From contig CATNEN010000002.1 of assembly GCA_950097015.1 (NCBI GenBank), forward strand, positions 2,480,001 to 2,544,000: a DNA stretch of 64,000 nt. Direction: 5' to 3'. The translations under genes and the position numbers were made by a program. Source of the stretch: Macrostomum hystrix. Its lineage: Eukaryota > Animalia > Platyhelminthes. The notes under the pieces were generated by a model that saw only the letters and a program-made list of their open reading frames with translations, was not told the origin of the DNA and did no database searches. Shown here in pieces: positions 1-64,000 of the stretch (positions within the stretch are counted from its first letter, which is position 1; every line of letters begins with the position of its first letter).

Positions 1-2268
1 GAGGAGATGAAGGGAGAGAGAGAAGGAGGTTCAGCGGATGCAGGGAGTGGTCCTATCGGCCTCAGGCTGGCCAGTCCCACTCGTCCCATAGGCCACAGGC
101 ATGACTGCCGTGCCTACCCAAGCAGTGCTCGAAACCGGCTAAAAGTCTAAGGAGAGGTGTCGGACTGCCCGGAATCGGACAGGACAGGGCTAACTAGTCT
201 ACTGTCGTCAGTAGTGCGTGCGCAACTGACTCCTGACCTTGGTAGCGGTGGTCGAATCGGCCTAGGCTCCTGTCACAGAACTGCGGAAAGGCTATCGGCA
301 AAGCGGATAGTTGATCGAGGGTAGCGCCACCACCCAATGCGCCTACGTTGCCACCGCAGGCTAGGCATTTGGGAACTTGGGGAGTACACAGCTCCTAGTT
401 TATCACGCAGATCTAGACAAGCCGAAAAATAGGGCATTCTGCAACTTCCGTTTTAGACTGGGGGAAGGACCCCAGAATGGATCGAGACACGCCTCAAAAG
501 GGGATTCCTGAATTCGCGCTACAGGGGTCTAGAAAGGTGGTACTAAGAACTCGAATGAGAATCCATAGCCGGAATCCTACTCATGAAACATCAGACACAT
601 CCTTTACATTAGACTGCAGCCTACACATTAAGCAACTAACAAATCCGAATCTGTGTGAGTTGAGGAAATCAGTGGCTGGAGAGATTAAGCAGAACACTGG
701 CTAAGTGATTACGCAAGCGCTGATTACTTAAACCTCGCTCCCGCCCCTGTGGCGGCAGTTGCAAGAGGAGGGGGAAAAGAAGGGGAACTCCATTGGCAAG
801 GGAGTTTGGCACGTACCCCTTTGATCTGCCGGGAAGAGAGGAAAGCCCGCCAAGGAATCCCCCACACCCCGGCAGAGGTGCACATGCTACGCTCCGCATC
901 TGCCCGCGAATCCCTAGCTCCCTATTACTCTTATGCACGCGTACAGTTGCCTTCCTGCCGCAGCCTTCAGCTCGGCATCACCAGAGCCCACCCCCTAGGA
1001 GATTAGCCACTCATCTCTGAGGGCTGTCTAACGGATAAATAAAACATGGAGGCGGACACGGAATGAGGGGATTTAAATTGTGCTTTAAATTGGCCTGAAG
1101 TAAAATTGATTGGCTAGAGTGGTAACGTTTATTAAGCCACAGGTCCTAACCCTTGCCCACTAAAGTGCCGCCTAACTTAATGAGTAGTCCCTTAGGATTA
1201 GCAATTAGAAACCGCTGCGCGGGTTACTTATCCGGAGGTCGATCGGCCGCGTGCTGCAATCCCGTAGTTCTCGGGGGTGGGACGGGCAAGATTAGCGAGG
1301 ACGGAGAAGGGAAAGCTTATTGCGATGCTGGCAGGGGCCAACACACCAGGAGCTCAAAGGCTCAATTAGAGGGCTCACCTAAAGAGGTGGCTGTCGCTAC
1401 AAGGGGGATGGGAGCAGGCAATGGGCCTGTGAGCGCTGGTCTGAGCTTATAGCTCTAGGGTCTAAGCCCTATGTGGGGGAATTGGGTCCGGAGTAAGTGT
1501 CCTGGGTCCGGTGGGAGTCCGGCCCGGCAAAGGTAAGTCCGGCGGGGGAGAAGAAGGTCGGAGATGGTCCGCCGGGAAGGTCGAGGTTCTAGAGGGAGCA
1601 GCGCGGAGCGCTTGCTTAAATAGTCTTGCAGCACGCCAACCCCGACATCCATCAAAACAGCCCGCATTCACGCCAGCCTGTCAACGGGGAATCGAAGCGG
1701 CGATGAGCCGCCCCGATTACCCAATGAACCGGCGGCGGGAAACGACAGATGCTCTCCGAGAGCAGCCGCCGGCAGACGGCCAATGATTGTTACTCCGCCG
1801 GGACAATGGGAAGCGCAGGCGCCGACCTGCCTACAGTGACATTTACATGTATCTAAAAGGAGGAAGGTCATAAAGTCGAGCTGGGCTCGAATACTGTAAA
1901 GAAGTGGGGACATGAAGAATTAATGATCACTCATAACGCCCGACTGATTCCCGATATCTGATCGCGGTTTGGAGGGGAATTATGGCCTAAACTACTCATA
2001 CAATAAAAGTTATGGCCGCGATCAGTCATTCCTACAGGGGTCTAGACAGATCCAGGGAAAAGGGATTCGACGGCTACTTAATTCACCGCCGCCCCAAACC
2101 CGGCCCTAAGATTAATGATCTTGTTTGTGGCCAGCTGCTATGTGGGTCGCAATTATTGGATACTAAAAAAATGAAAAATTCTGCTGGCTCACATTCCCAC
2201 TCGATTCCCGCAGCACACTCCACATCATAGCTAATTGAAAACCTTTAACAATCTTTTTAAATAGTGAC

Positions 2269-2634
2269 ACTCGGGTCTGCGACCTGGAAGCTGCCGGACA
2301 CAGTCTGAGTGACATCATGTCCATTACTGGCCAAACGTCAGAGAGAACAACCCGTCGCTATCTGGCGAGGCGGCGTGACCGTTCCCTACAGAAGAATAGT
2401 GCATCGGTTTCTTCTGCTCTTCAGTTGCGCTCTGATGAGGATGCTGTCGCCATCCCTGCTTCCGGTTCGGCTGTTGCTGAACAAGACGAGTCCGTCGCCA
2501 TCCCTGCTCCTGACTCGGATGCCACTATCTCCATCCAATCGGGCCTGTGCTTTACCGGCTTCAATAGTCACGACAACCGTGTGACTAAGTTCAGTTTCAA
2601 TGGATGCACGTTTAATCAGTGCAAGTTTAACTAA
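2269..2634 (+). pseudogene. C-terminal fragment of a related YR gene directly upstream of YR1 (copy at 39109-39474)
   Basis: TRVCDLEAAGHSLSDIMSITGQTSERTTRRY aligns with YR1 TRIADLRDNGHSLNDIMTITGQKSDRTVRCY. It ends in the family-type tail FSFNGCTFNQCKFN. Confidence 0.8.
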
Positions 2635-3022
2635 TTTTTACTAAAACTAAAACTTGTTTGTCATTTGTTAAGTTTAAACTATACGCGTTAACTTAAAAAA
2701 ATTATTCTAAAAATTCCAAACAATGACCGGTCATTGTATGAATGTCATTGCCTTGAATTAAATTACCATAGACATTTTGGACAATGACAACTTTGGTCTT
2801 TGCTTAACTCTGCCTACTGGATCTGTCATTACTTAATGCTACTAAAATTAGGCAACCAGTCGACCATAGACAAACTTTCAGGCTTTGCTGCAGTGGGCCA
2901 TAGACAAAGATTTAGGCCTTGATGTGACTGAAAAGTGCCATTTCAGCATCTCTTACAAAAAGCGATAAGACAGGAAAGAAAATTTACAGCCGCAAAATAT
3001 CAATTTCACTTAGTCAATATAT

Positions 3023-4287
3023 ATGGCTAAACATCATTTTATTAATTGGAGGAACTTGCCGGTGGATTCACTTGATGGAGTGACGCATGATGAGCTTCAA
3101 TCTTTTAATTCACTTTTCGCTGCTGACTGGAGTGCTGATGACGAACTGCCAAACTTTATCGATGCATTGACCAGTTCGGACAAAGGTTTTACGACTGGAG
3201 ACAACCTTCCTGAATTACCTGAACTAACAGCTGGTTTCGGTGACGTTGATTTAGATGCCGTTGAATTGTCGCCTCTTCCTCGAAGCTCGAGAGAACAAAT
3301 GAACAAGGCTGGCGAAGCATTTATGAAATTTTTGGAGACGCGATCCATTCAAAGCCCCAAGACATGCCAGTGGCAATGCTGAACGAATATCTGCGCTTTT
3401 TCTACTATACACTTAAGAAGACTGATGGTAGTTTGTATGCCCCCTCTAGCTTGGTATGCTGGAGGGCTGGGATCCAAAGGTACTTCAGCATAATACTAAA
3501 GCGTCCGCTTAATATCGTGTCTGGGTACTTTGATAGAACCACAGTCGAACGCCTACAGGACGAGGTGGTATTCACCATTCTCTATATTATTGGTGAAAGA
3601 GGACAAGAACACCTTAAGCATTTGAAACAGCAGGGAGCATTGGTTACTGGTATCGACTCCGACGGACATGAGTGCTATGAACTACCACCACTTCCAACTA
3701 AGAACCAATCGAGTGACCCAGTCAAGTGTAAAGACGACAGAACGAAGCAGGCGCGCATCTATGGAGAGCATCGTGAACTGATTGCTCTGTATGAGAGGTC
3801 TTTACCTACAGGGGTGAACAACGGTAGCTTTTTTCCGAAGCCTCTTTTGAACGATTCAGAAGGCAGGCCCCGTTTTTCTACGAATCAGGTGCGCGGAGTC
3901 AACTGGCTGGCGAATTTTATGCAGAGGGTGAGTCGTCTATGCAACTTGAGTAAAGTGTATAGTAATCACTGCATTCGCTTTACAAGGATCGCTGACCTGC
4001 GCGATAATGGTCATTCTTTGAACGATATTATGACTATTACTGGACAAAAGTCTGACAGGACTGTACGCTGCTACTTGTCTAGGCAGCGTGAAAGCACTGT
4101 CCGGAATGTGTCCATGACAGTCAGCAGGGCTCTTAAGCGGAAGGGCGAAGCGGAGACTGCGATCTCTACACTAACGAGTGTGTCAACTAATGCTACACAT
4201 GGACAGAAGGATGAAATGTTGGATAGGACACCGATCATTTTTGCCGGTTGCTCATTCCAGCTCTGTACTATTAACTTTACGAAGTGA
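3023..4287 (+). mobile_element. Crypton/DUF3504-type tyrosine recombinase gene YR1 (frameshift near 3360)
   Basis: N-terminal LNEYLRFFYYTLKKTDGSLYAPSSL..RAGIQRY; catalytic GERGQE (R), NHCIR (HxxR), ITGQKS...RCY (Y); C-terminal CSFQLCTINF. Two overlapping ORFs (3023-3382, 3364-4287). Confidence 0.85.
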
Positions 4288-4689
4288 TGCTCTAATTGTC
4301 TCGATTACAATGGCTAGACACTTTGTTTTATTGTTTATAACCATGTTTTCAAGTTCTCTTGCTATAACATTATAATAAATATAGCTCTTTGCAGACCATT
4401 TGATCCTTCCAGCATTCGATTTAATCCACAGTGGCAAAATCCAAACGTTTCAGGCCGATTTTTAAGTTTTCTATGGCCAAAAGTATGACCATAGAGCAAT
4501 CGATTTGATCCTTCGGACACGCATTTAAGCCTCTCTCCACTGTTTAGTTGTTATTGTTTGCCCTAGAACACAGACTAGACGGTTATCATCAGACGTCAGA
4601 GAGCGAAGTAGCTAACACTATGTTCGACGAAGAAATTAAATATTAAATCTATGGGGCGGGACTAAATGCGTGTCCTGTATGTAGCAACT

Positions 4690-5040
4690 CCGATTGCGAG
4701 GCTCGCTCGGACGCCGGAATCTTGGCTAGCACTTCTGCTGAGTTCGATTTCCACTTGCGGGCTCGCATTCCAGCTCTTCTCTACTACTCGGACAGCTGCT
4801 CAAACAGTTGAATCGCTCTGCGTTCTTCTGCCGACTCCAACGTTCTGGGAGCTTTCTCCGGCTCCTCTTTGATCTCGCAGAATTTCTTTAGCATCTCCGC
4901 CACGTCTTCCTCGTGCGCGAAACTGAAGAATTCTTGCTGACCCTCAACCATGCTGTTCGCCGGCGCGAAATCCATCAGTACAACACAGGTCCAGCCGATT
5001 GGTGTTAATCTTGCGATCGGTTCGCCTGGCAATCCGCGAA
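4690..5040 (-). mobile_element. BEL/Pao fragment with the RT core deleted (copy at 41530-41880)
   Basis: PGEPIARLTPIGWTC is joined within about 80 codons to EAGMRARKWKSNSAEVL. In the intact element these motifs flank the whole RT. Confidence 0.8.
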
Positions 5041-5114
5041 GCCTTCTGAACAGGCGGTGTTAGCTGGTGTTGGTGTTGTTGGCTAGTGGTGGTGGATTTA
5101 ATAGAATAAACGTG

Positions 5115-5360
5115 AAGCTGTGAACAGGTGAACACATACAAGCTGTGAACAGGTGAACACATACAAGCTGTGTACAGGTGAACAGATACAAGCTGTGAAC
5201 AGGTGAACAGATACAAGCTATGAACGGGTGAACAGATACAAGCTGTGAACAGGTGAACACATACAAGCTGTGAACAGGTTAACACATACAAGCTGTGAAC
5301 AGGTGAACACATACAAGCTGTGAACAGGTGAACAGATACAAGCTGTGAACAGGTGAATAG
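5115..5360. repeat. 25-bp minisatellite GCTGTGAACAGGTGAACA(C/G)ATACAA (copy 41955-42200)
   Basis: About 10 tandem units. Confidence 0.95.
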
Positions 5361-5781
5361 CCTGCTGAAGTGGACACTGGTACTGGGTGAGGCTGCACAA
5401 TTCTGAATTTAGTCAGCAATTTTTGTCATTTTTCCTTTAAAGTCCTGGCGAGGTTCTTGACCAGGATGTCTGTCGCAGGACCAAGAAAATATCTAGCATC
5501 AATATGTAGTCCAGAGTGTCAATTGGGGCACAATGCGAATTTGCGTTAGCAACAAGTTAGATTTACTCATAAACATTCTCAAAAGCATTTATTGATTGCT
5601 GCAAGAACTTTGTTGGCAACTTAAAACGCAGTTGTTTCGCTTAATTCATATTGTTTTAGATTGAGATAATATATTTCATAATCAAAAAGTACCAGCCAAT
5701 TAAATTTCAAATCGAGTACATTATGTAAAGGTATATTTCGTGCCACTTCGGTTTTCGTGTGTACTTTTCTTCATCAGCCAA

Positions 5782-8700
5782 TCAGAGTGGACTGTTAAGA
5801 ATAACTCCGAATAACGATCTCTCCACGTCCCAGTAGTTGCTCTTATATTCCGCCTTGCCGAGAGAGTTCTCAGCGGAGCACACGTAGGTGCCATACGCGT
5901 TGTCGCGGCCGATGTTCTCTGCAGTTGTGAAGGTGTCAAGCGATGAAAATTTGGGAGTCGAAATGCAGTGTCACTTCAGCCAACACCTTCTGACTAGTTT
6001 TCTCTAGAATATATTCTGTCTTAGACGGTTCTATTTCTTCGCGGTAATTCCATGGACTGCCCATACAATTTATAGCACACGGGAAACCCACTTTACGGAT
6101 GCTTTTCAACCAATGGGAAAACAGGAATCATTTTCTCTATTTGTCCCTATTTGTTAATGCGCATTAGATCATTCGGTGGAAATGGTGAAATTATATTTTA
6201 GAAAATTATGATACACATTTTTCTTTTGATAATTTCAACAGCCTCACAAGCTATATTTTGGCTTCCATCCATAGGAAGCCAAAATCAATATTAATCCCTC
6301 CATATTGATAAATATTTTATTAAGGCTATTAAAGCCTTATCCTCTTAAGTCCATGGACTGAGGGGGACGCCACACCACCCTCAATTGCCCCACCTAATGC
6401 TGGTACAATTAATACAAATGGATGAAGCGAAGCAATTTAAAGATAAGTGTATTGCTTATCTTTATAAGTTGTTCTCTCTTTAGAGTCTCTATCCCTGGAC
6501 TCTGATTTTATCAGGTTCTAAACCGGACTCTCTCGCTGGGGTCAGGAATCGAACTTCCGACCTTCAAGTCGAGAGCTTCACGCTCTAATCACAAGGCTTC
6601 AACCACACGCGCTGATTGGTTGAACCAATCAATCTAGATAAAACGAGTAACAAGTTCACAAACCTATCTACCAGCTATGTTACTTCCTTATCGCTCCTTT
6701 CCGATTGAGCAAGCGAGTTGATGTCCTTTCCTTACCTTTTGGTAGTCTGAAATGGAAGGGGTGTTAGAATAGCCTTTAGAATCTGTTTGTGTACTTCAAT
6801 TCATTAAACCACAATGCTTCTAAATCTAAACACTCACTTGTAAACTAGCTGCGACCCGTATCTGCCGGAGTCATTTTGGTCGAAAAAGGTCTTCTCATAC
6901 TGCCTGATCCACCTTGGGGTCTCCAGTTGAACATTGTCCGCGTCGCGCTTGGTAATATCCAGATCCGGGTACGGGTAGCCGGTAAAGAGGCATTCAAAAT
7001 AAATATCGCCTTCTTCCGTCTTCGTGATGTAAAAAATGCCGTAAGTCCCTTGCCTCAACTTGCCTTCGCCAGGTCGGGCTAAGGGGTCGAGGTTAAACGT
7101 ACTTTAGCTTGACTAACGCATTTAGGAATGTCAACTTAAGACTCCAGAATGGAGACCTATGGTCAATCATCGAACCAAATCAACTGAAATCAGCAGCTGG
7201 TCGATCCAGTTGACCCAGGGTACCCTGAAATAAAGCGAACCCTAATACTGAGCGAAACCCATTTCCCTGACTCCTGAGCACACAGCACACAGATAAAGTA
7301 CACAGACCCTGATTTCAGGTAAAGTACTATCTTACTGAACCTAAAGCTGGCCCTAAAGCGTGCCTACTGTACAGCTTTTACATCTTCCAGCAGAATCATG
7401 TTGCGCGAAAAGCTCTTACTTTGCATGAAAGCCTTGATGGGCACCGACTGAATAAGCAGATCTTCAACGCCCGATACGTTGATGAATGACCTGACGGCCA
7501 CGCACATGAAAATGCCCGAATCGCTCACGGAGCCAGTCTGCAGCGTCAGTGTCGCCTTGCCGCCCTCCAAACGCTTTTTCATGCCGGAAACCTCGGTGGC
7601 AGTGCCGGCTTCCCTCTCATCATAGAGGCACTTGTAGTTCTTGCACTTTTGTGGGTGTGTGTGTGATACAATGCTTGCAAAAATATTTAAAATAGAACGG
7701 CTATTTACAGGGCTCTCCAGTTTAACCTACCTTGACCCAGTCCAGGTAGCGATATGTTTCTGAATTTCTATCCACTTCTGCGTCGTAGTTCTGCAGAGTG
7801 CAGGTCAGCTCAATCGGTGGTCCATCGCGGCGCAAATCGACGATGTCCGGATTTCGAATGATCAGCGAAGAGTCATTCATTGTGACGACGATGTTGGGCC
7901 TCTCGGGAATCGCTGGAGAAAACGATGGTGTGCGAACATTATCTTAGTGGAAGGCTGGTGGGACTCCTTCTAAACCGGCCGATCTCTATCTGTACGGACT
8001 CACAGACTGGTTCTCTGACTCACTGCTTTGGTCTTTTCACTCACAAAGATTTAGTAGGCCTGTGCTTAGAGATTCAGGCACTAATCTGGAGGTCGGGAGT
8101 TCAAACATCAGCAAAGAAGAATTAATCTGTATTCTCGATTCGCAGCCAACGGAGAGACAATTCAGCACATTTCGCTGACTTCAGAACATGCACAGGTACA
8201 TGGATACTGTATACAGGCACAAAGTCACAGGTGATTGTATCTGTTTTGAATTTTCTTCAGGCAGTGTACACTCTCAATGTACCTTGGGGTTCGGCTCTCA
8301 AAGGCATAAATGGCACGACAAGCCCCGAAGCCTCGGAATCGAGCTCAGGGACATTGGTGCAGGATGGAAACTTATAACAAGTTTCTAGACCTATGTACAA
8401 GTCCTATCAACGATAGGAACGGCGATTCTGGTGTGGCCGTCAATGACAAAGGACGTGGAGGACTTCGTAGCAACGTGTGACAAGTGTCAGAAGACGGCTC
8501 GAATCCCGATCAGCCACCGGGTGCAGCTTGTGCTAGTGCCTCGAGTGGAGGAGGCCTTCACTAAAGTTATCATCGACCTAAGCGGGCCGTATCCAAGGAC
8601 GGCGAGCGGTCACCAGTACATCCTGTCAGTTATCGACGCGGTTTCCAGAAGGATTCCCTCTGCGTAAGATCGACGCGGAGTCGCAGGAACGAGAGCTAAA

Positions 8701-11700
8701 GCCCGTAGATCAGGTGCTGCTGCTGTTGCCATCGACAGCCAAGAAGCTCCCCGCTAAATGGCGCGGCCCCTATGAAGTACTGGATAAGTGCCGCGAGGTA
8801 AACTAGCGAATTCGGATTGGCTCGGCAACCAACACGTTCCACATCTGCTCAAGAAATACAACGCGCGACAGTCGATTCTGATGCAGCTGTCAGCGGCAAC
8901 GACGGGTGCTCCTGCGCTGTCCGACCGTCTGAGCCCGGACGAGAGGGACCGTCTCCAGCAGCTGGTGCTGGACTTCGCGAATGTCTTCAGTGAGATGCGG
9001 TGAAGCACCGAATCTGGACGACATCTGACCGCGTTGTGCGCATCCAGCCTCTGCGGGAGCTGCAGGCGCATCGATCAACAGGTGCTCCAACAGGAGTTCC
9101 AAAGCATGCTGGACCTCGAGTGATCGAACCGTCAGAAAGTGACTACTGTTCTTCTGTCTAGTGGCCAAGACGGACGACTCGGTCCGATTCACTGTCAACT
9201 TCAAGGTGCTGAATAAGCTGGTGGCTTTCGATTCCTACCCAATGAAGAACATCGAGGATCTGCTGGAGCGAGTCGCCAAGGCCAAGTTCATGTCTAAGCA
9301 AGGGCTACTGGCAGATTCCTCTGTCCGAGAACTCAAAGCGGCTGACGGCATTCGCGGCCGGTGGCAGGCTCTACCAATTCACCGTACACTCGTGTGTTTA
9401 AACGACAGAAGTGCAACGCGCCAGAGGGCTGGTCCAAACTGTTCCAAGGGCTGGGCAACGCAGACTCATGCCTCGACGACATTGCCATGTTCAGCGATCT
9501 TTGAACAGCACGTTCACGACCTGAGGGAGGTGTTAGGCCGTTTCCAGGCTGCCGTTCTGACGGTGCAGCCACGCAAATGCTACCTGGGCGGCAACTCGGG
9601 GGACTACCTCGGCTTCAAGCTCGGCGGAGGCCAGATCGGCACGAGCGAGGATCGAGTGCGGACTGCACAGGCTCGACCCCTGACTAAGGCCCAGCTGCGA
9701 TCAGTGCTCGGAGTGCTCAACCAATACCATCGGTTCGTGCCCGGCTACTCCGACAAGGTGGCAGCCCTGACGGACCTCACGAAGATGTCGGCGCCTGAGG
9801 ACCTAAGAGCGGCCTGGGGAGAACAACAGACTCGAGCCTTCCAGAAAGTGAAGTCTCTGCTGGCGAGCGAGCCGGTACTATGCGCGCCGGATTGCAGTCG
9901 GCCATTCATTCTGGAGACGGACAGCTCGGAGACCGGCATCAGCGCGGTGCTAACGCAAGAGTTCGAGGACGGCAACCATCCTGTGCTATTCGTGTCACGG
10001 CGTACCTGCAGATGGACCACACAAACCCGCGGCTCCAACGGTGGGCCTTCTATCTGTCTGGCTACGACTACGAGATCCGGTACTAGCCAGGCAGAAGCAA
10101 TACGGTGTCCGACGGTCTCAGCCGCATCTGGACTGATTGATTGACCAAATGATTTACTGACTGACTCAGGATTGAGTGACTGTCCACGTGATTTATTGTA
10201 CCAGACGGCTCAGTAACTGACTTTGCATTGCTGCTTGTTTAGTCGATTTTGCAGGACTGTGGGATCGATTGATTTGTAGTGTCTTAGTTTGACCATTTTA
10301 ACTCAAGTTTTACTGGTTCCTGCGATTCAATTCTGACTTGAATTATGGTCCGGATTCCTACTTGCGGTGCAGAAATTAACGTCAACTTTTTTGTACATGC
10401 CCGTGGAGTCGTTGCTATAAATAGATGTGTGGTGTGCTCAGAGGCGGTTTGGGCCTCCCTGGCTCAACTTGGAACCTGTGAATCGTGTGTCGATCATTCT
10501 TACTGGGATCAAAGAATGCAACAAAGTGAAAACGTCATTATTTGATATTACTGCTCGAAGTAAAAACTACGTAAACAAACTTACAATCCGTCGACTCGGA
10601 GCTCATGTTGATCGACTTGGTTTCGTGCGCAACGTCGTTTTTCGCATTGCAAGTGAAGGGCACTTGGTGTACCTGCTTGTCCATAATAAACGTAATGTTC
10701 GCGTAGCTTCGGATTCCGATCTGACCCTCGTCAGCCAACTGTTAAAATAAATTCGGAATGTGTGAAGCTAGTCAAAAAGCTACATTGAATTTTGAGGCTT
10801 TCGCAGTGCACCACACTGACAGGGACAAATGTGGAACAGTAATACAACCTGGAGGGAGTTTGCCTGTGCAAGCATCCGTGTCGACTGATGCACAGTCTGT
10901 CTGTCTACTGCCCGTGGGGGGTTAGAGGCAGAGCGGTAGCGGTCTAACGCATTTGCCACTCGCACCAAGGTCCCTGAGCTCGATTCCGCGGCGAGGCCAC
11001 ATTCATTTGGGGCGCAGCCGCAGAGGATGCCCTTGAGGGCCAGCCTCCGAGGCACAGTGAGAGTATACACTGCCTGACGATAAGAAATTCAAGGCGATGT
11101 ACACACCTGTGTGGGCGTGTGCATGCGCTGTCTGTGTCTGTGTGCTTGTGTGCTCAGGAGTCAGCGGAACGGGCAGAATTGCCTCCTCGCTTGCTGCAGG
11201 TATAGTGTGATTAAATTATATGCTATTGTTTGCAGCCCTCCTGCAATTAATATAATAATAATAATTATTATTATTATTGTTGTTGCTTTTATGATTAATT
11301 GTGCATCCTAAACGCATTTTTTACTGGCGGTGAGTCGAATGTCATCAATTTTGTACAAAATAATTTCAATACTTCAAGATCCAGAACACTTACAACCACG
11401 CCAGGAACGCTTGTGGCATTCTTCCCCAGAACATCCCACCAGACCTTGGCTGGCGGCACAGCGTTTTCATCGTAGCAATACAACCACTGACGCCTGCGAT
11501 CGATGAAAGTCTTCTCCGCCATGATGTATTTCGGTACGGGCTTCCCTGAAGGTGTAAATCGAAGCGAAGAGTGCCTATAACAAATACTATATGCTTCAAA
11601 ACTGCCTAGCCAGGGCCACAAGTTTTTTCGTTCGGCTGAAGCTCGAACTCCAAACCTCATAGTAAGAAATTCGAAGCTCTAACCATTGAGCTAAAGCCAC

Positions 11701-14700
11701 TAGCTCCAAAGTTACCCCTAGCTCCAGCTCATAAGCTAGCTTTCTTTCCAATTTAGGCCTGGTACCTCTGGGTACAATGATGTAGACGTTGTATTCCATG
11801 ACCTTGGAGAACTGCGCCTCGCGGCCAGGTTGAAAGAAGGTGTGGCAACGGCAATAGTACATGCCAGATCTGTCGTGCTTCAAGCCGGTGATGTTCAAAT
11901 TCGGCTCAGTCTCCGAGTACAATGGGATCATCTTGGGCCGATTGCGTCCGAGCAACTGCCGGGAACTTTTCTGCGGCGTGTACACCCAGGAATAGCGATG
12001 ACATGGCAGCCCGTCGTCATCCAGATTGTTGCTGAGAGGCAAGCATGGTAAGATGAACTCAAAACCCTCAGAAAGAGCGACGTCTCTGGTGTCTGCGAGT
12101 TTTGGCAAGACTTCAATGTCCGCTTTCTTTGAGTCAAAATTGGACACCGATATTGTTGACTCTGGCTGGCGCTGGCAGCTGAATGTGCCCCAGTGCTCCA
12201 CGCCCAGCGGGTTCAGTACAAGATCGTCGCCATCGCGAGACACTCCAGGCGGTAGCAAGTCTGCCTCAGTCTCGTCCATCGAGCTGTAGCGCTGCTTGTT
12301 CTGCGCGCCCAGAGGATTCCCCAGCGATACCGCTGACTTTGCGTTGGCCGGCGTGAACTTCCAGTCGATGGGAATGCTGACCTTGTTTGGACTGCGGACG
12401 ATCTTATTGCACTTGAGGCGCACCGCACTGCCCACAGGCTGCTCCACCTTGCTGGTTGGTGACGTCAGTTCCCAGTTAAAGGGCTGCCCTGTATACGGGA
12501 GACAAAAGAAATACTAAATCCAATGAAGGCATGTCTATATTGGCGATATAATCAAGACATGTGAAGTGGGTGCTCAGATTTGAAACGGTGAAGTACGAGG
12601 ACATAATCGCTAAAGAATCATAGTCACGAGGGTCGGGTTTAGGAGCGGAGCAGAGTGCCTTTTTCAGTTGAAAAGACCTCCGGGTACTGAAGTATTTCAA
12701 CACAAAATAATATATTTTTCTGCATCTACCTCGTACAAAGATATGAACAATATCTGCTTTTACAGAGAAATGTTTGTTGTCCTTGTCGCCAGTGTCTTCG
12801 ACACGAGATTCGTGCGAATTTATCTATAGATTGAATATTGAGTACATTCATGAATTCAAATTAAACTGTCTAGTTGGCACACTTACGTGGCTTAAGAATG
12901 ATGGGCACTCTTCGACTAATAGTGACATTGTTGACCATGTCGCTGACGTGGCATGTCCAATAGCCGGTGTCATTGTCATTATTCATGTCGTGGACGACTA
13001 TGTCCGTAAAATTGGCGCCGTTGGCCTGCTGCTTGATGGCTTCGAAGCGCTCCGAAAGACGCCCAGTAGGGAACGGGAGCCGTGTCAACGTGGCCCTGAA
13101 CTGGGCTGGTCGCGACGGCTGCATTGTGGAGTGGACGGTTGTGAGTTATTGTCAAGTTTCTCAAGTTTTAATGTCACTTAGAGAAGAGCGACGAACCTCC
13201 ATGGGCACAACTGAGCACTTTAGAGTGGTGGTGTCGGGGTCCTTGGGATCGCTTCGCAGCACCACCCTCTTCACCGAGCTGCTTTGCACCGTCAGGTTAG
13301 AAAATGCCACTGCGGACCCGGATCGTCTGTTGAAGCCTTCGCATCTGTACCGACCACTGTCTGACGGGCTGGCGTCCTTGATCACAAGGCGGGTCGACTT
13401 CTCATCGCGCACCTGGTAGATTCGGGACGTATCTGCCAAACGACGTCCATCAGAGTCCTGCCACTCCAGCAGCCAGGCGATGCCGTTGTAGCCGGGTTTT
13501 TGTCGCCTGACCAGGCAAGTCAGCACCACTGTACGACCGGACGGCACATTCAGGGTCTCTGGCTCCACGGTTGGAACCACGTCTGTGAATGCATCGGCCA
13601 CGGAGTTGACAGTTATGGTACACAACGTGCTGATCCCTGGATCTTACACACAGTAAAAGATCCTTAGATATGAACTGCTTTGAATCTGGCTCACTTTATA
13701 CAGCTTTTAAAACTTTGGATTTACACTGGACATGTTAATTTTGTGAACCAGCTATTTATTTTCTTGTCCGAGAAGTAGCGTATTCATGAAGAGAAAAATT
13801 TGCAACAAAAATTGACAACAGTTTTTCTGCTATCAGTTTCAAGATCCAGACTAACTAGATAAAACCTGCATGCGATGCTGCAAATTCCCATCATAGCGTG
13901 GTCTAGCCTTAGTCAGCAGTGGCTCTTATTGACCAATTTGACCAATTTGACCAATTTTAATATGAGCCGATCAGCTCGGCTATAAACAGCACCCATAAAG
14001 GCAAAACCAGTGCCCTTGATATCGCTATTATATACTTAACACATTGAACTCGGCCATTCAATTTGAATGGAAATAGTTAGGTTGAATGGAAATGGAATGG
14101 AAACAAAGCTATTGGTTAGCTTACACTCTTCACAATCGGGTCGCTGTCCTCTTGGTCGGCCCACAGTCTTGTCTGCATAGCCTTCCTCGCAGCTGAAATC
14201 GTTGAACAAGGAGAGCAAGCAGTACATGTACCATGCATGAATGAATGCTTGTTTCCTATGTAGAACTTTCGCTTTTCGAATGTGAAATCTTATCTAACCA
14301 CGACTCGGCAAGCGCCTATTAGACTCTGCTGAGGTACTGAGTTTTTTACCTGATTTTCCTCCTAGACTCTTAATAACGAACCAGGTAATTTGAAGGCTAT
14401 TTTATCTTCTGTCTGAATTGAACTGTTTCTTGGTCTTACGTGTCACAACGCGGAGAGTTCCTGTAGCCTTCTAGGCAGGGAACACACTTCCACCTGTTCA
14501 CAGTTGAGTTGTAGTCCACAATCTTGTGGAAATCTCCGGTTGTCTTGCAGTCCTGAAGATGAAATTGTTAAGTCTTGATATAAAACATTTGCATTACGGT
14601 TTGCTGCCAAACCATTTGGTGATATCAGCTTTGAGTTTAGCTTGTTTCAATTTTTAGTTACATCGGTCTAGCTTGCAATCAACATGCACTTCGCTCGTGA

Positions 14701-17700
14701 CTACTTGATGCTAAATCAAATTCATGGTACTCCACAATTTCAGCTGCGGAGATAAAAATTTCAAGAGCCAACTTGTTTCTTGTGTCGCAGGTTCACATGT
14801 CTTATTGAATGCTCAACAATATCTAGTTGCTATCGGCGGTTTTGCGCAGAGGTCACAGCTGCTGTTAAAACCTGAAAATGCGCCCGGCATCTAACGCCTA
14901 ACGCTCTTCTACAGATCCGACGAAGATGTTTAGGTTAATTCTGTTTGCGCAGAAAATCTATTTGCGCAGAAAATCTATTTGCGCAGAAAATCTATTTGCG
15001 CAGAAAATCTATTTGCGCAATCTTTCAGGGGCCAGGTTGCTGCCCGAGCCACCGCCTGCCGCCTGCAGCTGCTGTTAAAACCTGAAAAATGCGCCCAGCA
15101 TCTTAGGAGGCCCTGGGAAGTGGGCGGCATTGCTACAAGCGCTGGTAGTGATGCAGCAGCCCACGATTTCCATGAATGGAGTGGATGAAGGCAATGATGC
15201 TGACTTGCAAAGATGCAGAAATGCAAACGTGACTCCTGGTACGGGTTTAGTCTTTGTTATAAAAGCAAGGAAAAACTGCTTTGACCCTAGATTTGCTTGC
15301 TGAACCCTTCTGCCGAAATTCAGGTTTCTCTTGTCATTTGTCCCGTCCTATGCGAATCATTTGCTAAACCAGCTTTATCAGTTGTAAAACTGCTCCAAAG
15401 TGATCCAGGTGCTGGACCCAAGCCTTGCATTTTCCGAGGTTCAATTGCAAATAGCTGCTTCTCTGACAAAAATTGTGAATTTCCCCTGTCCCTCGGCTCC
15501 GAAGATTCGCGCAACGTTAACGTCAACTGTGACCTTGAAAGGGCACCCGTATTCTGGATATTGGCCTTACCTCGCAGAAAGCGCCCTGGTAGGGATCGGG
15601 GCAAACAGTGCAGCGCTCTACGGGAGCTGGTTCAGCACCCGAGCTGGTGTTGGTACTTGACTGGTACGTGATGTTCAGAATGCGAACGTTCATCTGGCCC
15701 TGGAATTGGTAGATCCGGAAGAAAATTCCACGCAGATCAGCGAGGGCGGTCATCACGTCCATTCTAGTGACGGCTGAACCGTCGATGGCACGCAGGTTCT
15801 GCTCGTCGAGTGTCACGTAGAAGCGAGTCTCTGGGGCGCGTTTGGTGATTCGGTCCCAATGCACCAAGGTCTGGCCTCTCCAGCCCTGATAGTTGGATAA
15901 ATAAAATTGCATTTGAATGTAAATAACAGATGCCATTGTAGTGCAAAGCACTCTGATTTTTGAAATTTGCTAAATATGACTCAATCAATCAATCTTCATC
16001 TCAAGCGCGTTCGTTGTTAAAAGTCTTTCATTCTGCTCAGCCGTTTTTTCACCTTTCCCAACGGCCCCTGTCAATTTTAGCATAGACGCTGTCGCCGTAC
16101 CTTGATGCCGAAGATTGGGAACGCCGTATCGGCCCTCAGCGCTGTGTCCATGCGCACGTTGACTCGCACGGTGAAGCTCAATTTGCCGCCGTAGGCTGCC
16201 AGCTGAAAATGAAAGTTCACACGATTTCTTTTATTTTTACATCACTAACTTGGATTCAGAGTGTCCCAGACTGTTGTCTAGCCGTACCCGCTTGCCAGAC
16301 AAGCTCGTCAAGAACACGTAGGACTCGTCATCGTCTCGCAAAGCTGACGAGTCGTCTCCAGTTGGGGCCACGGCTATCTCCGCTCCGGACTGTACTGTGA
16401 GCTTTGCGCGCGAAGTAGCGTCCTCGTACACTCCGTACAGGCCCCAGCCCATCAAACGCACCGCGGATGCTTCCACTGGTACTCGCTTCTGCAGTCGTGT
16501 GTCAAATGAAACCATGTACAGTTGATAAGCATGTTGAGACAAATTTATTAACCTATTCTAAACTGATGAGAGACTTTTCTGTACCTCTTCGAAGTAAAGG
16601 CCGGCATTTTCGCAAGCATTCGATCGGTCGGAGCAGAAGCAGGGCACGCATCCATCCGGGTGGTCCCGCCTGAGACTGTGGAAGCCCGGCTTGCACTTGT
16701 CACAGTTTTCACCTTCAACGTTCGCCTGAATTCGAAAGATGAAACAATTTCCTATCAGCTTTTTTCGTTGCACTTTATGCTCATGTGGCTTTGTACTTTT
16801 AGTATTTTCTTTAGGATGAAACAAAATCTGCAGTCGGCTGCTCACCTTGCAATTGCAGACGTTGTTCTGGCAAATGCCGCCGATGTTGCAGGTCTTCTTG
16901 CAGTCGATGCCAGTGGCGACTAAATTCAGTTATCAAATCTTTGCTCAAACTTTTCTCAGTGCTTGCCAAGAGCCAGCTAGTCTTTAATAATTATACTAAA
17001 AATGAAATGCCTGCTTGCTTGCTGCAATCGAGTAACTCCGGAAGGGCTTTACCGACTTTTATAACTCCTTGACTAAAATATGGCCATACGCTTCTATAGA
17101 GCATTGGTTCTCTGATGCTGGGGCGCATTGGTTCTCTGCTGCTGGGGGAGATTAGGGTTTTTCTGCCTAGGTTGCCAGCCCTTAGGTGATTATGTTTGGG
17201 GCCAACAGGTGGGCGGCGTATCAGCTTATTAGGAGGACAGGTTCAATTTGCATTAGAGGATTGTATAAATCCTGATATTCTGCCTGTGCTCCCCTGAGGG
17301 ATTTTACTAAACTATGAGTTATACTCAGACCAAGTAACCTATTGCTAGTAAAACTAATAACATATTGTGTATTCATTTGAATTGACGAAACGCAACACTG
17401 CGTTAAAGGTTAATTAGTTTAACTATTTAATTTTATGTTAATCTTATTCAACACCAATTGAATGTTGGTTTTCGCTTTCATCTTTATCTTACTTGCCAAG
17501 CGAGAAACTTTACAAGACATCTGAGATCGGTTATTTGATTCAAAAAGTATGTACAATAAATCCCTTAAAATTTATCTCATGAACAAAACTCACGTGGGAC
17601 CTCAACAATCGGTACAGGATTCGAGTATCTCCTTGTGCCAGACGGATCCACACCTGAACACCTGTACCAGTGATTCGTATTCGCATCCGTACTCCTATTC

Positions 17701-18058
17701 CAAATTGGTTTGTGATAGAAGGTGCACAGGGTAGAGGTAATATTGAAGTACGGATCCTCCGGCGGCCCGATGGGATCATTGCGCGCGTTGCTAACGTGAA
17801 ACTTGATGTCTCGGAGGCGCTCATCAAAAGTGCAGTTCACTAATTTGGCCCAGTAGAACTGTGTGGGTTGGACGGTCACGCCTGAAAATTGAAGACAAAA
17901 ATATTTGCCAGTTATGAAATCAGAAGCTATTGTGAATAACAACAGAACGTACTAATCTGAATGGGGTCGTTGACGGCCAGATCTTGGGCGTTGGCGCTCA
18001 TTGGCGACAGCAGAAGGCCAAGGAATAGGCAGGCCAGGACAACTGCTGGCTGGCCCAT
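5782..18058 (-). CDS. Gene A: 19-exon secreted Ig-superfamily/laminin-B protein (perlecan-like, 1301 aa: signal peptide, Ig, LamEGF, laminin IV/B, LamEGF, 7 Ig)
   Basis: Hand-spliced GT-AG exons (minus): 18058-17953, 17881-17594, 16919-16846, 16725-16585, 16488-16288, 16202-16101, 15885-15571, 14552-14440, 14192-14125, 13636-13197, 13118-12887, 12488-11766, 11545-11394, 10738-10585, 7912-7731, 7645-7420, 7078-6838, 6746-6736, 5918-5782. Total 3906 nt, all phases compatible, no internal stop. N-terminus MGQPAVVLACLFLGLLLSPMSANA is signal-like. LamEGF CDKCKPGF..CVPCFC; laminin B LAAYGGKLSF..VMTALADL; Ig motifs such as DSGRYRC, DTGYWTC, RSGMYYC, YGTYVCSAEN. AATAAA about 190 nt after the stop (5588-5593). 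The acceptor of exon 10 could be 6 nt further upstream. Confidence 0.88.
8385..10140 (+). mobile_element. Decayed Gypsy-type pol with integrase upstream of RT-RNase H (Gmr1-like order)
   Basis: Order: zinc-finger CDKC..IIDLSGPYP..VIDAVSR, KWRGPY, RT (VNFKVLNK, GYWQIPL, LDD), RNase H (FILETDSSETGISAVL), ending PGRSNTVSDGLSR. Many deletions and frameshifts. Confidence 0.82.
10925..11285 (+). mobile_element. tRNA-derived SINE family 2 (copy 47230-47630 on +; inverted partial copies 8130-8370, 45200-45420, 7260-7370, 44050-44260)
   Basis: Head TAGCGGTCTAAC..GAGCTCGATTCC, (AAT/ATT)n tail, dispersed copies in both orientations. Confidence 0.7.
14943..15018. repeat. 17-bp tandem repeat TTTGCGCAGAAAATCTA
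   Basis: About 4 units, flanked by a direct repeat GCTGCTGTTAAAACCTGAAAA. Confidence 0.9.
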
Positions 18059-18179
18059 GGCTTTGCGCTGCTGGTTGAAAATATTTTCTAGTTAGTGCCT
18101 AAAAGATCCTCAAAGATTGAAGATACAAATGTAGAACACCGGCGCCTAGATTTCCGCTGCAAGTGTCCATACTTATAGC

Positions 18180-18203
18180 AACGGGTCTTATAGTGGACCC
18201 GTT
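18180..18203 (-). promoter_or_regulatory. Putative core promoter: 8-bp inverted repeat around TATAA, next to a TATA box, with upstream CCAAT (copies 34956-34979, 59114-59137)
   Basis: AACGGGTC-cactataa-GACCCGTT followed by GCTATAAAT, about 110 bp upstream of the ATG in all three paralogues. Confidence 0.55.
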
Positions 18204-19884
18204 CACACTGCTGAGGTGGAGAGCGAGGCGACAACCAATAGAGCGAGTGCTTCGCTGGTCGCTATTGGCTGGAGCTAAGGCATGCGCATCAGGAATATCT
18301 GGAGTCGAGTTCAACCCTCTTGTTGAGTGAAGCGCACTGGTCTGCGCCCGGTGGAGTTTTAGTCCATTTGTAAAAGTGGATTCAAAACTAACCATCTGAA
18401 GTGTTTTGTTATGTCTGACCTATTAGAGCACTAAAACAAATACATTACTGAATTTTAGATGCACTGGAATCGAGGAAAATATGTGAAACTCTTTCTCAGC
18501 TAAGAGCTCATCATTTGAATATTCGATCAAAGTACGAATAATGAAATTTATCGTAATACTGCGCGTTAAAACGTGTACAAGGGTACGATATAAAAAATGT
18601 AAATACCCCCATAGTTTAACTAATTAATCTATTATAAGGCCATGAATATTTTTTTTGTTTACATTAATTGGAGCCTCAATTCAACAAATTTTATCTCCTC
18701 ATTAAACATAAGATCGCTTCATCATCAAGCCTTATAAACGCAACAACAACAAAAACAAAAATATACGCCCGAGTTAGAGATAAGAAGGCAAGTTTCAAGG
18801 CCTGGGCGCGCACATAGGCAAGGTCTCTGGCAGTGTCCGGGGCGCCGGCGTCGGCAAAAGGGGAGTCGACGTACCGCCGAGTTCGTGCCTACCCACGCCG
18901 AAATTAAGTGGGGCCTGCAGCAGGCTGGGGCAGTGCTCCTCGGCACGGATGAGGTGGCCTTCCAGCTGTAGTCGCCGACGGCGCAGTAGGTCGCTTGGGT
19001 GTGCCAGGCCGGCGCGGCGATAAAGTGCCGCCTTGGTGATGAGCTCATCAAAGCCGATTCTAAAGGCAGCGCGAAGCAGGCCAGCCTGCGCTGCGTTGAC
19101 TTGACGCTGACATTACATATGCCTATGCCTAAAAATGTCATGGCTGAAAGAATCGACGAGAAGGCCAATAAGCAGTCTTGATATGAATTCCACAAAGGAT
19201 TATAAGCAAAGGAGAGTTGCCTTGCCAGAGACGTGCGTATTGAGTTGACAACTAGCCGTGAGCTTGAGGTATAGCCACAAGCGAGATCGGCTTTACAACG
19301 ACGATCGTGTTTTTCTACTTTTTTACCTCCTGGGACTACTACTCGTAAATGCAAAATAGTATTTAGTACAGCCCTGCAATGTAATAAATGCCTTTTAAGC
19401 CGAATGGAAATAATATCCACAGGAGAAACATATTCCTCATTTGAGATTGACGATGCCTGCTAGCAATCGGCATGCACAAATGCTTAAGTATTATGGCAAG
19501 AATGGCAACGCCATAATGTTTCCGAAAATGCTTATTCTCAGAATCTGCAGTGTGGGAAAAGGCTGTGGAACGAATTAGCTTAATAATGCAACTTTGCTTT
19601 ACGTTCATAGAAAATTAATTAATTCAGGACCACATCAGTTCTTTTATTTGAGCCAAAAATGATATATTGTGTTGTTTTACTTATTAGTATGAATAAAATG
19701 TAAACTTTGAGCAATTCTATTCTTGTCCAAAGGATGGAGAATCAGGGAAACTGTTATTTTTGGGGACAGTTACGATTCTAGGAGCTATGGGGAGCTTGTA
19801 GCTGCAAGGATAAATCTGTGCATTTACGAAGGTTGTCACTCTGTAAACCAATGCTACCCTTCTGATAAATCATAATAACCCTCC

Positions 19885-20870
19885 ATAACTCATGCTAACC
19901 CTCGACATATCATGCTACCCCTCCATATATCATGCTACCCCTCGATATATCATGCTAACCCTCGATATATCATGCTACCCCTCGATATATCATGCTACCC
20001 CTCGATATATCATGCTAACCCTCGATATATCATGCTAACCCTCGATATATCATGCTAACCCTCGATATATCATGCTACCCCTCGATATATCATGCTACCC
20101 CTCGATATATCATGCTAACCCTCGATATATCATGCTACCCCTCGATATATCATGCTACCCCTCGATATATCATGCTACCCCTCGATATATCATGCTAACC
20201 CTCGATATATCATGCTACCCCTCGATATATCATGCTACCCCTCGATATATCATGCTAACCCTCGATATATCATGCTACCCCTCGATATATCATGCTACCC
20301 CTCGATATATCATGCTACCCCTCGATATATCATGCTACCCCTCGACATATCATGCTACCCCTCCATATATCATGCTACCCCTCGATATATCATGCTACCC
20401 CTCGATATATCATGCTACCCCTCGATATATCATGCTACCCCTCGAAAGCTTATGCTGTCCGCTCAGTTATTCATGCTATCCTTTCGATAATTTGCAGTCC
20501 ACTTAAAGAATTTGTGCTACCACATCGATAGATAATGCTGCTTCCCGATAAATCATGCTACTTCTCGATAATAAATTACGCTACCCCTCAATAAATCAAG
20601 CTACCCCTCAATAGTTCATGCTACCCCTCAATAAATCATGCTACCCCTCAATAGTTCATGCTACCCCTCAATAGTTCATGCTACCCCTCAATAGTTCATG
20701 CTACCCCTCAATAGTTCATGCTACCCCTCAATAGTTCATGCTACCCCTCAATAGTTCATGCTACCCCTCAATAGTTCATGCTATCCCTCAATAGTTCATG
20801 CTATCCCTCAATAGTTCATGCTATCCCTCAATAGTTCATGCTATCCCTCAATAGTTCATGCTATCCCTCG
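19885..20870. repeat. 20-bp minisatellites CATGCTA(C/A)CCCTCGATATAT then CATGCTACCCCTCAATAGTT
   Basis: Two adjacent homogenised sub-arrays (19885-20445, 20575-20870). Confidence 0.95.
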
Positions 20871-22429
20871 ATAAAACACGCAACCCACTCGATAATTTGC
20901 ACCAAATTTCGTTAAATCATGCTTTCCCTCAAATATTTATGCTACCCCTCGACAATTTGCACAACACGTTGATAAATCATGCACCTTTTTTGACAATTCC
21001 TTCTTTTTCTTTCGAGAAGAAGATCTCGAAAATGTATGCCACCCCTGATAATTTGACTATACTTTCATAATCATTCTACCCCCTGGCTAAATCATGCTAC
21101 ACCTCAATAGATCATGCAACTATCTGAAAAGTTTATGCAACACCATCGATTGTTTATGCTTTTGCCATTTACTTGATATCTCACGCCTGTTATCCATGGC
21201 AATCTAGCGCTATGTCTTAGATTTTTTCAGTTTTTATTCTATATTTTTTGCTTCGTGTTTTCTTCGAAAAAAGCTTTTGAAATATTGAAAACATATTCGT
21301 AACTGTCCTGCTTAAAAACACGCAAATTCTAAAAAAGAGTAAAGATTCAGCTATGAATAAAATAGCTGATGACAAATACAAGTACCTTGTCTTGAAATGA
21401 TTGTAGCAATGCTCAAAAAGTTTTCCTTTCGTTTTGAAAATAAAAAACGCTAACAGCAAGTATGCTCGAACAGTCTTCATATAGTTTTGAATTTAATCGA
21501 ATAGTGCTTGAAAGAATGCAATTAAAAACATAAAAATATCTCATGAAAAAAGCTTATTGCTTTGCTGAAAGCATTTTCTTTTATTTGTGAATAAAAGACG
21601 CTGGCAGCGAAAATTCTTTTCTCAGTTTTGTATCGAATAAGACATACGTCTGCAATCGAAAAAATTATTATTTTAACATTTTCTCAGAGCGAGAAGAATT
21701 ATTAAGCTGACAAACATTTGCCTCGACAGTAGCTAATCAAAAGCGCTTACTATTCTCAGGTAACTGTACCCAAAAAGCCCAATAAAGAAAAAATTAGAAT
21801 GATCTGTTATCTACATTTTTAACTGTTGATAATAAAATATTATCACCAGTTCCAATAAAATTCGGAGCTAAATGAAAAGAAAACGACACAATGATCAAAG
21901 TCGAGACGATTTTTGAAGATATATTGACTGCAGTTTTCAGGGAAAGAAAGGAGGAGGAGAGGTCTGACTAAAATTGAGACATACGAAAGTCAAAGATCTG
22001 TACAATTTACAGAAGTTTTTTTCAATATGTCAATAAAAATAAAGTTTACCCTTTCGATGAAACATGCTACCTCTCTATAATTCATGCTACTCGTCCGATA
22101 GTCCATAATCACTCCTCGATAATGTATGCTACCCCTTCAATAAATCATGCTCACCCTTGATTAGTCATGCTACCCCTTGATAAATCAAGCTCCATAAGAA
22201 GCAATAAATCATGCTATCCCTAGACAATTCATGCTTCCCTACCATGCTACATTTGTAAACATTGCAAATGCCTTGCGAATACAATTTTCTGAAGCGTATT
22301 TTATTTGCAACTAAATAGAAAAATATACATAGGATGGCACTATTTTGATGGATAGCATGGAAATGAAGGTTTAGACCGCAAGTTGTCAAGATAAAAAGTT
22401 GTTGTGTAAAGAATGGGAAGCATCAAATT

Positions 22430-24530
22430 ATCGAGGGGTTAGCTTGATATATCGAAGGACAGCATAAATTATCGATGGGACTGCATTAATCATCGATGGG
22501 ACAGCATTAATGATCGATGGGACAGCATGGATTATCGATAGGACAGCATGGATTATCGATGGGACAGCATTAATGATCGATGGGACAGCATGGATTATCG
22601 ATGGGACAGCATTAATGATCGATGGGACAGCATAAATTATCGATGGGACAGCATGGATTATCGATGGGACAGCATTATTGATCGATGGGACAGCATGGAT
22701 TATCGATGCGACAGCATGAATTATCGATGGGACAGCATGGATTATCGATGGGACAGCATTAATGATCGATGGGACAGCATGGATTATCGATGGGACAGCA
22801 TTAATGATCGATGGGACAGCATGGATTATCGATGGGACAGCATTAATGATCGATGGGACAGCATGGATTATCGATGGGACAGCATGGATTATCGATGGGA
22901 CAGCATGAATTATCGATGGGACTGCATGGATTATCGATGGGACAGCATTAATGATCGATGGGACAGCATGAATTATCGATGGGACTGCATGGATTATCGA
23001 TGGGACAGCATTAATGATCGATGGGACAGCATGGATTATCGATGGGACAGCATTAATGATCGATGGGACAGCATAGATTATCGATGGGACAGCATTAATA
23101 ATCGATGTGACAGCATGGATTATCGATGGGACAGCATGGATTATCGATGGGACAGCATGGATTATCGATGGGACAGCATTAATGATCGATGGGACAGCAT
23201 GGATTATCGATGGGACAGCATTAATGATCGATGGGAAAGCATGGATTATCGATAGGACAGCATTAATGATCGATGGGACAGCATGGATTATCGATGGGAC
23301 AGCATTAATGATCGATGGGACAGCATGGATTATCGATGGGACAGCATGGATTATCGATGGGACAGCATTAATGATCGATGGGACAGCATGGATTATCGAT
23401 GGGACAACATTAATGATCGATGGGACAGCATGGATTATCGATGGGACAGCATTAATGATCGATGGGACAGCATGGATTATCGATGGGACAGCATTAATGA
23501 TCGATGGGACAGCATGGATTATCGATGGGACAGCATGGATTATCGATGGGACAGCATGAATTATCGATGGGACAGCATGAATTATCGATGGGACTGCATG
23601 GATTATCGATGGGACAGCATTAATGATCGATGGGACAGCATGAATTATCGATGGGACTGCATGGATTATCGATGGGACAGCATTAATGATCGATGGGACA
23701 GCATGGATTATCGATGGGACAGCATGAATTATCGATGGGACAGCATAAATTATCGACGGGACAGCATGAATTATCGATGGGACAGCATGAATTATCGATG
23801 GGACAGCATGGATTATCGATGGGACAGCATTAATGATCGATGGGACAGCATAGATTATCGATGGGACAGCATGGATTATCGATGGGACAGCATGGATTAT
23901 CGATGGGACAGCATTAATGATCGATGGGACAGCATGGATTATCGATGGGACAGCATGGATTATCGATGGGACAGCATGAATTATCGATGGGACTGCATGG
24001 ATTATCGATGGGACAGCATTAATGATCGATGGGACAGCATGAATTATCGATGGGACTGCATGGATTATCGATGGGACAGCATTAATGATCGATGGGACAG
24101 CATGGATTATCGATGGGACAGCATTAATGATCGATGGGACAGCATGAATTATCGATGGGACAGCATAAATTATCGACGGGACAGCATGGATTATCGATGG
24201 GACAGCATTAATGATCGATGGGACAGCATGGATTATCGATGGGACAGCATGGATTATCGATGGGACAGCATGAATTATCGATGGGACAGCATGGATTATC
24301 GATGGGACAGCATTAATGATCGATGGGACAGCATGAATTATCGATGGGACAGCATGGATTATCGATGGTACAGCATTAATGATCGATGGGACAGCATGGA
24401 TTATCGATGGGACAGCATGGATTATCGATGGGACAGCATGAACTATCGATGGGACTGCATGGATTATCGATGGGACAGCATTAATGATCGATGGGACAGC
24501 ATAAATTCTCGACGGGACAGCATTAATTAT
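22430..24530. repeat. 21-bp minisatellite CGATGGGACAGCAT(GGATTAT/TAATGAT), about 100 units
   Basis: Tandem array with variant units in recurring higher-order blocks. Confidence 0.96.
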
Positions 24531-24924
24531 CGAGGAGTCAACAAAAGTTATCAAAGGGTCAGCATTATCATGAAAGATGACATCAAAGTTCGCCTACCCA
24601 CCTCAAGACCATACCTTGCCTGCTCTACCGGCCGCGAAGGATATTCTCGCTCCTCGCGCCTACCTCTCTCCTCTCAAAATGTACCAGAAGACGTTTTTGG
24701 TTCTTTTAAAACTTGTTCAACATCGCAGCTAAAAACCGACTTAAGCGCGGCCTGTTTATTAGTTTGTTTGTTTGTCCCTGATGGTCTCAATCTTTTGCAG
24801 ACAAAACTGCGCGTGTGTGCGCTGGTCGCTGTAGTGAGCCAGAGTGAGGAGCTCCTCCAGATCCGGGTCGTTTTGCAGCTCTGACAGCCACGCATCAAAG
24901 TCGATGCCTTCAGCAGACCTCCTT

Positions 24925-25275
24925 AGGGTCTCCAGTTGAACATTGTCCGCGTCGCGCCTGATAATATCCAGATCCGGGTACGGGTAGCCGGTAAAGATGC
25001 ATTTGAAATCCAAGTCGCCGGTGTCCGTCTTCGTGATGAATATCCTGCCGTTAATCCCCCAATCGTCGCCTTCGCCAGGTCGGGCTATGGGGTCGAGGTT
25101 AAACGTACTTTAGCTTGACTAACGCATTTAGGGATGTCAACTTAAGACTCCAGAATGGAGACCTATGGTCAATCATCGAACCAAATCAACTGAAATCAGC
25201 AGCTGGTTGATCCAGTTGACCCCTGAAATAAAGCGAACCCTAATTCTGAGCGATCCTGAGCACAAAGTACACAGA
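24925..25275 (-). pseudogene. Orphan fragment of a fourth paralogue (5' part of the RPGE Ig exon plus upstream intron)
   Basis: RPGEGDDWGINGRIFITKTDTGDLDFKCIFTGYPYPDLDIIRRDADNVQLET matches exon 7078-6838. The adjacent intron matches 7080-7300. The exon breaks off at about 24925. Confidence 0.85.
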
Positions 25276-25571
25276 TAATCAGTGCGGAGCCGCTCAGCTT
25301 GCAGGCTCCAGATCAGTCAGCGGAAGTTCACGTACAGGTAAGATGCCCGAGGATGGGACAGTCTGGCTGTGAGCAAAGTCCGCGTGAACTCGGGAATGAA
25401 CGGAAAGCTCGGTGGAGTGTCGGCCGGGAGGCAGAACCTCCACGCCCAGTCCGAGTCAGTTCGATCGATGTCTCGGTCGCCTTTGAAGTCGCTCGAGTTT
25501 TTGACGTGACCAAGAGTGATAGAACCGTTGGAGTTAGGGCCGCTGCTTGCCACGCTGCTTGGCCAGGTGGC

Positions 25572-25630
25572 AGGGCCCGGGTTAGGTTCAATGCCGGCGA
25601 GAGGCAAAAGCAAGCGGATCAGAGAAGCCG
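25572..25630 (-). other. 2A-like ribosome-skipping peptide motif in a retroelement relic
   Basis: SLIRLLLPLAGIEPNPGP: a hydrophobic run followed by xIExNPGP. Confidence 0.6.
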
Positions 25631-25774
25631 GCCGTCGCTGATCCGCGAACGAAAAAACACAGAAAGCCGAGGTTCCCGAGAGAGAAGGTAGTGGCCGTGC
25701 GGGCATTGAAGGAGGTTCTGCAGCTCTTGGCCACCTTGGTGGGTGGAACCGCGACAAAGACGCGGCTGCAGCTT

Positions 25775-26400
25775 GGTTCCTAAACAAGTAGGTCGTCGAG
25801 GTAGTCGATGACACCTGGCAGTCCACGAAGTACGGAGTCGTAAATCTCTGTAAAGTCCGAGTGGCATTCAAGTCCGCTTGAAAAGACTGAATGGTGTGAT
25901 GATATGGCAGTTATTTGGTATGTCCTTGTCAGCAAGTCCTCCTCAGGATTTAATGGTATGCACGTACCAGGTTTGCGGCTAAATATAGATAGTTGGATGG
26001 ATGTGTGGGTTCAGTGGCGCTTTTGAGAGCTCGATAGTCACCACAGGGCCCCACTTATCGTTGAGTTGATCGTCTGACTTCTTTGGTACCATGTGCAGTG
26101 GTGATACGCATGAACTTTTGGATGTAACCCGGCATCGGCAAGTTGCTGAAATTCGTCTTTGGCGATCGTCCATTTCTCTGGGCGTAGTTGACGTGCATTT
26201 GCGTTACTGATCGCTGATTAGTAGTGTCGATCCGTTGGATTGTGTCATGGTTAACCTTGTCTGACGGAGAGTGAACGACGTGCTGAGCGAGGTAACTGGT
26301 AGTTGGGTTGTGTGGAGTTGTGCTGCTTGGTCTAGCAGTTTTCTGTATCAAAATCCGTAATGTAATCGGAAGTCATAGCCGAGAATCGGACGAATGACGG
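25775..26400 (-). mobile_element. Gypsy RT relic (CsRn1/Mag-like motifs)
   Basis: Frameshifted KDEFQQLADAG, SPLHMVPKK, PCGDYRAL, VLRGLPGVIDYLDDLLV*. Confidence 0.75.
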
Positions 26401-28973
26401 AGACGATAAGGAAAGTCCAACGGAAGAATCGTCGCAGTCTAGGATGCCGACTGAGATTTCACAAAAAGCACTGGAATCTAGTGAAATATTTTCTGCTACC
26501 GTGAATTCTGTCGATATTCTGTTGCGCTTATGATGTTGTAGAGAGGCCTCACACGGCCGCAGCCAACTTAAACAGCCAGCCAACGAGCATCGGCATGGGC
26601 ATGCGTAATATTATTTGCGCATTATAACAAACATCGCAAAATTATATTATATTGGCACGAATTTGAGCTTAGAAAGATATTTTGTGATATTTCGCGGATT
26701 AAAAAATTCTTCTCGCTCTAAGAATAAAATAAAGCATTTTTTCGACTGCAGCAACAAGTGTTTTTCGATACAAAACTGAGGAAAGAATTTTCGCTGCCAG
26801 CGTTTTTAGATTCACAAATATAAGAAAATGCCTTAAGCAAAGGTATAAGCGTTTCTTTCATTATATATTTTAACTTTCTTTCAAGCATTCTTGCAAGCAC
26901 TATTCTGTTGAATTCAAAGCTAAATGAAAACTATTCGAGCATACTTGCTGTTAGCGTTTTTTATTTTCGAAACGAAAGAAACGTTTTTGAGCATTGCTAC
27001 AATCATTATTGAATTCAAGACAAGGAGAAATATTTTACTCATAGCTGATGCATGGCATAATTGTTTTTTAGAATTAGGCGTGTTTTTAAGCAGGAGAGTT
27101 AGGAATATTTTTTTATATTTCCAAAGTAATTTTTTTAAGAAAACACGAAACTAAAAAATAATAGAGCTAGATATCTATTGATAGCAGGCGTGATACATCA
27201 AGTAAATGGCAGAAGCATAAGTATTCGAGGGTGTTGCATAAACTATTGAGAGGGTTGCATGATCTATTGAAATATAGCTAAATTATCGAGACATTTTAAT
27301 GAATTATCAAAGGAGTAGCATGAGTTATATAGGGTTAGTGTGATTTATCAGAAGGGTAGCATTGGTTGACAGAGTGAAAACCTTTCGTAATAGCACAGAT
27401 TTATCTATGCGGCTACAAGCTCCCCATTGGCACCCGATAAGCTCCCCGAAAGCTCCCCATAGTTGCTAGTATCGTAACTATCTCCAATAATGACGTTTTC
27501 CCCAATTCTCCATCCTTTGGACAAGAATAGAATTCCTCAAATTTTTAATTTTATCCACACAAATAAGTAAAACAACACAAGAAAAAGGCTCAATAAAAAA
27601 CTGACGTGGTCATCACAATTTATTAAGTGTTTATGAACATAAAGTAAAGTTCTGTTATTAAACCATGACATTTAAAGACATGAACATATGTAACGACAGC
27701 GTCAAGTCGATGCAGCGCAGGCTGCAAAACCATCACATATCTATCTTAAACTACTTTCCTTTCCGGAATTTATTCGAAAAAAATCCCTGAAACGTTTTAT
27801 TACTTTTCCTTCATTCTATCGCTGATTTTGTCTATGGGCAATTTTTATATCTTTTTGGCAGCTCTCACCCGACTTAAAGACTATTTTCTCAGCAGTGTTT
27901 AGATGGAGCAAAATTCTTCCATTTTAAACCCACTGGTAGACTATAGCGCCGACTTCGTTGGAGACTACGATCCTAATCGCCTTTCGGCAGTAGATTTGGA
28001 AGAAATATAACGTGAAGGGTTGGATTTCTGGGACCCGTATGCTCTCCAGCAACTTCGAAAAGTCCGTGGCAATTCTGAGGCAGCATTGGATGAAATTCGC
28101 AATCTCAATCGGAGCACGAAGGCTCAAAACACTCTAAAAAGCAACAAGTGGGCCGTTCAAGCGTTCAACCGATGGCTTCAAGAGTCTGGCATCGAATGCA
28201 CTGTGCCTCTGCAAGACATGAACGACTCCGAAATCAATTCTCTGCTGTCAAGGTGCATACACAAAGTCACTCGTACGGACGGCTCAAAATATCCTGCCGG
28301 TACACTCGTATCTCTGATCGGTGGATTGGAGCAGACTGTCTCGGACGTGCGACGCGTCGACTTCTTTCGGTACGTGATCAGTATGACTGATGAGGAGAAG
28401 CTGTGGGATACCGTGCTCAGTGATGACACACCGAAGAAGTTGGTGAGAACTCTCTTTTATTTAAATGGGCTTCTTTTTGCCCTTCGAAATGGTGAAGAAC
28501 ACGCTGGTCTTACTACTGATCAGTTGTCAGTTGAGATTCGAAGCGGCAACAAGTGCCTGGTGTACAAGGAAGTACATTCCAAGAAAAGAAAGCTTCAAAT
28601 GGAGGCCTCGCAGGTCGAGTGAAGCCGAAGGAAGTAGTGCACTTCGAATCCACTGATCCTGGCAGGTGCCATCTCCGGCTATTTGAGGACTATATGAACA
28701 AGCGTCCGGTTGGAGCGAAACGCTTCTACTTGCAGTCCTGTGCGAACCCAGGTAGGTTGTTGGTTTTGCAACCGCCCCGTTGGTAAAAACACGTTTTTGA
28801 AGTTCATGGCCGAGATGTGCAAAGACGCTGGCATTGAAGGACGTTTCACTAACCATTGGCTCCGTGCGACGTGCTCCACTCGGCGTATCAAGCCAATGTT
28901 GAAGAGCAGCTGATTATGGAAAGAACTGGGCATCGGAGTTTCAGTGCGTTGCGTAACTACTAGAGGATTTGCG

Positions 28974-29207
28974 GCTCGCACCGGCGGGACACAATGCCTG
29001 TGTGGTATGAGTCAGACCAGGCCTACGGGCTAAGGTCTGCGATGCCTCACACCTGCAGTCGTTTTTTGAGCAGGCTTGGCAGGAAGGAGACCTGTGCCTC
29101 CGGGTGCAGGAATCCTCTCCACGTTGTCCCGTCAGCTGACCCATGGGTACACGTCCCGCGAGTGTTCAAGGCTGACCCTAGGGCAGCCGGACAGAATGGG
29201 CAACAGC
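28974..29207 (+). ncRNA. HDV-like (CPEB3-type) self-cleaving ribozyme at the LINE 5' end
   Basis: P1 GCTCGC(28974-79)/GCGAGT(29158-63) with G1.U; P2 GCTG-A-CCCAT(29135-44)/ATGGG-CAA-CAGC(29196-207); P3 GGG/CCC around L3 TACACGT; single G for P1.1 (29164); P4 hairpin 29165-29191; J4/2 CAGA (CNRA) with the catalytic C at 29192. Confidence 0.8.
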
Positions 29208-29262
29208 GCTGGATGACCCATCCAGGGCCTCCGGCCTAACTGGGTACCTCTAGCCCCGGCTG

Positions 29263-29411
29263 GAGGGAAAGGTGTCACCCTTTGACCTTAACAGGGTATG
29301 CGGCCAGTCCGCAGCGTTCGTGCACCTGTGCGTGATCAGGTACCTCTGGCTACGGCTCTGAGGGAAAGGTGTCACCCTTTGACCTTAACAGGGTATGCGG
29401 CCAGTCCGCAG
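29263..29411 (+). repeat. 52-bp exact direct repeat in the LINE 5' UTR (29263-29314, 29360-29411)
   Basis: Identical copies, each with small hairpins (AAAGG/CCTTT, TGCGG/CCGCA). Confidence 0.9.
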
Positions 29412-29607
29412 GCCTCGGCGCTGGCCAAATAGCGCCCTCTAATGTCCCAGTGTTGACCGTGCTGATGGACGCTTGACCAGGGAGTAGTCTGGCCTCCTAC
29501 GGTTCCTCCCGGTGGTCCTGGCATCCCACCCCGGGTTGTAACTTGGCTTTGGGATCGCGGCTGAGCGGGTTATTCCCGCCTGTGTCTACAGGAAGCCCCT
29601 CTCCTCA

Positions 29608-31128
29608 TTGCAGCTTCAAATGGCTTCCAGCCTTCCTACTGCTCCGGCCGAGGACACCATGGTGCCCGAGGCCATACACGCTGCGGCGCCCGGGCTAGCT
29701 GGCCCCGCGACCGCCACAAATGCCGCGCTGCCCAACTCGCGCGATGACCGGGGCGCTAAGCGCTCCACAACCTCTGGAGCGGCAAAGCGTCGTAGGCGCT
29801 TAATGGCCCACGGCAAGCCGGCTCCATCGACCGAGGACCGGGCCCAGGCCAGAGGGGCCGAAGGGGCTCTGCCTAGGGCGGGGGCTGGGGCGGGGGGCCT
29901 TGCGCCTCCTGCCCAGGCTCCTGCACGGGGCGGAGCCCACGACGCCCCGAGGCCAGGGTCGCGGGCCAAGGAGGTCCCGGCGCCCATCCGGACGGCGGCT
30001 CGGCCTGAAGGAGAAGCGGAGGCAGAGGGCCCTGTGCCCACCGCCGACGCTGATCCCGAGGGTGGGGTCGCCACCGGACAGGGCCCGGGACCACATGCCA
30101 CCTACGCCGCCATCGCACGTAGGCAACCTGCCGTTGTCATCACCGGCAGAGACGGAAAAAGGCTGAGCAGCGAACAGCTCAGCAACATTTGCCGCAACAT
30201 AGATGCTATACTGTGGCAACTTCAACTGAAGGGCGAGCCCCTGGCGGTCGGCGCAAGCGCTACCAGGGAATCGTGCTTCGTCGTCTGGCCCGGCGACGCG
30301 GAATCAGGGCGGTGGCTCCTTGAGTTGCTGCCCACGCAGAGCTGGGCGGCTGGCCTCGACTTCCTCCGGGAGAACGAGCCACCAAAGACCAAGCGACACC
30401 GCATTTTCGTCCCGGCGAAAAGTGTCGTCACCAGCGCTGAGGACCTCCGCATGGGCCTCATCGCGATGAACCGGGAGCTGCCGACAGCGGGCCTGATCGT
30501 GCACCGCACGATCCTGCGCCCCGATGGCACCGGGTTCACCGCCATTCTGGGCCTGTCCGAGCAATGGACACGCCGATACCCAGATGGCGCCAACATCTGC
30601 ATTGGTCTGTGGAAGACCAAAATCTTCGCCTTCGAGGCAGATAAAACTCGAGGTCAGACCGGGCCAACCACCGTACCGGCCACTGAAGGGTCCTCGGACC
30701 CCGAGGTTGGGACTGGGGGCAGGGCCCAGTCGTCTCGCCAAAAAAGGCCAGAGCGTGCCATCGCTGGCAGCTCTGAGCGTCGCCCCGCGCGCATCACAAA
30801 GCGCCGGGGCCTTCTCCAGCGGGCCTCCGAGGTGGTGCGAACCGCCAGGATGGCCCAGCTGCGCGCTGAGATGCGCGGTGGCCCACCGGGGCAGGCGCCG
30901 CAACCAAGGGCTACGGGGGAGGCCTCTAAGGTGCCCAGCTCCATCGAGCAGGGCCCTTCGAGCGCCCCTCCCACGGCCCAGGGTGCGGTGTCGGCACCGG
31001 TTGAGGGTGACTCTGGGCCTGGGCTCGGGGCCGGGGGTGGGGACTGGGCGGCTGACCCCGTCGAGTTCCCGCCTCTGGCTCGGGGCCGGGGCACGGAGGA
31101 GCTCCAGAGGCTCTCCAGAGGAGGCTGA
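29608..31128 (+). CDS. LINE ORF1 (gag-like; resembles DUF4780-type ORF1 of the LOA clade)
   Basis: 506-aa ORF with a low-complexity N-terminus and a KTKRHRIFVP..LIAMNRELPTAGLIVHR core. First ATG is at 29620. The domain call is from recall, not a search. Confidence 0.7.
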   Translation: MQLQMASSLPTAPAEDTMVPEAIHAAAPGLAGPATATNAALPNSRDDRGAKRSTTSGAAKRRRRLMAHGKPAPSTEDRAQARGAEGALPRAGAGAGGLAPPAQAPARGGAHDAPRPGSRAKEVPAPIRTAARPEGEAEAEGPVPTADADPEGGVATGQGPGPHATYAAIARRQPAVVITGRDGKRLSSEQLSNICRNIDAILWQLQLKGEPLAVGASATRESCFVVWPGDAESGRWLLELLPTQSWAAGLDFLRENEPPKTKRHRIFVPAKSVVTSAEDLRMGLIAMNRELPTAGLIVHRTILRPDGTGFTAILGLSEQWTRRYPDGANICIGLWKTKIFAFEADKTRGQTGPTTVPATEGSSDPEVGTGGRAQSSRQKRPERAIAGSSERRPARITKRRGLLQRASEVVRTARMAQLRAEMRGGPPGQAPQPRATGEASKVPSSIEQGPSSAPPTAQGAVSAPVEGDSGPGLGAGGGDWAADPVEFPPLARGRGTEELQRLSRGG

Positions 31129-33872
31129 AAATCTCGCACGACCCTGATGACAAAGAGGCCTATACTCGCGCCATCCATGAGTTTAAGGGCCGGGTCAGAA
31201 GGGCAAAAGCGGACAAGTGGCGACAATACTGCGAAGGGCTTGAGGGCTCGCGGCCCACGGCCCGCGTGGTAAAGGCGCTCACCAACGACCGCTTCTCCAA
31301 GCTCTCATCGATCAAAAAGCCAGACGGCTCGATCACGGAGCGCCCGGAGGAAACGCTCGAGCTTATGCTAGGGCATTTCTTCCCGAGTGTACCGGCGCAC
31401 TTTGGCCCAGACGACCACTCACGTGGAGGTCAGGGCCTGGCTCAGTCACTCGTCACGAATGACCGCATCGTTCGCGCGGCAAAGTCATTCAACCCTTTCA
31501 AAGCACCTGGGCCAGATGGTATTTATCCGGCCTTTTTGCATGAAGCGGTCAAAAATGGCCGCTTCCTCCATCTCCTCTGCAGACTTCTACGGGCCTGCAT
31601 CGTGCTGGGCTATGTACCAGCGCTGTGGCACGAAGCCCGGGTCGTCTTCATCCCGAAGCCCGCCAAAGGCGACTATCGCTCGGTCAAGTCCTATCGCCCG
31701 ATAAGCTTGACTTCCACCTGCCTCAAGCTCATGGAAAGACTGGTGCTCTGGCGCCTTCTTACTGTAGAGCTATGGCGGGTCCCGCTCTCCCCAAACCAGC
31801 ACGCCTTTCGGGCGGGCCGGTCCACGGAGAGCGCCCTCCACTGCATCGTGGAGACTCTCGAGAAGGCAGTGCTGGGCAGCGGTTTTGCCCTGGCTGTCTT
31901 CCTAGACATTGAGGGGGCCTTCGATAACGTTGTTTTCGAAGCTTTTGAGGAGGCCCTGGTTTCCAGGGCCACTCACCCCCACCTCGTTCGCTGGGTCATG
32001 TACATGATCCGGCATCGCCACGTGGTGGCCCACCTCGAAGGAAGGCTGCTCTCGGCACCTGTTCTAAAAGGAGGGCCCCAAGGCGGCGTCCTCACCCCAC
32101 TGCTGTGGAATCTCGTCATGGATGAGCTGCTGAAAAGCACTCGTCCTGACCCAGTCCTGAAGGTGGGATATGCCGACGATGTGACCGCCATCTGCGCGGG
32201 CCCCTCGGCGGAAACCACCAGGGACCTCATCCAGGGCTTTATCAACAGGGCGGTGCGCTGGGCGGACCAATGCGGGCTCCGACTCTCTGAGTCCAAGACC
32301 GTTGCGGTTATGTTTACCAGCAAACTGCTCTGGACCATTAAGCCTCTGACTCTCTATGGCAAGAATATTGCCATGGAAAAGCAGGTCCGGTGCCTTGGTC
32401 TCGTGCTAGACCATAGGCTTAACTGGACCCCACACATCACCACAAAGGCCAAGAGGGCCCTGGCCATACTGGCGCAAGTCAGGCGTGCCGTGGGCACCAC
32501 TTGGGGGCTAACCCCCAAGAACCTTTGGTGGATTTACACGGCGATCATTAGACCGTCCGTCGCTTACGCTGGCCTCATCTGGGCCAGCGCCATGGGCATC
32601 CAGAAAAACCTGGAGGCGCTTTATAGGGTGCAGGGCAGAGCCTGTCGTATGACGCTGGGCGCCCCACCCTCCACTCCCTTCGAAGGCATGAATGCTTTCC
32701 TCAACGCTACACCCATTGACATTTTCGTCAAGGGGGAAGCAGCAAAGTCCACCCGTCGTCTTCTTGATGCGGGTGTCTCCTTCCAGAATTCGCGAGCCTT
32801 CTCGAAGCGCTCCCTTCTGCCTCACTCTGACCTCTGCCTGAAAACTCTGGGCGAGTGCGGAGGGCTCACCATCCTTTCGGACGGGGCCCCGGCCACTTTA
32901 CTCCGGAGCCACAGGTACAAAGTCAGCATCTCCCCTCGTAATGAGGTAAAGGACTGCTGGGATGACCCGGCAGTCCACTGTTACACTGACGGCTCTCTGA
33001 TGAACGGTAAATCGGGATTCGGAGTGTGCGTCGCCTCGGGTGGTGAGGTCCTCTGGACCCACTCCCAATACTGTGGCAAGAGCTCTAGCGTTTTCCAAAA
33101 CGAAGTGCTCGCCATCAGCTTCTGTGCGGCTGAGCTGCGCCAGAGGCAGCTGGCTGGTCGGAGGATCTTTTTTCACTCCGACAGTCAAGCAGCCCTCAAG
33201 GCCCTCAGCCGCTGCACCTCTCGCTCCAGAACCACCTTGGACTGCAACACCCAGTTAAATGGGTTGGCGCAGTCTAACAAGGTGGAGCTGCTGTGAATCC
33301 CTGGGCATGCCGGGTTCACAGGGAACGAGATGGCGGACCAGCTTGCTAAGGCTGGAGCAGCCAGCTCCCTGATGGGCCCGGGCCCGGAGTCCCCGATCCC
33401 CATCTCAGTTGTCAACTCCAGCATCAACCGCTGGATGGAGACCCAGCACCGGAGGAGGTGGTCCAGCACCCTGAACTGTCGCCAGTCCAGGGCTGCGGTG
33501 CCAACCCCCTCTAGTAACCTGCGTAAGGCCTTACTCAGGCTTAACCGCAGAGACCTAAGAGCAGTCACTATGGCTCTTTCGGGACATGGCTGCTTCACCA
33601 GACACCGCTACCTTCAAGGCCACGTGCCTGAGGAAACGTGTCCCTTCTGCTGCTCCGGACGCGAAAATGCAGAGCATTTCATCTGCCACTGCCCGGCCTT
33701 CACCCGGGCTAGGCTAAAACATCTCGGGCCGGCACCGACTCTTGCCGAAGCCTGCTCGCCCGAGAACATCCCACAGCTCGCCCACTTCCTCCGGGATACC
33801 GGCCGAGCTGATTTCTTCCCAGCCTATGGCGAGGAAGATCGCGCGGCGGAATCGACCGACGGACCACCCTGA
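31110..33872 (+). pseudogene. LINE ORF2 remnant: RT, RNase H and zinc knuckle, no endonuclease; in-frame TGA at 33294
   Basis: KAPGPDGI, YRPISL, QHAFRAG, LDIEGAFD, GGPQGGVL, YADD; RNase H YTDGS..E..DSQAAL..LL*IPGH..GNEMAD (stop replaces W); CPFC..EHFICHC. Confidence 0.9.
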
Positions 33873-35092
33873 GCGGCACCGCCTCGCTGGAGGCTGTCTG
33901 GCTGCCAGGGGTTAGCGATATGGGCGGCTTCAGCCGCCTCCTCGCTGCGTCCGTCACGGAGGCTCCCTGCCGCTAAGTCTAAGTCAAGAGGATTTGCGAC
34001 ATTTAAATCCAGCATTGCAGTGCCATCATCGACGGGAAGCAGATGGCTACTATCACAAAACGGACTGGCCAAACGGTGAACTTCAATTTCAAAGACTGCA
34101 CAGTCACCATTCATAATTAGAAGAACAATTTCCTACGCTGCTTTGCACTCTGACGATTTCATTCCGATATGTCTGTTGTCAGTTTTTCTTTAAGTGTTTT
34201 ATTGTCTATGGTCCAAACTGTTTCGAATAAATCCCGCAACTGTTAGGATTTCAAGTAAAAAGGACCCGCAATACGACTGAGAGCCTTAGAAAGTGGTATA
34301 AAGTTTGTTTAATTGAGGCTCCAATTTATGTCAACAAAATAAATTATTCATGGCCTCATGATGGATTAATTAGTTAGAAGATGAGGGTATTTGAATCTGT
34401 AATATCGTACTCTTGCACACGTTTTAACGCGCAGTATTACGATAAAGTTCCTTATTGTCTCCATGACACGGCGGGCTATTGTAAGGGCCTGTTGTGTAAT
34501 GGGTGTTGTCCACCCACCCCTTTTCTCTCGCTGCTTACTCACCCACCCCTTAAGCGGTGTGGGGTTTTATATACCCGCGTGCCGTGCATTGGCTCGCGTG
34601 TCGCATCGGCTCAAGGTGGCGGGGTTAATTGTACTTGCATCGAAGATTTACCTGATCAGCTCTTAGCTGAGAAAGAGTTTCACATATTTTCACGATTTCA
34701 GTGCATCTTCAGTTCAGTAATGTATTTGTTTTAGTGCTGCAATAGGTCAGACATGATAGAATACTTTAGATGCTTAGTTTTTAATCCATTTTCACAAATG
34801 GACTAAACGGGGCGCAGACCAGTGCGCCTCCCTCAACAAGAGGGTTTAACTCGACTCCAGATATTCCTGATGCGCATGCCTTAGCTCCAGCCAATAGCGA
34901 CCAGCGAAGCACTCACTCTATTGGTTGTCGCCTCGCTCTCCACCTCAGCAGTGTGAACGGGTCCACTATAAGACCCGTTGCTATAAATATGGACACAAAA
35001 ATCTAGGCAAGTTTAGGCGGAGTTCTATCTTTTATCTTTGAGGATTTGTTAGACATTAATTAGAAATTACTTTCAACCAGCAGCGCAAAGCC

Positions 35093-36577
35093 ATGGGCCA
35101 GCCAGCAGTTGTCCTGGCCTGCCTATTCCTTGGCCTTCTGTTGTCGCCAATGAGCGCTTGTCCAAAACTTGCTCAAGATCCGGCCGTCAACGACCCCATT
35201 CAAATTAGTACGTTCTGTTGTTATTCACAATAGCTTCCGATTACTGGCAAGTTTTTTCTGTCTTCAATTTTCAGCCGTGACAGTCGAACCGTCACAGTTC
35301 GCCGGGTTCAAATTGGTGAACTGCACTCATGATGTGCGCCTCCGAGACCTCAAGTTTCACGTTAGCAATGAGCGCAATGATCCCATCGGGCCGCCGGAGG
35401 ATCCGTACTTCAATATTACCTCTACCCTGCGCACCTTCTATCACAAACCAATTTGGAATAGGAGTACGGATGCGAATACGAATCACTGGTACAGGTGTTC
35501 TGGTGTGGATCCGTCTGGCACAAGGAGATACTCGAATCCTGTACCGATTGTTAAGGTCCCACGTGAGTTTTGTTCATGAGATGCACGTATATGCAACGCA
35601 TTAGTTTTAGTACGTTTTGATAGAAAATACATTAGAAGCGATAATAGTTGTTAATCTAAAGCCCTGCACACACGGGCTTGTACAAGTAACGCGCAAGTAA
35701 CGCGCAAATAGATTCCCCCTTTGAGGGAGGGACGGAGTAAAGGAGAACTAGCTTTGAAGCCCTGACAAAATTACGAATTCCGAGTTCATTGGTGCTATTA
35801 TCAATGGACCAGTTGAAACCGTCGGCATTTTATATTTATAACCTTTAATGGAGTAGCACGTTTCATAATTTAAAATGAATAAAATATATATTTTTATTTT
35901 TGCTGCTAGCAATAGGTAACTTCAGGATTTCAGGATTTATACAATTCTCTAATGCAAATCGCACTTGTCCGAAATCATATACTGACTTTTCACTTTTTTC
36001 TCCTAATCGCATTTTAACTTTTGAATAAGAAATACTTAGTTTTGATAGTCTAACTCAACCCCTCATAAAAATGTCTCTGTAAAAATTCGGATCCTCAGAC
36101 GATCCACTGCAGCTGAAGATCATCGTGAAAGACACTTACGGCATGATGTACAAAGTGCAAAACGACAGCCTCGCGGTGACCGACACTGTCTACTCTCCGA
36201 TGGACTGGTTCTGGTGGACTGGTGCCGGCTACTATGACCCGAATGTGACCATATACTGCCAAATGACTGGAAATCCGTACGGCACGGACCTGGAGCTGGT
36301 GCACGATGATCCATACACATCGTCGGACGTGCCTGAAGTAATAAAGCAATGCGACAATATGCAGGTAGCGGCGAACATTGTCTACTGTCGGGTGCCAAGC
36401 TACGATAGGTACGCCGATTACCAATGGCAGTGCCGAGCTAAACAACAGAATCCTGAGACCAAAGCCGTGACATCCTACACAAAAAAGCTCGACTTTGTGA
36501 AAGTGCAGTCGAAAATCCGCATTCGCATGAAGTATTACAAGTGGTACAGCTTCAATAACCGCTACCTCACGTTCTAA
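35093..36577 (+). CDS. Gene B: truncated paralogue, signal peptide plus 2 Ig-like domains (293 aa)
   Basis: Exons 35093-35207, 35275-35562, 36099-36577. Exons 1-2 are homologous to gene A exons 1-2; exon 3 is homologous to 46727-46200. TAA at 36575 corresponds to TAC in gene C, and the ancestral GTAAG donor survives at 36628. Confidence 0.75.
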
Positions 36578-39500
36578 GTGATCCGCGGTGGAGTGGCGCT
36601 GATCCGATGCGACGCTAAATACGATGAGTAAGAATGCCCGAACAGCAAGAGAGCTAGTCCGCGCTCTGATTTTCCCGTGGTTGTACGATGATCTAGGAGG
36701 AGTTAGGGTGGCTGGGAGAACATCATTTACTATTTAGCTATTTTTGTTATTGAAATGGGTGGGCCTTATACAAGCGCTGACCTGCACTCATGAGAGAAGA
36801 TTCTTAAGGCGGGCGACAGAGTCGACTTAGATGACCGCTTAGCTACACGTGAGATTTCGCGGAAAGAGAGATGAGATGAAGGGAGGTTCAGCGGATGCAG
36901 GGAGTGGTCCTATCGGCCTCAGGCTGGCCAGTCCCACTCGTCCCATAGGCCACAGGCTTGACAGCCGTGCCTACCCCAAGCAGTGCTCGAAACCGGCTAA
37001 AAGTCTAAGAAGAGAGTCGGACTATCCGTGATCAGACAGGACAGGGCTAGAGAGCCTACTGCCGTCAGTAGCGTGTAAGTAACTGACTCCTAACCTTGGT
37101 AGCGGTGGTCGAAACGGCCCAGGCTCTTGTCACAGAAATGCGGAAAGGCTATTGGCAAAGCGGAAAATGATCTCAGGTAGCGCCACCACCCAATGCGCCT
37201 ACGTTGCCACCGCAGACATTTGGGAACTTGGGTCCCCGGAGTACACAGCTCCTAGTTTATCACGCAGATCTAGACAAGCCGAAAAATAGGGCATTCTGTA
37301 ACTTCCGTTTTAGACTGGGGTGAGAGCCCCAGAATGGATCGAGACACGCCTCAAAAGGGGATTCCTGAATTTGCGCCACAGGGGTCTAGAGAGGTGGTAC
37401 TAAGAACTCGAATAAAAATCCATAGCCGGAATCCTACTCATGAAACATCAGGCACATTCTTTACATTAGACTGCAGCCTACACATTAGGTAACTAACAAA
37501 TCCGAATCTGTGTGAGATGAGGAAAACAGAGGCAGGAGAGATTAAGCAGAACACTGGCTGAGTGATTACGCAAGCGAAAGATTCTTAGATCATCACTCTC
37601 GCTCCCGTAGCCGCAGTCGCGAGAGGGGGATAGGGGAAAACTTCATTGGCAAAGGAGTTCGACACGCACACCGTTGAACCCTCCCAAGAGGAAAAAGGAA
37701 AACCGGCTAAGAATTCCCCCAACCCTCAGGAAAGAGATGCACATGCTTACACTCCGCATTTTACCTGCAAATCCCTAGCTCCTCATTACTCTTATGCGCG
37801 CTTACAGTTGCCTTCCTGCCGCAGCCTTCAGCTCGGCATCACCAGAACCCGCCCCCTAGGCGATTAGCCACTCATGACAGAGGGCTGTCTAACGATAAAA
37901 TAAACGTAAAGAGGAGGCATAGTAAAAGGAATTAAGTTGTTGTAAAAGTAAGCCCAATAAGTTAAATGATGGCTATAAATTAGATAGTTTATTAGGCTAA
38001 ACAATTCCTAGCTCCCCTCCCACTAAATGCCGCCTAACTAATAGAAAGCCCCTTAGGAGCAATAATTGCAAACCGCTGCGCGGATTACTTATCTGGAGTC
38101 GCTTCGGCCGCGTGCTGCAATCCCGTTGTTCTCGGGGAAGAGGGCGGGGCAAGACAGCAAAGACCGGGAAGGGAAAGATGCTGCGAGTCGGCAGGGGGCC
38201 AACACGCTTGGAGCTCAAGGCTCAATTTAACGGCTCACCTAAAGAGGTGGCTCGCGCTCAGGGGGAATGGGGACAGGCAATGGGCCTGCGCTAGCCGTGG
38301 AGCTCTAAGCTCTAGGGTCTAAGCCCTAAATGGGTCTGGGGGATAAGTCCTGGGTCCGGTGGGACTCCGACCCGGCAAAGGTGAACCCGGCGGGGAGAAG
38401 GGGAAGAGCCGGTGGGAGAAAAGAGGTCCTAGAGGGAGCAGCGCAGCGCGCTTGCTTAAATAGGCCTTGCAGCACGCCAACCCCGACATCCATCAAAGCA
38501 ACCCACATTCGCGCCAGCCTGTCATCGAGGAATTGAAGCGGCGATTGCCGCCCCAATTGCCCAATGAACCGGCGGCGGGAAACGACAGATGTTCTGCGCG
38601 AACAGCCGTCGGCAGTCAGCCAGCGATTGTTACTCCGCCGGGACAATGGGAAGCGCAGGCGCCGACCTGCCTACAGTGACATTTACATGTATCTAAAAGG
38701 AGGAAGGTCATAAAGTCGAGCTGGGCTCGAATACTGTAAAGAAGTGGGGACATGAAGAATTAATGATCACTCATAACGCCCGACTGATTCCCGATATCTG
38801 ATCGCGGTTTGGAGGGGAATTATGGCCTAAACTACTCATACAATAAAAGTTATGGCCGAGATCAGTCATTCCTACAGGGGTCTAGACAGATCCAGGGAAA
38901 AGGGATTCGACGGCTACTTAATTCACCGCCGCCCCAAACCCGGCCCTAAGATTAATGATCTTGTTTGTGGCCAGCTGCTATGTGGGTCGCAATTATTGGA
39001 TACTAAAAAAATGAAAATTTCTGCTGGCTCACATTCCCACTCGATTCCCGCAGCACACTCCACATCATAGCTAATTGAAAACCTTTAACAATCTTTTTAA
39101 ATAGTGTCACTCGGATCTGCGACCTGGAAGCTGCCGGACACAGTCTGAGTGACATCATGTCCATTACTGGCCAAACGTCAGAGAGAACAACCCGTCGCTA
39201 TCTGGCGAGGCGGCGTGACCGTTCCCTACAGAAGAATAGTGCATCGGTTTCTTCTGCTCTTCAGTTGCGCTCTGATGAGGATGCTGTCGCCATCCCTGCT
39301 TCCGGTTCGGCTGTTGCTGAACAAGACGAGTCCGTCGCCATCCCTGCTCCTGACTCGGATGCCACTATCTCCATCCAATCGGGCCTGTGCTTTACCGGCT
39401 TCAATAGTCACGACAACCCTGTGACTAAGTTCAGTTTCAATGGATGCACGTTTAATCAGTGCAAGTTTAACTAATTTTTACTAAAACTAAAACTTGTTTG

Positions 39501-39862
39501 TCATTTGTTAAGTTTAAACTATACGCGTTAACTTAAAAAAATTATTCTAAAAATTCCAAACAATGACCGGTCATTGTATGAATGTCATTGCCTTGAATTA
39601 AATTACCATAGACATTTTGGACAATGACAACTTTGGTCTTTGCTTAACTCTGCCTACTGGATCTGTCATTACTTAATGCTACTAAAATTAGGCAACCAGT
39701 CGACCATAGACAAACTTTCAGGCTTTGCTGCAGTGGGCCATAGACAAAGATTTAGGCCTTGATGTGACTGAAAAGTGCCATTTCAGCATCTGTTACAAAA
39801 AGCGATAAGACAGGAAAGAAAATTTACAGCCGCAAAATATCAATTTCACTTAGTCAATATAT

Positions 39863-41128
39863 ATGGCTACACATCATTTTATTAATTGGAGGAACTTGCC
39901 GGTGGATTCACTTGATGGAGTGACGCATGATGAGCTTCAATCTTTTAGTTCACTTTTCGCTGCTGACTGGAGTGCTGATGACGAACTGCCAAACTTTATC
40001 GATGCATTGACCAGTTCGGACAAAGGTTTTACGACTGGAGACAACCTTCCTGAATTACCTGAACTAACAGCTGGTTTCGGTGACGTTGATTTAGATGCCG
40101 TTGAATTGACGCCTCTTCCTCGAAGCTCGAGAGAACAAATGAACAAGGCTGGCGAAGCATTTATGAAATTTTTGGAGACGCGATCCATTCAAAGCCCCAA
40201 GAGATGCCAGTGGCAATGCTGAACGAATATCTGCGCTTTTTCTACTATACACTTAAGAAGACTGATGGTAGTTTGTATGCCCCCTCTAGCTTGGTATGCT
40301 GGAGGGCTGGGATCCAAAGGTACTTCAGCATAATCCTAAAGCGTCCGCTTAATATCGTGTCTGGGTACTTTGATAGAACCACAGTCGAACGCCTACAGGA
40401 CGAGGTGGTATTCACCATTCTCTATATTATTGGTGAAAGAGGACAAGAACACCTTAAGCATTTGAAACAGCAGGGAGCATTGGTTGCTGGTATCGACTCC
40501 GACGGACATGAGTGCTATGAACTACCACCACTTCCAACTAAGAACAAATCGAGTGACCCAGTCAAGTGTAAAGACGACAGAACGAAGCAAGCGCGCATCT
40601 ATGGAGAGCATCGTGAACTGATTGCTCTGTATGAGAGGTCTTTACCTACAGGGGTGAACAACGGTAGCTTTTTTTCCAAAGCCTCTTTTGAACGATTCAG
40701 AAGGCAGGCCCCGTTTTTCTACGAATCAGGTGCGCGGAGTCAACTGGCTGGCGAATTTTATGCAGAGGGTGAGTCGTCTATGCAACTTGAGTAAAGTGTA
40801 TAGTAATCACTGCATTCGCTTTACAAGGATCGCTGACCTGCGCGATAATGGTCATTCTTTGAACGATATTATGACTATTACTGGACAAAAGTCTGACAGG
40901 ACTGTACGCTGCTACTTGTCTAGGCAGCGTGAAAGCACTGTCCGGAATGTGTCCATGACAGTCAGCAGGGCTCTTAAGCGGAAGGGCGAAGCGGAGACTG
41001 CGATCTCTACACTAACGAGTGTGTCAACTAATGCTACACATGGACAGAAGAATGAAATGTTGGATAGGACACCGAGCATGTTTGCCGGTTGCTCATTCCA
41101 GCTCTGTACTATTAACTTTACGAAGTGA
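39863..41128 (+). mobile_element. Second copy of YR1 (extra frameshift near 40675)
   Basis: About 99% identical to 3023-4287 by eye. It shares the 3360 frameshift and has an extra T in a T-run. Confidence 0.85.
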
Positions 41129-44100
41129 TGCTCTAATTGTCTCGATTACAATGGCTAGACACTTTGTTTTATTGTTTATAACCATGTTTTCAAGTTCTCT
41201 TGCTATAACATTATAATAAATATAGCTCTTTGCAGACCATTTGATCCTTCCAGCATTCGATTTAATCCACAGTGGCAAAATCCAAACGTTTCAGGCCGAT
41301 TTTCAAGTTTTCTATGGCCAAAAGTATGACCATAGAGCAATCGATTTGATCCTTCGGACACGCATTTAAGCCTCTCTCCACTGTTTAGTTGTTATTGTTT
41401 GCCCTAGAACACAGACTAGACGGTTATCATCAGACGTCAGAGAGCGAAGTAGCTAACACTATGTTCGACGAAGAAATTAAATATTAAATCTATGGGGCGG
41501 GACTAAATGCGTGTCCTGTATGTAGCAACTCCGATTGCGAGGCTCGCTCGGACGCCGGAATCTTGGCTAGCACTTCTGCTGAGTTCGATTTCCACTTGCG
41601 GGCTCGCATTCCAGCTCTTCTCTACTACTCGGACAGCTGCTCAAACAGTTGAATCGCTCTGCGTTCTTCTGCCGACTCCAACGTTCTGGGAGCTTTCTCC
41701 GGCTCCTCTTTGATCTCGCAGAATTTCTTTAGCATCTCCGCCACGTCTTCCTCGTGCGCGAAACTGAAGAATTCTTGCTGACCCTCAACCATGCTGTTCG
41801 CCGGCGCGAAATCCATCAGTACAACGCAGGTCCAGCCGATTGGTGTTAATCTTGCGACCGGTTCGCCTGGCAATCCGCGAAGCCTTCTGAACAGGCGGTG
41901 TTAGCTGGTGTTGGTGTTGTTGGCTAGTGGTGGTGGATTTAATAGAATAAACGTGAAGCTGTGAACAGGTGAACAGATACAAGCTGTGAACAGGTGAACA
42001 CATACAAGCTGTGAATAGGTGAACAGATACAAGCTGTGAATAGGTGAACAGATACAAATTGTGAACAGGTGAACGGATACAAGCTGTGAACAGGTGAACA
42101 TATACAAGCTGTGAACAGGTGAACGGATACAAGCTGTGAACATGTGAACACATACAAGCTGTGAACAGGTGAACACATACAAGCTGTGAACAGGTGAATA
42201 GCCTGCTGAAGTGGACATTGGTAATGGGCGAGGCTGCACAAGTCTGAATTTAGTCAGCAATTTTTGTCATTTTTCCTTCATAGTCCTGGCGAGGTTCTTG
42301 TCCAGGATGACTGTCGCAGGACCAAGAAATATCTAGCATCTATATTTAGTCGCGAATGTCAATTGGGGCCTAATGCGAATGGCGGTAGCAACAAGTTAGA
42401 TTTACTCATAAACAATCTCAAAAGCGTTTATTGATTGCTGCAAGAACTTTGTTGGCAACTTCAAACGCAGTTGTTTCGCTTAATTCATATTGCCTTAGAT
42501 TCAGATAATATATTTCATAATCAAAAAGTACCAGCCAATCAAATTTCAAATCGAGTACATGATGTAAAAGTATATTTCGTGCTACTTCGGTTTTCGTGTG
42601 TACTTTTCTTTATCAGCCAATCAGAGTCGGCTCTTCAGAATGACGCTCTCTCCGCGTCCCAGGTGCTCTTAAATTCCGCCTTGCCGAGAGAGTTCTGAGC
42701 GGAGCACACGTAGGTGCCATACGCGTTGTCGCGGCCGATGTTCTCTGCAGTTGTGAAGGTGTCAAGCGATGAAAATTCGGGAGTCAAAATGCAGTGTGTC
42801 ACTTCAGGCAACACCTTCTGACTAGCTTTCCTTAGAATATATTCTGGCTTAGATAAATGAATTCTAGTGTCACTATTGACTTTGTGCTTGCTAGGCGATT
42901 CTATTTCTTCGCGGAAATTCCATGGACTGCCCATACTATTTTTAGCACACGGAAAACCTACTTACGTGATGTCTTTCAGCCAATGGGAAAACAGGAATCA
43001 TTTCTCTTTTCCCGTATTGATACCGTTTTTTACTTTTGATTATTTCAACAGCCTCACAAGCTATATTTTGGCTTCTCTATTGAGTATTTTTCCACAAATA
43101 TCACCCATAACCAATAATAATAATGAATAATATTTTATTAAGGCTATTAAGGCCTTATACTATTAAGGTTCGTCGGTCGTTCAGTCCATGGACTGGGGAG
43201 ACGCCACACCACCTTCAGTTACCCCACCTAATGCTGGTACCCATGTAACAAATGTATGAAGTGAAGCAATTTAAAGATAATTGTATTGCTAAAGAACACA
43301 AATTGTTCGCTAATGGAGTCGGGAATTGAACTTCAGACCTTTAAGTCGAGATTTTCACGCTCTAATCACAAGGCTTCAATCACACGCCTTGATCGGTTGA
43401 ACCAATCAATCTAGATAAGAACGAGAAATAAGTTTAAAAATCTATCTACCAGCTATATTACTTCCTCAACGCTCCTTTCCGATTGAGCAAGCGAGTTGAT
43501 GTCCTTTCCTTACCTTTTGGTAGTCTGAAATGGAAGGGGTGTTAGAATAGCCTTTAGAATCTGTTTGTGTACTTCAATTCATTAAACCACAATGCTTCTA
43601 AATCTAAACACTCACTTGTAAACTAGCTGCCACCCGTATGTGTTGGAGCTCCAATTGCTGTAGTAGGCCTCCTCAAACTGCCTGATCCACCTTGGGGTCT
43701 CCAGTTGAACATTGTCCGCGTCGCGCTTGGTAATATCCAGATCCGGGTACGGGTAGCCGGTAACGATGCATTTGAAATAAATGTCGCCTTTGCCGGTCTT
43801 TGTGATGAATATCCTGCCGTTACTCTCCCGATAGTCGCATTCGCCAGGTCGGGCTAAGGGGTCGAGGTTAAACGTACGTTAGCCCGACTAACGCACTTAG
43901 GGATGTCAACTTAAGACTCCAGAATGGAGACCTATGGTCAATCATCGAACCAAATCAACTGAAATCAGCAGCTGGTCGATATAGTTGACCCAGAGTATCC
44001 CCAGGGTACCCTGAAATAAAGCGAACCCTAGGACTGAGCGAAACCCATTTCCCTGACTCCTGAGCACACAGTACACAGATGATGTACACAGACCCTGATT

Positions 44101-47100
44101 TCAGGTAAAGTACTATCTTACTGCACCTTTAAGCTGGCCCTAAAGCGTGCCAATTGTACAGCAAGACCCTTGAACCTTCTCGCTGCGGCTGCACCCCAAG
44201 TTAGTGTGGGCATGCCGCGAGTTCGATCAGGAATCTTGGTGCTCTGAGAAACTGAGACCGCTCTGCCACTCACCCCCTCCTAACAAACATTGTCCAAGCT
44301 ACTAAGTTAGAAAATGTGACAGGAACGGAATTTCTTCGACAACTGCTTTGAACGCGTCTCTCATAATGCAATCTTGAAGCTTAATCCGCTATAACTGAAC
44401 CTAATCCGAATTAGTTTTCACAACTTTCAGCAGAATCATGTTGCGCCAAAAGTTCTTACTCAGCACGAAAGCCTTGATGGGCACCGACTGAATAAGCAGA
44501 TCTTCAACGCCCGATACGTTCATGAATGACCTGACGGCCACGCACATGAAAATGCCCGAATCGCTCACGGAGCCAGTATGCAGCGTCAGCGTCACTTTGC
44601 CGCCCTCGAAACGCTTTTTCATGCCGGAAACCTCGGTGGCAGTGCCGGCTTCCCTCTCATCGTAGAGGCACTTGAAGTTCTTGCACTTTTGTGAGTGTGT
44701 GTGTAATTGGATGCTTGCAAAAATATTCCAAATAGAACGGCTATTAACAGGGCTTTCCAGTTTAACCAACCTTGACCCAGTCCAGGTAGCGATATGCGTC
44801 TAAATTTATATCCATTTCTGCGTCGTAGTTCTGCAGAGTGCAGGTCAGCTCAATCGGTGGTCCATCGCGGCGCAAATCGACGGTGTCCGGATTTCGAATC
44901 ATCAACGAAGAGTTCACGGTGTCCTTTATTGTGACGACGATGTTGGGCCTCTCGGGAATCGCTGGAGAAAACGATGGTGTGCGAACATTATCTTAGTGGA
45001 AGGCTGGTGGGACTCCTTCTAAACCGGCCGATCTCTTTCTGTACGGACTCACAGACTGGTTCTCTGACTCACTGCTTTGGTCTCTTCACTCACAAAGATT
45101 TAGTAGGCCTGTGCTTAGAGATTCAGGCACTAATCTGGGGGTCGGGAGTTTGCCAAACCTCAGCCAAGAATAAACGATCTGTATTCCCGATTCGCAGCCA
45201 ACGGAGAGACAATACAGCACATTTCGATGACTTCTGAACATGCACAGGTACATGGATACTGTGTACAGGCACAAACTCACAGGTGATCGTATCTGCCTTG
45301 AAGTTTCTTCAGGCAGTGTACACTCTCAATGTACCTTGGGGTTCGGCTCTCAAGGGCATAAATGGCACGACAAGCCCCGAAGCCTCGGAATCGAGCTCAG
45401 GGACATTGGTGAAGGATGTAAACTAAAACAAGTGTCGCCAATGTGTATCTCTAATTCTTACTGAACACAATGATTTTAAAGTAGCGCTGCCCGATGCCCT
45501 GCGAAGGAATCTCGGAAGCATTCTGAGGCCGGACAAAGCAGACAATCTCCTTGTTGTTGAGCGTGTCAGGGATGTCGCTGATTGTCAGAGTGTTGCCCTC
45601 CTGCTTGGCGAAGTGAGGAAGTCCATTCTGGCCGACTAGATAGAACTCGTACTGGTGCGGGAATGGGATCTCAGAGAGTCGACCGTCACTTCAGAATGGA
45701 AAAAGCAGAACAGCTGATATTTTAGTTGTAAGATGCAGTGAGCAAACAAAAAATTCTTTGCCACGCTCGGGTTTAATAAAAGAAATTCTATTTTCGATTA
45801 GATACTGGTTTCTATGAGTTAATCGAATCTGCAGTGTTTGATGGATTCAAAAAACTATCCAGGCAATAAATGTTGCCTCGTCTCCACTAACCTGTCAGTT
45901 TTTCTGAATCATTTCAAGACCACAACTACTCCACTCCACTTGTTATAAGAGTATTTACAAAATACGTAGCCCTTTTCAAGATACAACTTCATCCACCGTT
46001 TAAGAGTATATGCAAAATACGATAAAACTTCATCCGCCGTTCAAAACGCATATTTAAAAGTTAATTCCAATTATGTATAACAAAAATAGCTAAATAGTAA
46101 ATGATGTTCTCCCAGCCACCCTAACTCCTCCTAGATCATCGTACAACCACGGGCCAATCAGAGCGCGGACTAGCTCTCTTGATGTTCGGGCATTCTTACT
46201 CATCGTATTTAGCGTCGCATCGGATCAGCGCCACTCCACCGCGGGTCATGTAGAACGTGAGGTAGCGGTTATTGTAGCTGTACCACTTGTAATACTTCAT
46301 GCGAATGCGGATTTTCGACTGCACTTTCACAAAGTCGAGCTTTTTGTGTAGGATGTCACGGCTTTGGTCTCAGGATTCTGTTGTTTAGCTCGGCACTGCC
46401 ATTGGTAATCGGCGTACCTATCGTAGCTTGGCACCCGACAGTAGACAATATTCCACGCTACCTGCATATTTTCGCATTGCTTTATTACTAGAGGCACGTC
46501 CGACGCTGTGTATGGGTCATCGTGCACCAGCTCCAGGTCCGTGCCGTACGGATTTCCAGTCATGTGGCAGTATATGGTCACATTCGGGTCATAGTAGCCG
46601 TATCCAGTCGTGCCGAACTGGTCCATCGGAGAGTAGACAGTGTCGGTCACCGCGAGGCTGTCGTTTTGCACTTTGTACATCATGCCGTAAGTGTCTTTCA
46701 CGATGATCTTCAGCTGCAGTGGATCGTCTGAGGATCCGAATTTTTACAGAGACATTGTTATGAAGGGTTGAGGTAGACTATCAAAATGAAGTATTTCTTA
46801 TTCAAATGTTAAAAGGCCATAAAGAGAAAAAAGTGAAAAAAAATCATTATATAATATTATACACATTAAGTCCAAAATCAGTAAATAAACTTACAGACCA
46901 TCGACTCGAAGCGCATGTTGATCGACTTGGTTTCGTGCGCAACGTCGTTTTTCGCATTGCAAGTGAAGGGCAGCTGGTGTACGCGCTTGTCCATAATAAA
47001 TGTAATGTTCGCGTAGCTTCGGTTTCCGATCTGACCCTCGTCAGCGAACTGTTAAAATAAATTCGGAATGTGTGAAGCTAGTCAAAAGGCTACATTGAAT

Positions 47101-48461
47101 TTTGAGGCTTTCGCAGTGTACCACTGCCTGACAGGGACAAATGTGGGTGGAACAGTAATACAACCTGGAAGGACATTGCCTGTGCAAGCATCCGTGCCTG
47201 TCTACACAGTCTGTCTACTGCCCGTGGGGGTTAGTGGCAGAGCGGTCTGACGCATTTACCTCTCGCACCAAGCTTCCTGAGCTCGATTCCGTGGCGAGGC
47301 CACATTCATTTGGGGCGCAGCCGCAGAGGATGCCCTTGAGGGCCGACCTCCGAGGCAAATTGAGAGTGTACACTGCCTGACGATGAGAAATTCAGGGCGA
47401 TTTACACACCTGTGTGAGCGTGAGTCTGCGTACAGTATCTGAGTGCTTGTGTGCTCAGGAGTCAGCGGAATGGGCAGAATTGCCTCCTCGCTTGCTGCAG
47501 GTATAGTGTCACCAAATTATGTGCCGTTGACTGCAGCCCTCTTGCAATTAATATATTATTACTATTGTTTGTTTAGTTGATATTATGAATTTTCTTATTA
47601 TAAATATTGTTATTTTTTTTCTTATTATTAAGTATCCGTGTGCATCCTAATAACATTTTTTACTGGCGGTGTGGTAGCGTGGGTCTGCTCAGTTGCTCCG
47701 CTGAGTGTAATTTACAGTGCAGGTGTACACCTGCACGCGCTCGTGTGATTGACTGACGCTTTGTCAGACAACCTTTATTGTTGGCCAGCTATGATAAATG
47801 CAAGCTCTCTGCCTTTGGGGGGGTCTTACTCCCGAAGTGGAGTTTTCACAGGCGGCGAATCGAACGTCGTCAATTTTGTACAAAATAATTTCAATCCAGA
47901 TCCAGAACACTTACAACCACGCCAGGAACTGTAGTAGCATTCTTCCACCAAACATCCCACCAGACCTTGGCTGGTGGCACAGCGTTTTCATCGTAGCAAT
48001 ACAACCACTGACGCCCGCCATTGATGAGAGTCTTCTCCGCAATGATGTATTTCGGTACGGGCGGCTTCTCTGAAAGTGGAAATCGAAACAAAGAGTGCAT
48101 AGAACAAAGACTATATGCAACTTGTTTGTGCCAACCAGTCCAAAGGCTTGACCGTGACCTCTACAAGGCTTTAAAACTGTCTTGCCCAAGGCCACATATT
48201 TTTCCTTTCGGCTGAAGTTCGAACTCCAAACCTCTTAGTAAGAAGTTCGTCCGAATCGGCACACGTGTTTTTATTAAGCTTGACTTCATTGCTAAGGGGG
48301 ATTAAATATAGGAAAAACTGTTCTAGGATTTTTACAGAACTCAATCAGCGCCAGTTTTTTCAACGCGCAATTCACAGCCAATTTTAATGATTGCATCAGG
48401 GCCAGTTATTTAAGTGAGCACTCTAAAAAGAATTGTGCATAGCTGTGTGCATAGCTGTGTC

Positions 48462-51400
48462 TGTTTTTCAGTCAAAGACAAGAGAACCGGAAGGAAACAA
48501 AGATATCAACTTTTTTGTACTAACACTAGGTCAGGCCTCCGTAAAGCCTGCAGTCAACGCTGCGATCTCGCGCAGGCAATCTTTAATTGAAAAACAAACA
48601 AACAAAAAAACACAACACCTTTAATCTTATTGAACGTCCAGCAGCGCTTGATATACTATAAAAAATGGGGTGGCTGGCGCACGCGGAAAGAATGTACAGT
48701 AAGGGCCGACACAACCTTGGCATCCATGTACCTAGGCCGAGAAAAATAATAATAATAATTTTGCAGAACAACGCAGCCCGACAAATAATAACCATCCGAA
48801 CATACCTCCCTTCCTGATAGAGCACTATCAGCAAAAAGGCGAAAACCAAATCCCACACAACAAAGAAGCCGTGCAACAAAACAAAAAAGCAAATATGATA
48901 AACTTGATAAACTCAAAACCGAGAAAACATTAGGAACGCGGATTACAGGCTCATGAAACTATTAACCGCCGATCCCGCAACTAATGACAACCAACACCAA
49001 AAGGAATAATGAAACACTGTAAAATCACAAAGGCAAAATTTTCACTACTTCATAGCTGTAAAGCATTTTTAAAGAAACCATAACCGACAGAAATCTTTGC
49101 GCAAAAAAATGGTTGACCAGCGAAATCCTTGAAAACACAAGACATTATTAGTGCAAATATGCGACATAAACGATCTAAAGCGAAAAACTAGTCCTAATAC
49201 CCACAATAGCAGGAAAACCATGCAAAGACTATGCAAAAGGCAACGGTTAAACCATTAACAACAGCATCAGAAATTCAACAGAAACACCAATTAATCCAAA
49301 AAGCACAACATTAATTAACAGTTTGTACTTTCACAAGACAGTCACTTTCTGAGCAATCACTGACCATCACGCTGAAGGAGACACAATCTAGTCACTGGCC
49401 GCAGCACAGGCCCACCGCTAGTTCGAAGCTTCGCAACTCGCACGCGGCCGTCCCGGCCAGGGAAAACTTCGAGCACCCGTCCGAGCGGCCATTGTCCTCG
49501 CGGAGCGTTCGGTGTCAGCACCAGGACGATGTCTCCAATGGCTAGGTCGGGCTGCTCGTTGAACCACTTGGACCTCGCGTTGAGCCTGGGGACCCATTCG
49601 CGCAACCAGCGGTGCCAGAAGTGCCGCACAAGCTCCTGAACACGTCGCCACCGTCGTCGTAGACCTTGGTTGCTTTCGTTCTCGGCTTCCGGAGCAAAGT
49701 CGCCGCCCAGCTGGCCATGTAGAAAATGGTTGGGTGTCAACGGAGTGTCGTCCTTCGGATTTGAGGTCTGGTACGTCAATGGCCTTGCATTGATTAGGGC
49801 CTCAGCACCAGTGAAGGCGGAGTGCAACTCCTCGTCCGTGATGTCAGCGTTGCCAAGAATCGCGTGCACGGCTCGCTTGGCGGCGCGGATCATGACTTCA
49901 TGAGCCCCACCAAAATGGGGCGCGGATGGAGGCTGGAAATGCCACTTGATGCCACGCTCGGCTGCTGACCGTCTCAGTTTTTCTTGCTGCTCTCTTTCGA
50001 AACTCCTCAGCTCTCTTTCACCCTTCACAAAGTTTCCACCATTATCGGAAAATACTTCCAACGGCTTTCCTCTGCGATTGATCATTCGGGCGAACGCATT
50101 TAAAAAAGAATCCGAATCCAAACCATACGCCATCTCTAGGTGCACTGCTCTCGTTTCCAAACAGGTGAAGAGGGCCAGGTACCTCTTCTGGCGTCGTGTT
50201 CCACGTCCCTGCACCGTCTCAAATGGGCCTCCGTAATCTACTGCGACGCAACTAAATGCTCGAAGGGACTTTCTGAGCCTTGCTTCCGGCAACGGCGCCA
50301 TCTGCTGCACCTGCGGCACTGCCTTCTGCCTTCTGCAGTGAGCACACTCCTTCTCCCATTCACGTATAGCTTCGCGACCACCGATCAGCCAAGACTTAGT
50401 TGAAAGCGCGGACAACGTCTGGTTCGTCCCACCATGCCCTTGCTCTTCGTGGTAGTGCTTCACCAGCAACTTCGTAGTCCAGCTTCGCCTCGGCAGGATG
50501 ACTGGATGCTTGGCCTGGTAGGGCAGATTTTGGTCGAACTTCAGTCTGCCATCTACGCGCAAAAGCCCCGCACTGTCTAAAAACGGCTGCAGACAGCGGA
50601 GATGACTGGTTGGTAGGACCGGCCTCTCGGCACGCACTTGACGAAGCTCAGCGCGGAATGCTTCTTCCTGCGCTCTTTGAAGAATAGCTTCCTCAGCTTC
50701 TTGCAGTTCGTCGACACTTAGTTCACCTTGACGACGCTGACCCAGTGACACTCCACAATTAAAGATAAAGCGCCGAACCCAAGCCGTAACACTGCGCAGC
50801 CTCTTGTAGCTGGAAAATCGTACTGGATCCAGTCGCCACTCGACCTCTGGTACTTCATCAGCCAACATCGTCATCATGGCGACACTTGAACCGCTCTTCA
50901 TCGCTTCCCGCCGCACTTCCTGATCTCCACCATCTGCCATTGGAACCAGCTTCTCCGGCCAGTTTTCCTCCTCCCCTCTCAAAAAAGCGGGTCCTTCCGT
51001 CCAGACTGCGGACTGGCAAAGCTCTTCCGCGCTGCAGCCTCGTGACACGACATCTGCAGGATTGTGATCAGTTGGTACATGTCGCCATTGGTTGGTCCTC
51101 ACCACCTCTTGAATAAGCGCAACCCGGTTCGCTACGAAAGGCTTAAAAATCCGACTCCGACCTCGCAGCCACCAGAGCACATTAGTGCTGTCACTCCAGA
51201 ACACCGCTTCCTTTAACTCCAAGTTGAGTGCCTCTGCTACCGTCTGAGCTAGCCGAACGCCAAGCACTGCTGCCATGAGCTCCAGTCTTGGAATGCTGCA
51301 GGTTGTCAGTGGAGCAACCCGTGCCTTCGCTGCCGCTTGCCGTACGCAGATTTGAGCTCCGGTCGTGCTCCTCAAGTAAATAACCGTGCCATATGCTAGC

Positions 51401-54400
51401 TGAGACGCATCGACAAAAACGTGCAGCACCGCCTTCTTGCTTGGATCTGGCCATAGACATCTTGGGATTGTTAGACAGCTTAGCGCCACGATCTCAGCAG
51501 CCCATTGTGTGGCTTTCGCACCAGTTTGGTGATCTAACGGCTCGTCCCAGTCAGCTCCATTCTGCCAAATCTCCTGCAGGAGAATTCTTCCGCGAATCGT
51601 GAACGGACTGAGAAAGCCGCACGGATCGAAGACACTCGCCACTCGTTTAAGCAGCTGTCGCTTTGATTCTACTCGCGCTGTCTTGCCGACTTCACTTCCA
51701 GTGACCGAGAGCATGTCATCGTGGCCTGTCCAGGTCACTCCCAGCGCCTTCGATGAAGCTGTCTCGCCGCGAATCACATGCTGCGCTTTTATGGCTCGAT
51801 CTTCCACCGGGATCGTTTCCAGCACCTCGGCCGAATTCGACATCCATTTTCGTGCTCTCATCCCGGCTTTGGCCCATAGAGCTGACACCTCGTTGCGGAG
51901 CGCAATTGCTTCTTCTACGTCGTTCACTGAGTCTAAACTGTCGTCCATGTAAGTGGACTTCAGAATCGTCTCCGCTGCTCTGGGGAACAGCACCTGGTGC
52001 TTCCTGGCATGCTCCTGCGACACGAACTGTGCCAGAAACGGCGAGCAATTGACACCGAATACGACACTCTGAAACTTAAAAACTTCCGGTGCTTGGTCAA
52101 CTTGTCCAGCGCGCCACAGGAAACGCAAGAAACTTCGATCTTCTGGTGCAATGCGTATGCGGAGATACATTTCTTCGATGTCGCAGACGACCGCTATGGG
52201 ACCACGACGAAAACGTAGCAGCACTTTAAAGAGGTCATTCTGCAGCTTTGGCCCTGGCAGAATAATGTCGTTCAGACTTTTTCCTTGACTACGCGCCGAT
52301 GCATCGAAGACCATTCGCACCTTGGTGGTATCCTTGTCTTCACGGATGACAGGAAAATGCGGCAGATACCAATTGGTGGCTTGACTTTCGTTAATGTCTC
52401 CGACCTTCTTGACATAGCCTTTTGCCAGCTGACCGTCCAGCACCGCCTGATATTCTCTTGTTAATCCCTCTCTTTGCTGCAGCCTCTTCTCTGTGCTCAC
52501 CAGTCTCCGCTCCGCCATCTCTCGGTTATTCGGCAGCTCACAGTCCCGCGCCTTCCATGGAATTGACACCTGATATCTGCCGTCCACCATAGTCATCGAG
52601 TTTTTTACTGCTTTCAACGCGCACTGCTCATCCTTCGTTAGCGTACCCCTGCCACCATTCAGCGCAGCAGAGTCTGGCACGTCATCGATCGTCCACAACT
52701 TCTGTATCTCACTGTTGACCTGGTCTTGGCACTCGTGACAGAGGAACGATTCCAATCTCTGGTTGCTGCCTCCCTCCTGATCCACTTGACCGATACAGGT
52801 CCATCCGATTGGTGTTAGCCTTGCTATTGGCTCACCAGGCATTCCGCAGACTTCTTTGCATGCCAGATGCATCTCTGCATTGTCGACTCCAATCAGCATA
52901 TCGACAGTTGGACGGCCTGCTGTGGAATCAAAGGGAATTCCTCGGAGGTGCGCCCAGTGCTCAGCCAGTCTGCTCCAATCAACTGCCTTCATGCCGCCCG
53001 TCACCTTCTCTGCCGTGAACGCTACCACACTTGCTTCAAATGCGCCGTCGATACTTTGAACCGTGACCTCGACTGGTGCTGTTTCAAACGACTCGATTCC
53101 TCCGTTAAGCACTTTGACACTGATTCGCTGCGGTTTTCCTTCTAGACCTAGCTCGGCCGCTACATCCGCATTGAGATACGTACGAGTGCTCGCATCATCC
53201 AGCAACGCGTTGATTCGCACCTGACGTTCACCAGCAACTAGCACTACCGGCACCGTCCGTAGCGCGGTCTCTTTTGCCACCTCAGCCAGCATCGTGCGCT
53301 CCTTCTTCAACCATGATCCAGACACCGCCGCCTTCTTTGACGCTTCCTCCGTTCTACTCACCGGTGGCCTCGCTTCCCGATTTTGATGAAGCATCGAATG
53401 ATGTTTCCCAAGACAACCGTCTACTCCGCAAGGTCTGGCGCGACGACAAGTTAGTCCGGAGTGATTGACACCTAGACAATGAAAGCAAAGCCTCTTCTCA
53501 CGAGCCGTTGCCCACCGCTTTGCCACATCCAGCTCAGCAAACTTTGGGCAGTCCCAGACGCCATGTGGTCCTTCGCAGAAACGGCAGCTCTTCTTTCGTA
53601 TCTCACTGATCGCTCCAGTCTCCGGTGTTTCTCCAAAGTGAGTTCGAAGTGTCTCCGTACGCTGCGGCGGTGGGAATCTTTTACTATTATCATGCTTTGT
53701 CAAGCCTGATGCGCCTTGAGCAGCGATTCCTCGCACAGCCTCCATAGCGACCGTCTGGTACTCCGATTCGCGCAGCAGCCATTGATGAAGAGCGCTCAAT
53801 GTGTCAGCTCTTCCGCTGTCTCCTATCCATCTATGATAGCGGGCTAGCGTGTCCGTCGGTAGCTTTTTCTGCACTCGAAGATGCAGAAGACCGTTGCTAT
53901 TAAGCTCCGACTCTCGCCCTGCTTCCATCAGATTGATCACCGCGACATCTAACAAGTCCGCCAGCTTCTTTAGTTGAGGCGCGCTCTCCATCACAATTGG
54001 ACGAAAACTGTCCAAATCTTCTATTACTAGCACCAGCCTACGCCGCTCTCCTCCGTACTCTCTTTCCAGTCTCTCCAGTGCTGCCTTGTACGCATATTCT
54101 GAATGCCCTAAGTTCGCTATGAGCCGCAACGCTTCACCTTGCAGGCACTGCCTAAGCTGCAGCAACTTGTACACCTGAGAAGAGGGTGCCGCATCCACAC
54201 ATGCATAAAACGCGGCTTTCCAACCTTCATACTGTCGCTTATCACCGGCGAAGTTAGGAATCGCAACTCGCTGCAATTGGCGCCACATATCATTGCTCAC
54301 TTGTGCCTCAACTTCTGCCCCTCTCGACGTACTCAGTGGATGCACAGTCTGCTGATGTACATTGGGCGAGCGTGACTGTACAGCCGCTGGGGTTTTTGGG

Positions 54401-55465
54401 CTAGGCATTGGCTGTATCGATCGCGTTTCAGACCCCCCTTCGTGGGCAGTCCCATCAGCCTGCTTACCCCTGCCGCCTGATTCATCTCTCTCTAACTCGG
54501 CCCTCTCAGTTAAGCTTGTGCCTGCGCCAACTCCGTCTGCCTTGCCGGTAACAACTCTTAGCCGCTTTAACTCCTCTGCTAGCTGCTCGTTCCGCCGCCG
54601 GTAATCATTCTCAAGCTCTATCTGCGCACTCTCCAGCTCTAGAGCCCTCAACTCCGCCTCTTTACGCTGCTGTTCCAATCGCTTTTGTTCTTCCCTTTCC
54701 GCCAGTCGCGCACCTTCCTCTTCCTCAGCCGCAGCCTGCTTTCTACCGCCTTTTAGCATTTCCGTCATTAGACTCACTGTTTCACCGTAATCGCTCTCTA
54801 CGGTGTCCATCTCCTTCAGGGTCTGGTGACGCATCGGAATATTGTCGTCGGCGATCTCCAGCAGCTTCTCCAGTGCAGCCGTGACGTCGTCAAACTGATG
54901 CTCCAGCGTGGTCGCGAGTTGCTGCACTTCAGAAAAATGCTGGCCCCAGCTGCAAGTCGTTGCACGAGCCGATTTCTGCTTTTTGTAAACGCAGTCTTTG
55001 CCTTGGTCTTGTTGGCCTTGGCCTCCATTAGTTGAAGCTCTTGCTCCTCTGCGGCCGCGCTTGCCTGGTCTTCAGATTCTTCTGTTTCCTTCGGCATTTT
55101 CCTAACCACGCTCTGCTACCACTATGTTTTTCAGTCAAAGACAAGAGAACTGGAAGGAAACAAAGATATAAACTTTTTTGTACTAACACTAGGTCAGGCC
55201 TCCGTAAAGTCTGCAGTCAACGCTGCGATCTCGCGCAGGCAATCTTTAATTGAAAAACAAACAAACAAAAAAACACAACACCTTTAATCTTATTGAACGT
55301 CCAGCAGCGCTTGATATACTATAAAAAATGGGGTGGCTGGCGCACGCGGAAAGAACGTACAGTAAGGGCCGACACAACCTTGGCATCCATGTACCTAGGC
55401 CGAGAAAAATAATAATAATAATTTTGCAGAACAACGCAGCCCGACAAATAATAACCATCCGAACA
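48462..55465 (-). mobile_element. Near-intact BEL/Pao LTR retrotransposon in an intron of gene C
   Basis: LTRs 48462-48802 and 55125-55465 (341 bp, TG..CA, 4 differences counted). TSD GTGTC. PBS TGGTAGCAGAGCGTGGTT (55121-55104, tRNA-iMet-like). PPT AGGAAGGGAGGTA. Confidence 0.96.
49357..55097 (-). CDS. BEL/Pao gag-pol polyprotein (one frameshift near 54935)
   Basis: 1856-aa ORF: gag with three Cys/His knuckles, protease ALLDDAS, RT YMDD, RNase H, integrase (HHCC; VDYGGP..SDNG..E). The N-terminal extension from the ATG at 55097 is in another frame. Confidence 0.92.
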
Positions 55466-56149
55466 GTGTCAACTCCACTGGCGAGACAGTTAGTGCGAAT
55501 TTATAAATATGTTACATCACAGCTTTTCTCACCTGTGTGTGTGTGTGTGTGTGTTAGAATTGAATTGGTAAAATGTGCAAAGCAGACTTCAATTCAATGA
55601 TATATTGCTCAATGCTAGCGAGCCCTCCAATTGGCTGAACTATTGATCCACTCGCTCGCTCAACCCAGCCTTATCACACTAACACTCTTACCCCAGTTCG
55701 GACCTCCTCCTCGCGGTCTGTGGTTAGCCGCTGCAATGTCCACAAATGTACAAATATAACCAGACGAAAACCAGTAGTTTACCCCATGTCACTTGATTGA
55801 CACATTTTTGCAAATAATAACTGCCACTTTCTTAGCCCGTTACTAAACTGAAAGTAGGACAACCATTACTGTGGGTGGAAGTAAATTTTCCATTGATGTA
55901 AATTAACAATGATAAACCATTAATTATCGAAGTAAAGCATCAATTATCGAGGTGTTAGCATGAAGTTTTAATAGGGAAGGAAAATTTATCGAGAGGAAGG
56001 CATGAATTAGCGACGAAAAAAGAAATCGTCTAAGGGGAGCATAATTTATCGAGGAGTATTGGAAATTGTCGAAGGGTAGCAGAAATTTTTTAGGGAAAGC
56101 GATTTATCGACATGTAGTGCAAGTTATCGAGCGGGTTGCATAAATTATC

Positions 56150-57930
56150 GAGTGGTAACATGATTAATTGAGTGGTAACATGATTAATTGAGTGGTAACA
56201 TGATAAATTGAGTGGTAACATGATAAATTGAGTGGTAACATGATAAATTGAGTGGTAACATGATAAATTGAGTGGTAACATGATAAATTGAGTGGTAACA
56301 TGATTAATTGAGTGGTAACATGATAAATTGAGTGGTAACATGATAAATTGAGTGGTAACATGATAAATTGAGTGGTAACATGATTAATTGAGTGGTAACA
56401 TGATAAATTGAGTGGTAACATGATTAATTGAGTGGTAACATGATAAATTGAGTTGTAACATGATAAATTGAGTGGTAACATGATAAATTGAGTGGTAACA
56501 TGATAAATTTATTGGTAACATGATTAATTGAGTTGTAACATGATAAATTGAGTTGTAACATGATTAATTGAGTGGTAACATGATTAATTGAGTGGTAACA
56601 TGATAAATTGAGTGGTAACATGATTAATTGAGTGGTAACATGATTAATTGAGTGGTAACATGATTAATTGAGTGGTAACATGATAAATTGAGTGGTAACA
56701 TGATAAATTGAGTGGTAACATGATTAATTGAGTGGTAACATGATAAATTGAGTGGTAACATGATAAATTTATTGGTAACATGATTAATTGAGTTGTAACA
56801 TGATAAATTGAGTTGTAACATGATTAATTGAGTGGTAACATGATTAATTGAGTGGTAACATGATAAATTGAGTGGTAACATGATTAATTGAGTGGTAACA
56901 TGATTAATTGAGTGGTAACATGATTAATTGAGTGGTAACATGATAAATTGAGTGGTAACATGATAAATTGAGTGGTAACATGATTAATTGAGTGGTAACA
57001 TGATTAATTGAGTTGTAACATGATAAATTGAGTTGTAACATGATAAATTGAGGGGTAACATGATAAATTGAGGGGTAACATGATAAATTGAGTGGTAACA
57101 TGATTAATTGAGTGGTAACATGATTAATTGAGTGGTAACATGATTAATTGAGTGGTAACATGATTAATTGAGTTGTAACATGATTAGTTGAGTTGTAACA
57201 TGATTAATTGAGTGGTAACATGATTAATTGAGTGGTAACATGATTAATTGAGTGGTAACATGATTAATTGAGTGGTAACATGATTAATTGAGTGGTAACA
57301 TGATTAATTGAGTGGTAACATGATTAATTGAGGGGTAATAATTATTTAATTTGAGTTAATAATAATAATATAATTGATTACACCTGCCCCAATTGGGTCA
57401 GATGTGCAGTCGACAGCACAGCCGCAGCTAATGCGCGGCGCATCTGAAGGCTGCGTACAGCTGTTCAGTCCATGGACTGGGGGGACGCCACACCCACCTT
57501 CAATTATCCCAGCTGATGCTGGTACCCATTTAACAGCTGGGTGAACTGAAGCAATGCAGAGTTAAATGTCTTGCTAAAGGACACAAATTGTTCAGGGGAG
57601 TCGGGAATCGAACCCCCGACCTTCAAGTCGTGAGTCCGACGCCCTAACCACTAGGCTACAACCTCTACCAGTGGTAACATGAGGGGTAACATGATAAATT
57701 GAGGGGTAACATGATAAATTGAGTGGTAACATGATAAATTGAGTGGTAACATGATAAATTGAGTGGTAACATGATTAATTGAGTGGTAACATGATAAATT
57801 GAGTGGTAACATGATAAATTGAGTGGTAACATGATTAATTGAGTGGTAACATAATTAATTGAGTGGTAACATGATTAATTGAGTGGTAACATGATTAATT
57901 GAGTGGTAACATGATAAATTGAGGGGTAGC
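56150..57930. repeat. 20-bp minisatellite CATGAT(A/T)AATTGAGTGGTAA interrupted by a SINE
   Basis: Arrays at 56150-57335 and 57680-57930. Confidence 0.96.
57375..57670 (-). mobile_element. tRNA-derived SINE family 1 (other copies 6345-6610, 43180-43385)
   Basis: A box TAGCCTAGTGG, B box GGTTCGATTCC, conserved central GTGTCCTTTAGCAAGAC..AAATGGGTACC, AT-rich tail. This copy is inserted in a 20-bp array. Confidence 0.85.
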
Positions 57931-60296
57931 ATGATTCATCAAAAGAGTAGCAGAAATTATCCAGGGGTGCAGGAATGGATTAGGGTTAGCTTTGATTTAT
58001 TAAGGGGCCACCATAAGCTTTCTAGGGGTAGCATGATTTATTAAATGGGTAGCAAGTTTTATTGATTGGGTAGCATGATTTTTCGAGGAAAAAAATAGCT
58101 TTATTATTTGAGTGCGACATGATTCTTAGATGTGACATGATTTATCACGTGAGTAGCATCCGTTTTCTAGGTGGGTATAATGAATTATCAAGGGAGTAGC
58201 ATGACTTATAGAGCTGTAGTATGATTTATCAGAAGTAGCATTGTTTGACAGACTGAAAAACTTTCGTAATTACAGGATAATTCGAGGATAAGCTGTGAGC
58301 AGTTTATCGCAAAATAGAGATTCATTTATTGGTTTCAGAGTAATAAAAGCGCGCACAAATCAGCTCTAATTGATCAAATTATTGAGATTTTAGAGATATC
58401 TTTACTTGTGCAAGCCCTTGTGTGCAGGGCATTAGATTAACAACTATTATCGTTTCTAGTGTATTTTCTATCGAAACGTACCAATAAGCTGCATATACTT
58501 GCAACTGGCTCACAAATTGGTTTTTTGTCTTTTCACATAATTTCGTGTCCAACTACTTCCTTTTAAATAACTAGCCGCTTATTGACCATTAGCTTCTAGT
58601 ATCAAAACACTAGAAGTTACTCATTAGACTATAAAATAATGATTGAAGGATTTCTAATTATTGCTCGTAGACAGCACATCTCAGATTTGTTATTGGATTA
58701 AAAAAGCATGTGCAAGAAATCCCTAAAAACTGTATCTCATGAATAAAACTCACGTGGGACCTTAACGAGCGGTACAGGATTCGAGTATCTCCTTGTGCCA
58801 GACAGTGTCGGTGCGACGGTCTCGTCTGAAAATTGAAGACAGAAAAAACTTGCCAGTAAAGTAATCGGAAGCTATTGTAAATAACAACAGAACGTACTAA
58901 TCTGAATGGTGTCGTTGACGGCCGGATCTTGGGCGTTGGCGCTCATTGGCGACAACAGAAGGCCAAGGAATAGGCAGGCCAGGACAACTGCTGGCTGGCC
59001 CATGGCTTTGCGCTGCTGGTTGAAAATAATTTCTAATTAATGTCTCAAAGATTGAAGATAGAACTCCGCCTAAACTTGCCTAGATTTCTGCTGCAAGTGT
59101 CCATATTTATAGCAACGGGTCTTATAGTGGACCCGTTCACACTGCTGAGGTGGAGAGCGAGGCGACAACCAATAGAGTGAGTGCTTCGCTGGTCGCTATT
59201 GGCTGGAGCTAAGGCATGCGCATCAGGAATATCTGGAGTCGAGATCAACCATCTTGTTGAGTAAGGCCCACATGTCAGCGCCCCGTAGAGTTTTAGCCCA
59301 TTTGTGAAAATGGATTAAAAACTAAGCATCTGAAGTGTTTTACAATTTTTGACCTATTACAGCACTAAAACAAATACATTACTGAACTGAAGATGCACTG
59401 GAATCGATGAAAATATGTGAAACTCTTTCTCAGCTAAGAGCTGATCATGTGAATCTTCGATGAAAGTACGAAAAAGAAACTTTATCGTAAAACTGCGCGT
59501 TAAAACGTGTACAATAGTACGATATTACAGATTTAAATACACTCATCGTTTAACTAATTAATCCATCATAAGGCCATGGATAATTTATTTTGCTTACATA
59601 AAATGAAGCCTGAGTTAAAAAACGTTATATCCTTATTAACATAAGATCGCTTCATCATCAAGCCTAGTTAACGCAACAACAACAACAATAATAGAAACAA
59701 TATACGCCAGAGTTAGAGAAAAGCGTCAGAAGGCAAGTTTCAAGGCCTGGGCGCGCACATAGGCAAGGTCTCTGGCCGTGAGCTTGAGGTAGCCACAATC
59801 GAGATCGGCTTTACAACGACGATCGTGTTTTTCTACTTTTTTTTACCTCATGGGACTACTTAGCACAAAACAGTATTTAGTACAGCCCTGCAAGGTAATA
59901 ACTGCATTTTAAGCCGAATAGAAATAATATCCGCAGGAGAACCATATACCTTATTTGAGATTGAAGATGTTTGCTAGCAATCGGCATGCACAAATGCTTA
60001 AGTATTATGGCAAGAATGGCAACGCCATAATGGTTCCGGAAATGCTTATTCTCAGAATCTGCAGTGTGGGAAAAGCCTAGGGAATGCATTTTTTAATAAC
60101 ACAACTTTGCTTTATGGTTATAAAAAATTAATAAATGTTGATGACCACATCAGTTCTTTTTTTAGCCAAAAATGATATCTCGTGTTGTTTTACTTATTAG
60201 TGTGAATAAAATGAAAACTTTGAGGAATTACTTTTTGTCCAAAGGATGGAGAATCAGGGAAACCGTCATTATTGGGAACAGTTACAATTCTAGCAG

Positions 60297-60560
60297 CTAT
60301 GGGGAGCTTATGGGTAGACTATGGGGAGCTTCTGGGGAGCTTATGGGTAGACTATGGGGAGCTTCTGGGGAGCTTATGGGTAGACTATGGGGAGCTTCTG
60401 GGGAGCTTATGGGTAGACTATGGGGAGCTTCTGGGGAGCTTATGGGTAGACTATGGGGAGCTTCTGGGGAGCTTATGGGTAGACTATGGGGAGCTTCTGG
60501 GGAGCTTATGGGGAGACTATGGGGAGCTTCTGGGGAGCTTATGGGGAGACTATGGGGAGC
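60297..60560. repeat. 33-bp minisatellite GGGGAGCTTCTGGGGAGCTTATGGGTAGACTAT
   Basis: About 8 units. The paralogous sites (about 19790 and 27420-27470) have one unit or less. Confidence 0.95.
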
Positions 60561-61998
60561 TTGTAGCCGCATGGATAAATCTGTGCTATTACGAAAGGTT
60601 TTCACTCTGTCAACCAATGCTACCCTTCTGATAAATCACACTAACCCTATATAACTCATGCTACTCCCACGATAATTCATTATAATGTCTCGATAATTTA
60701 GCTATATTTCAATAGACCATGCAACCCTCTCAATAGCTTATGCAGCACCCTCGAATACTTATGCTTCTGCCATTTACTTGATGTATCACGCCTGCTATCA
60801 ATAGATATCTAGCTCTATTATTTTTTAGTTTCGTGTTTTCTTAAAAAAATAACTTTGAGAATATAAAAAAATATTCCTAACTGTCCTGCTTAAAAACACG
60901 CCTAATTCTAAAAAACAATTATGCCATGCATCAGCTATGAGTAAAATATTTCTCCTTGTCTTGAATTCAATAATGATTGTAGCAATGCTCAAAAACGTTT
61001 CTTTCGTTTCGAAAATAAAAAACGCTAACAGCAAGTATGCTCGAACAGTTTTCATTTAGTGCTTGCAAGAATGCTTGAAAGAAAGTTAAAATATATAATG
61101 AAAGAAACGCTTATACCTTTGCTTAAGGCATTTTCTTATATTTGTGAATCTAAAAATGCTGGCAGCGAAAATTCTTTCCTCGGTTTTGTATCGAAAAACA
61201 CTTGTTGCTGCAGTCTAAAAATGCTTTATTCTATTCTTAGTGCGAGAAGAATTATTAAGCTAACAAACATTTGCCTCGACTATCTCGCGCTAATCAAAGC
61301 GCTTACTATTACCAGTTAACTGTACCTGAAAAGACAAATAAAGAAAAAAAAAATAATAATAATACTGTTATCTACGTTTTTAACTGATGATAATAAAATA
61401 TTATCAACAGCTCCAATAGACTTCGAGCTAGATGAAAAAACGGCACAATGATTGAAGTCGAGACAATTTGTGACGATATATGGACTGCAGTTTTCAGGGA
61501 TAGAAAGGAGGAGGAAGGGTCTGACTAGCATTGAGAAATATGAAAGTAAAATCTGTGTAACTTACAGAAGTTTTTAATATGTCAATAAAAATGTTAATAT
61601 TTTGATAAAGAATTCTACCTGTCTATAATTCATGCTACTCGTTCGATAGTCCATAATCAGTCCTCGATAATTTATGCTACCCCTTCAATTAATCATGCCG
61701 CCCCTTAATAAGACATGCTACCCCTCGATAAATTAAGCTACTCCTTGACAATTCATGCTTTCCCCTCAAAAAACCATGCTACCTCTGCAAGCCTTGCAAA
61801 TGCCTTGCAAATACAATGTTCTGAAGTGTATTTGCAACTAAATCGAAAAGATATATAGGATGGCACTATTTTGAAGGATAGCATGAAAATTGAAGTTTAT
61901 ACCGCAAGATGTCAAGATAAAAAATGTTATGCAAAGAAGGGGAAAGCATCAAATTATCGATGGGTTAGCTTGATATATCGAGGAACAGCATGAATTAT

Positions 61999-62241
61999 AG
62001 ACGTTCGCTTGCTGGAGCTCTACACCGGTGATGATGTTTACTTTCAATTTTCGAATTACACGCAGGTACCTCTGTACTCCTGCCCTGATGCAGACTAGAG
62101 AAGCAGGCGAATATGACTTTCCATCCTGCCACTTCAATTTAAAGTAGAAGTACCTTAAGTACTGATTGAGGGTTTCGGCCGGCACTTCTGAAACGTCTCG
62201 TAGTTTCTCACTCGCGAGGAGATTAAGGAAGCGTTCCCCGT
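61999..62241 (-). pseudogene. N-terminal fragment of another YR1-like recombinase
   Basis: GERFLNLL..TLNQYLRYFYFKLKWQDGKSYSPASLVCIRAGVQRYL..NIITG aligns with the YR1 N-terminal domain. Confidence 0.8.
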
Positions 62242-62368
62242 GATCTGTCATTACTTAATGCTACTAAAATTAGGCAACCAGTCGACATAGACAAACTTTC
62301 AGGCTTTGCTGCAGTGGGCCATAGACAAAGATTTAGGCCTTGATGTGACTCGTACTTATAACAAGTTT

Positions 62369-64000
62369 CTAGACCTATGTACAAGTCCTATCAACGATAG
62401 GAACGGCGATTCTGGTGTGGCCGTCAATGACAAAGGACGTGGAGGACTTCGTAGCAACGTGTGACAAGTGTCAGAAGACGGCTCGAATCCCGATCAGCCA
62501 CCGGGTGCAGCTTGTGCTAGTGCCTCGAGTGGAGGAGGCCTTCACTAAAGTTATCATCGACCTAAGCGGGCCGTATCCAAGGACGGCGAGCGGTCACCAG
62601 TACATCCTGTCAGTTATCGACGCGGTTTCCAGAAGGATTCCCTCTGCGTAAGATCGACGCGGAGTCGCAGGAACGAGAGCTAAAGCCCGTAGATCAGGTG
62701 CTGCTGCTGTTGCCATCGACAGCCAAGAAGCTCCCCGCTAAATGGCGCGGCCCCTATGAAGTACTGGAGAAGTGCCGCGAGGTGAACTAACGAATTCGGA
62801 TTGGCTCGGCAACCAACACGTTCCACATCTGCTCAAGAAATACAACGCGCGACAGTCGATTCTGATGCAGCTGTCAGCGGCAACGACGGGTGCTCCTGCG
62901 CTGTCCGACCGTCTGAGCCCGGACGAGAGGGACCGTCTCCAGCAGCTGGTGCTGGACTTCGCGAACGTCTTCAGTGAGATGCGGTGAAGCACCGAATCTG
63001 GACGACATCTGACCGCGTTGTGCGCATCCAGCCTCTGCGGGAGCTGCAGGCGCATCGATCAACAGGTGCTCCAACAGGAGTTCCAAAGCATGCTGGACCT
63101 CGAGTGATCGGACCGTCAGAAAGTGACTACTGTTCTTCTGTCTAGTGGCCAAGACGGACGACTCGGTCCGATTCACTGTCAACTTCAAGGTGCTGAATAA
63201 GCTGGTGGCTTTCGATTCCTACCCAATGAAGAACATCGAGGATCTGCTGGAGCGAGTCGCCAAGGCCAAGTTCATGTCTAAGCAAGGGCTACTGGCAGAT
63301 TCCTCTGTCCGAGAACTCAAAGCGGCTGACGGCATTCGCGGCCGGTGGCAGGCTCTACCAATTCACCGTATACCCGTGTGTTTAAACGACAGAAGTGCAA
63401 CGCACCAGAGGGCTGGTCCAAACTGTTCCAAGGGCTGGGCAACGCAGACTCATACCTCGACGACATTGCCGTGTTCAGCGATCTTTGAACAGCACGTCCA
63501 CGACCTGAGGGAGGTGTTAGGCCGTTTCCAGGCTGCCTTTCTGACGGTGCAGCCACGCAAATGCTACCTGGGCGGCAACTCGGGGGACTACCTCGGCTTC
63601 AAGCTCGGCGGAGGCCAGATCGGCACGAGCGAGGATCGAGTGCGGACTGCACAGGCTCGACCCCTGACTAAGGCCCAGCTGCGATCAGTGCTCGGAGTGC
63701 TCAACCAATACCATCGGTTCGTGCCCGGCTACTCCGACAAGGTGGCAGCCCTGACGGACCTCACGAAGATGTCGGCGCCTGAGGACCTAAGAGCGGCCTG
63801 GGGAGAACAACAGACTCGAGCCTTCGAGAAAGTGAAGTCTCTGCTGGCGAGCGAGCCGGTACTACGCGCGCCGGATTGCAGTCGGCCATTCATTCTGGAG
63901 ACGGACAGCTCGGAGACCGGCATCAGCGCGGTGCTAACGCAAGAGTTCCAGGACGGCAATCATCCTGTGCTATTCGTGTCACGGCGTACCTGCAGATGGA
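62369..64000 (+). mobile_element. Second, near-identical copy of the Gmr1-like relic (runs off the window)
   Basis: Colinear with 8385-10016 at offset 53984, with few substitutions. YLDD is retained here. Confidence 0.85.

What the first reader, a model, noticed from the sequence alone, without database searches (positions are those of the whole stretch)
6838..7078. Three-way hypervariable patches in one Ig exon
After RPGE, gene A has GKLRQGTYGIFY, gene C has CDYRESNGRIF and the orphan has GDDWGINGRIF. The central TGYPYPDLDI..RDADNVQLET is almost invariant. A second patch differs as YEKTFFDQNDSGRYGS (A) vs FEEAYYSNWSSNTYGW (C). Indels in the patches keep the frame. This framework-plus-variable-loop pattern recalls recognition proteins (inference).
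Basis: partly seen in the sequence, partly recalled or inferred. Interest (0 to 1): 0.75.

Follow-up and report, generated by a model that had tools for sequence, protein, structure and literature searches.

The report
Patchy-variable Ig exon in flatworm gene array
In the flatworm Macrostomum hystrix, ten nearby copies of one exon from the last immunoglobulin-like domain of a large secreted protein are almost identical, introns included, except for two short stretches; one of those changes amino acids far faster than silent sites, which suggests selection for different binding surfaces, but function is untested.

Summary
Exon 6838-7078 (minus strand) has ten copies in the genome, all on one contig. 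Three are in this window.

The exon encodes strands A to E of the C-terminal Ig domain of a laminin-B/EGF/Ig (perlecan-like) gene. Its only clear relative is a Macrostomum lignano "Ig-like domain-containing" protein.

- **Variable sites:** 64 of 132 nt in the patches, 2 of 81 in the core, 50 of 564 in flanking introns.
- **Fixed differences between the two main exon types:** found only in patch 1, patch 2 and one intronic island.
- **Gene conversion:** the flank tree contradicts the exon-type tree (AU p=0.02). The "invariant framework" therefore largely reflects DNA-level homogenisation or recent duplication. It does not by itself show a rigid scaffold.
- **Patch 2 (D strand and D-E turn):** omega about 11 (p=0.003).
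- **Patch 1:** omega 1.7 (not significant) with raised silent divergence.
- **Not decay:** the frame is open in all nine full copies.

Both AlphaFold runs failed (pLDDT about 40), so exposure is unproven. The patches do not appear to be CDR-like loops. The splice into the last exon is unresolved, and gene A may be damaged there.

Verdict: a plausible new case of a known pattern, diversifying selection working against concerted evolution.

The parts
6838..7078 (-). Focal exon of gene A (A-type). It is 241 nt, with a phase-1 acceptor and a phase-2 donor, and encodes strands A to E of the last Ig domain.
   Evidence: The orthologous stretch is M. lignano P0001 residues 477-556.
6981..7064 (-). 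Patch 1 (codons 5-32): N-terminal segment, A' strand, A'B turn and most of the B strand. It has 4-5 sequence types, one 3-nt indel and charge reversals.
   Evidence: 44 of 84 nt are variable, by codon position 17/11/16. There are 15 fixed A/C differences. Omega is 1.7, p=0.15.
6900..6980 (-). Core (codons 33-59: GYPYPDLDITKRDADNVQLETPRWIRQ): BC turn and C and C' strands. It is nearly identical at the DNA level in all copies.
   Evidence: 2 of 81 nt are variable and none is silent. There are no fixed differences.
6852..6899 (-). Patch 2 (codons 60-75): D strand, D-E turn and start of the E strand. There are two main types, and each keeps an N-x-S sequon, shifted by one residue.
   Evidence: 20 of 48 nt are variable, by codon position 8/9/3. 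There are 17 fixed A/C differences. Omega is 11, p=0.003.
43616..43853 (-). The same exon in gene C (C-type, 238 nt). It carries private G-to-C and S-to-W changes.
24918..25084 (-). Orphan copy: the first ~167 nt of the exon only, with the acceptor changed to atag. After ...ETLR it is fused to a repeat-element ORF.
7420..7645 (-). Exon -1: second half of the preceding Ig domain. Used as a control.
   Evidence: Omega for exon -2 plus exon -1 is 1.27 (not significant).
7731..7912 (-). Exon -2: first half of the preceding Ig domain. It has in-frame indels in loops among the copies.
5785..5919 (-). Ig-frame part of the last coding exon (ENIGRDNAYGTYVCSAENSLGK... up to the stop): F and G strands. 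Its 5' boundary is unresolved.
   Evidence: Weak I-set match to profile positions 68-85. 65% identical to P0001 residues 559-594. Phase problem described.
6201..6500 (.). Intronic island of type-specific divergence, with about 31 fixed A/C differences in about 261 aligned nt. It is non-coding as far as seen.

Best explanation
**What it is**
- The exon encodes strands A to E of the C-terminal Ig domain of a large secreted laminin-EGF / laminin-B / multi-Ig (perlecan-like) protein.
- In Macrostomum hystrix the gene has multiplied into an array. Nine full copies of the exon and one broken copy lie within 1.15 Mb of one contig.

**How the pattern arose**
- Array members exchange sequence by gene conversion or recent block duplication. 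Introns, neighbouring exons and the exon's centre carry no type-specific differences.
- Two short coding stretches and one intronic block stay type-specific.
- Patch 2 (D strand and D-E turn) has gained amino-acid changes about 11 times faster than silent changes. It has about 3 times more fixed differences than the unhomogenised intronic block.
- I read this as positive, diversifying selection that also keeps the exon types from being homogenised.
- Patch 1 (N-terminal segment, A', A'B turn, B) exists in 4-5 types with charge reversals. It cannot be told apart statistically from old neutral divergence.

**Shown:** copy number, clustering, mosaic ancestry, open frames, and omega above 1 for patch 2 and for the whole exon.

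**Inferred:** the varied residues form a binding surface, mainly the A-B-E-D sheet side and the N-terminal tip, and the paralogues differ in binding specificity. The ligand is unknown.
For: - **Copies:** ten copies, all on contig C2 between 2.46 and 3.62 Mb.
- **Ig identity:** profile hits to M. lignano A0A1I8GQH7 (E=2e-26) and to Ig proteins. Pfam Ig_3 matches residues 497-578 of that protein, and I-set also scores. The DCC Ig alignment covers the B strand and BC turn.
- **Gene context:** EGF_laminin, Laminin_B and Ig. tblastn of M. lignano P0005 and P0001 gives a collinear exon map.
- **Clustering:** Fisher p=2e-23.
- **Rate:** tree length per nt is 0.73 in the patches, 0.11 in introns and 0.14 in control exons.
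- **Fixed A/C differences:** only in patch 1 (15), patch 2 (17) and intron 6201-6500 (31) across about 3 kb.
- **Conversion:** the flank tree rejects monophyly of the A type (AU p=0.021), while the patch tree splits the types with 100% bootstrap.
- **Omega:** patch 2 is 11 (p=0.003), both patches together 2.7 (p=0.004), the whole exon 2.8 (p=0.002).
- **Patch 2 against the intronic island:** 17 of 48 against 31 of 261 fixed differences, p=1.5e-4.
- **Not decay:** no stops among about 97 patch substitutions (5.2 expected, P=0.005), and only the coding frame is open in all nine copies. All indels in this exon and the preceding exons are multiples of 3.
Against: - Patch 1 has omega 1.7 (p=0.15). 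Its silent divergence is far above intron level (p=2e-4 against a 5% baseline) and fits an older baseline of about 15%.
- An intronic island shows that type-specific blocks can persist without coding selection.
- Neighbouring exons have omega about 1.3. Part of the family may be under relaxed constraint.
- There are only 7 distinct sequences, the patches were delimited after seeing the data, and multi-nucleotide changes inflate omega.
- There is no usable 3D model (pLDDT 40 and 38).
- Gene A has no canonical in-frame acceptor into the F-G exon and carries a 2-nt slip there.
- Genes A and C lack modules present in the M. lignano gene.
- There are no expression data.
Confidence: 0.5

Rival explanations
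1. Neutral mosaic. The A and C exon types are old paralogous lineages with at least 11-15% neutral divergence. Gene conversion has homogenised most of the locus. The patches are simply tracts not yet converted, perhaps protected by their own divergence or by indels, and no selection for diversity is involved.
For: - An intronic island (6201-6500) carries 31 fixed differences.
- Patch 1 omega is not significant and its silent sites are elevated.
- Tree discordance shows that conversion is active.
- Control exons have omega about 1.3.
Against: - Patch 2 has omega 11 (p=0.003). Its density of fixed differences is 3 times that of the intronic island (p=1.5e-4).
- Silent positions interspersed within patch 2 are almost all conserved; third codon positions vary at 3 of 16.
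- Each type shares a different subset of patch residues with M. lignano, which fits change in both lineages.
Confidence: 0.28
2. Mutational artefact. A few complex events, such as multi-nucleotide mutations, error-prone repair or short templated replacements, rewrote the two stretches. The resulting dense, mostly amino-acid-changing differences mimic positive selection.
For: - Many codons have 2-3 adjacent changes, for example GAC to AGC twice and GGC to AAC.
- Patch 1 has an indel and is hard to align codon by codon.
Against: - No donor sequence exists elsewhere in the genome; protein and DNA searches find only the 10 copies.
- The frame and the strand-like pattern are kept (F/Y and T/A swaps in the strand, radical changes in the turn, sequon retained).
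- There are no stops (P=0.005).
- Graded intermediates exist, such as L007 and L008 in patch 1 and L007 in patch 2.
Confidence: 0.1
3. Decay of redundant or partial gene copies. The paralogues are pseudogenes or fragments drifting without constraint.
For: - Gene A lacks the modules matching P0001 residues 97-337 and has a 2-nt slip before the last exon.
- Gene C has only the last third of the gene within the window, behind an LTR element.
- The orphan copy is a broken fragment.
Against: - Drift cannot make the patches 6-7 times more divergent than the introns.
- The frame is open in 9 of 9 copies, splice sites are intact, and all indels are in frame.
Confidence: 0.07
4. Assembly artefact, such as haplotypes placed in tandem or chimeric joins.
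For: Two pairs of copies are identical (L003 with L004, and L008 with L009), 25-32 kb apart.
Against: - The A and C types sit in different neighbourhoods on one long contig.
- The published assembly was purged of haplotigs and is reported as largely haploid with high base accuracy (PMC10468722).
- Each exon type recurs in several copies.
Confidence: 0.03

Closest known systems
MHC class I/II and similar multigene families, in which diversifying or balancing selection holds against intron homogenisation
   Same: Variation is concentrated in short coding stretches with dN above dS, while introns and the rest of the exon are homogenised by recombination or gene conversion. Exon-type trees and flank trees disagree.
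   Different: The protein is unrelated: a laminin-B/EGF/multi-Ig extracellular protein. The variable residues have not been shown to touch a ligand. The variation is between tandem paralogues in one inbred genome, not a demonstrated polymorphism.
Amphioxus VCBPs and snail FREPs, which are diversified invertebrate IgSF recognition proteins (comparison from my own knowledge, not tested here)
   Same: Germline-encoded IgSF genes in multigene families, with hypervariation in part of one Ig domain. In VCBPs that part lies at the N-terminal end rather than in classical CDRs.
   Different: There is no chitin-binding or fibrinogen domain and no V-set signature. No evidence of immune expression or of differences between individuals is available here.
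Dscam1 alternative half-Ig exons
   Same: The variable unit is an exon that encodes part of an Ig domain, and the variants differ in a defined patch.
   Different: The copies are not clustered alternative exons inside one gene. They lie at least 18 kb apart, each within its own gene copy, so there is no mutually exclusive splicing array.
Perlecan (HSPG2), domains III and IV
   Same: Laminin-type EGF and laminin B modules are followed by a run of Ig domains.
   Different: No SEA, LDLa or C-terminal LamG/EGF modules were detected. The protein ends with the variable Ig domain. The family is lineage-specific, and its only clear relative is in M. lignano.
Macrostomum lignano A0A1I8GQH7 and BOX15_Mlig028090g1
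   Same: The exon order is collinear and identity is 50-86% across all exons in the tblastn hits. The focal exon is about 57-62% identical, and the core motif GYPYPDL and the end RYGSQLVYK are kept.
   Different: Only one version was found in public M. lignano proteins. Its patches mix A-like and C-like residues. The last ~260 residues of that model are read-through into a repeat element.

Membership tests
Immunoglobulin superfamily domain (I-set-like) | B-strand cysteine followed by a G-x-P-x-P BC turn | tested here: met
   The exon reads ...FECLFTGYPYPD.... A profile of the exon aligns this stretch to DCC Ig domains at E=0.006.
Immunoglobulin superfamily domain (I-set-like) | F-strand motif G-x-Y-x-C with the second cysteine, followed by the A-x-N-x-x-G motif | tested here: met
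   The next exon reads YGTYVCSAENSLGK. It gives a weak I-set match to profile positions 68-85, and the orthologue matches I-set at residues 569-587. Splice continuity in the window is not shown.
Immunoglobulin superfamily domain (I-set-like) | Conserved tryptophan in the C strand | tested here: not met
   The aligned C strand is DLDITKRD, with no tryptophan. The only W lies later, in PRWIRQ.
Immunoglobulin superfamily domain (I-set-like) | Pfam score above the gathering threshold | tested here: inconclusive
   The exon alone gives no hit at E up to 10. The orthologue P0001 scores 25.8 bits for I-set (cut-off 23.7) and 27 bits for Ig_3 (cut-off 30) over residues 497-578.
Immunoglobulin superfamily domain (I-set-like) | Two-sheet beta-sandwich fold | tested here: inconclusive
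   AlphaFold2 gave pLDDT 40 for the exon alone and 38 for P0001. Only strands A', B, D and E were predicted.
Perlecan / HSPG2 | Laminin B and laminin-type EGF modules followed by Ig repeats | tested here: met
   Laminin_B at E=3e-8, EGF_laminin at E=5e-5 and Ig_3 at E=1e-9 in upstream exons. The P0005 domain list agrees.
Perlecan / HSPG2 | SEA and LDLa modules at the N-terminus and LamG/EGF modules at the C-terminus | tested here: not met
   None appear among the Pfam hits for the window exons tested or in the precomputed list for P0005. The protein ends just after the focal Ig domain. Not every ORF in the window was scanned.
Gene family under diversifying selection with concerted evolution (MHC-like pattern) | Variation clustered in short stretches | tested here: met
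Gene family under diversifying selection with concerted evolution (MHC-like pattern) | dN above dS in the variable stretches | tested here: inconclusive
   Met for patch 2 (omega 11, p=0.003) and for the whole exon (omega 2.8, p=0.002). Not met for patch 1 (omega 1.7, p=0.15).
Gene family under diversifying selection with concerted evolution (MHC-like pattern) | Flanks homogenised, and flank phylogeny discordant with the variable part | tested here: met
   (AU p=0.021).
Gene family under diversifying selection with concerted evolution (MHC-like pattern) | Variable residues lie on a ligand-contact surface | not testable with these tools
   There is no confident model and no known ligand.
Dscam-type mutually exclusive exon array | Variant exons clustered within one gene between constant exons | tested here: not met
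   The copies lie 18 kb to 1.15 Mb apart, each with its own flanking exons.
V-set (antigen-receptor-like) domain | V-set profile match and variability in the BC, C'C'' and FG loops | tested here: not met
   The exon gives no V-set hit. The alignment to a Fab VH is only at E=0.25. The BC turn is invariant.

The most novel reading that the evidence does not exclude
The array is a germline repertoire of variant C-terminal Ig domains on an extracellular matrix-type protein. Two surface patches are kept different by selection and are moved between array members by gene conversion. This would give the flatworm a set of distinct binding specificities, for immune, gamete or tissue recognition. It would be one of several such repertoires in M. 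hystrix, where other notes of this scan report the same pattern of near-identical DNA around hypervariable patches in unrelated families.
Probability: 0.2. Interest if true: 0.7.

Novelty: new member of a known kind. Interest (0 to 1): 0.42.

Why it matters
Diversified IgSF recognition families are known in snails, amphioxus and arthropods. I found none described in free-living flatworms: one literature search on Macrostomum, immunoglobulin and positive selection returned nothing relevant.

If the patch differences change binding, this array would be a tractable example of how selection preserves specificity-determining stretches of 16-28 codons inside genes that are otherwise being homogenised. 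The species has a good genome and RNA-seq resources.

The case also carries a caution. An "invariant framework" between young paralogues can be produced by concerted evolution at the DNA level, so it is weak evidence for a scaffold-and-loop design.

Tried and rejected
- **Pfam on the three exon peptides:** no hit at E up to 10.
- **Word-index protein search with the exon:** no candidates.
- **A second word-index search** with M. lignano P0001 residues 345-600: only P0001 and P0005.
- **AlphaFold2 on the exon alignment:** pLDDT 40.
- **AlphaFold2 on P0001 with exon fragments as alignment rows:** pLDDT 38. No 3D mapping or fold search was attempted on such models.
- **Patch donor cassettes elsewhere in the genome:** none. 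Protein and DNA searches find only the ten copies.
- **A tRNA-like stretch at about 6520-6600 in the intron:** negative with ARAGORN and Rfam.
- **Locus of P0001:** not on record.
- **Literature searches** on Macrostomum, immunoglobulin and positive selection, and on Mlig028090: nothing relevant.
- **An in-frame canonical splice from the phase-2 donor into the F-G exon of gene A:** none found. The strong acceptor ctgcag|AG at 5919/5918 is phase 1. A conserved ctag| acceptor at 5994/5993 is phase 2, but gene A has a 2-nt (AC) slip after it.
- **L008 downstream region:** it did not help, because a mariner-like transposase ORF follows the exon there.
- **Rejected:** a wrong reading frame, compensated frameshifts as the source of the patches (the differences are substitutions at fixed length), and simple relaxed constraint (the patches exceed intron divergence 6-7 fold).
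Exons were searched singly by reference, and the complete domain was examined only through the public M. lignano protein.
Full report
**Source**

The window is G000:C2:2480001-2544000 of an assembly of 220,453,370 bases in 42 contigs. Those two figures are exactly the ones published for the Macrostomum hystrix assembly (PMC10468722). An earlier scan note had named this species, and the match confirms it. The sequence is not human.

**The observation**

tblastn finds the two other window copies at 43615-43875 and 24894-25106.

A six-frame search of the whole genome finds ten copies, all on contig C2 between 2.46 and 3.62 Mb. A DNA search finds the same ten and nothing else.
- Four copies are A-type: L001 (the window's gene A), L002, and the identical pair L003 and L004.
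- Five are C-like: L005, L006 (the window's gene C), L007, and the identical pair L008 and L009.

In the nine full copies the exon is 241 or 238 nt. The acceptor ttag|CC (phase 1) and donor AA|gtgagt (phase 2) are identical in all nine.

The orphan has atag at the acceptor. After ...QLETLR it runs into an unrelated ORF (...FDAWLSELQNDPDLEEL...) that belongs to a repeat element. The same element also makes up the last ~260 residues of the M. lignano gene model P0001. The orphan therefore has no patch 2.

**What the exon encodes**

Pfam finds nothing in the exon alone, and the word-index search found no candidate. A profile of seven copies searched against 1.84 billion representative proteins gave four hits:
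- M. lignano A0A1I8GQH7, "Ig-like domain-containing protein" (P0001), E=2e-26, matching the full exon at residues 477-556.
- A 4660-residue Helobdella Ig protein.
- An unrelated multi-domain protein with weak Ig-like matches (P0003).
- A protein with four Ig_3 domains.

In P0001, Pfam places Ig_3 at residues 497-578 and I-set at 569-587. That span covers the exon's counterpart and the next exon.

A PDB profile search aligns GDIYFEC..GYPYP to the B strand and BC turn of DCC Ig domains at E=0.006.

tblastn of P0001 and of M. lignano BOX15_Mlig028090g1 (P0005) lays out the genes. P0005 has 1298 residues with EGF_laminin, Laminin_B and many Ig domains.
- Gene A runs from 16920 to 5815 on the minus strand. 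It has laminin-EGF, laminin-B and Ig exons (Pfam) but lacks the modules matching P0001 residues 97-337.
- Gene C (48127-42617) has only the last third of the gene within the window.

The focal exon is followed only by the F-G exon (GTYVCSAENSLGK...) and a stop a few codons later. The focal exon therefore encodes strands A to E of the C-terminal Ig domain of a perlecan-like protein.

**Where the variation lies**

The codon alignment shows variable sites as follows:

| Region | Variable nt |
|---|---|
| Patch 1 (codons 5-32) | 44 of 84 |
| Patch 2 (codons 60-75) | 20 of 48 |
| Core (codons 33-59) | 2 of 81 |
| Flanking introns | 24 of 287 and 26 of 277 |

Patches against introns give Fisher p=2e-23. 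Maximum-likelihood tree length per nucleotide is 0.73 in the patches, 0.11 in the introns and 0.14 in the two preceding exons. Simple loss of constraint cannot make the patches 6-7 times more divergent than introns.

**Mosaic ancestry**

I compared the A-type copies (L001, L002, L003) with three C-like copies (L005, L006, L007) over about 3 kb. Fixed differences occur only in three places:
- patch 1, with 15;
- patch 2, with 17;
- an intronic block at window 6201-6500, with about 31 in 261 aligned nt.

Everywhere else the polymorphisms are shared across the types.

The maximum-likelihood tree of the flanks groups A-type L002 with its physical neighbours L008 and L009, and with L006 and L007. 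It rejects monophyly of the A type (delta lnL 23.9, AU p=0.021). The patch tree separates A from the rest with 100% bootstrap on a branch of 0.36 substitutions per site.

L001 and its neighbour L005 are 92-100% identical in 120-nt windows of the flanks on both sides of the exon, yet they differ by 27% in patch 1 and 38% in patch 2.

Array members therefore exchange sequence, by gene conversion or block duplication, and the exon types persist through it.

The near-identity of the core is thus not evidence of a rigid protein framework. The core has no silent changes either. In M. lignano it differs at 8 of 27 residues and carries a 2-residue insertion. Its two variable sites out of 81 are compatible with ordinary purifying selection at intron-level divergence.

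**Selection tests**

I used IQ-TREE with the GY+F1X4 codon model and a likelihood-ratio test against omega fixed at 1.

| Region | Omega | p |
|---|---|---|
| Patch 2 | 11 | 0.003 |
| Both patches | 2.7 | 0.004 |
| Whole exon | 2.8 | 0.002 |
| Patch 1 | 1.7 | 0.15 |
| Control exons -2 and -1 | 1.27 | 0.45 |

- **Patch 2.** Third codon positions vary at only 3 of 16 codons, against 8 and 9 for first and second positions. Pairwise Nei-Gojobori estimates are dN about 0.65 and dS about 0.13. The density of fixed differences is 3 times that of the unhomogenised intronic island (p=1.5e-4).
- **Patch 1.** It varies equally at all codon positions (17/11/16). Its silent divergence (pS 0.13-0.5) is far above intron level (p=2e-4 for a 5% baseline) but fits the ~15% seen in the intronic island. 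Patch 1 could therefore be old divergence that escaped homogenisation.
- **Against decay.** About 97 substitutions in the patches created no stop (5.2 expected, P=0.005). Every indel in this exon and in the two preceding exons is a multiple of three.

Caveats: there are seven distinct sequences, the patches were delimited after seeing the data, several codons carry adjacent multiple changes, and the exon was picked from a scan because it looked variable.

**Polarity**

In both patches the M. lignano sequence mixes A-like and C-like residues. In patch 2 it shares 7 of 16 residues with A and 9 of 16 with C, while A and C share only 5 of 16. This fits change in both lineages from an intermediate ancestor.

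**Position on the fold**

Both AlphaFold2 jobs failed (mean pLDDT 40 and 38), so exposure is untested.

The following assignments rest on the low-confidence secondary structure of P0001 together with the I-set motifs, and are inference.
- Predicted strands are A' 489-494, B 500-505, D 535-543 and E 549-557.
- Patch 1 covers the N-terminal segment, A', the A'B turn and B.
- Patch 2 covers D, the D-E turn and the start of E.
- The invariant part is the BC turn with strands C and C'.
- This points to the A-B-E-D sheet side and the N-terminal tip, not to CDR-like BC or FG loops.
- Within patch 2, strand positions show conservative swaps (F/Y, T/A) and the turn shows radical ones.
- Both types keep an N-x-S sequon in the turn, shifted by one residue, which would fit exposure.

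**Unresolved: the 3' splice**

The donor is phase 2. The strong acceptor ctgcag|AG (5919/5918), just before ENIG..., is phase 1 for the Ig frame.

In six other copies the Ig frame stays open upstream and contains a conserved phase-2 acceptor, ctag| (window 5994/5993). In gene A a 2-nt (AC) slip at about 5968-5972 closes that frame.

In M. lignano the model joins ...LVYK directly to LPTENIG. Without RNA data I cannot say which junction is used in M. hystrix. The window's gene A may be defective at its very end.

**Verdict**

The sequence pattern is real and non-random. The exon belongs to an Ig domain. One patch shows a clear excess of amino-acid change and the other does not. The "framework" is largely the product of concerted evolution.

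The "recognition protein" reading is a reasonable but untested inference. This is a new, lineage-specific instance of a known evolutionary pattern: diversifying selection resisting homogenisation in a tandem family.

Other notes of this scan report similar patterns in unrelated M. hystrix families. I did not test those.

Noticed in passing
window 5960-6000 and 5915-5925: Gene A has a 2-nt (AC) slip compared with six paralogues, between a conserved phase-2 acceptor (ctag|, 5994/5993) and the F-G coding part. The strong acceptor ctgcag| at 5919 is phase 1, while the focal exon's donor is phase 2. No canonical in-frame junction exists in gene A.
   Followed up: partly
window ~6020-6127 (minus strand); L002, L005, L006 and L007 downstream of the exon: In most paralogues the Ig frame of the last exon stays open 40-80 codons upstream. 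It includes a second F-G-like motif (GFPCAKNSMGSPW) and an in-frame 42-nt insertion in L005, L006 and L007. This may be a relic half-domain or an unannotated coding extension.
   Followed up: partly
window 24768-25751: The orphan exon is fused to a repeat-element ORF (...DSDWAWRFCLP..., ...FDAWLSELQNDPDLEEL...). The same element forms residues ~600-862 of the UniProt M. lignano model A0A1I8GQH7, so that model's C-terminus is probably read-through into a repeat.
   Followed up: partly
window 22310-24554: About 100 tandem copies of a 21-nt unit, 87-94% alike. They are open on both strands: 708 aa on the minus strand, reading as AVPSIIH heptads, and 533 aa on the plus strand. The array lies just downstream of the orphan exon.
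   Followed up: no
window 7731-7912, and the same exon in L002 and L005-L008: The preceding Ig domain also has in-frame indels and a small variable stretch in its loops. Examples are KD[TVN/IAD/IVD]SS against NDSS, VDRNSETY against MDINLDAY, and a 6-codon insertion in L007.
   Followed up: partly
window 48462-55465: A probable LTR retrotransposon sits upstream of gene C's first detectable exon. Its direct repeats at 48462-48802 and 55125-55465 are 98.8% identical and flank a 1856-aa ORF (49357-54927, minus strand).
   Followed up: no
window 8370-10016 and 62354-64000: A repeat with 99% identical copies and a 327-aa ORF (9161-10144) lies in gene A exactly where the modules matching M. lignano P0001 residues 97-337 are missing.
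   Followed up: no
L008 (G000:C2:3361636-3364896), oriented positions 2431-3234: A mariner/Tc1-like transposase ORF (268 aa, ...DETWLHLDG...) follows the focal exon in L008 and L009 in place of the usual downstream intron and last exon.
   Followed up: no
window 36083-36628 (plus strand): An inverted copy of the exon matching M. lignano P0005 residues 944-1127 lies on the opposite strand between the gene copies. This is another sign of rearrangement in the array.
   Followed up: no
window 19851-20950 and 56144-57936: Two further arrays of 20-nt tandem repeats.
   Followed up: no

Follow-up and report, generated by a model that had tools for sequence, protein, structure and literature searches.

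The 64,000-nucleotide window analysed here, from a contig of the flatworm Macrostomum hystrix, contains three copies of one gene family, called A, B and C, which were recognized by comparing the window with itself and by tblastn with the peptides of the A exons. We think it probable that they belong to a young tandem family of perlecan-like genes, presumably expressed, in which blocks have been lost in frame through deletions between phase-1 introns, with duplication and reassortment of the variants. Whole blocks would be removed in frame by recurrent breakage and repair whose two ends fall in phase-1 introns; the deletion variants would then have been copied by segmental duplication and reassorted by unequal crossing-over or gene conversion, those that preserve the frame surviving as intact genes and other rearrangements leaving fragments. 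It amounts to the loss of class 1-1 modules in an Ig family that evolves by birth and death, an example of a textbook rule and no new mechanism.

Copies of the family and exon model

Exon-by-exon searches of the whole genome revealed at least 13 family loci spanning 2.46-3.62 Mb of the contig, and all family copies lie within this one contig of 9.4 Mb. A, E, F, K, I, Z, H and J are intact genes, with one terminal stop each across the mapped exons (all exons but the first in H, I and J, with exon 12 of J in part). B, D, G and Y are fragments, D having frameshifts and a lost donor. According to the module map of the 13 loci, all variants contain a selection of the H/J modules in unchanged order. 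A (minus strand, 18058-5782) consists of signal peptide, IgN, a laminin EGF/laminin B block, Ig1-4, IgC2 and Ig7-8, and is without Ig5-6, as judged by tblastn of its exon peptides against the window and the 13 loci. B (plus strand, 35093-36577) has signal peptide, IgN and Ig5, and C (minus strand, 59003-42635) has signal peptide, a 72-nt IgN remnant, IgC2, Ig5-6, Ig7 and Ig8. Apart from this remnant, these are the compositions that had been proposed from inspection of the sequence.

In GT-AG models the module order is signal peptide/IgN/laminin block/Ig1-2/Ig3-4/IgC2/Ig5-6/Ig7/Ig8, with phase 1 at 9/9 module boundaries and phase 0 or 2 in the introns within modules, so that blocks of one to seven exons have phase-1 introns at both ends. 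Splice sites are conserved, and all length differences among complete copies are multiples of 3. Conservation was rejected as a guide to exons: introns are ~94% identical between copies, as similar as the exons, and conservation therefore cannot tell coding from non-coding sequence. A search with a single exon yielded five M. lignano proteins that agree with the model exon for exon, and the annotation of that species rests on RNA-seq (PMC5730564). The claim that every module boundary used is in phase 1 is thus borne out both by the models and by the junction positions of the RNA-based M. lignano proteins. The features of gene A are as follows, with the phases at the two ends of an exon in brackets.

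17953..18058, minus strand: exon 1, ATG and signal peptide (MGQPAVVLACLFLGLLLSPMSANAQ...), phase-1 end; donor ATTA/gtacgt, conserved in paralogues
17594..17881, minus strand: exon 2, IgN module, 288 nt (1-1); splice sites and paralogue alignment
14125..16919, minus strand: laminin block, seven exons: 16919-16846 (1-0), 16725-16585, 16488-16288, 16202-16101 and 15885-15571 (all four 0-0), 14552-14440 (0-2), 14192-14125 (2-1); Pfam EGF_laminin and Laminin_B, splice analysis and M. lignano junctions
11766..13582, minus strand: Ig1-4: 13582-13197 (1-0), 13118-12887 (0-1), 12488-11766 (1-1); Pfam Ig_3/I-set on Ig1
10585..11545, minus strand: IgC2 module: 11545-11394 (1-0), 10738-10585 (0-1)
8383..10522, no strand: insert in place of the Ig5-6 exons; left junction ~60 bp past the IgC2 donor
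5782..7912, minus strand: Ig7-8: 7912-7731 (1-0), 7645-7420 (0-1), 7078-6838 (1-2); 11-nt micro-exon 6746-6736 (2-1); last exon 5918-5782 (phase 1 to stop)

Gene A is intact and encodes 1283 aa. The interval singled out in the original prediction, 10585-17594, runs from the last base of the IgC2 exon (donor CGGATT/gtaagt) to the last base of IgN (CCCAC/gtgagt), and the gene extends beyond 10585, to 5782. The micro-exon is identical in 9 paralogues, the corresponding M. lignano protein sequence being YK-LPT-ENIG. A last-exon acceptor at 5993, with an apparent frameshift by a 2-bp deletion at 5977-5965, was rejected on the M. lignano protein and locus, the micro-exon and the acceptor at 5918; the latter two place the 2-bp deletion in an intron and leave A intact. 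A laminin block without exon 14552-14440 was also rejected, since 15571 and 14192 clash in phase and the M. lignano sequence has the exon. Acceptors 13642 (Ig1 exon) and 7942 (Ig7 exon), being non-conserved or misfitting the M. lignano junctions, gave way to 13582, which fits the junction DCEE/Y/VVP, and to 7912.

Frame-preserving deletions, several of them shared among copies

All three large deletions in the window have a phase-1 intron at either end (i14-i16 for A, i2-i14 for B, i2-i12 for C). The first, which removes Ig5-6, characterizes the A type (A, E, F and D). Its junctions are identical in all four, the right one lying ~25 bp past the lost Ig6 donor, and the insert of A includes a piece of an LTR retrotransposon (RT/RNase H ORF 9161-10144, plus strand). 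The C type (C and K) is without the laminin block and Ig1-4; its shared junction (94-96% identity) has breakpoints inside intron 2 and the Ig4-IgC2 intron. B is without the laminin block through IgC2. In I, IgC2 through Ig6 are absent, and the Ig4 donor and Ig7 acceptor are kept. Thus 4/4 independent intron-to-intron deletions are phase 1 to phase 1, whereas random intron pairs share any phase with a probability of 0.22-0.34, a count subject to ascertainment in that out-of-frame variants may look like mere fragments. It is because the deletions end in phase-1 introns that their junctions keep the frame.

Other losses took place within exons. The IgN loss common to Z, E, C and K is a 216-bp in-frame exon-internal deletion, and a further one, of 12 bp, lies in exon 2. 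The loss of four N-terminal Ig exons also has exon-internal ends; it appears to be in frame because the reading frame continues across the junction. Apart from these IgN and four-N-terminal-Ig deletions, the events have two hallmarks of exon shuffling, namely flanks of the same phase (1-1) and intronic breakpoints. Across the 13-locus module map, however, only losses were found and no module moved or duplicated into a new context, so that the pattern is described more precisely as loss of domains combined with exchange between copies than as exon shuffling. Of the proposal of exon shuffling by deletion, what survives is that the deletions are genomic and end in phase-1 introns; the losses-only pattern and the exon-internal loss of IgN do not fit it.

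Nor did the events take place within the A/B/C cluster, as had been supposed: the A-type junction is also present in E, F and D, and the C-type junction in K, an intact gene of 680 aa with the same architecture, 1.08 Mb from C. Judging from this distribution, the A-type and C-type deletions would be older than the copies A and C of the window. The genome survey that had been suggested brought out domain variants across at least 13 loci, the A-type and C-type junctions among them predating the trio.

B and C as probable decayed copies

It had been expected that large deletions would yield open frames. This is so for A, with its phase-1 junctions, but B has a TAA inside its last exon and C a 1-bp frameshift. 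The features of B are:

35093-35207, plus strand: exon 1, signal peptide with a 9-nt insertion
35275-35562, plus strand: exon 2, IgN, 93% identical to A
35563..36098, plus strand: hybrid intron; 35563-35970 is the 5' part of intron 2 and 35971-36098 the 3' part of the IgC2-Ig5 intron
36099..36627, plus strand: Ig5 exon, phase 1 to 2; in-frame TAA at 36575-36577, TAC in all other copies

A deletion junction had been seen in intron 2 of B at about 35975, and comparison with the introns of other copies locates it at 35970/35974, sharp and with a microhomology of 2-3 bp. Up to 35970 the match is patchy with intron 2 of A (75-100% identity) and closer with that of G, H, F, I and Y (93-95%); from 35974-35987 onward, B is 93-96% identical to the intron that precedes the Ig5 exon in H, K, Z, J and C. 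B is present once in the genome, and its junction is known from this single copy. Family homology stops at 36750, 123 bp past the Ig5 exon, and B adjoins the inverted 3' flank of C. Relative to the intact paralogues B, as assembled, thus carries a TAC to TAA change and a truncation, and it is a fragment cut off at 36750 by rearrangement. An orphan Ig8-type exon (24894..25109, minus strand; 65% protein identity to A exon 7078-6838) is possibly the 3' remnant of a broken gene, of which B may be the inverted 5' part.

The features of C, all on the minus strand except where no strand applies, are:

59003-58898, minus strand: exon 1
58825-58754, minus strand: exon 2 remnant, 72 nt, left by the 216-bp in-frame internal deletion
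48070..58753, minus strand: intron 2, 10.7 kb, hybrid of intron 2 and the Ig4-IgC2 intron
56150-57338 and 57680-57935, no strand: expanded 20-bp satellite arrays in intron 2
48462-55465, no strand: BEL/Pao LTR retrotransposon, 7 kb, in intron 2; LTRs 48462-48802 and 55125-55465
48069-47915 and 47048-46895, minus strand: IgC2 exons
46727-46200 and 45688-45462, minus strand: Ig5-6 exons
44961-44771 and 44685-44460, minus strand: Ig7 exons
43853-43616, minus strand: Ig8, with micro-exon 43524-43514 and last exon 42744-42635

IgN is mostly gone from C, as had been stated, although by a deletion internal to the exon that leaves the remnant and involves no phase-1 boundary. Intron 2 includes ~1.3 kb of filler specific to C and K, and its BEL/Pao element is young. 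As assembled, C is frameshifted relative to the intact paralogues by a 1-bp deletion in an A-run within 46350-46337, with a stop at codon 296. This deletion, in an A5/A6 homopolymer, could be an assembly error; that one base aside, C matches the intact K. We regard C as a probable decaying copy of the K type.

One might instead hold that A, B and C are three functional, expressed paralogues that owe new in-frame domain combinations to deletions in a local cluster. Phase 1 is indeed preserved at all three junctions, B keeps an ATG, a signal peptide, all splice sites and an open frame of 293 codons, and C differs from K by that single homopolymer base. We nevertheless consider this unlikely in view of the nonsense change in the last exon of B and the loss of homology shortly after it, against the inverted flank of C, of the frameshift of C and its 10.7-kb intron full of satellite and young retrotransposon, and of the A-type and C-type deletions, which predate these copies and are common to genes elsewhere. 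Besides, all 10/10 differences between B and H in the Ig5 exon are non-synonymous and the signal of constraint is absent. Ka/Ks as a pseudogene test for B or C was dropped, the differences being too few.

Still less likely, indeed very improbable, is an assembly artefact in which some copies or junctions, above all the B junction and the near-identical pairs Z/A and E/F, 171-173 kb apart, would be chimeric joins or uncollapsed haplotypes instead of true paralogues. In its favour, satellites and transposons abound in the region, A and F reach 98-100% identity in all mapped exons, and the B junction has no second copy. On the other side, the copies share one contig and are set apart by numerous substitutions as well as by structural features, the A-type junction and the C-type junction are each found in several diverged copies, and the B junction is clean, with microhomology as in a real deletion.

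Probable exchange between copies and sequence divergence

Under the preferred account of block loss, duplication and reassortment, copies would also exchange sequence. The IgN deletion and the Ig5-6 deletion are found in all four combinations (neither in H/J, the first in Z, the second in A/F, both in E), which indicates such exchange, and the nearest paralogue differs from exon to exon.

Overall pairwise Ka/Ks is 0.5-1.2, which by itself is no demonstration of constraint. By region it is ~1 or higher in IgN and Ig3-8 and 0.24-0.57 in the laminin block and Ig1-2. In the first Ig8 exon, K and H differ by 39.5 non-synonymous versus 2.5 synonymous differences, and IgN is 79% identical between types versus ~94% for its flanking introns. 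These three contrasts point toward a more speculative reading, which we hold to be rather doubtful: the family would supply the flatworm with a repertoire of secreted proteins for immune or reproductive recognition, diversified by module loss, reassortment and positive selection on hypervariable Ig patches. If so, copy and module content might vary between individuals, as in KIR/LILR or Sp185/333.

Relation to known systems

KIR, LILR and CEACAM/PSG are young tandem families shaped by birth and death, unequal crossing-over and gene conversion, whose members differ by in-frame loss of Ig-domain exons, with pseudogenes and fragments alongside. The flatworm family resembles them in its tandem birth and death with in-frame Ig-domain loss, but its proteins are unrelated in architecture, with a laminin block but neither a transmembrane nor a signalling tail. 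According to two reports (PMC5103432, PMC4835542), the sea urchin Sp185/333 and chelicerate shortened Dscam genes are also clustered families in repeat-rich, unstable regions, and their members likewise differ in the sequence blocks that they contain. As described there, shortened Dscam is without N-terminal Ig domains and diversifies through 5' cassette arrays, and Sp185/333 varies inside one exon; neither pattern is seen in the flatworm family.

By the class 1-1 rule, extracellular modules such as signal peptide, Ig and laminin-type modules are flanked by phase-1 introns (Patthy; review PMC8001218), and recombination in these introns adds or removes 3n bases, keeping the frame (PMC8001218). 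The flatworm module boundaries, all phase 1, and the deletion ends in those introns follow this rule. In contrast to it, the family has deletions only and no insertion into a foreign gene; several modules are multi-exon with internal phase-0/2 introns, and one block comprises two Ig domains. It provides a recent natural case of the rule, with at least four independent deletions whose breakpoints, all in phase-1 introns, are still readable. Since the cluster contains decayed products next to intact ones and its variants are apparently reassorted, it lends itself to measuring and dating domain loss and gene conversion.

The proteins are predicted from their modules to be secreted and perlecan-like, with a signal peptide, N-terminal Ig-like modules, a laminin EGF/laminin B/laminin EGF block and an Ig-like run. 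This unit followed by Ig-like domains is shared with secreted perlecan (HSPG2/UNC-52/Trol, domains III and IV). Differences are that there is one laminin B unit instead of three, that the protein ends just past Ig8, without the C-terminal laminin G/EGF part, and that the family is multi-copy; SEA, LDL-receptor class A and laminin G modules gave no Pfam match in the scanned exons and M. lignano P0006 and P0001. Matches of the laminin B exon in the PDB are to perlecan only (9i5b/9i5a) and weak (E = 0.0015). Ig1 has a clear Pfam match (Ig_3 1e-9, I-set 1.5e-8) and Ig4 a weak one (V-set 9e-5); IgN, Ig5, Ig6 and Ig8 have no Pfam match, and in profile comparison with Ig1 the Y-x-C motif alone aligned. 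The fold model of IgN is all-beta at low confidence (pLDDT 59, and 46 for Ig5), and Foldseek found nothing at E <= 0.001. A literature search on the M. lignano gene names found nothing, and a word-based protein search with a 305-residue open stretch gave no match in the length range searched. A human origin of the DNA was rejected, as no feature of the window appears human and the nearest proteins come from M. lignano. The cluster points to a secreted Ig/laminin family in Macrostomum that is apparently lineage-specific and fast-evolving: among 1.84 billion proteins, 4 matched at E <= 0.001, the sole close one being from M. lignano.

Gene copies and exon model

The window belongs to a 9.4-Mb contig of a 220-Mb assembly. 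Its DNA is that of an animal, contains short GT-AG introns along with satellites and retroelements, and shows no sign of a human origin. Self-comparison, together with tblastn using the exon peptides of one copy (A), located three copies of the gene family in it (positions with the prefix C2: are those of the contig, all others those of the window):

18058 (ATG) to 5782 (stop), minus strand: gene A
35093-36627, plus strand: gene B
59003-42635, minus strand: gene C

The interval singled out in the original prediction, 10585-17594, does correspond to the last bases of the IgC2 and IgN exons of A, but it brackets the variable part and not the whole gene. The modules run in the order signal peptide, IgN, laminin block, Ig1-4, IgC2, Ig5-6, Ig7 and Ig8. 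A GT-AG exon model was built from reading frames and splice signals, with these exons (phases in brackets); Ig5-6 is missing from A and is given from C:

18058-17953, minus strand: A exon 1, signal peptide (end phase 1)
17881-17594, minus strand: A exon 2, IgN (1-1)
16919 to 14125, minus strand: A laminin block, seven exons (outer ends phase 1, inner phases 0 and 2)
13582-13197 (1-0) and 13118-12887 (0-1), minus strand: A Ig1-2
12488-11766, minus strand: A Ig3-4 (1-1)
11545-11394 (1-0) and 10738-10585 (0-1), minus strand: A IgC2
46727-46200 (1-2) and 45688-45462 (2-1), minus strand: C Ig5-6
7912-7731 (1-0) and 7645-7420 (0-1), minus strand: A Ig7
7078-6838 (1-2), micro-exon 6746-6736 (2-1) and 5918-5782 (phase 1 to stop), minus strand: A Ig8

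It follows from these phases that the boundaries between modules are phase 1 in every case, while those within modules are not. The AG and GT dinucleotides are kept across 13 family loci, and exon length differences are multiples of three throughout the complete copies. Database searches were all run one exon at a time. Close relatives were found only in Macrostomum lignano when 1.84 billion proteins were searched (67% identity to the query exon); homologues there include BOX15_Mlig028090 and BOX15_Mlig024543. Five of its proteins (PAA90335, PAA75708, PAA78466, PAA83589 and PAA50973) align successively and without gaps with the exons of the model, and the exon breaks of the M. lignano locus fall at the same protein positions. 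Since the M. lignano annotation is based on RNA-seq (PMC5730564), the exon junctions have transcript support in the sister species.

An 11-nt micro-exon, ACTACCAAAAG (6736-6746, minus strand), lies between the two Ig8 exons and passes from phase 2 to phase 1. With AG before it and GT after it, it codes for LPK together with portions of two split codons. The nine copies checked (A and eight other paralogues, same position) have it without any difference; at this place an M. lignano protein reads YK-LPT-ENIG.

Module content of the family

An exon-by-exon search of the whole genome and a module map of the loci revealed at least 13 family loci, all within the interval 2.46-3.62 Mb on the contig; those other than A, B and C are designated Z, D to K and Y. 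Thirteen have the following content, an orphan exon being added at the end:

H, J: fullest copies, with four extra Ig-like exons between signal peptide and IgN, then all listed modules
Z: all modules but IgN
A, F: without Ig5-6
E: without IgN and Ig5-6
I: without IgC2 and Ig5-6
K, C: without IgN, laminin block and Ig1-4
B: signal peptide, IgN and Ig5 exon only
D, G, Y: fragments
24894-25109: orphan Ig8-type exon

The extra N-terminal Ig-like exons are located as follows, only the last two of the four being seen in the stretch examined for I:

C2:3312642-3314480: H
C2:3376983-3378648: I
C2:3340683-3341519: J

Only one stop, the terminal one, is met across the mapped exons of Z, A (1283 aa), E, F, H, I, J and K (680 aa), a count in which exon 1 is unmapped for H, I and J and exon 12 is mapped partly for J. 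The observation that the copies differ as combinations of modules is thus confirmed, and the pattern extends beyond the three copies of the window to the whole family. Modules bounded by phase-1 introns were already known to be open to in-frame loss (PMC8001218). The mechanism, originally described as exon shuffling by deletion within one cluster, is this known loss of phase-1 modules, to which duplication of genes and exchange between them are added in this birth-and-death cluster.

Deletion junctions

The visible deletion junction claimed for B is real, the intron switching homology at 35970/35974. The intron after exon 2 of B resembles intron 2 of five copies (G, H, F, I and Y, 93-95% identity) as far as 35970, and in patches also that of A; from 35974-35987, it matches the last 112-125 bp of the intron before the Ig5 exon in H, K, Z, J and C. 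On the right, the break falls some 35 bp past the IgC2 donor; microhomology at the join amounts to 2-3 bp. In the A type, which has lost Ig5-6, homology to the full-length copies breaks off some 60 bp beyond the IgC2 donor and restarts some 25 bp beyond the Ig6 donor position, the two junctions enclosing 2.1 kb that include an LTR retrotransposon fragment. Both junctions are common to A, E, F and fragment D, and therefore go back to a single event older than all four copies. In the C type, which has lost the laminin block and Ig1-4, K and C have in common (94-96% identity) a hybrid intron that opens with the beginning of intron 2, continues with about 1.3 kb peculiar to the two copies, and closes with the final 180 bp of the Ig4-IgC2 intron. 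In I, both the Ig4 donor and the Ig7 acceptor are kept.

These four independent intron-to-intron deletions (B, A type, C type and I type) all join phase 1 to phase 1. The chance that random intron pairs of the gene have the same phase is 0.22-0.34, so that four in a row would have a p of roughly 0.01, a rough figure that is open to ascertainment bias.

Losses within exons are also found. A 216-bp in-frame deletion in exon 2 (IgN) recurs with the same breakpoints in Z, E, C (remnant 58754-58825) and K, four genes with three architectures among them; a further 12 bp of this exon, also in frame, is gone from Z and E. In A, B, C, Z, E, F, K, G and Y, exon 1 is short, apparently through an in-frame deletion of 1.6-1.8 kb whose end lies 10 nt upstream of the donor. 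With it the four N-terminal Ig exons are lost, '...AVNDP' being fused to 'IQI'; this loss appears to be in frame because reading continues through the junction.

Exchange between copies

Identical breakpoints define the IgN deletion and the Ig5-6 deletion, and every one of the four possible combinations exists: H and J have neither, Z has just that of IgN, A and F just that of Ig5-6, and E has both. This pattern requires that paralogues recombined or underwent gene conversion. The nearest paralogue also differs exon by exon: the second Ig7 exon of A is 99.6% identical to that of Z versus 96% to those of E and F, whereas the first Ig8 exon of A shares 98% identity with those of E, F and H but 85% with that of Z. 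Z and A lie about 24 kb apart, E and F about 25 kb; with the 5' ends of Z and E alike, and likewise those of A and F, duplication seems to have placed a copy of a two-gene unit at a distance of 171-173 kb. A stretch of some 20 nt within the Ig5 exon (B 36200-36240, C 46590-46630) exists in three versions, paired B/H, C/K and Z/J; these pairings cut across gene type, a pattern that suggests gene conversion of a variable loop.

Nature of the protein and selection

Pfam matches are to EGF_laminin, Laminin_B and Ig families, and the PDB matches of the laminin B exon are solely to perlecan (E = 0.0015). SEA, LDL-receptor A and laminin G gave no Pfam match, and the Ig identity of IgN, Ig5, Ig6 and Ig8 was unconfirmed by profile search or by fold. 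The protein ends soon after Ig8 and has no membrane-spanning stretch. As judged from its sequence, it is predicted to be secreted, and it resembles perlecan domains III and IV; despite this likeness, it is not a perlecan orthologue.

Based on small counts, pairwise Ka/Ks is 0.24-0.57 in the laminin block and Ig1-2 and near or above 1 in IgN and Ig3-8, values that do not show whether either B or C is dead. The ratio reaches about 4.9 for the first Ig8 exon between K and H (39.5 non-synonymous and 2.5 synonymous differences). These small-number data are compatible with a fast-evolving family having diversifying patches. The two full-length types of IgN are 79% identical, in surrounding introns of about 94% identity. 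Copies of the first Ig8 exon (6838-7078 in A) fall into two or three strongly diverged types, at 82-86% versus 97-98% identity.

State of the copies in and next to the window

A is an intact A-type member. At 36575-36577, B carries TAA in place of the TAC of all other copies, leaving an open frame of 293 codons; its family homology stops at 36750, abutting the inverted 3' flank of C. B is a truncated by-product of rearrangement, which may or may not be expressed. C is a decaying K-type member: one A fewer in an A-run within 46350-46337 leads to a stop at codon 296, although this 1-base homopolymer lesion could be an error. D, a fragment of an A-type copy, lies just past the window end, in a stretch that covers 62354-64000 and continues to C2:2544540-2549432. 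It retains the first laminin exon, part of the remaining laminin block, Ig1-4 and IgC2, and has two frameshifts and a lost donor. It is followed by the same retrotransposon fragment as A has (99% identical to 8370-10016) and then by the upstream flank of C.

Mobile elements, satellites and flanks

The 3' flanks of A and C form a 6-kb duplicate (10-6025 and 36864-42853, 93% identical) that includes the last exon and a 25-bp tandem repeat (5115-5357, 41956-42198); a 307-codon plus-strand ORF in it (3364-4287) has no Pfam match. A GC-rich stretch (28020-33872, 58-64% G+C) holds two long plus-strand ORFs, of which 29608-31128 has no Pfam match and 31266-33296 encodes a reverse transcriptase of the non-LTR type, hence a LINE-like element. 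Two gains set intron 2 of C apart from that of K: a 20-bp satellite expanded by 1.7 kb, and a BEL/Pao element of 7 kb. The element and the arrays are placed as follows:

48462-55465: BEL/Pao LTR retrotransposon, C intron 2
56150-57338, 57680-57935: 20/21-bp satellite arrays, C intron 2
19851-20894, 22413-24533: related 20/21-bp satellite arrays, upstream of A

The insertion of the BEL/Pao element is probably recent; its 341-bp LTRs are 98.8% identical, and it has an unbroken ORF of 1856 codons with Peptidase_A17, RVT_1, Integrase_H2C2 and DUF5641. The satellite array of C intron 2 has just about three units in K and therefore grew after the split of C and K.
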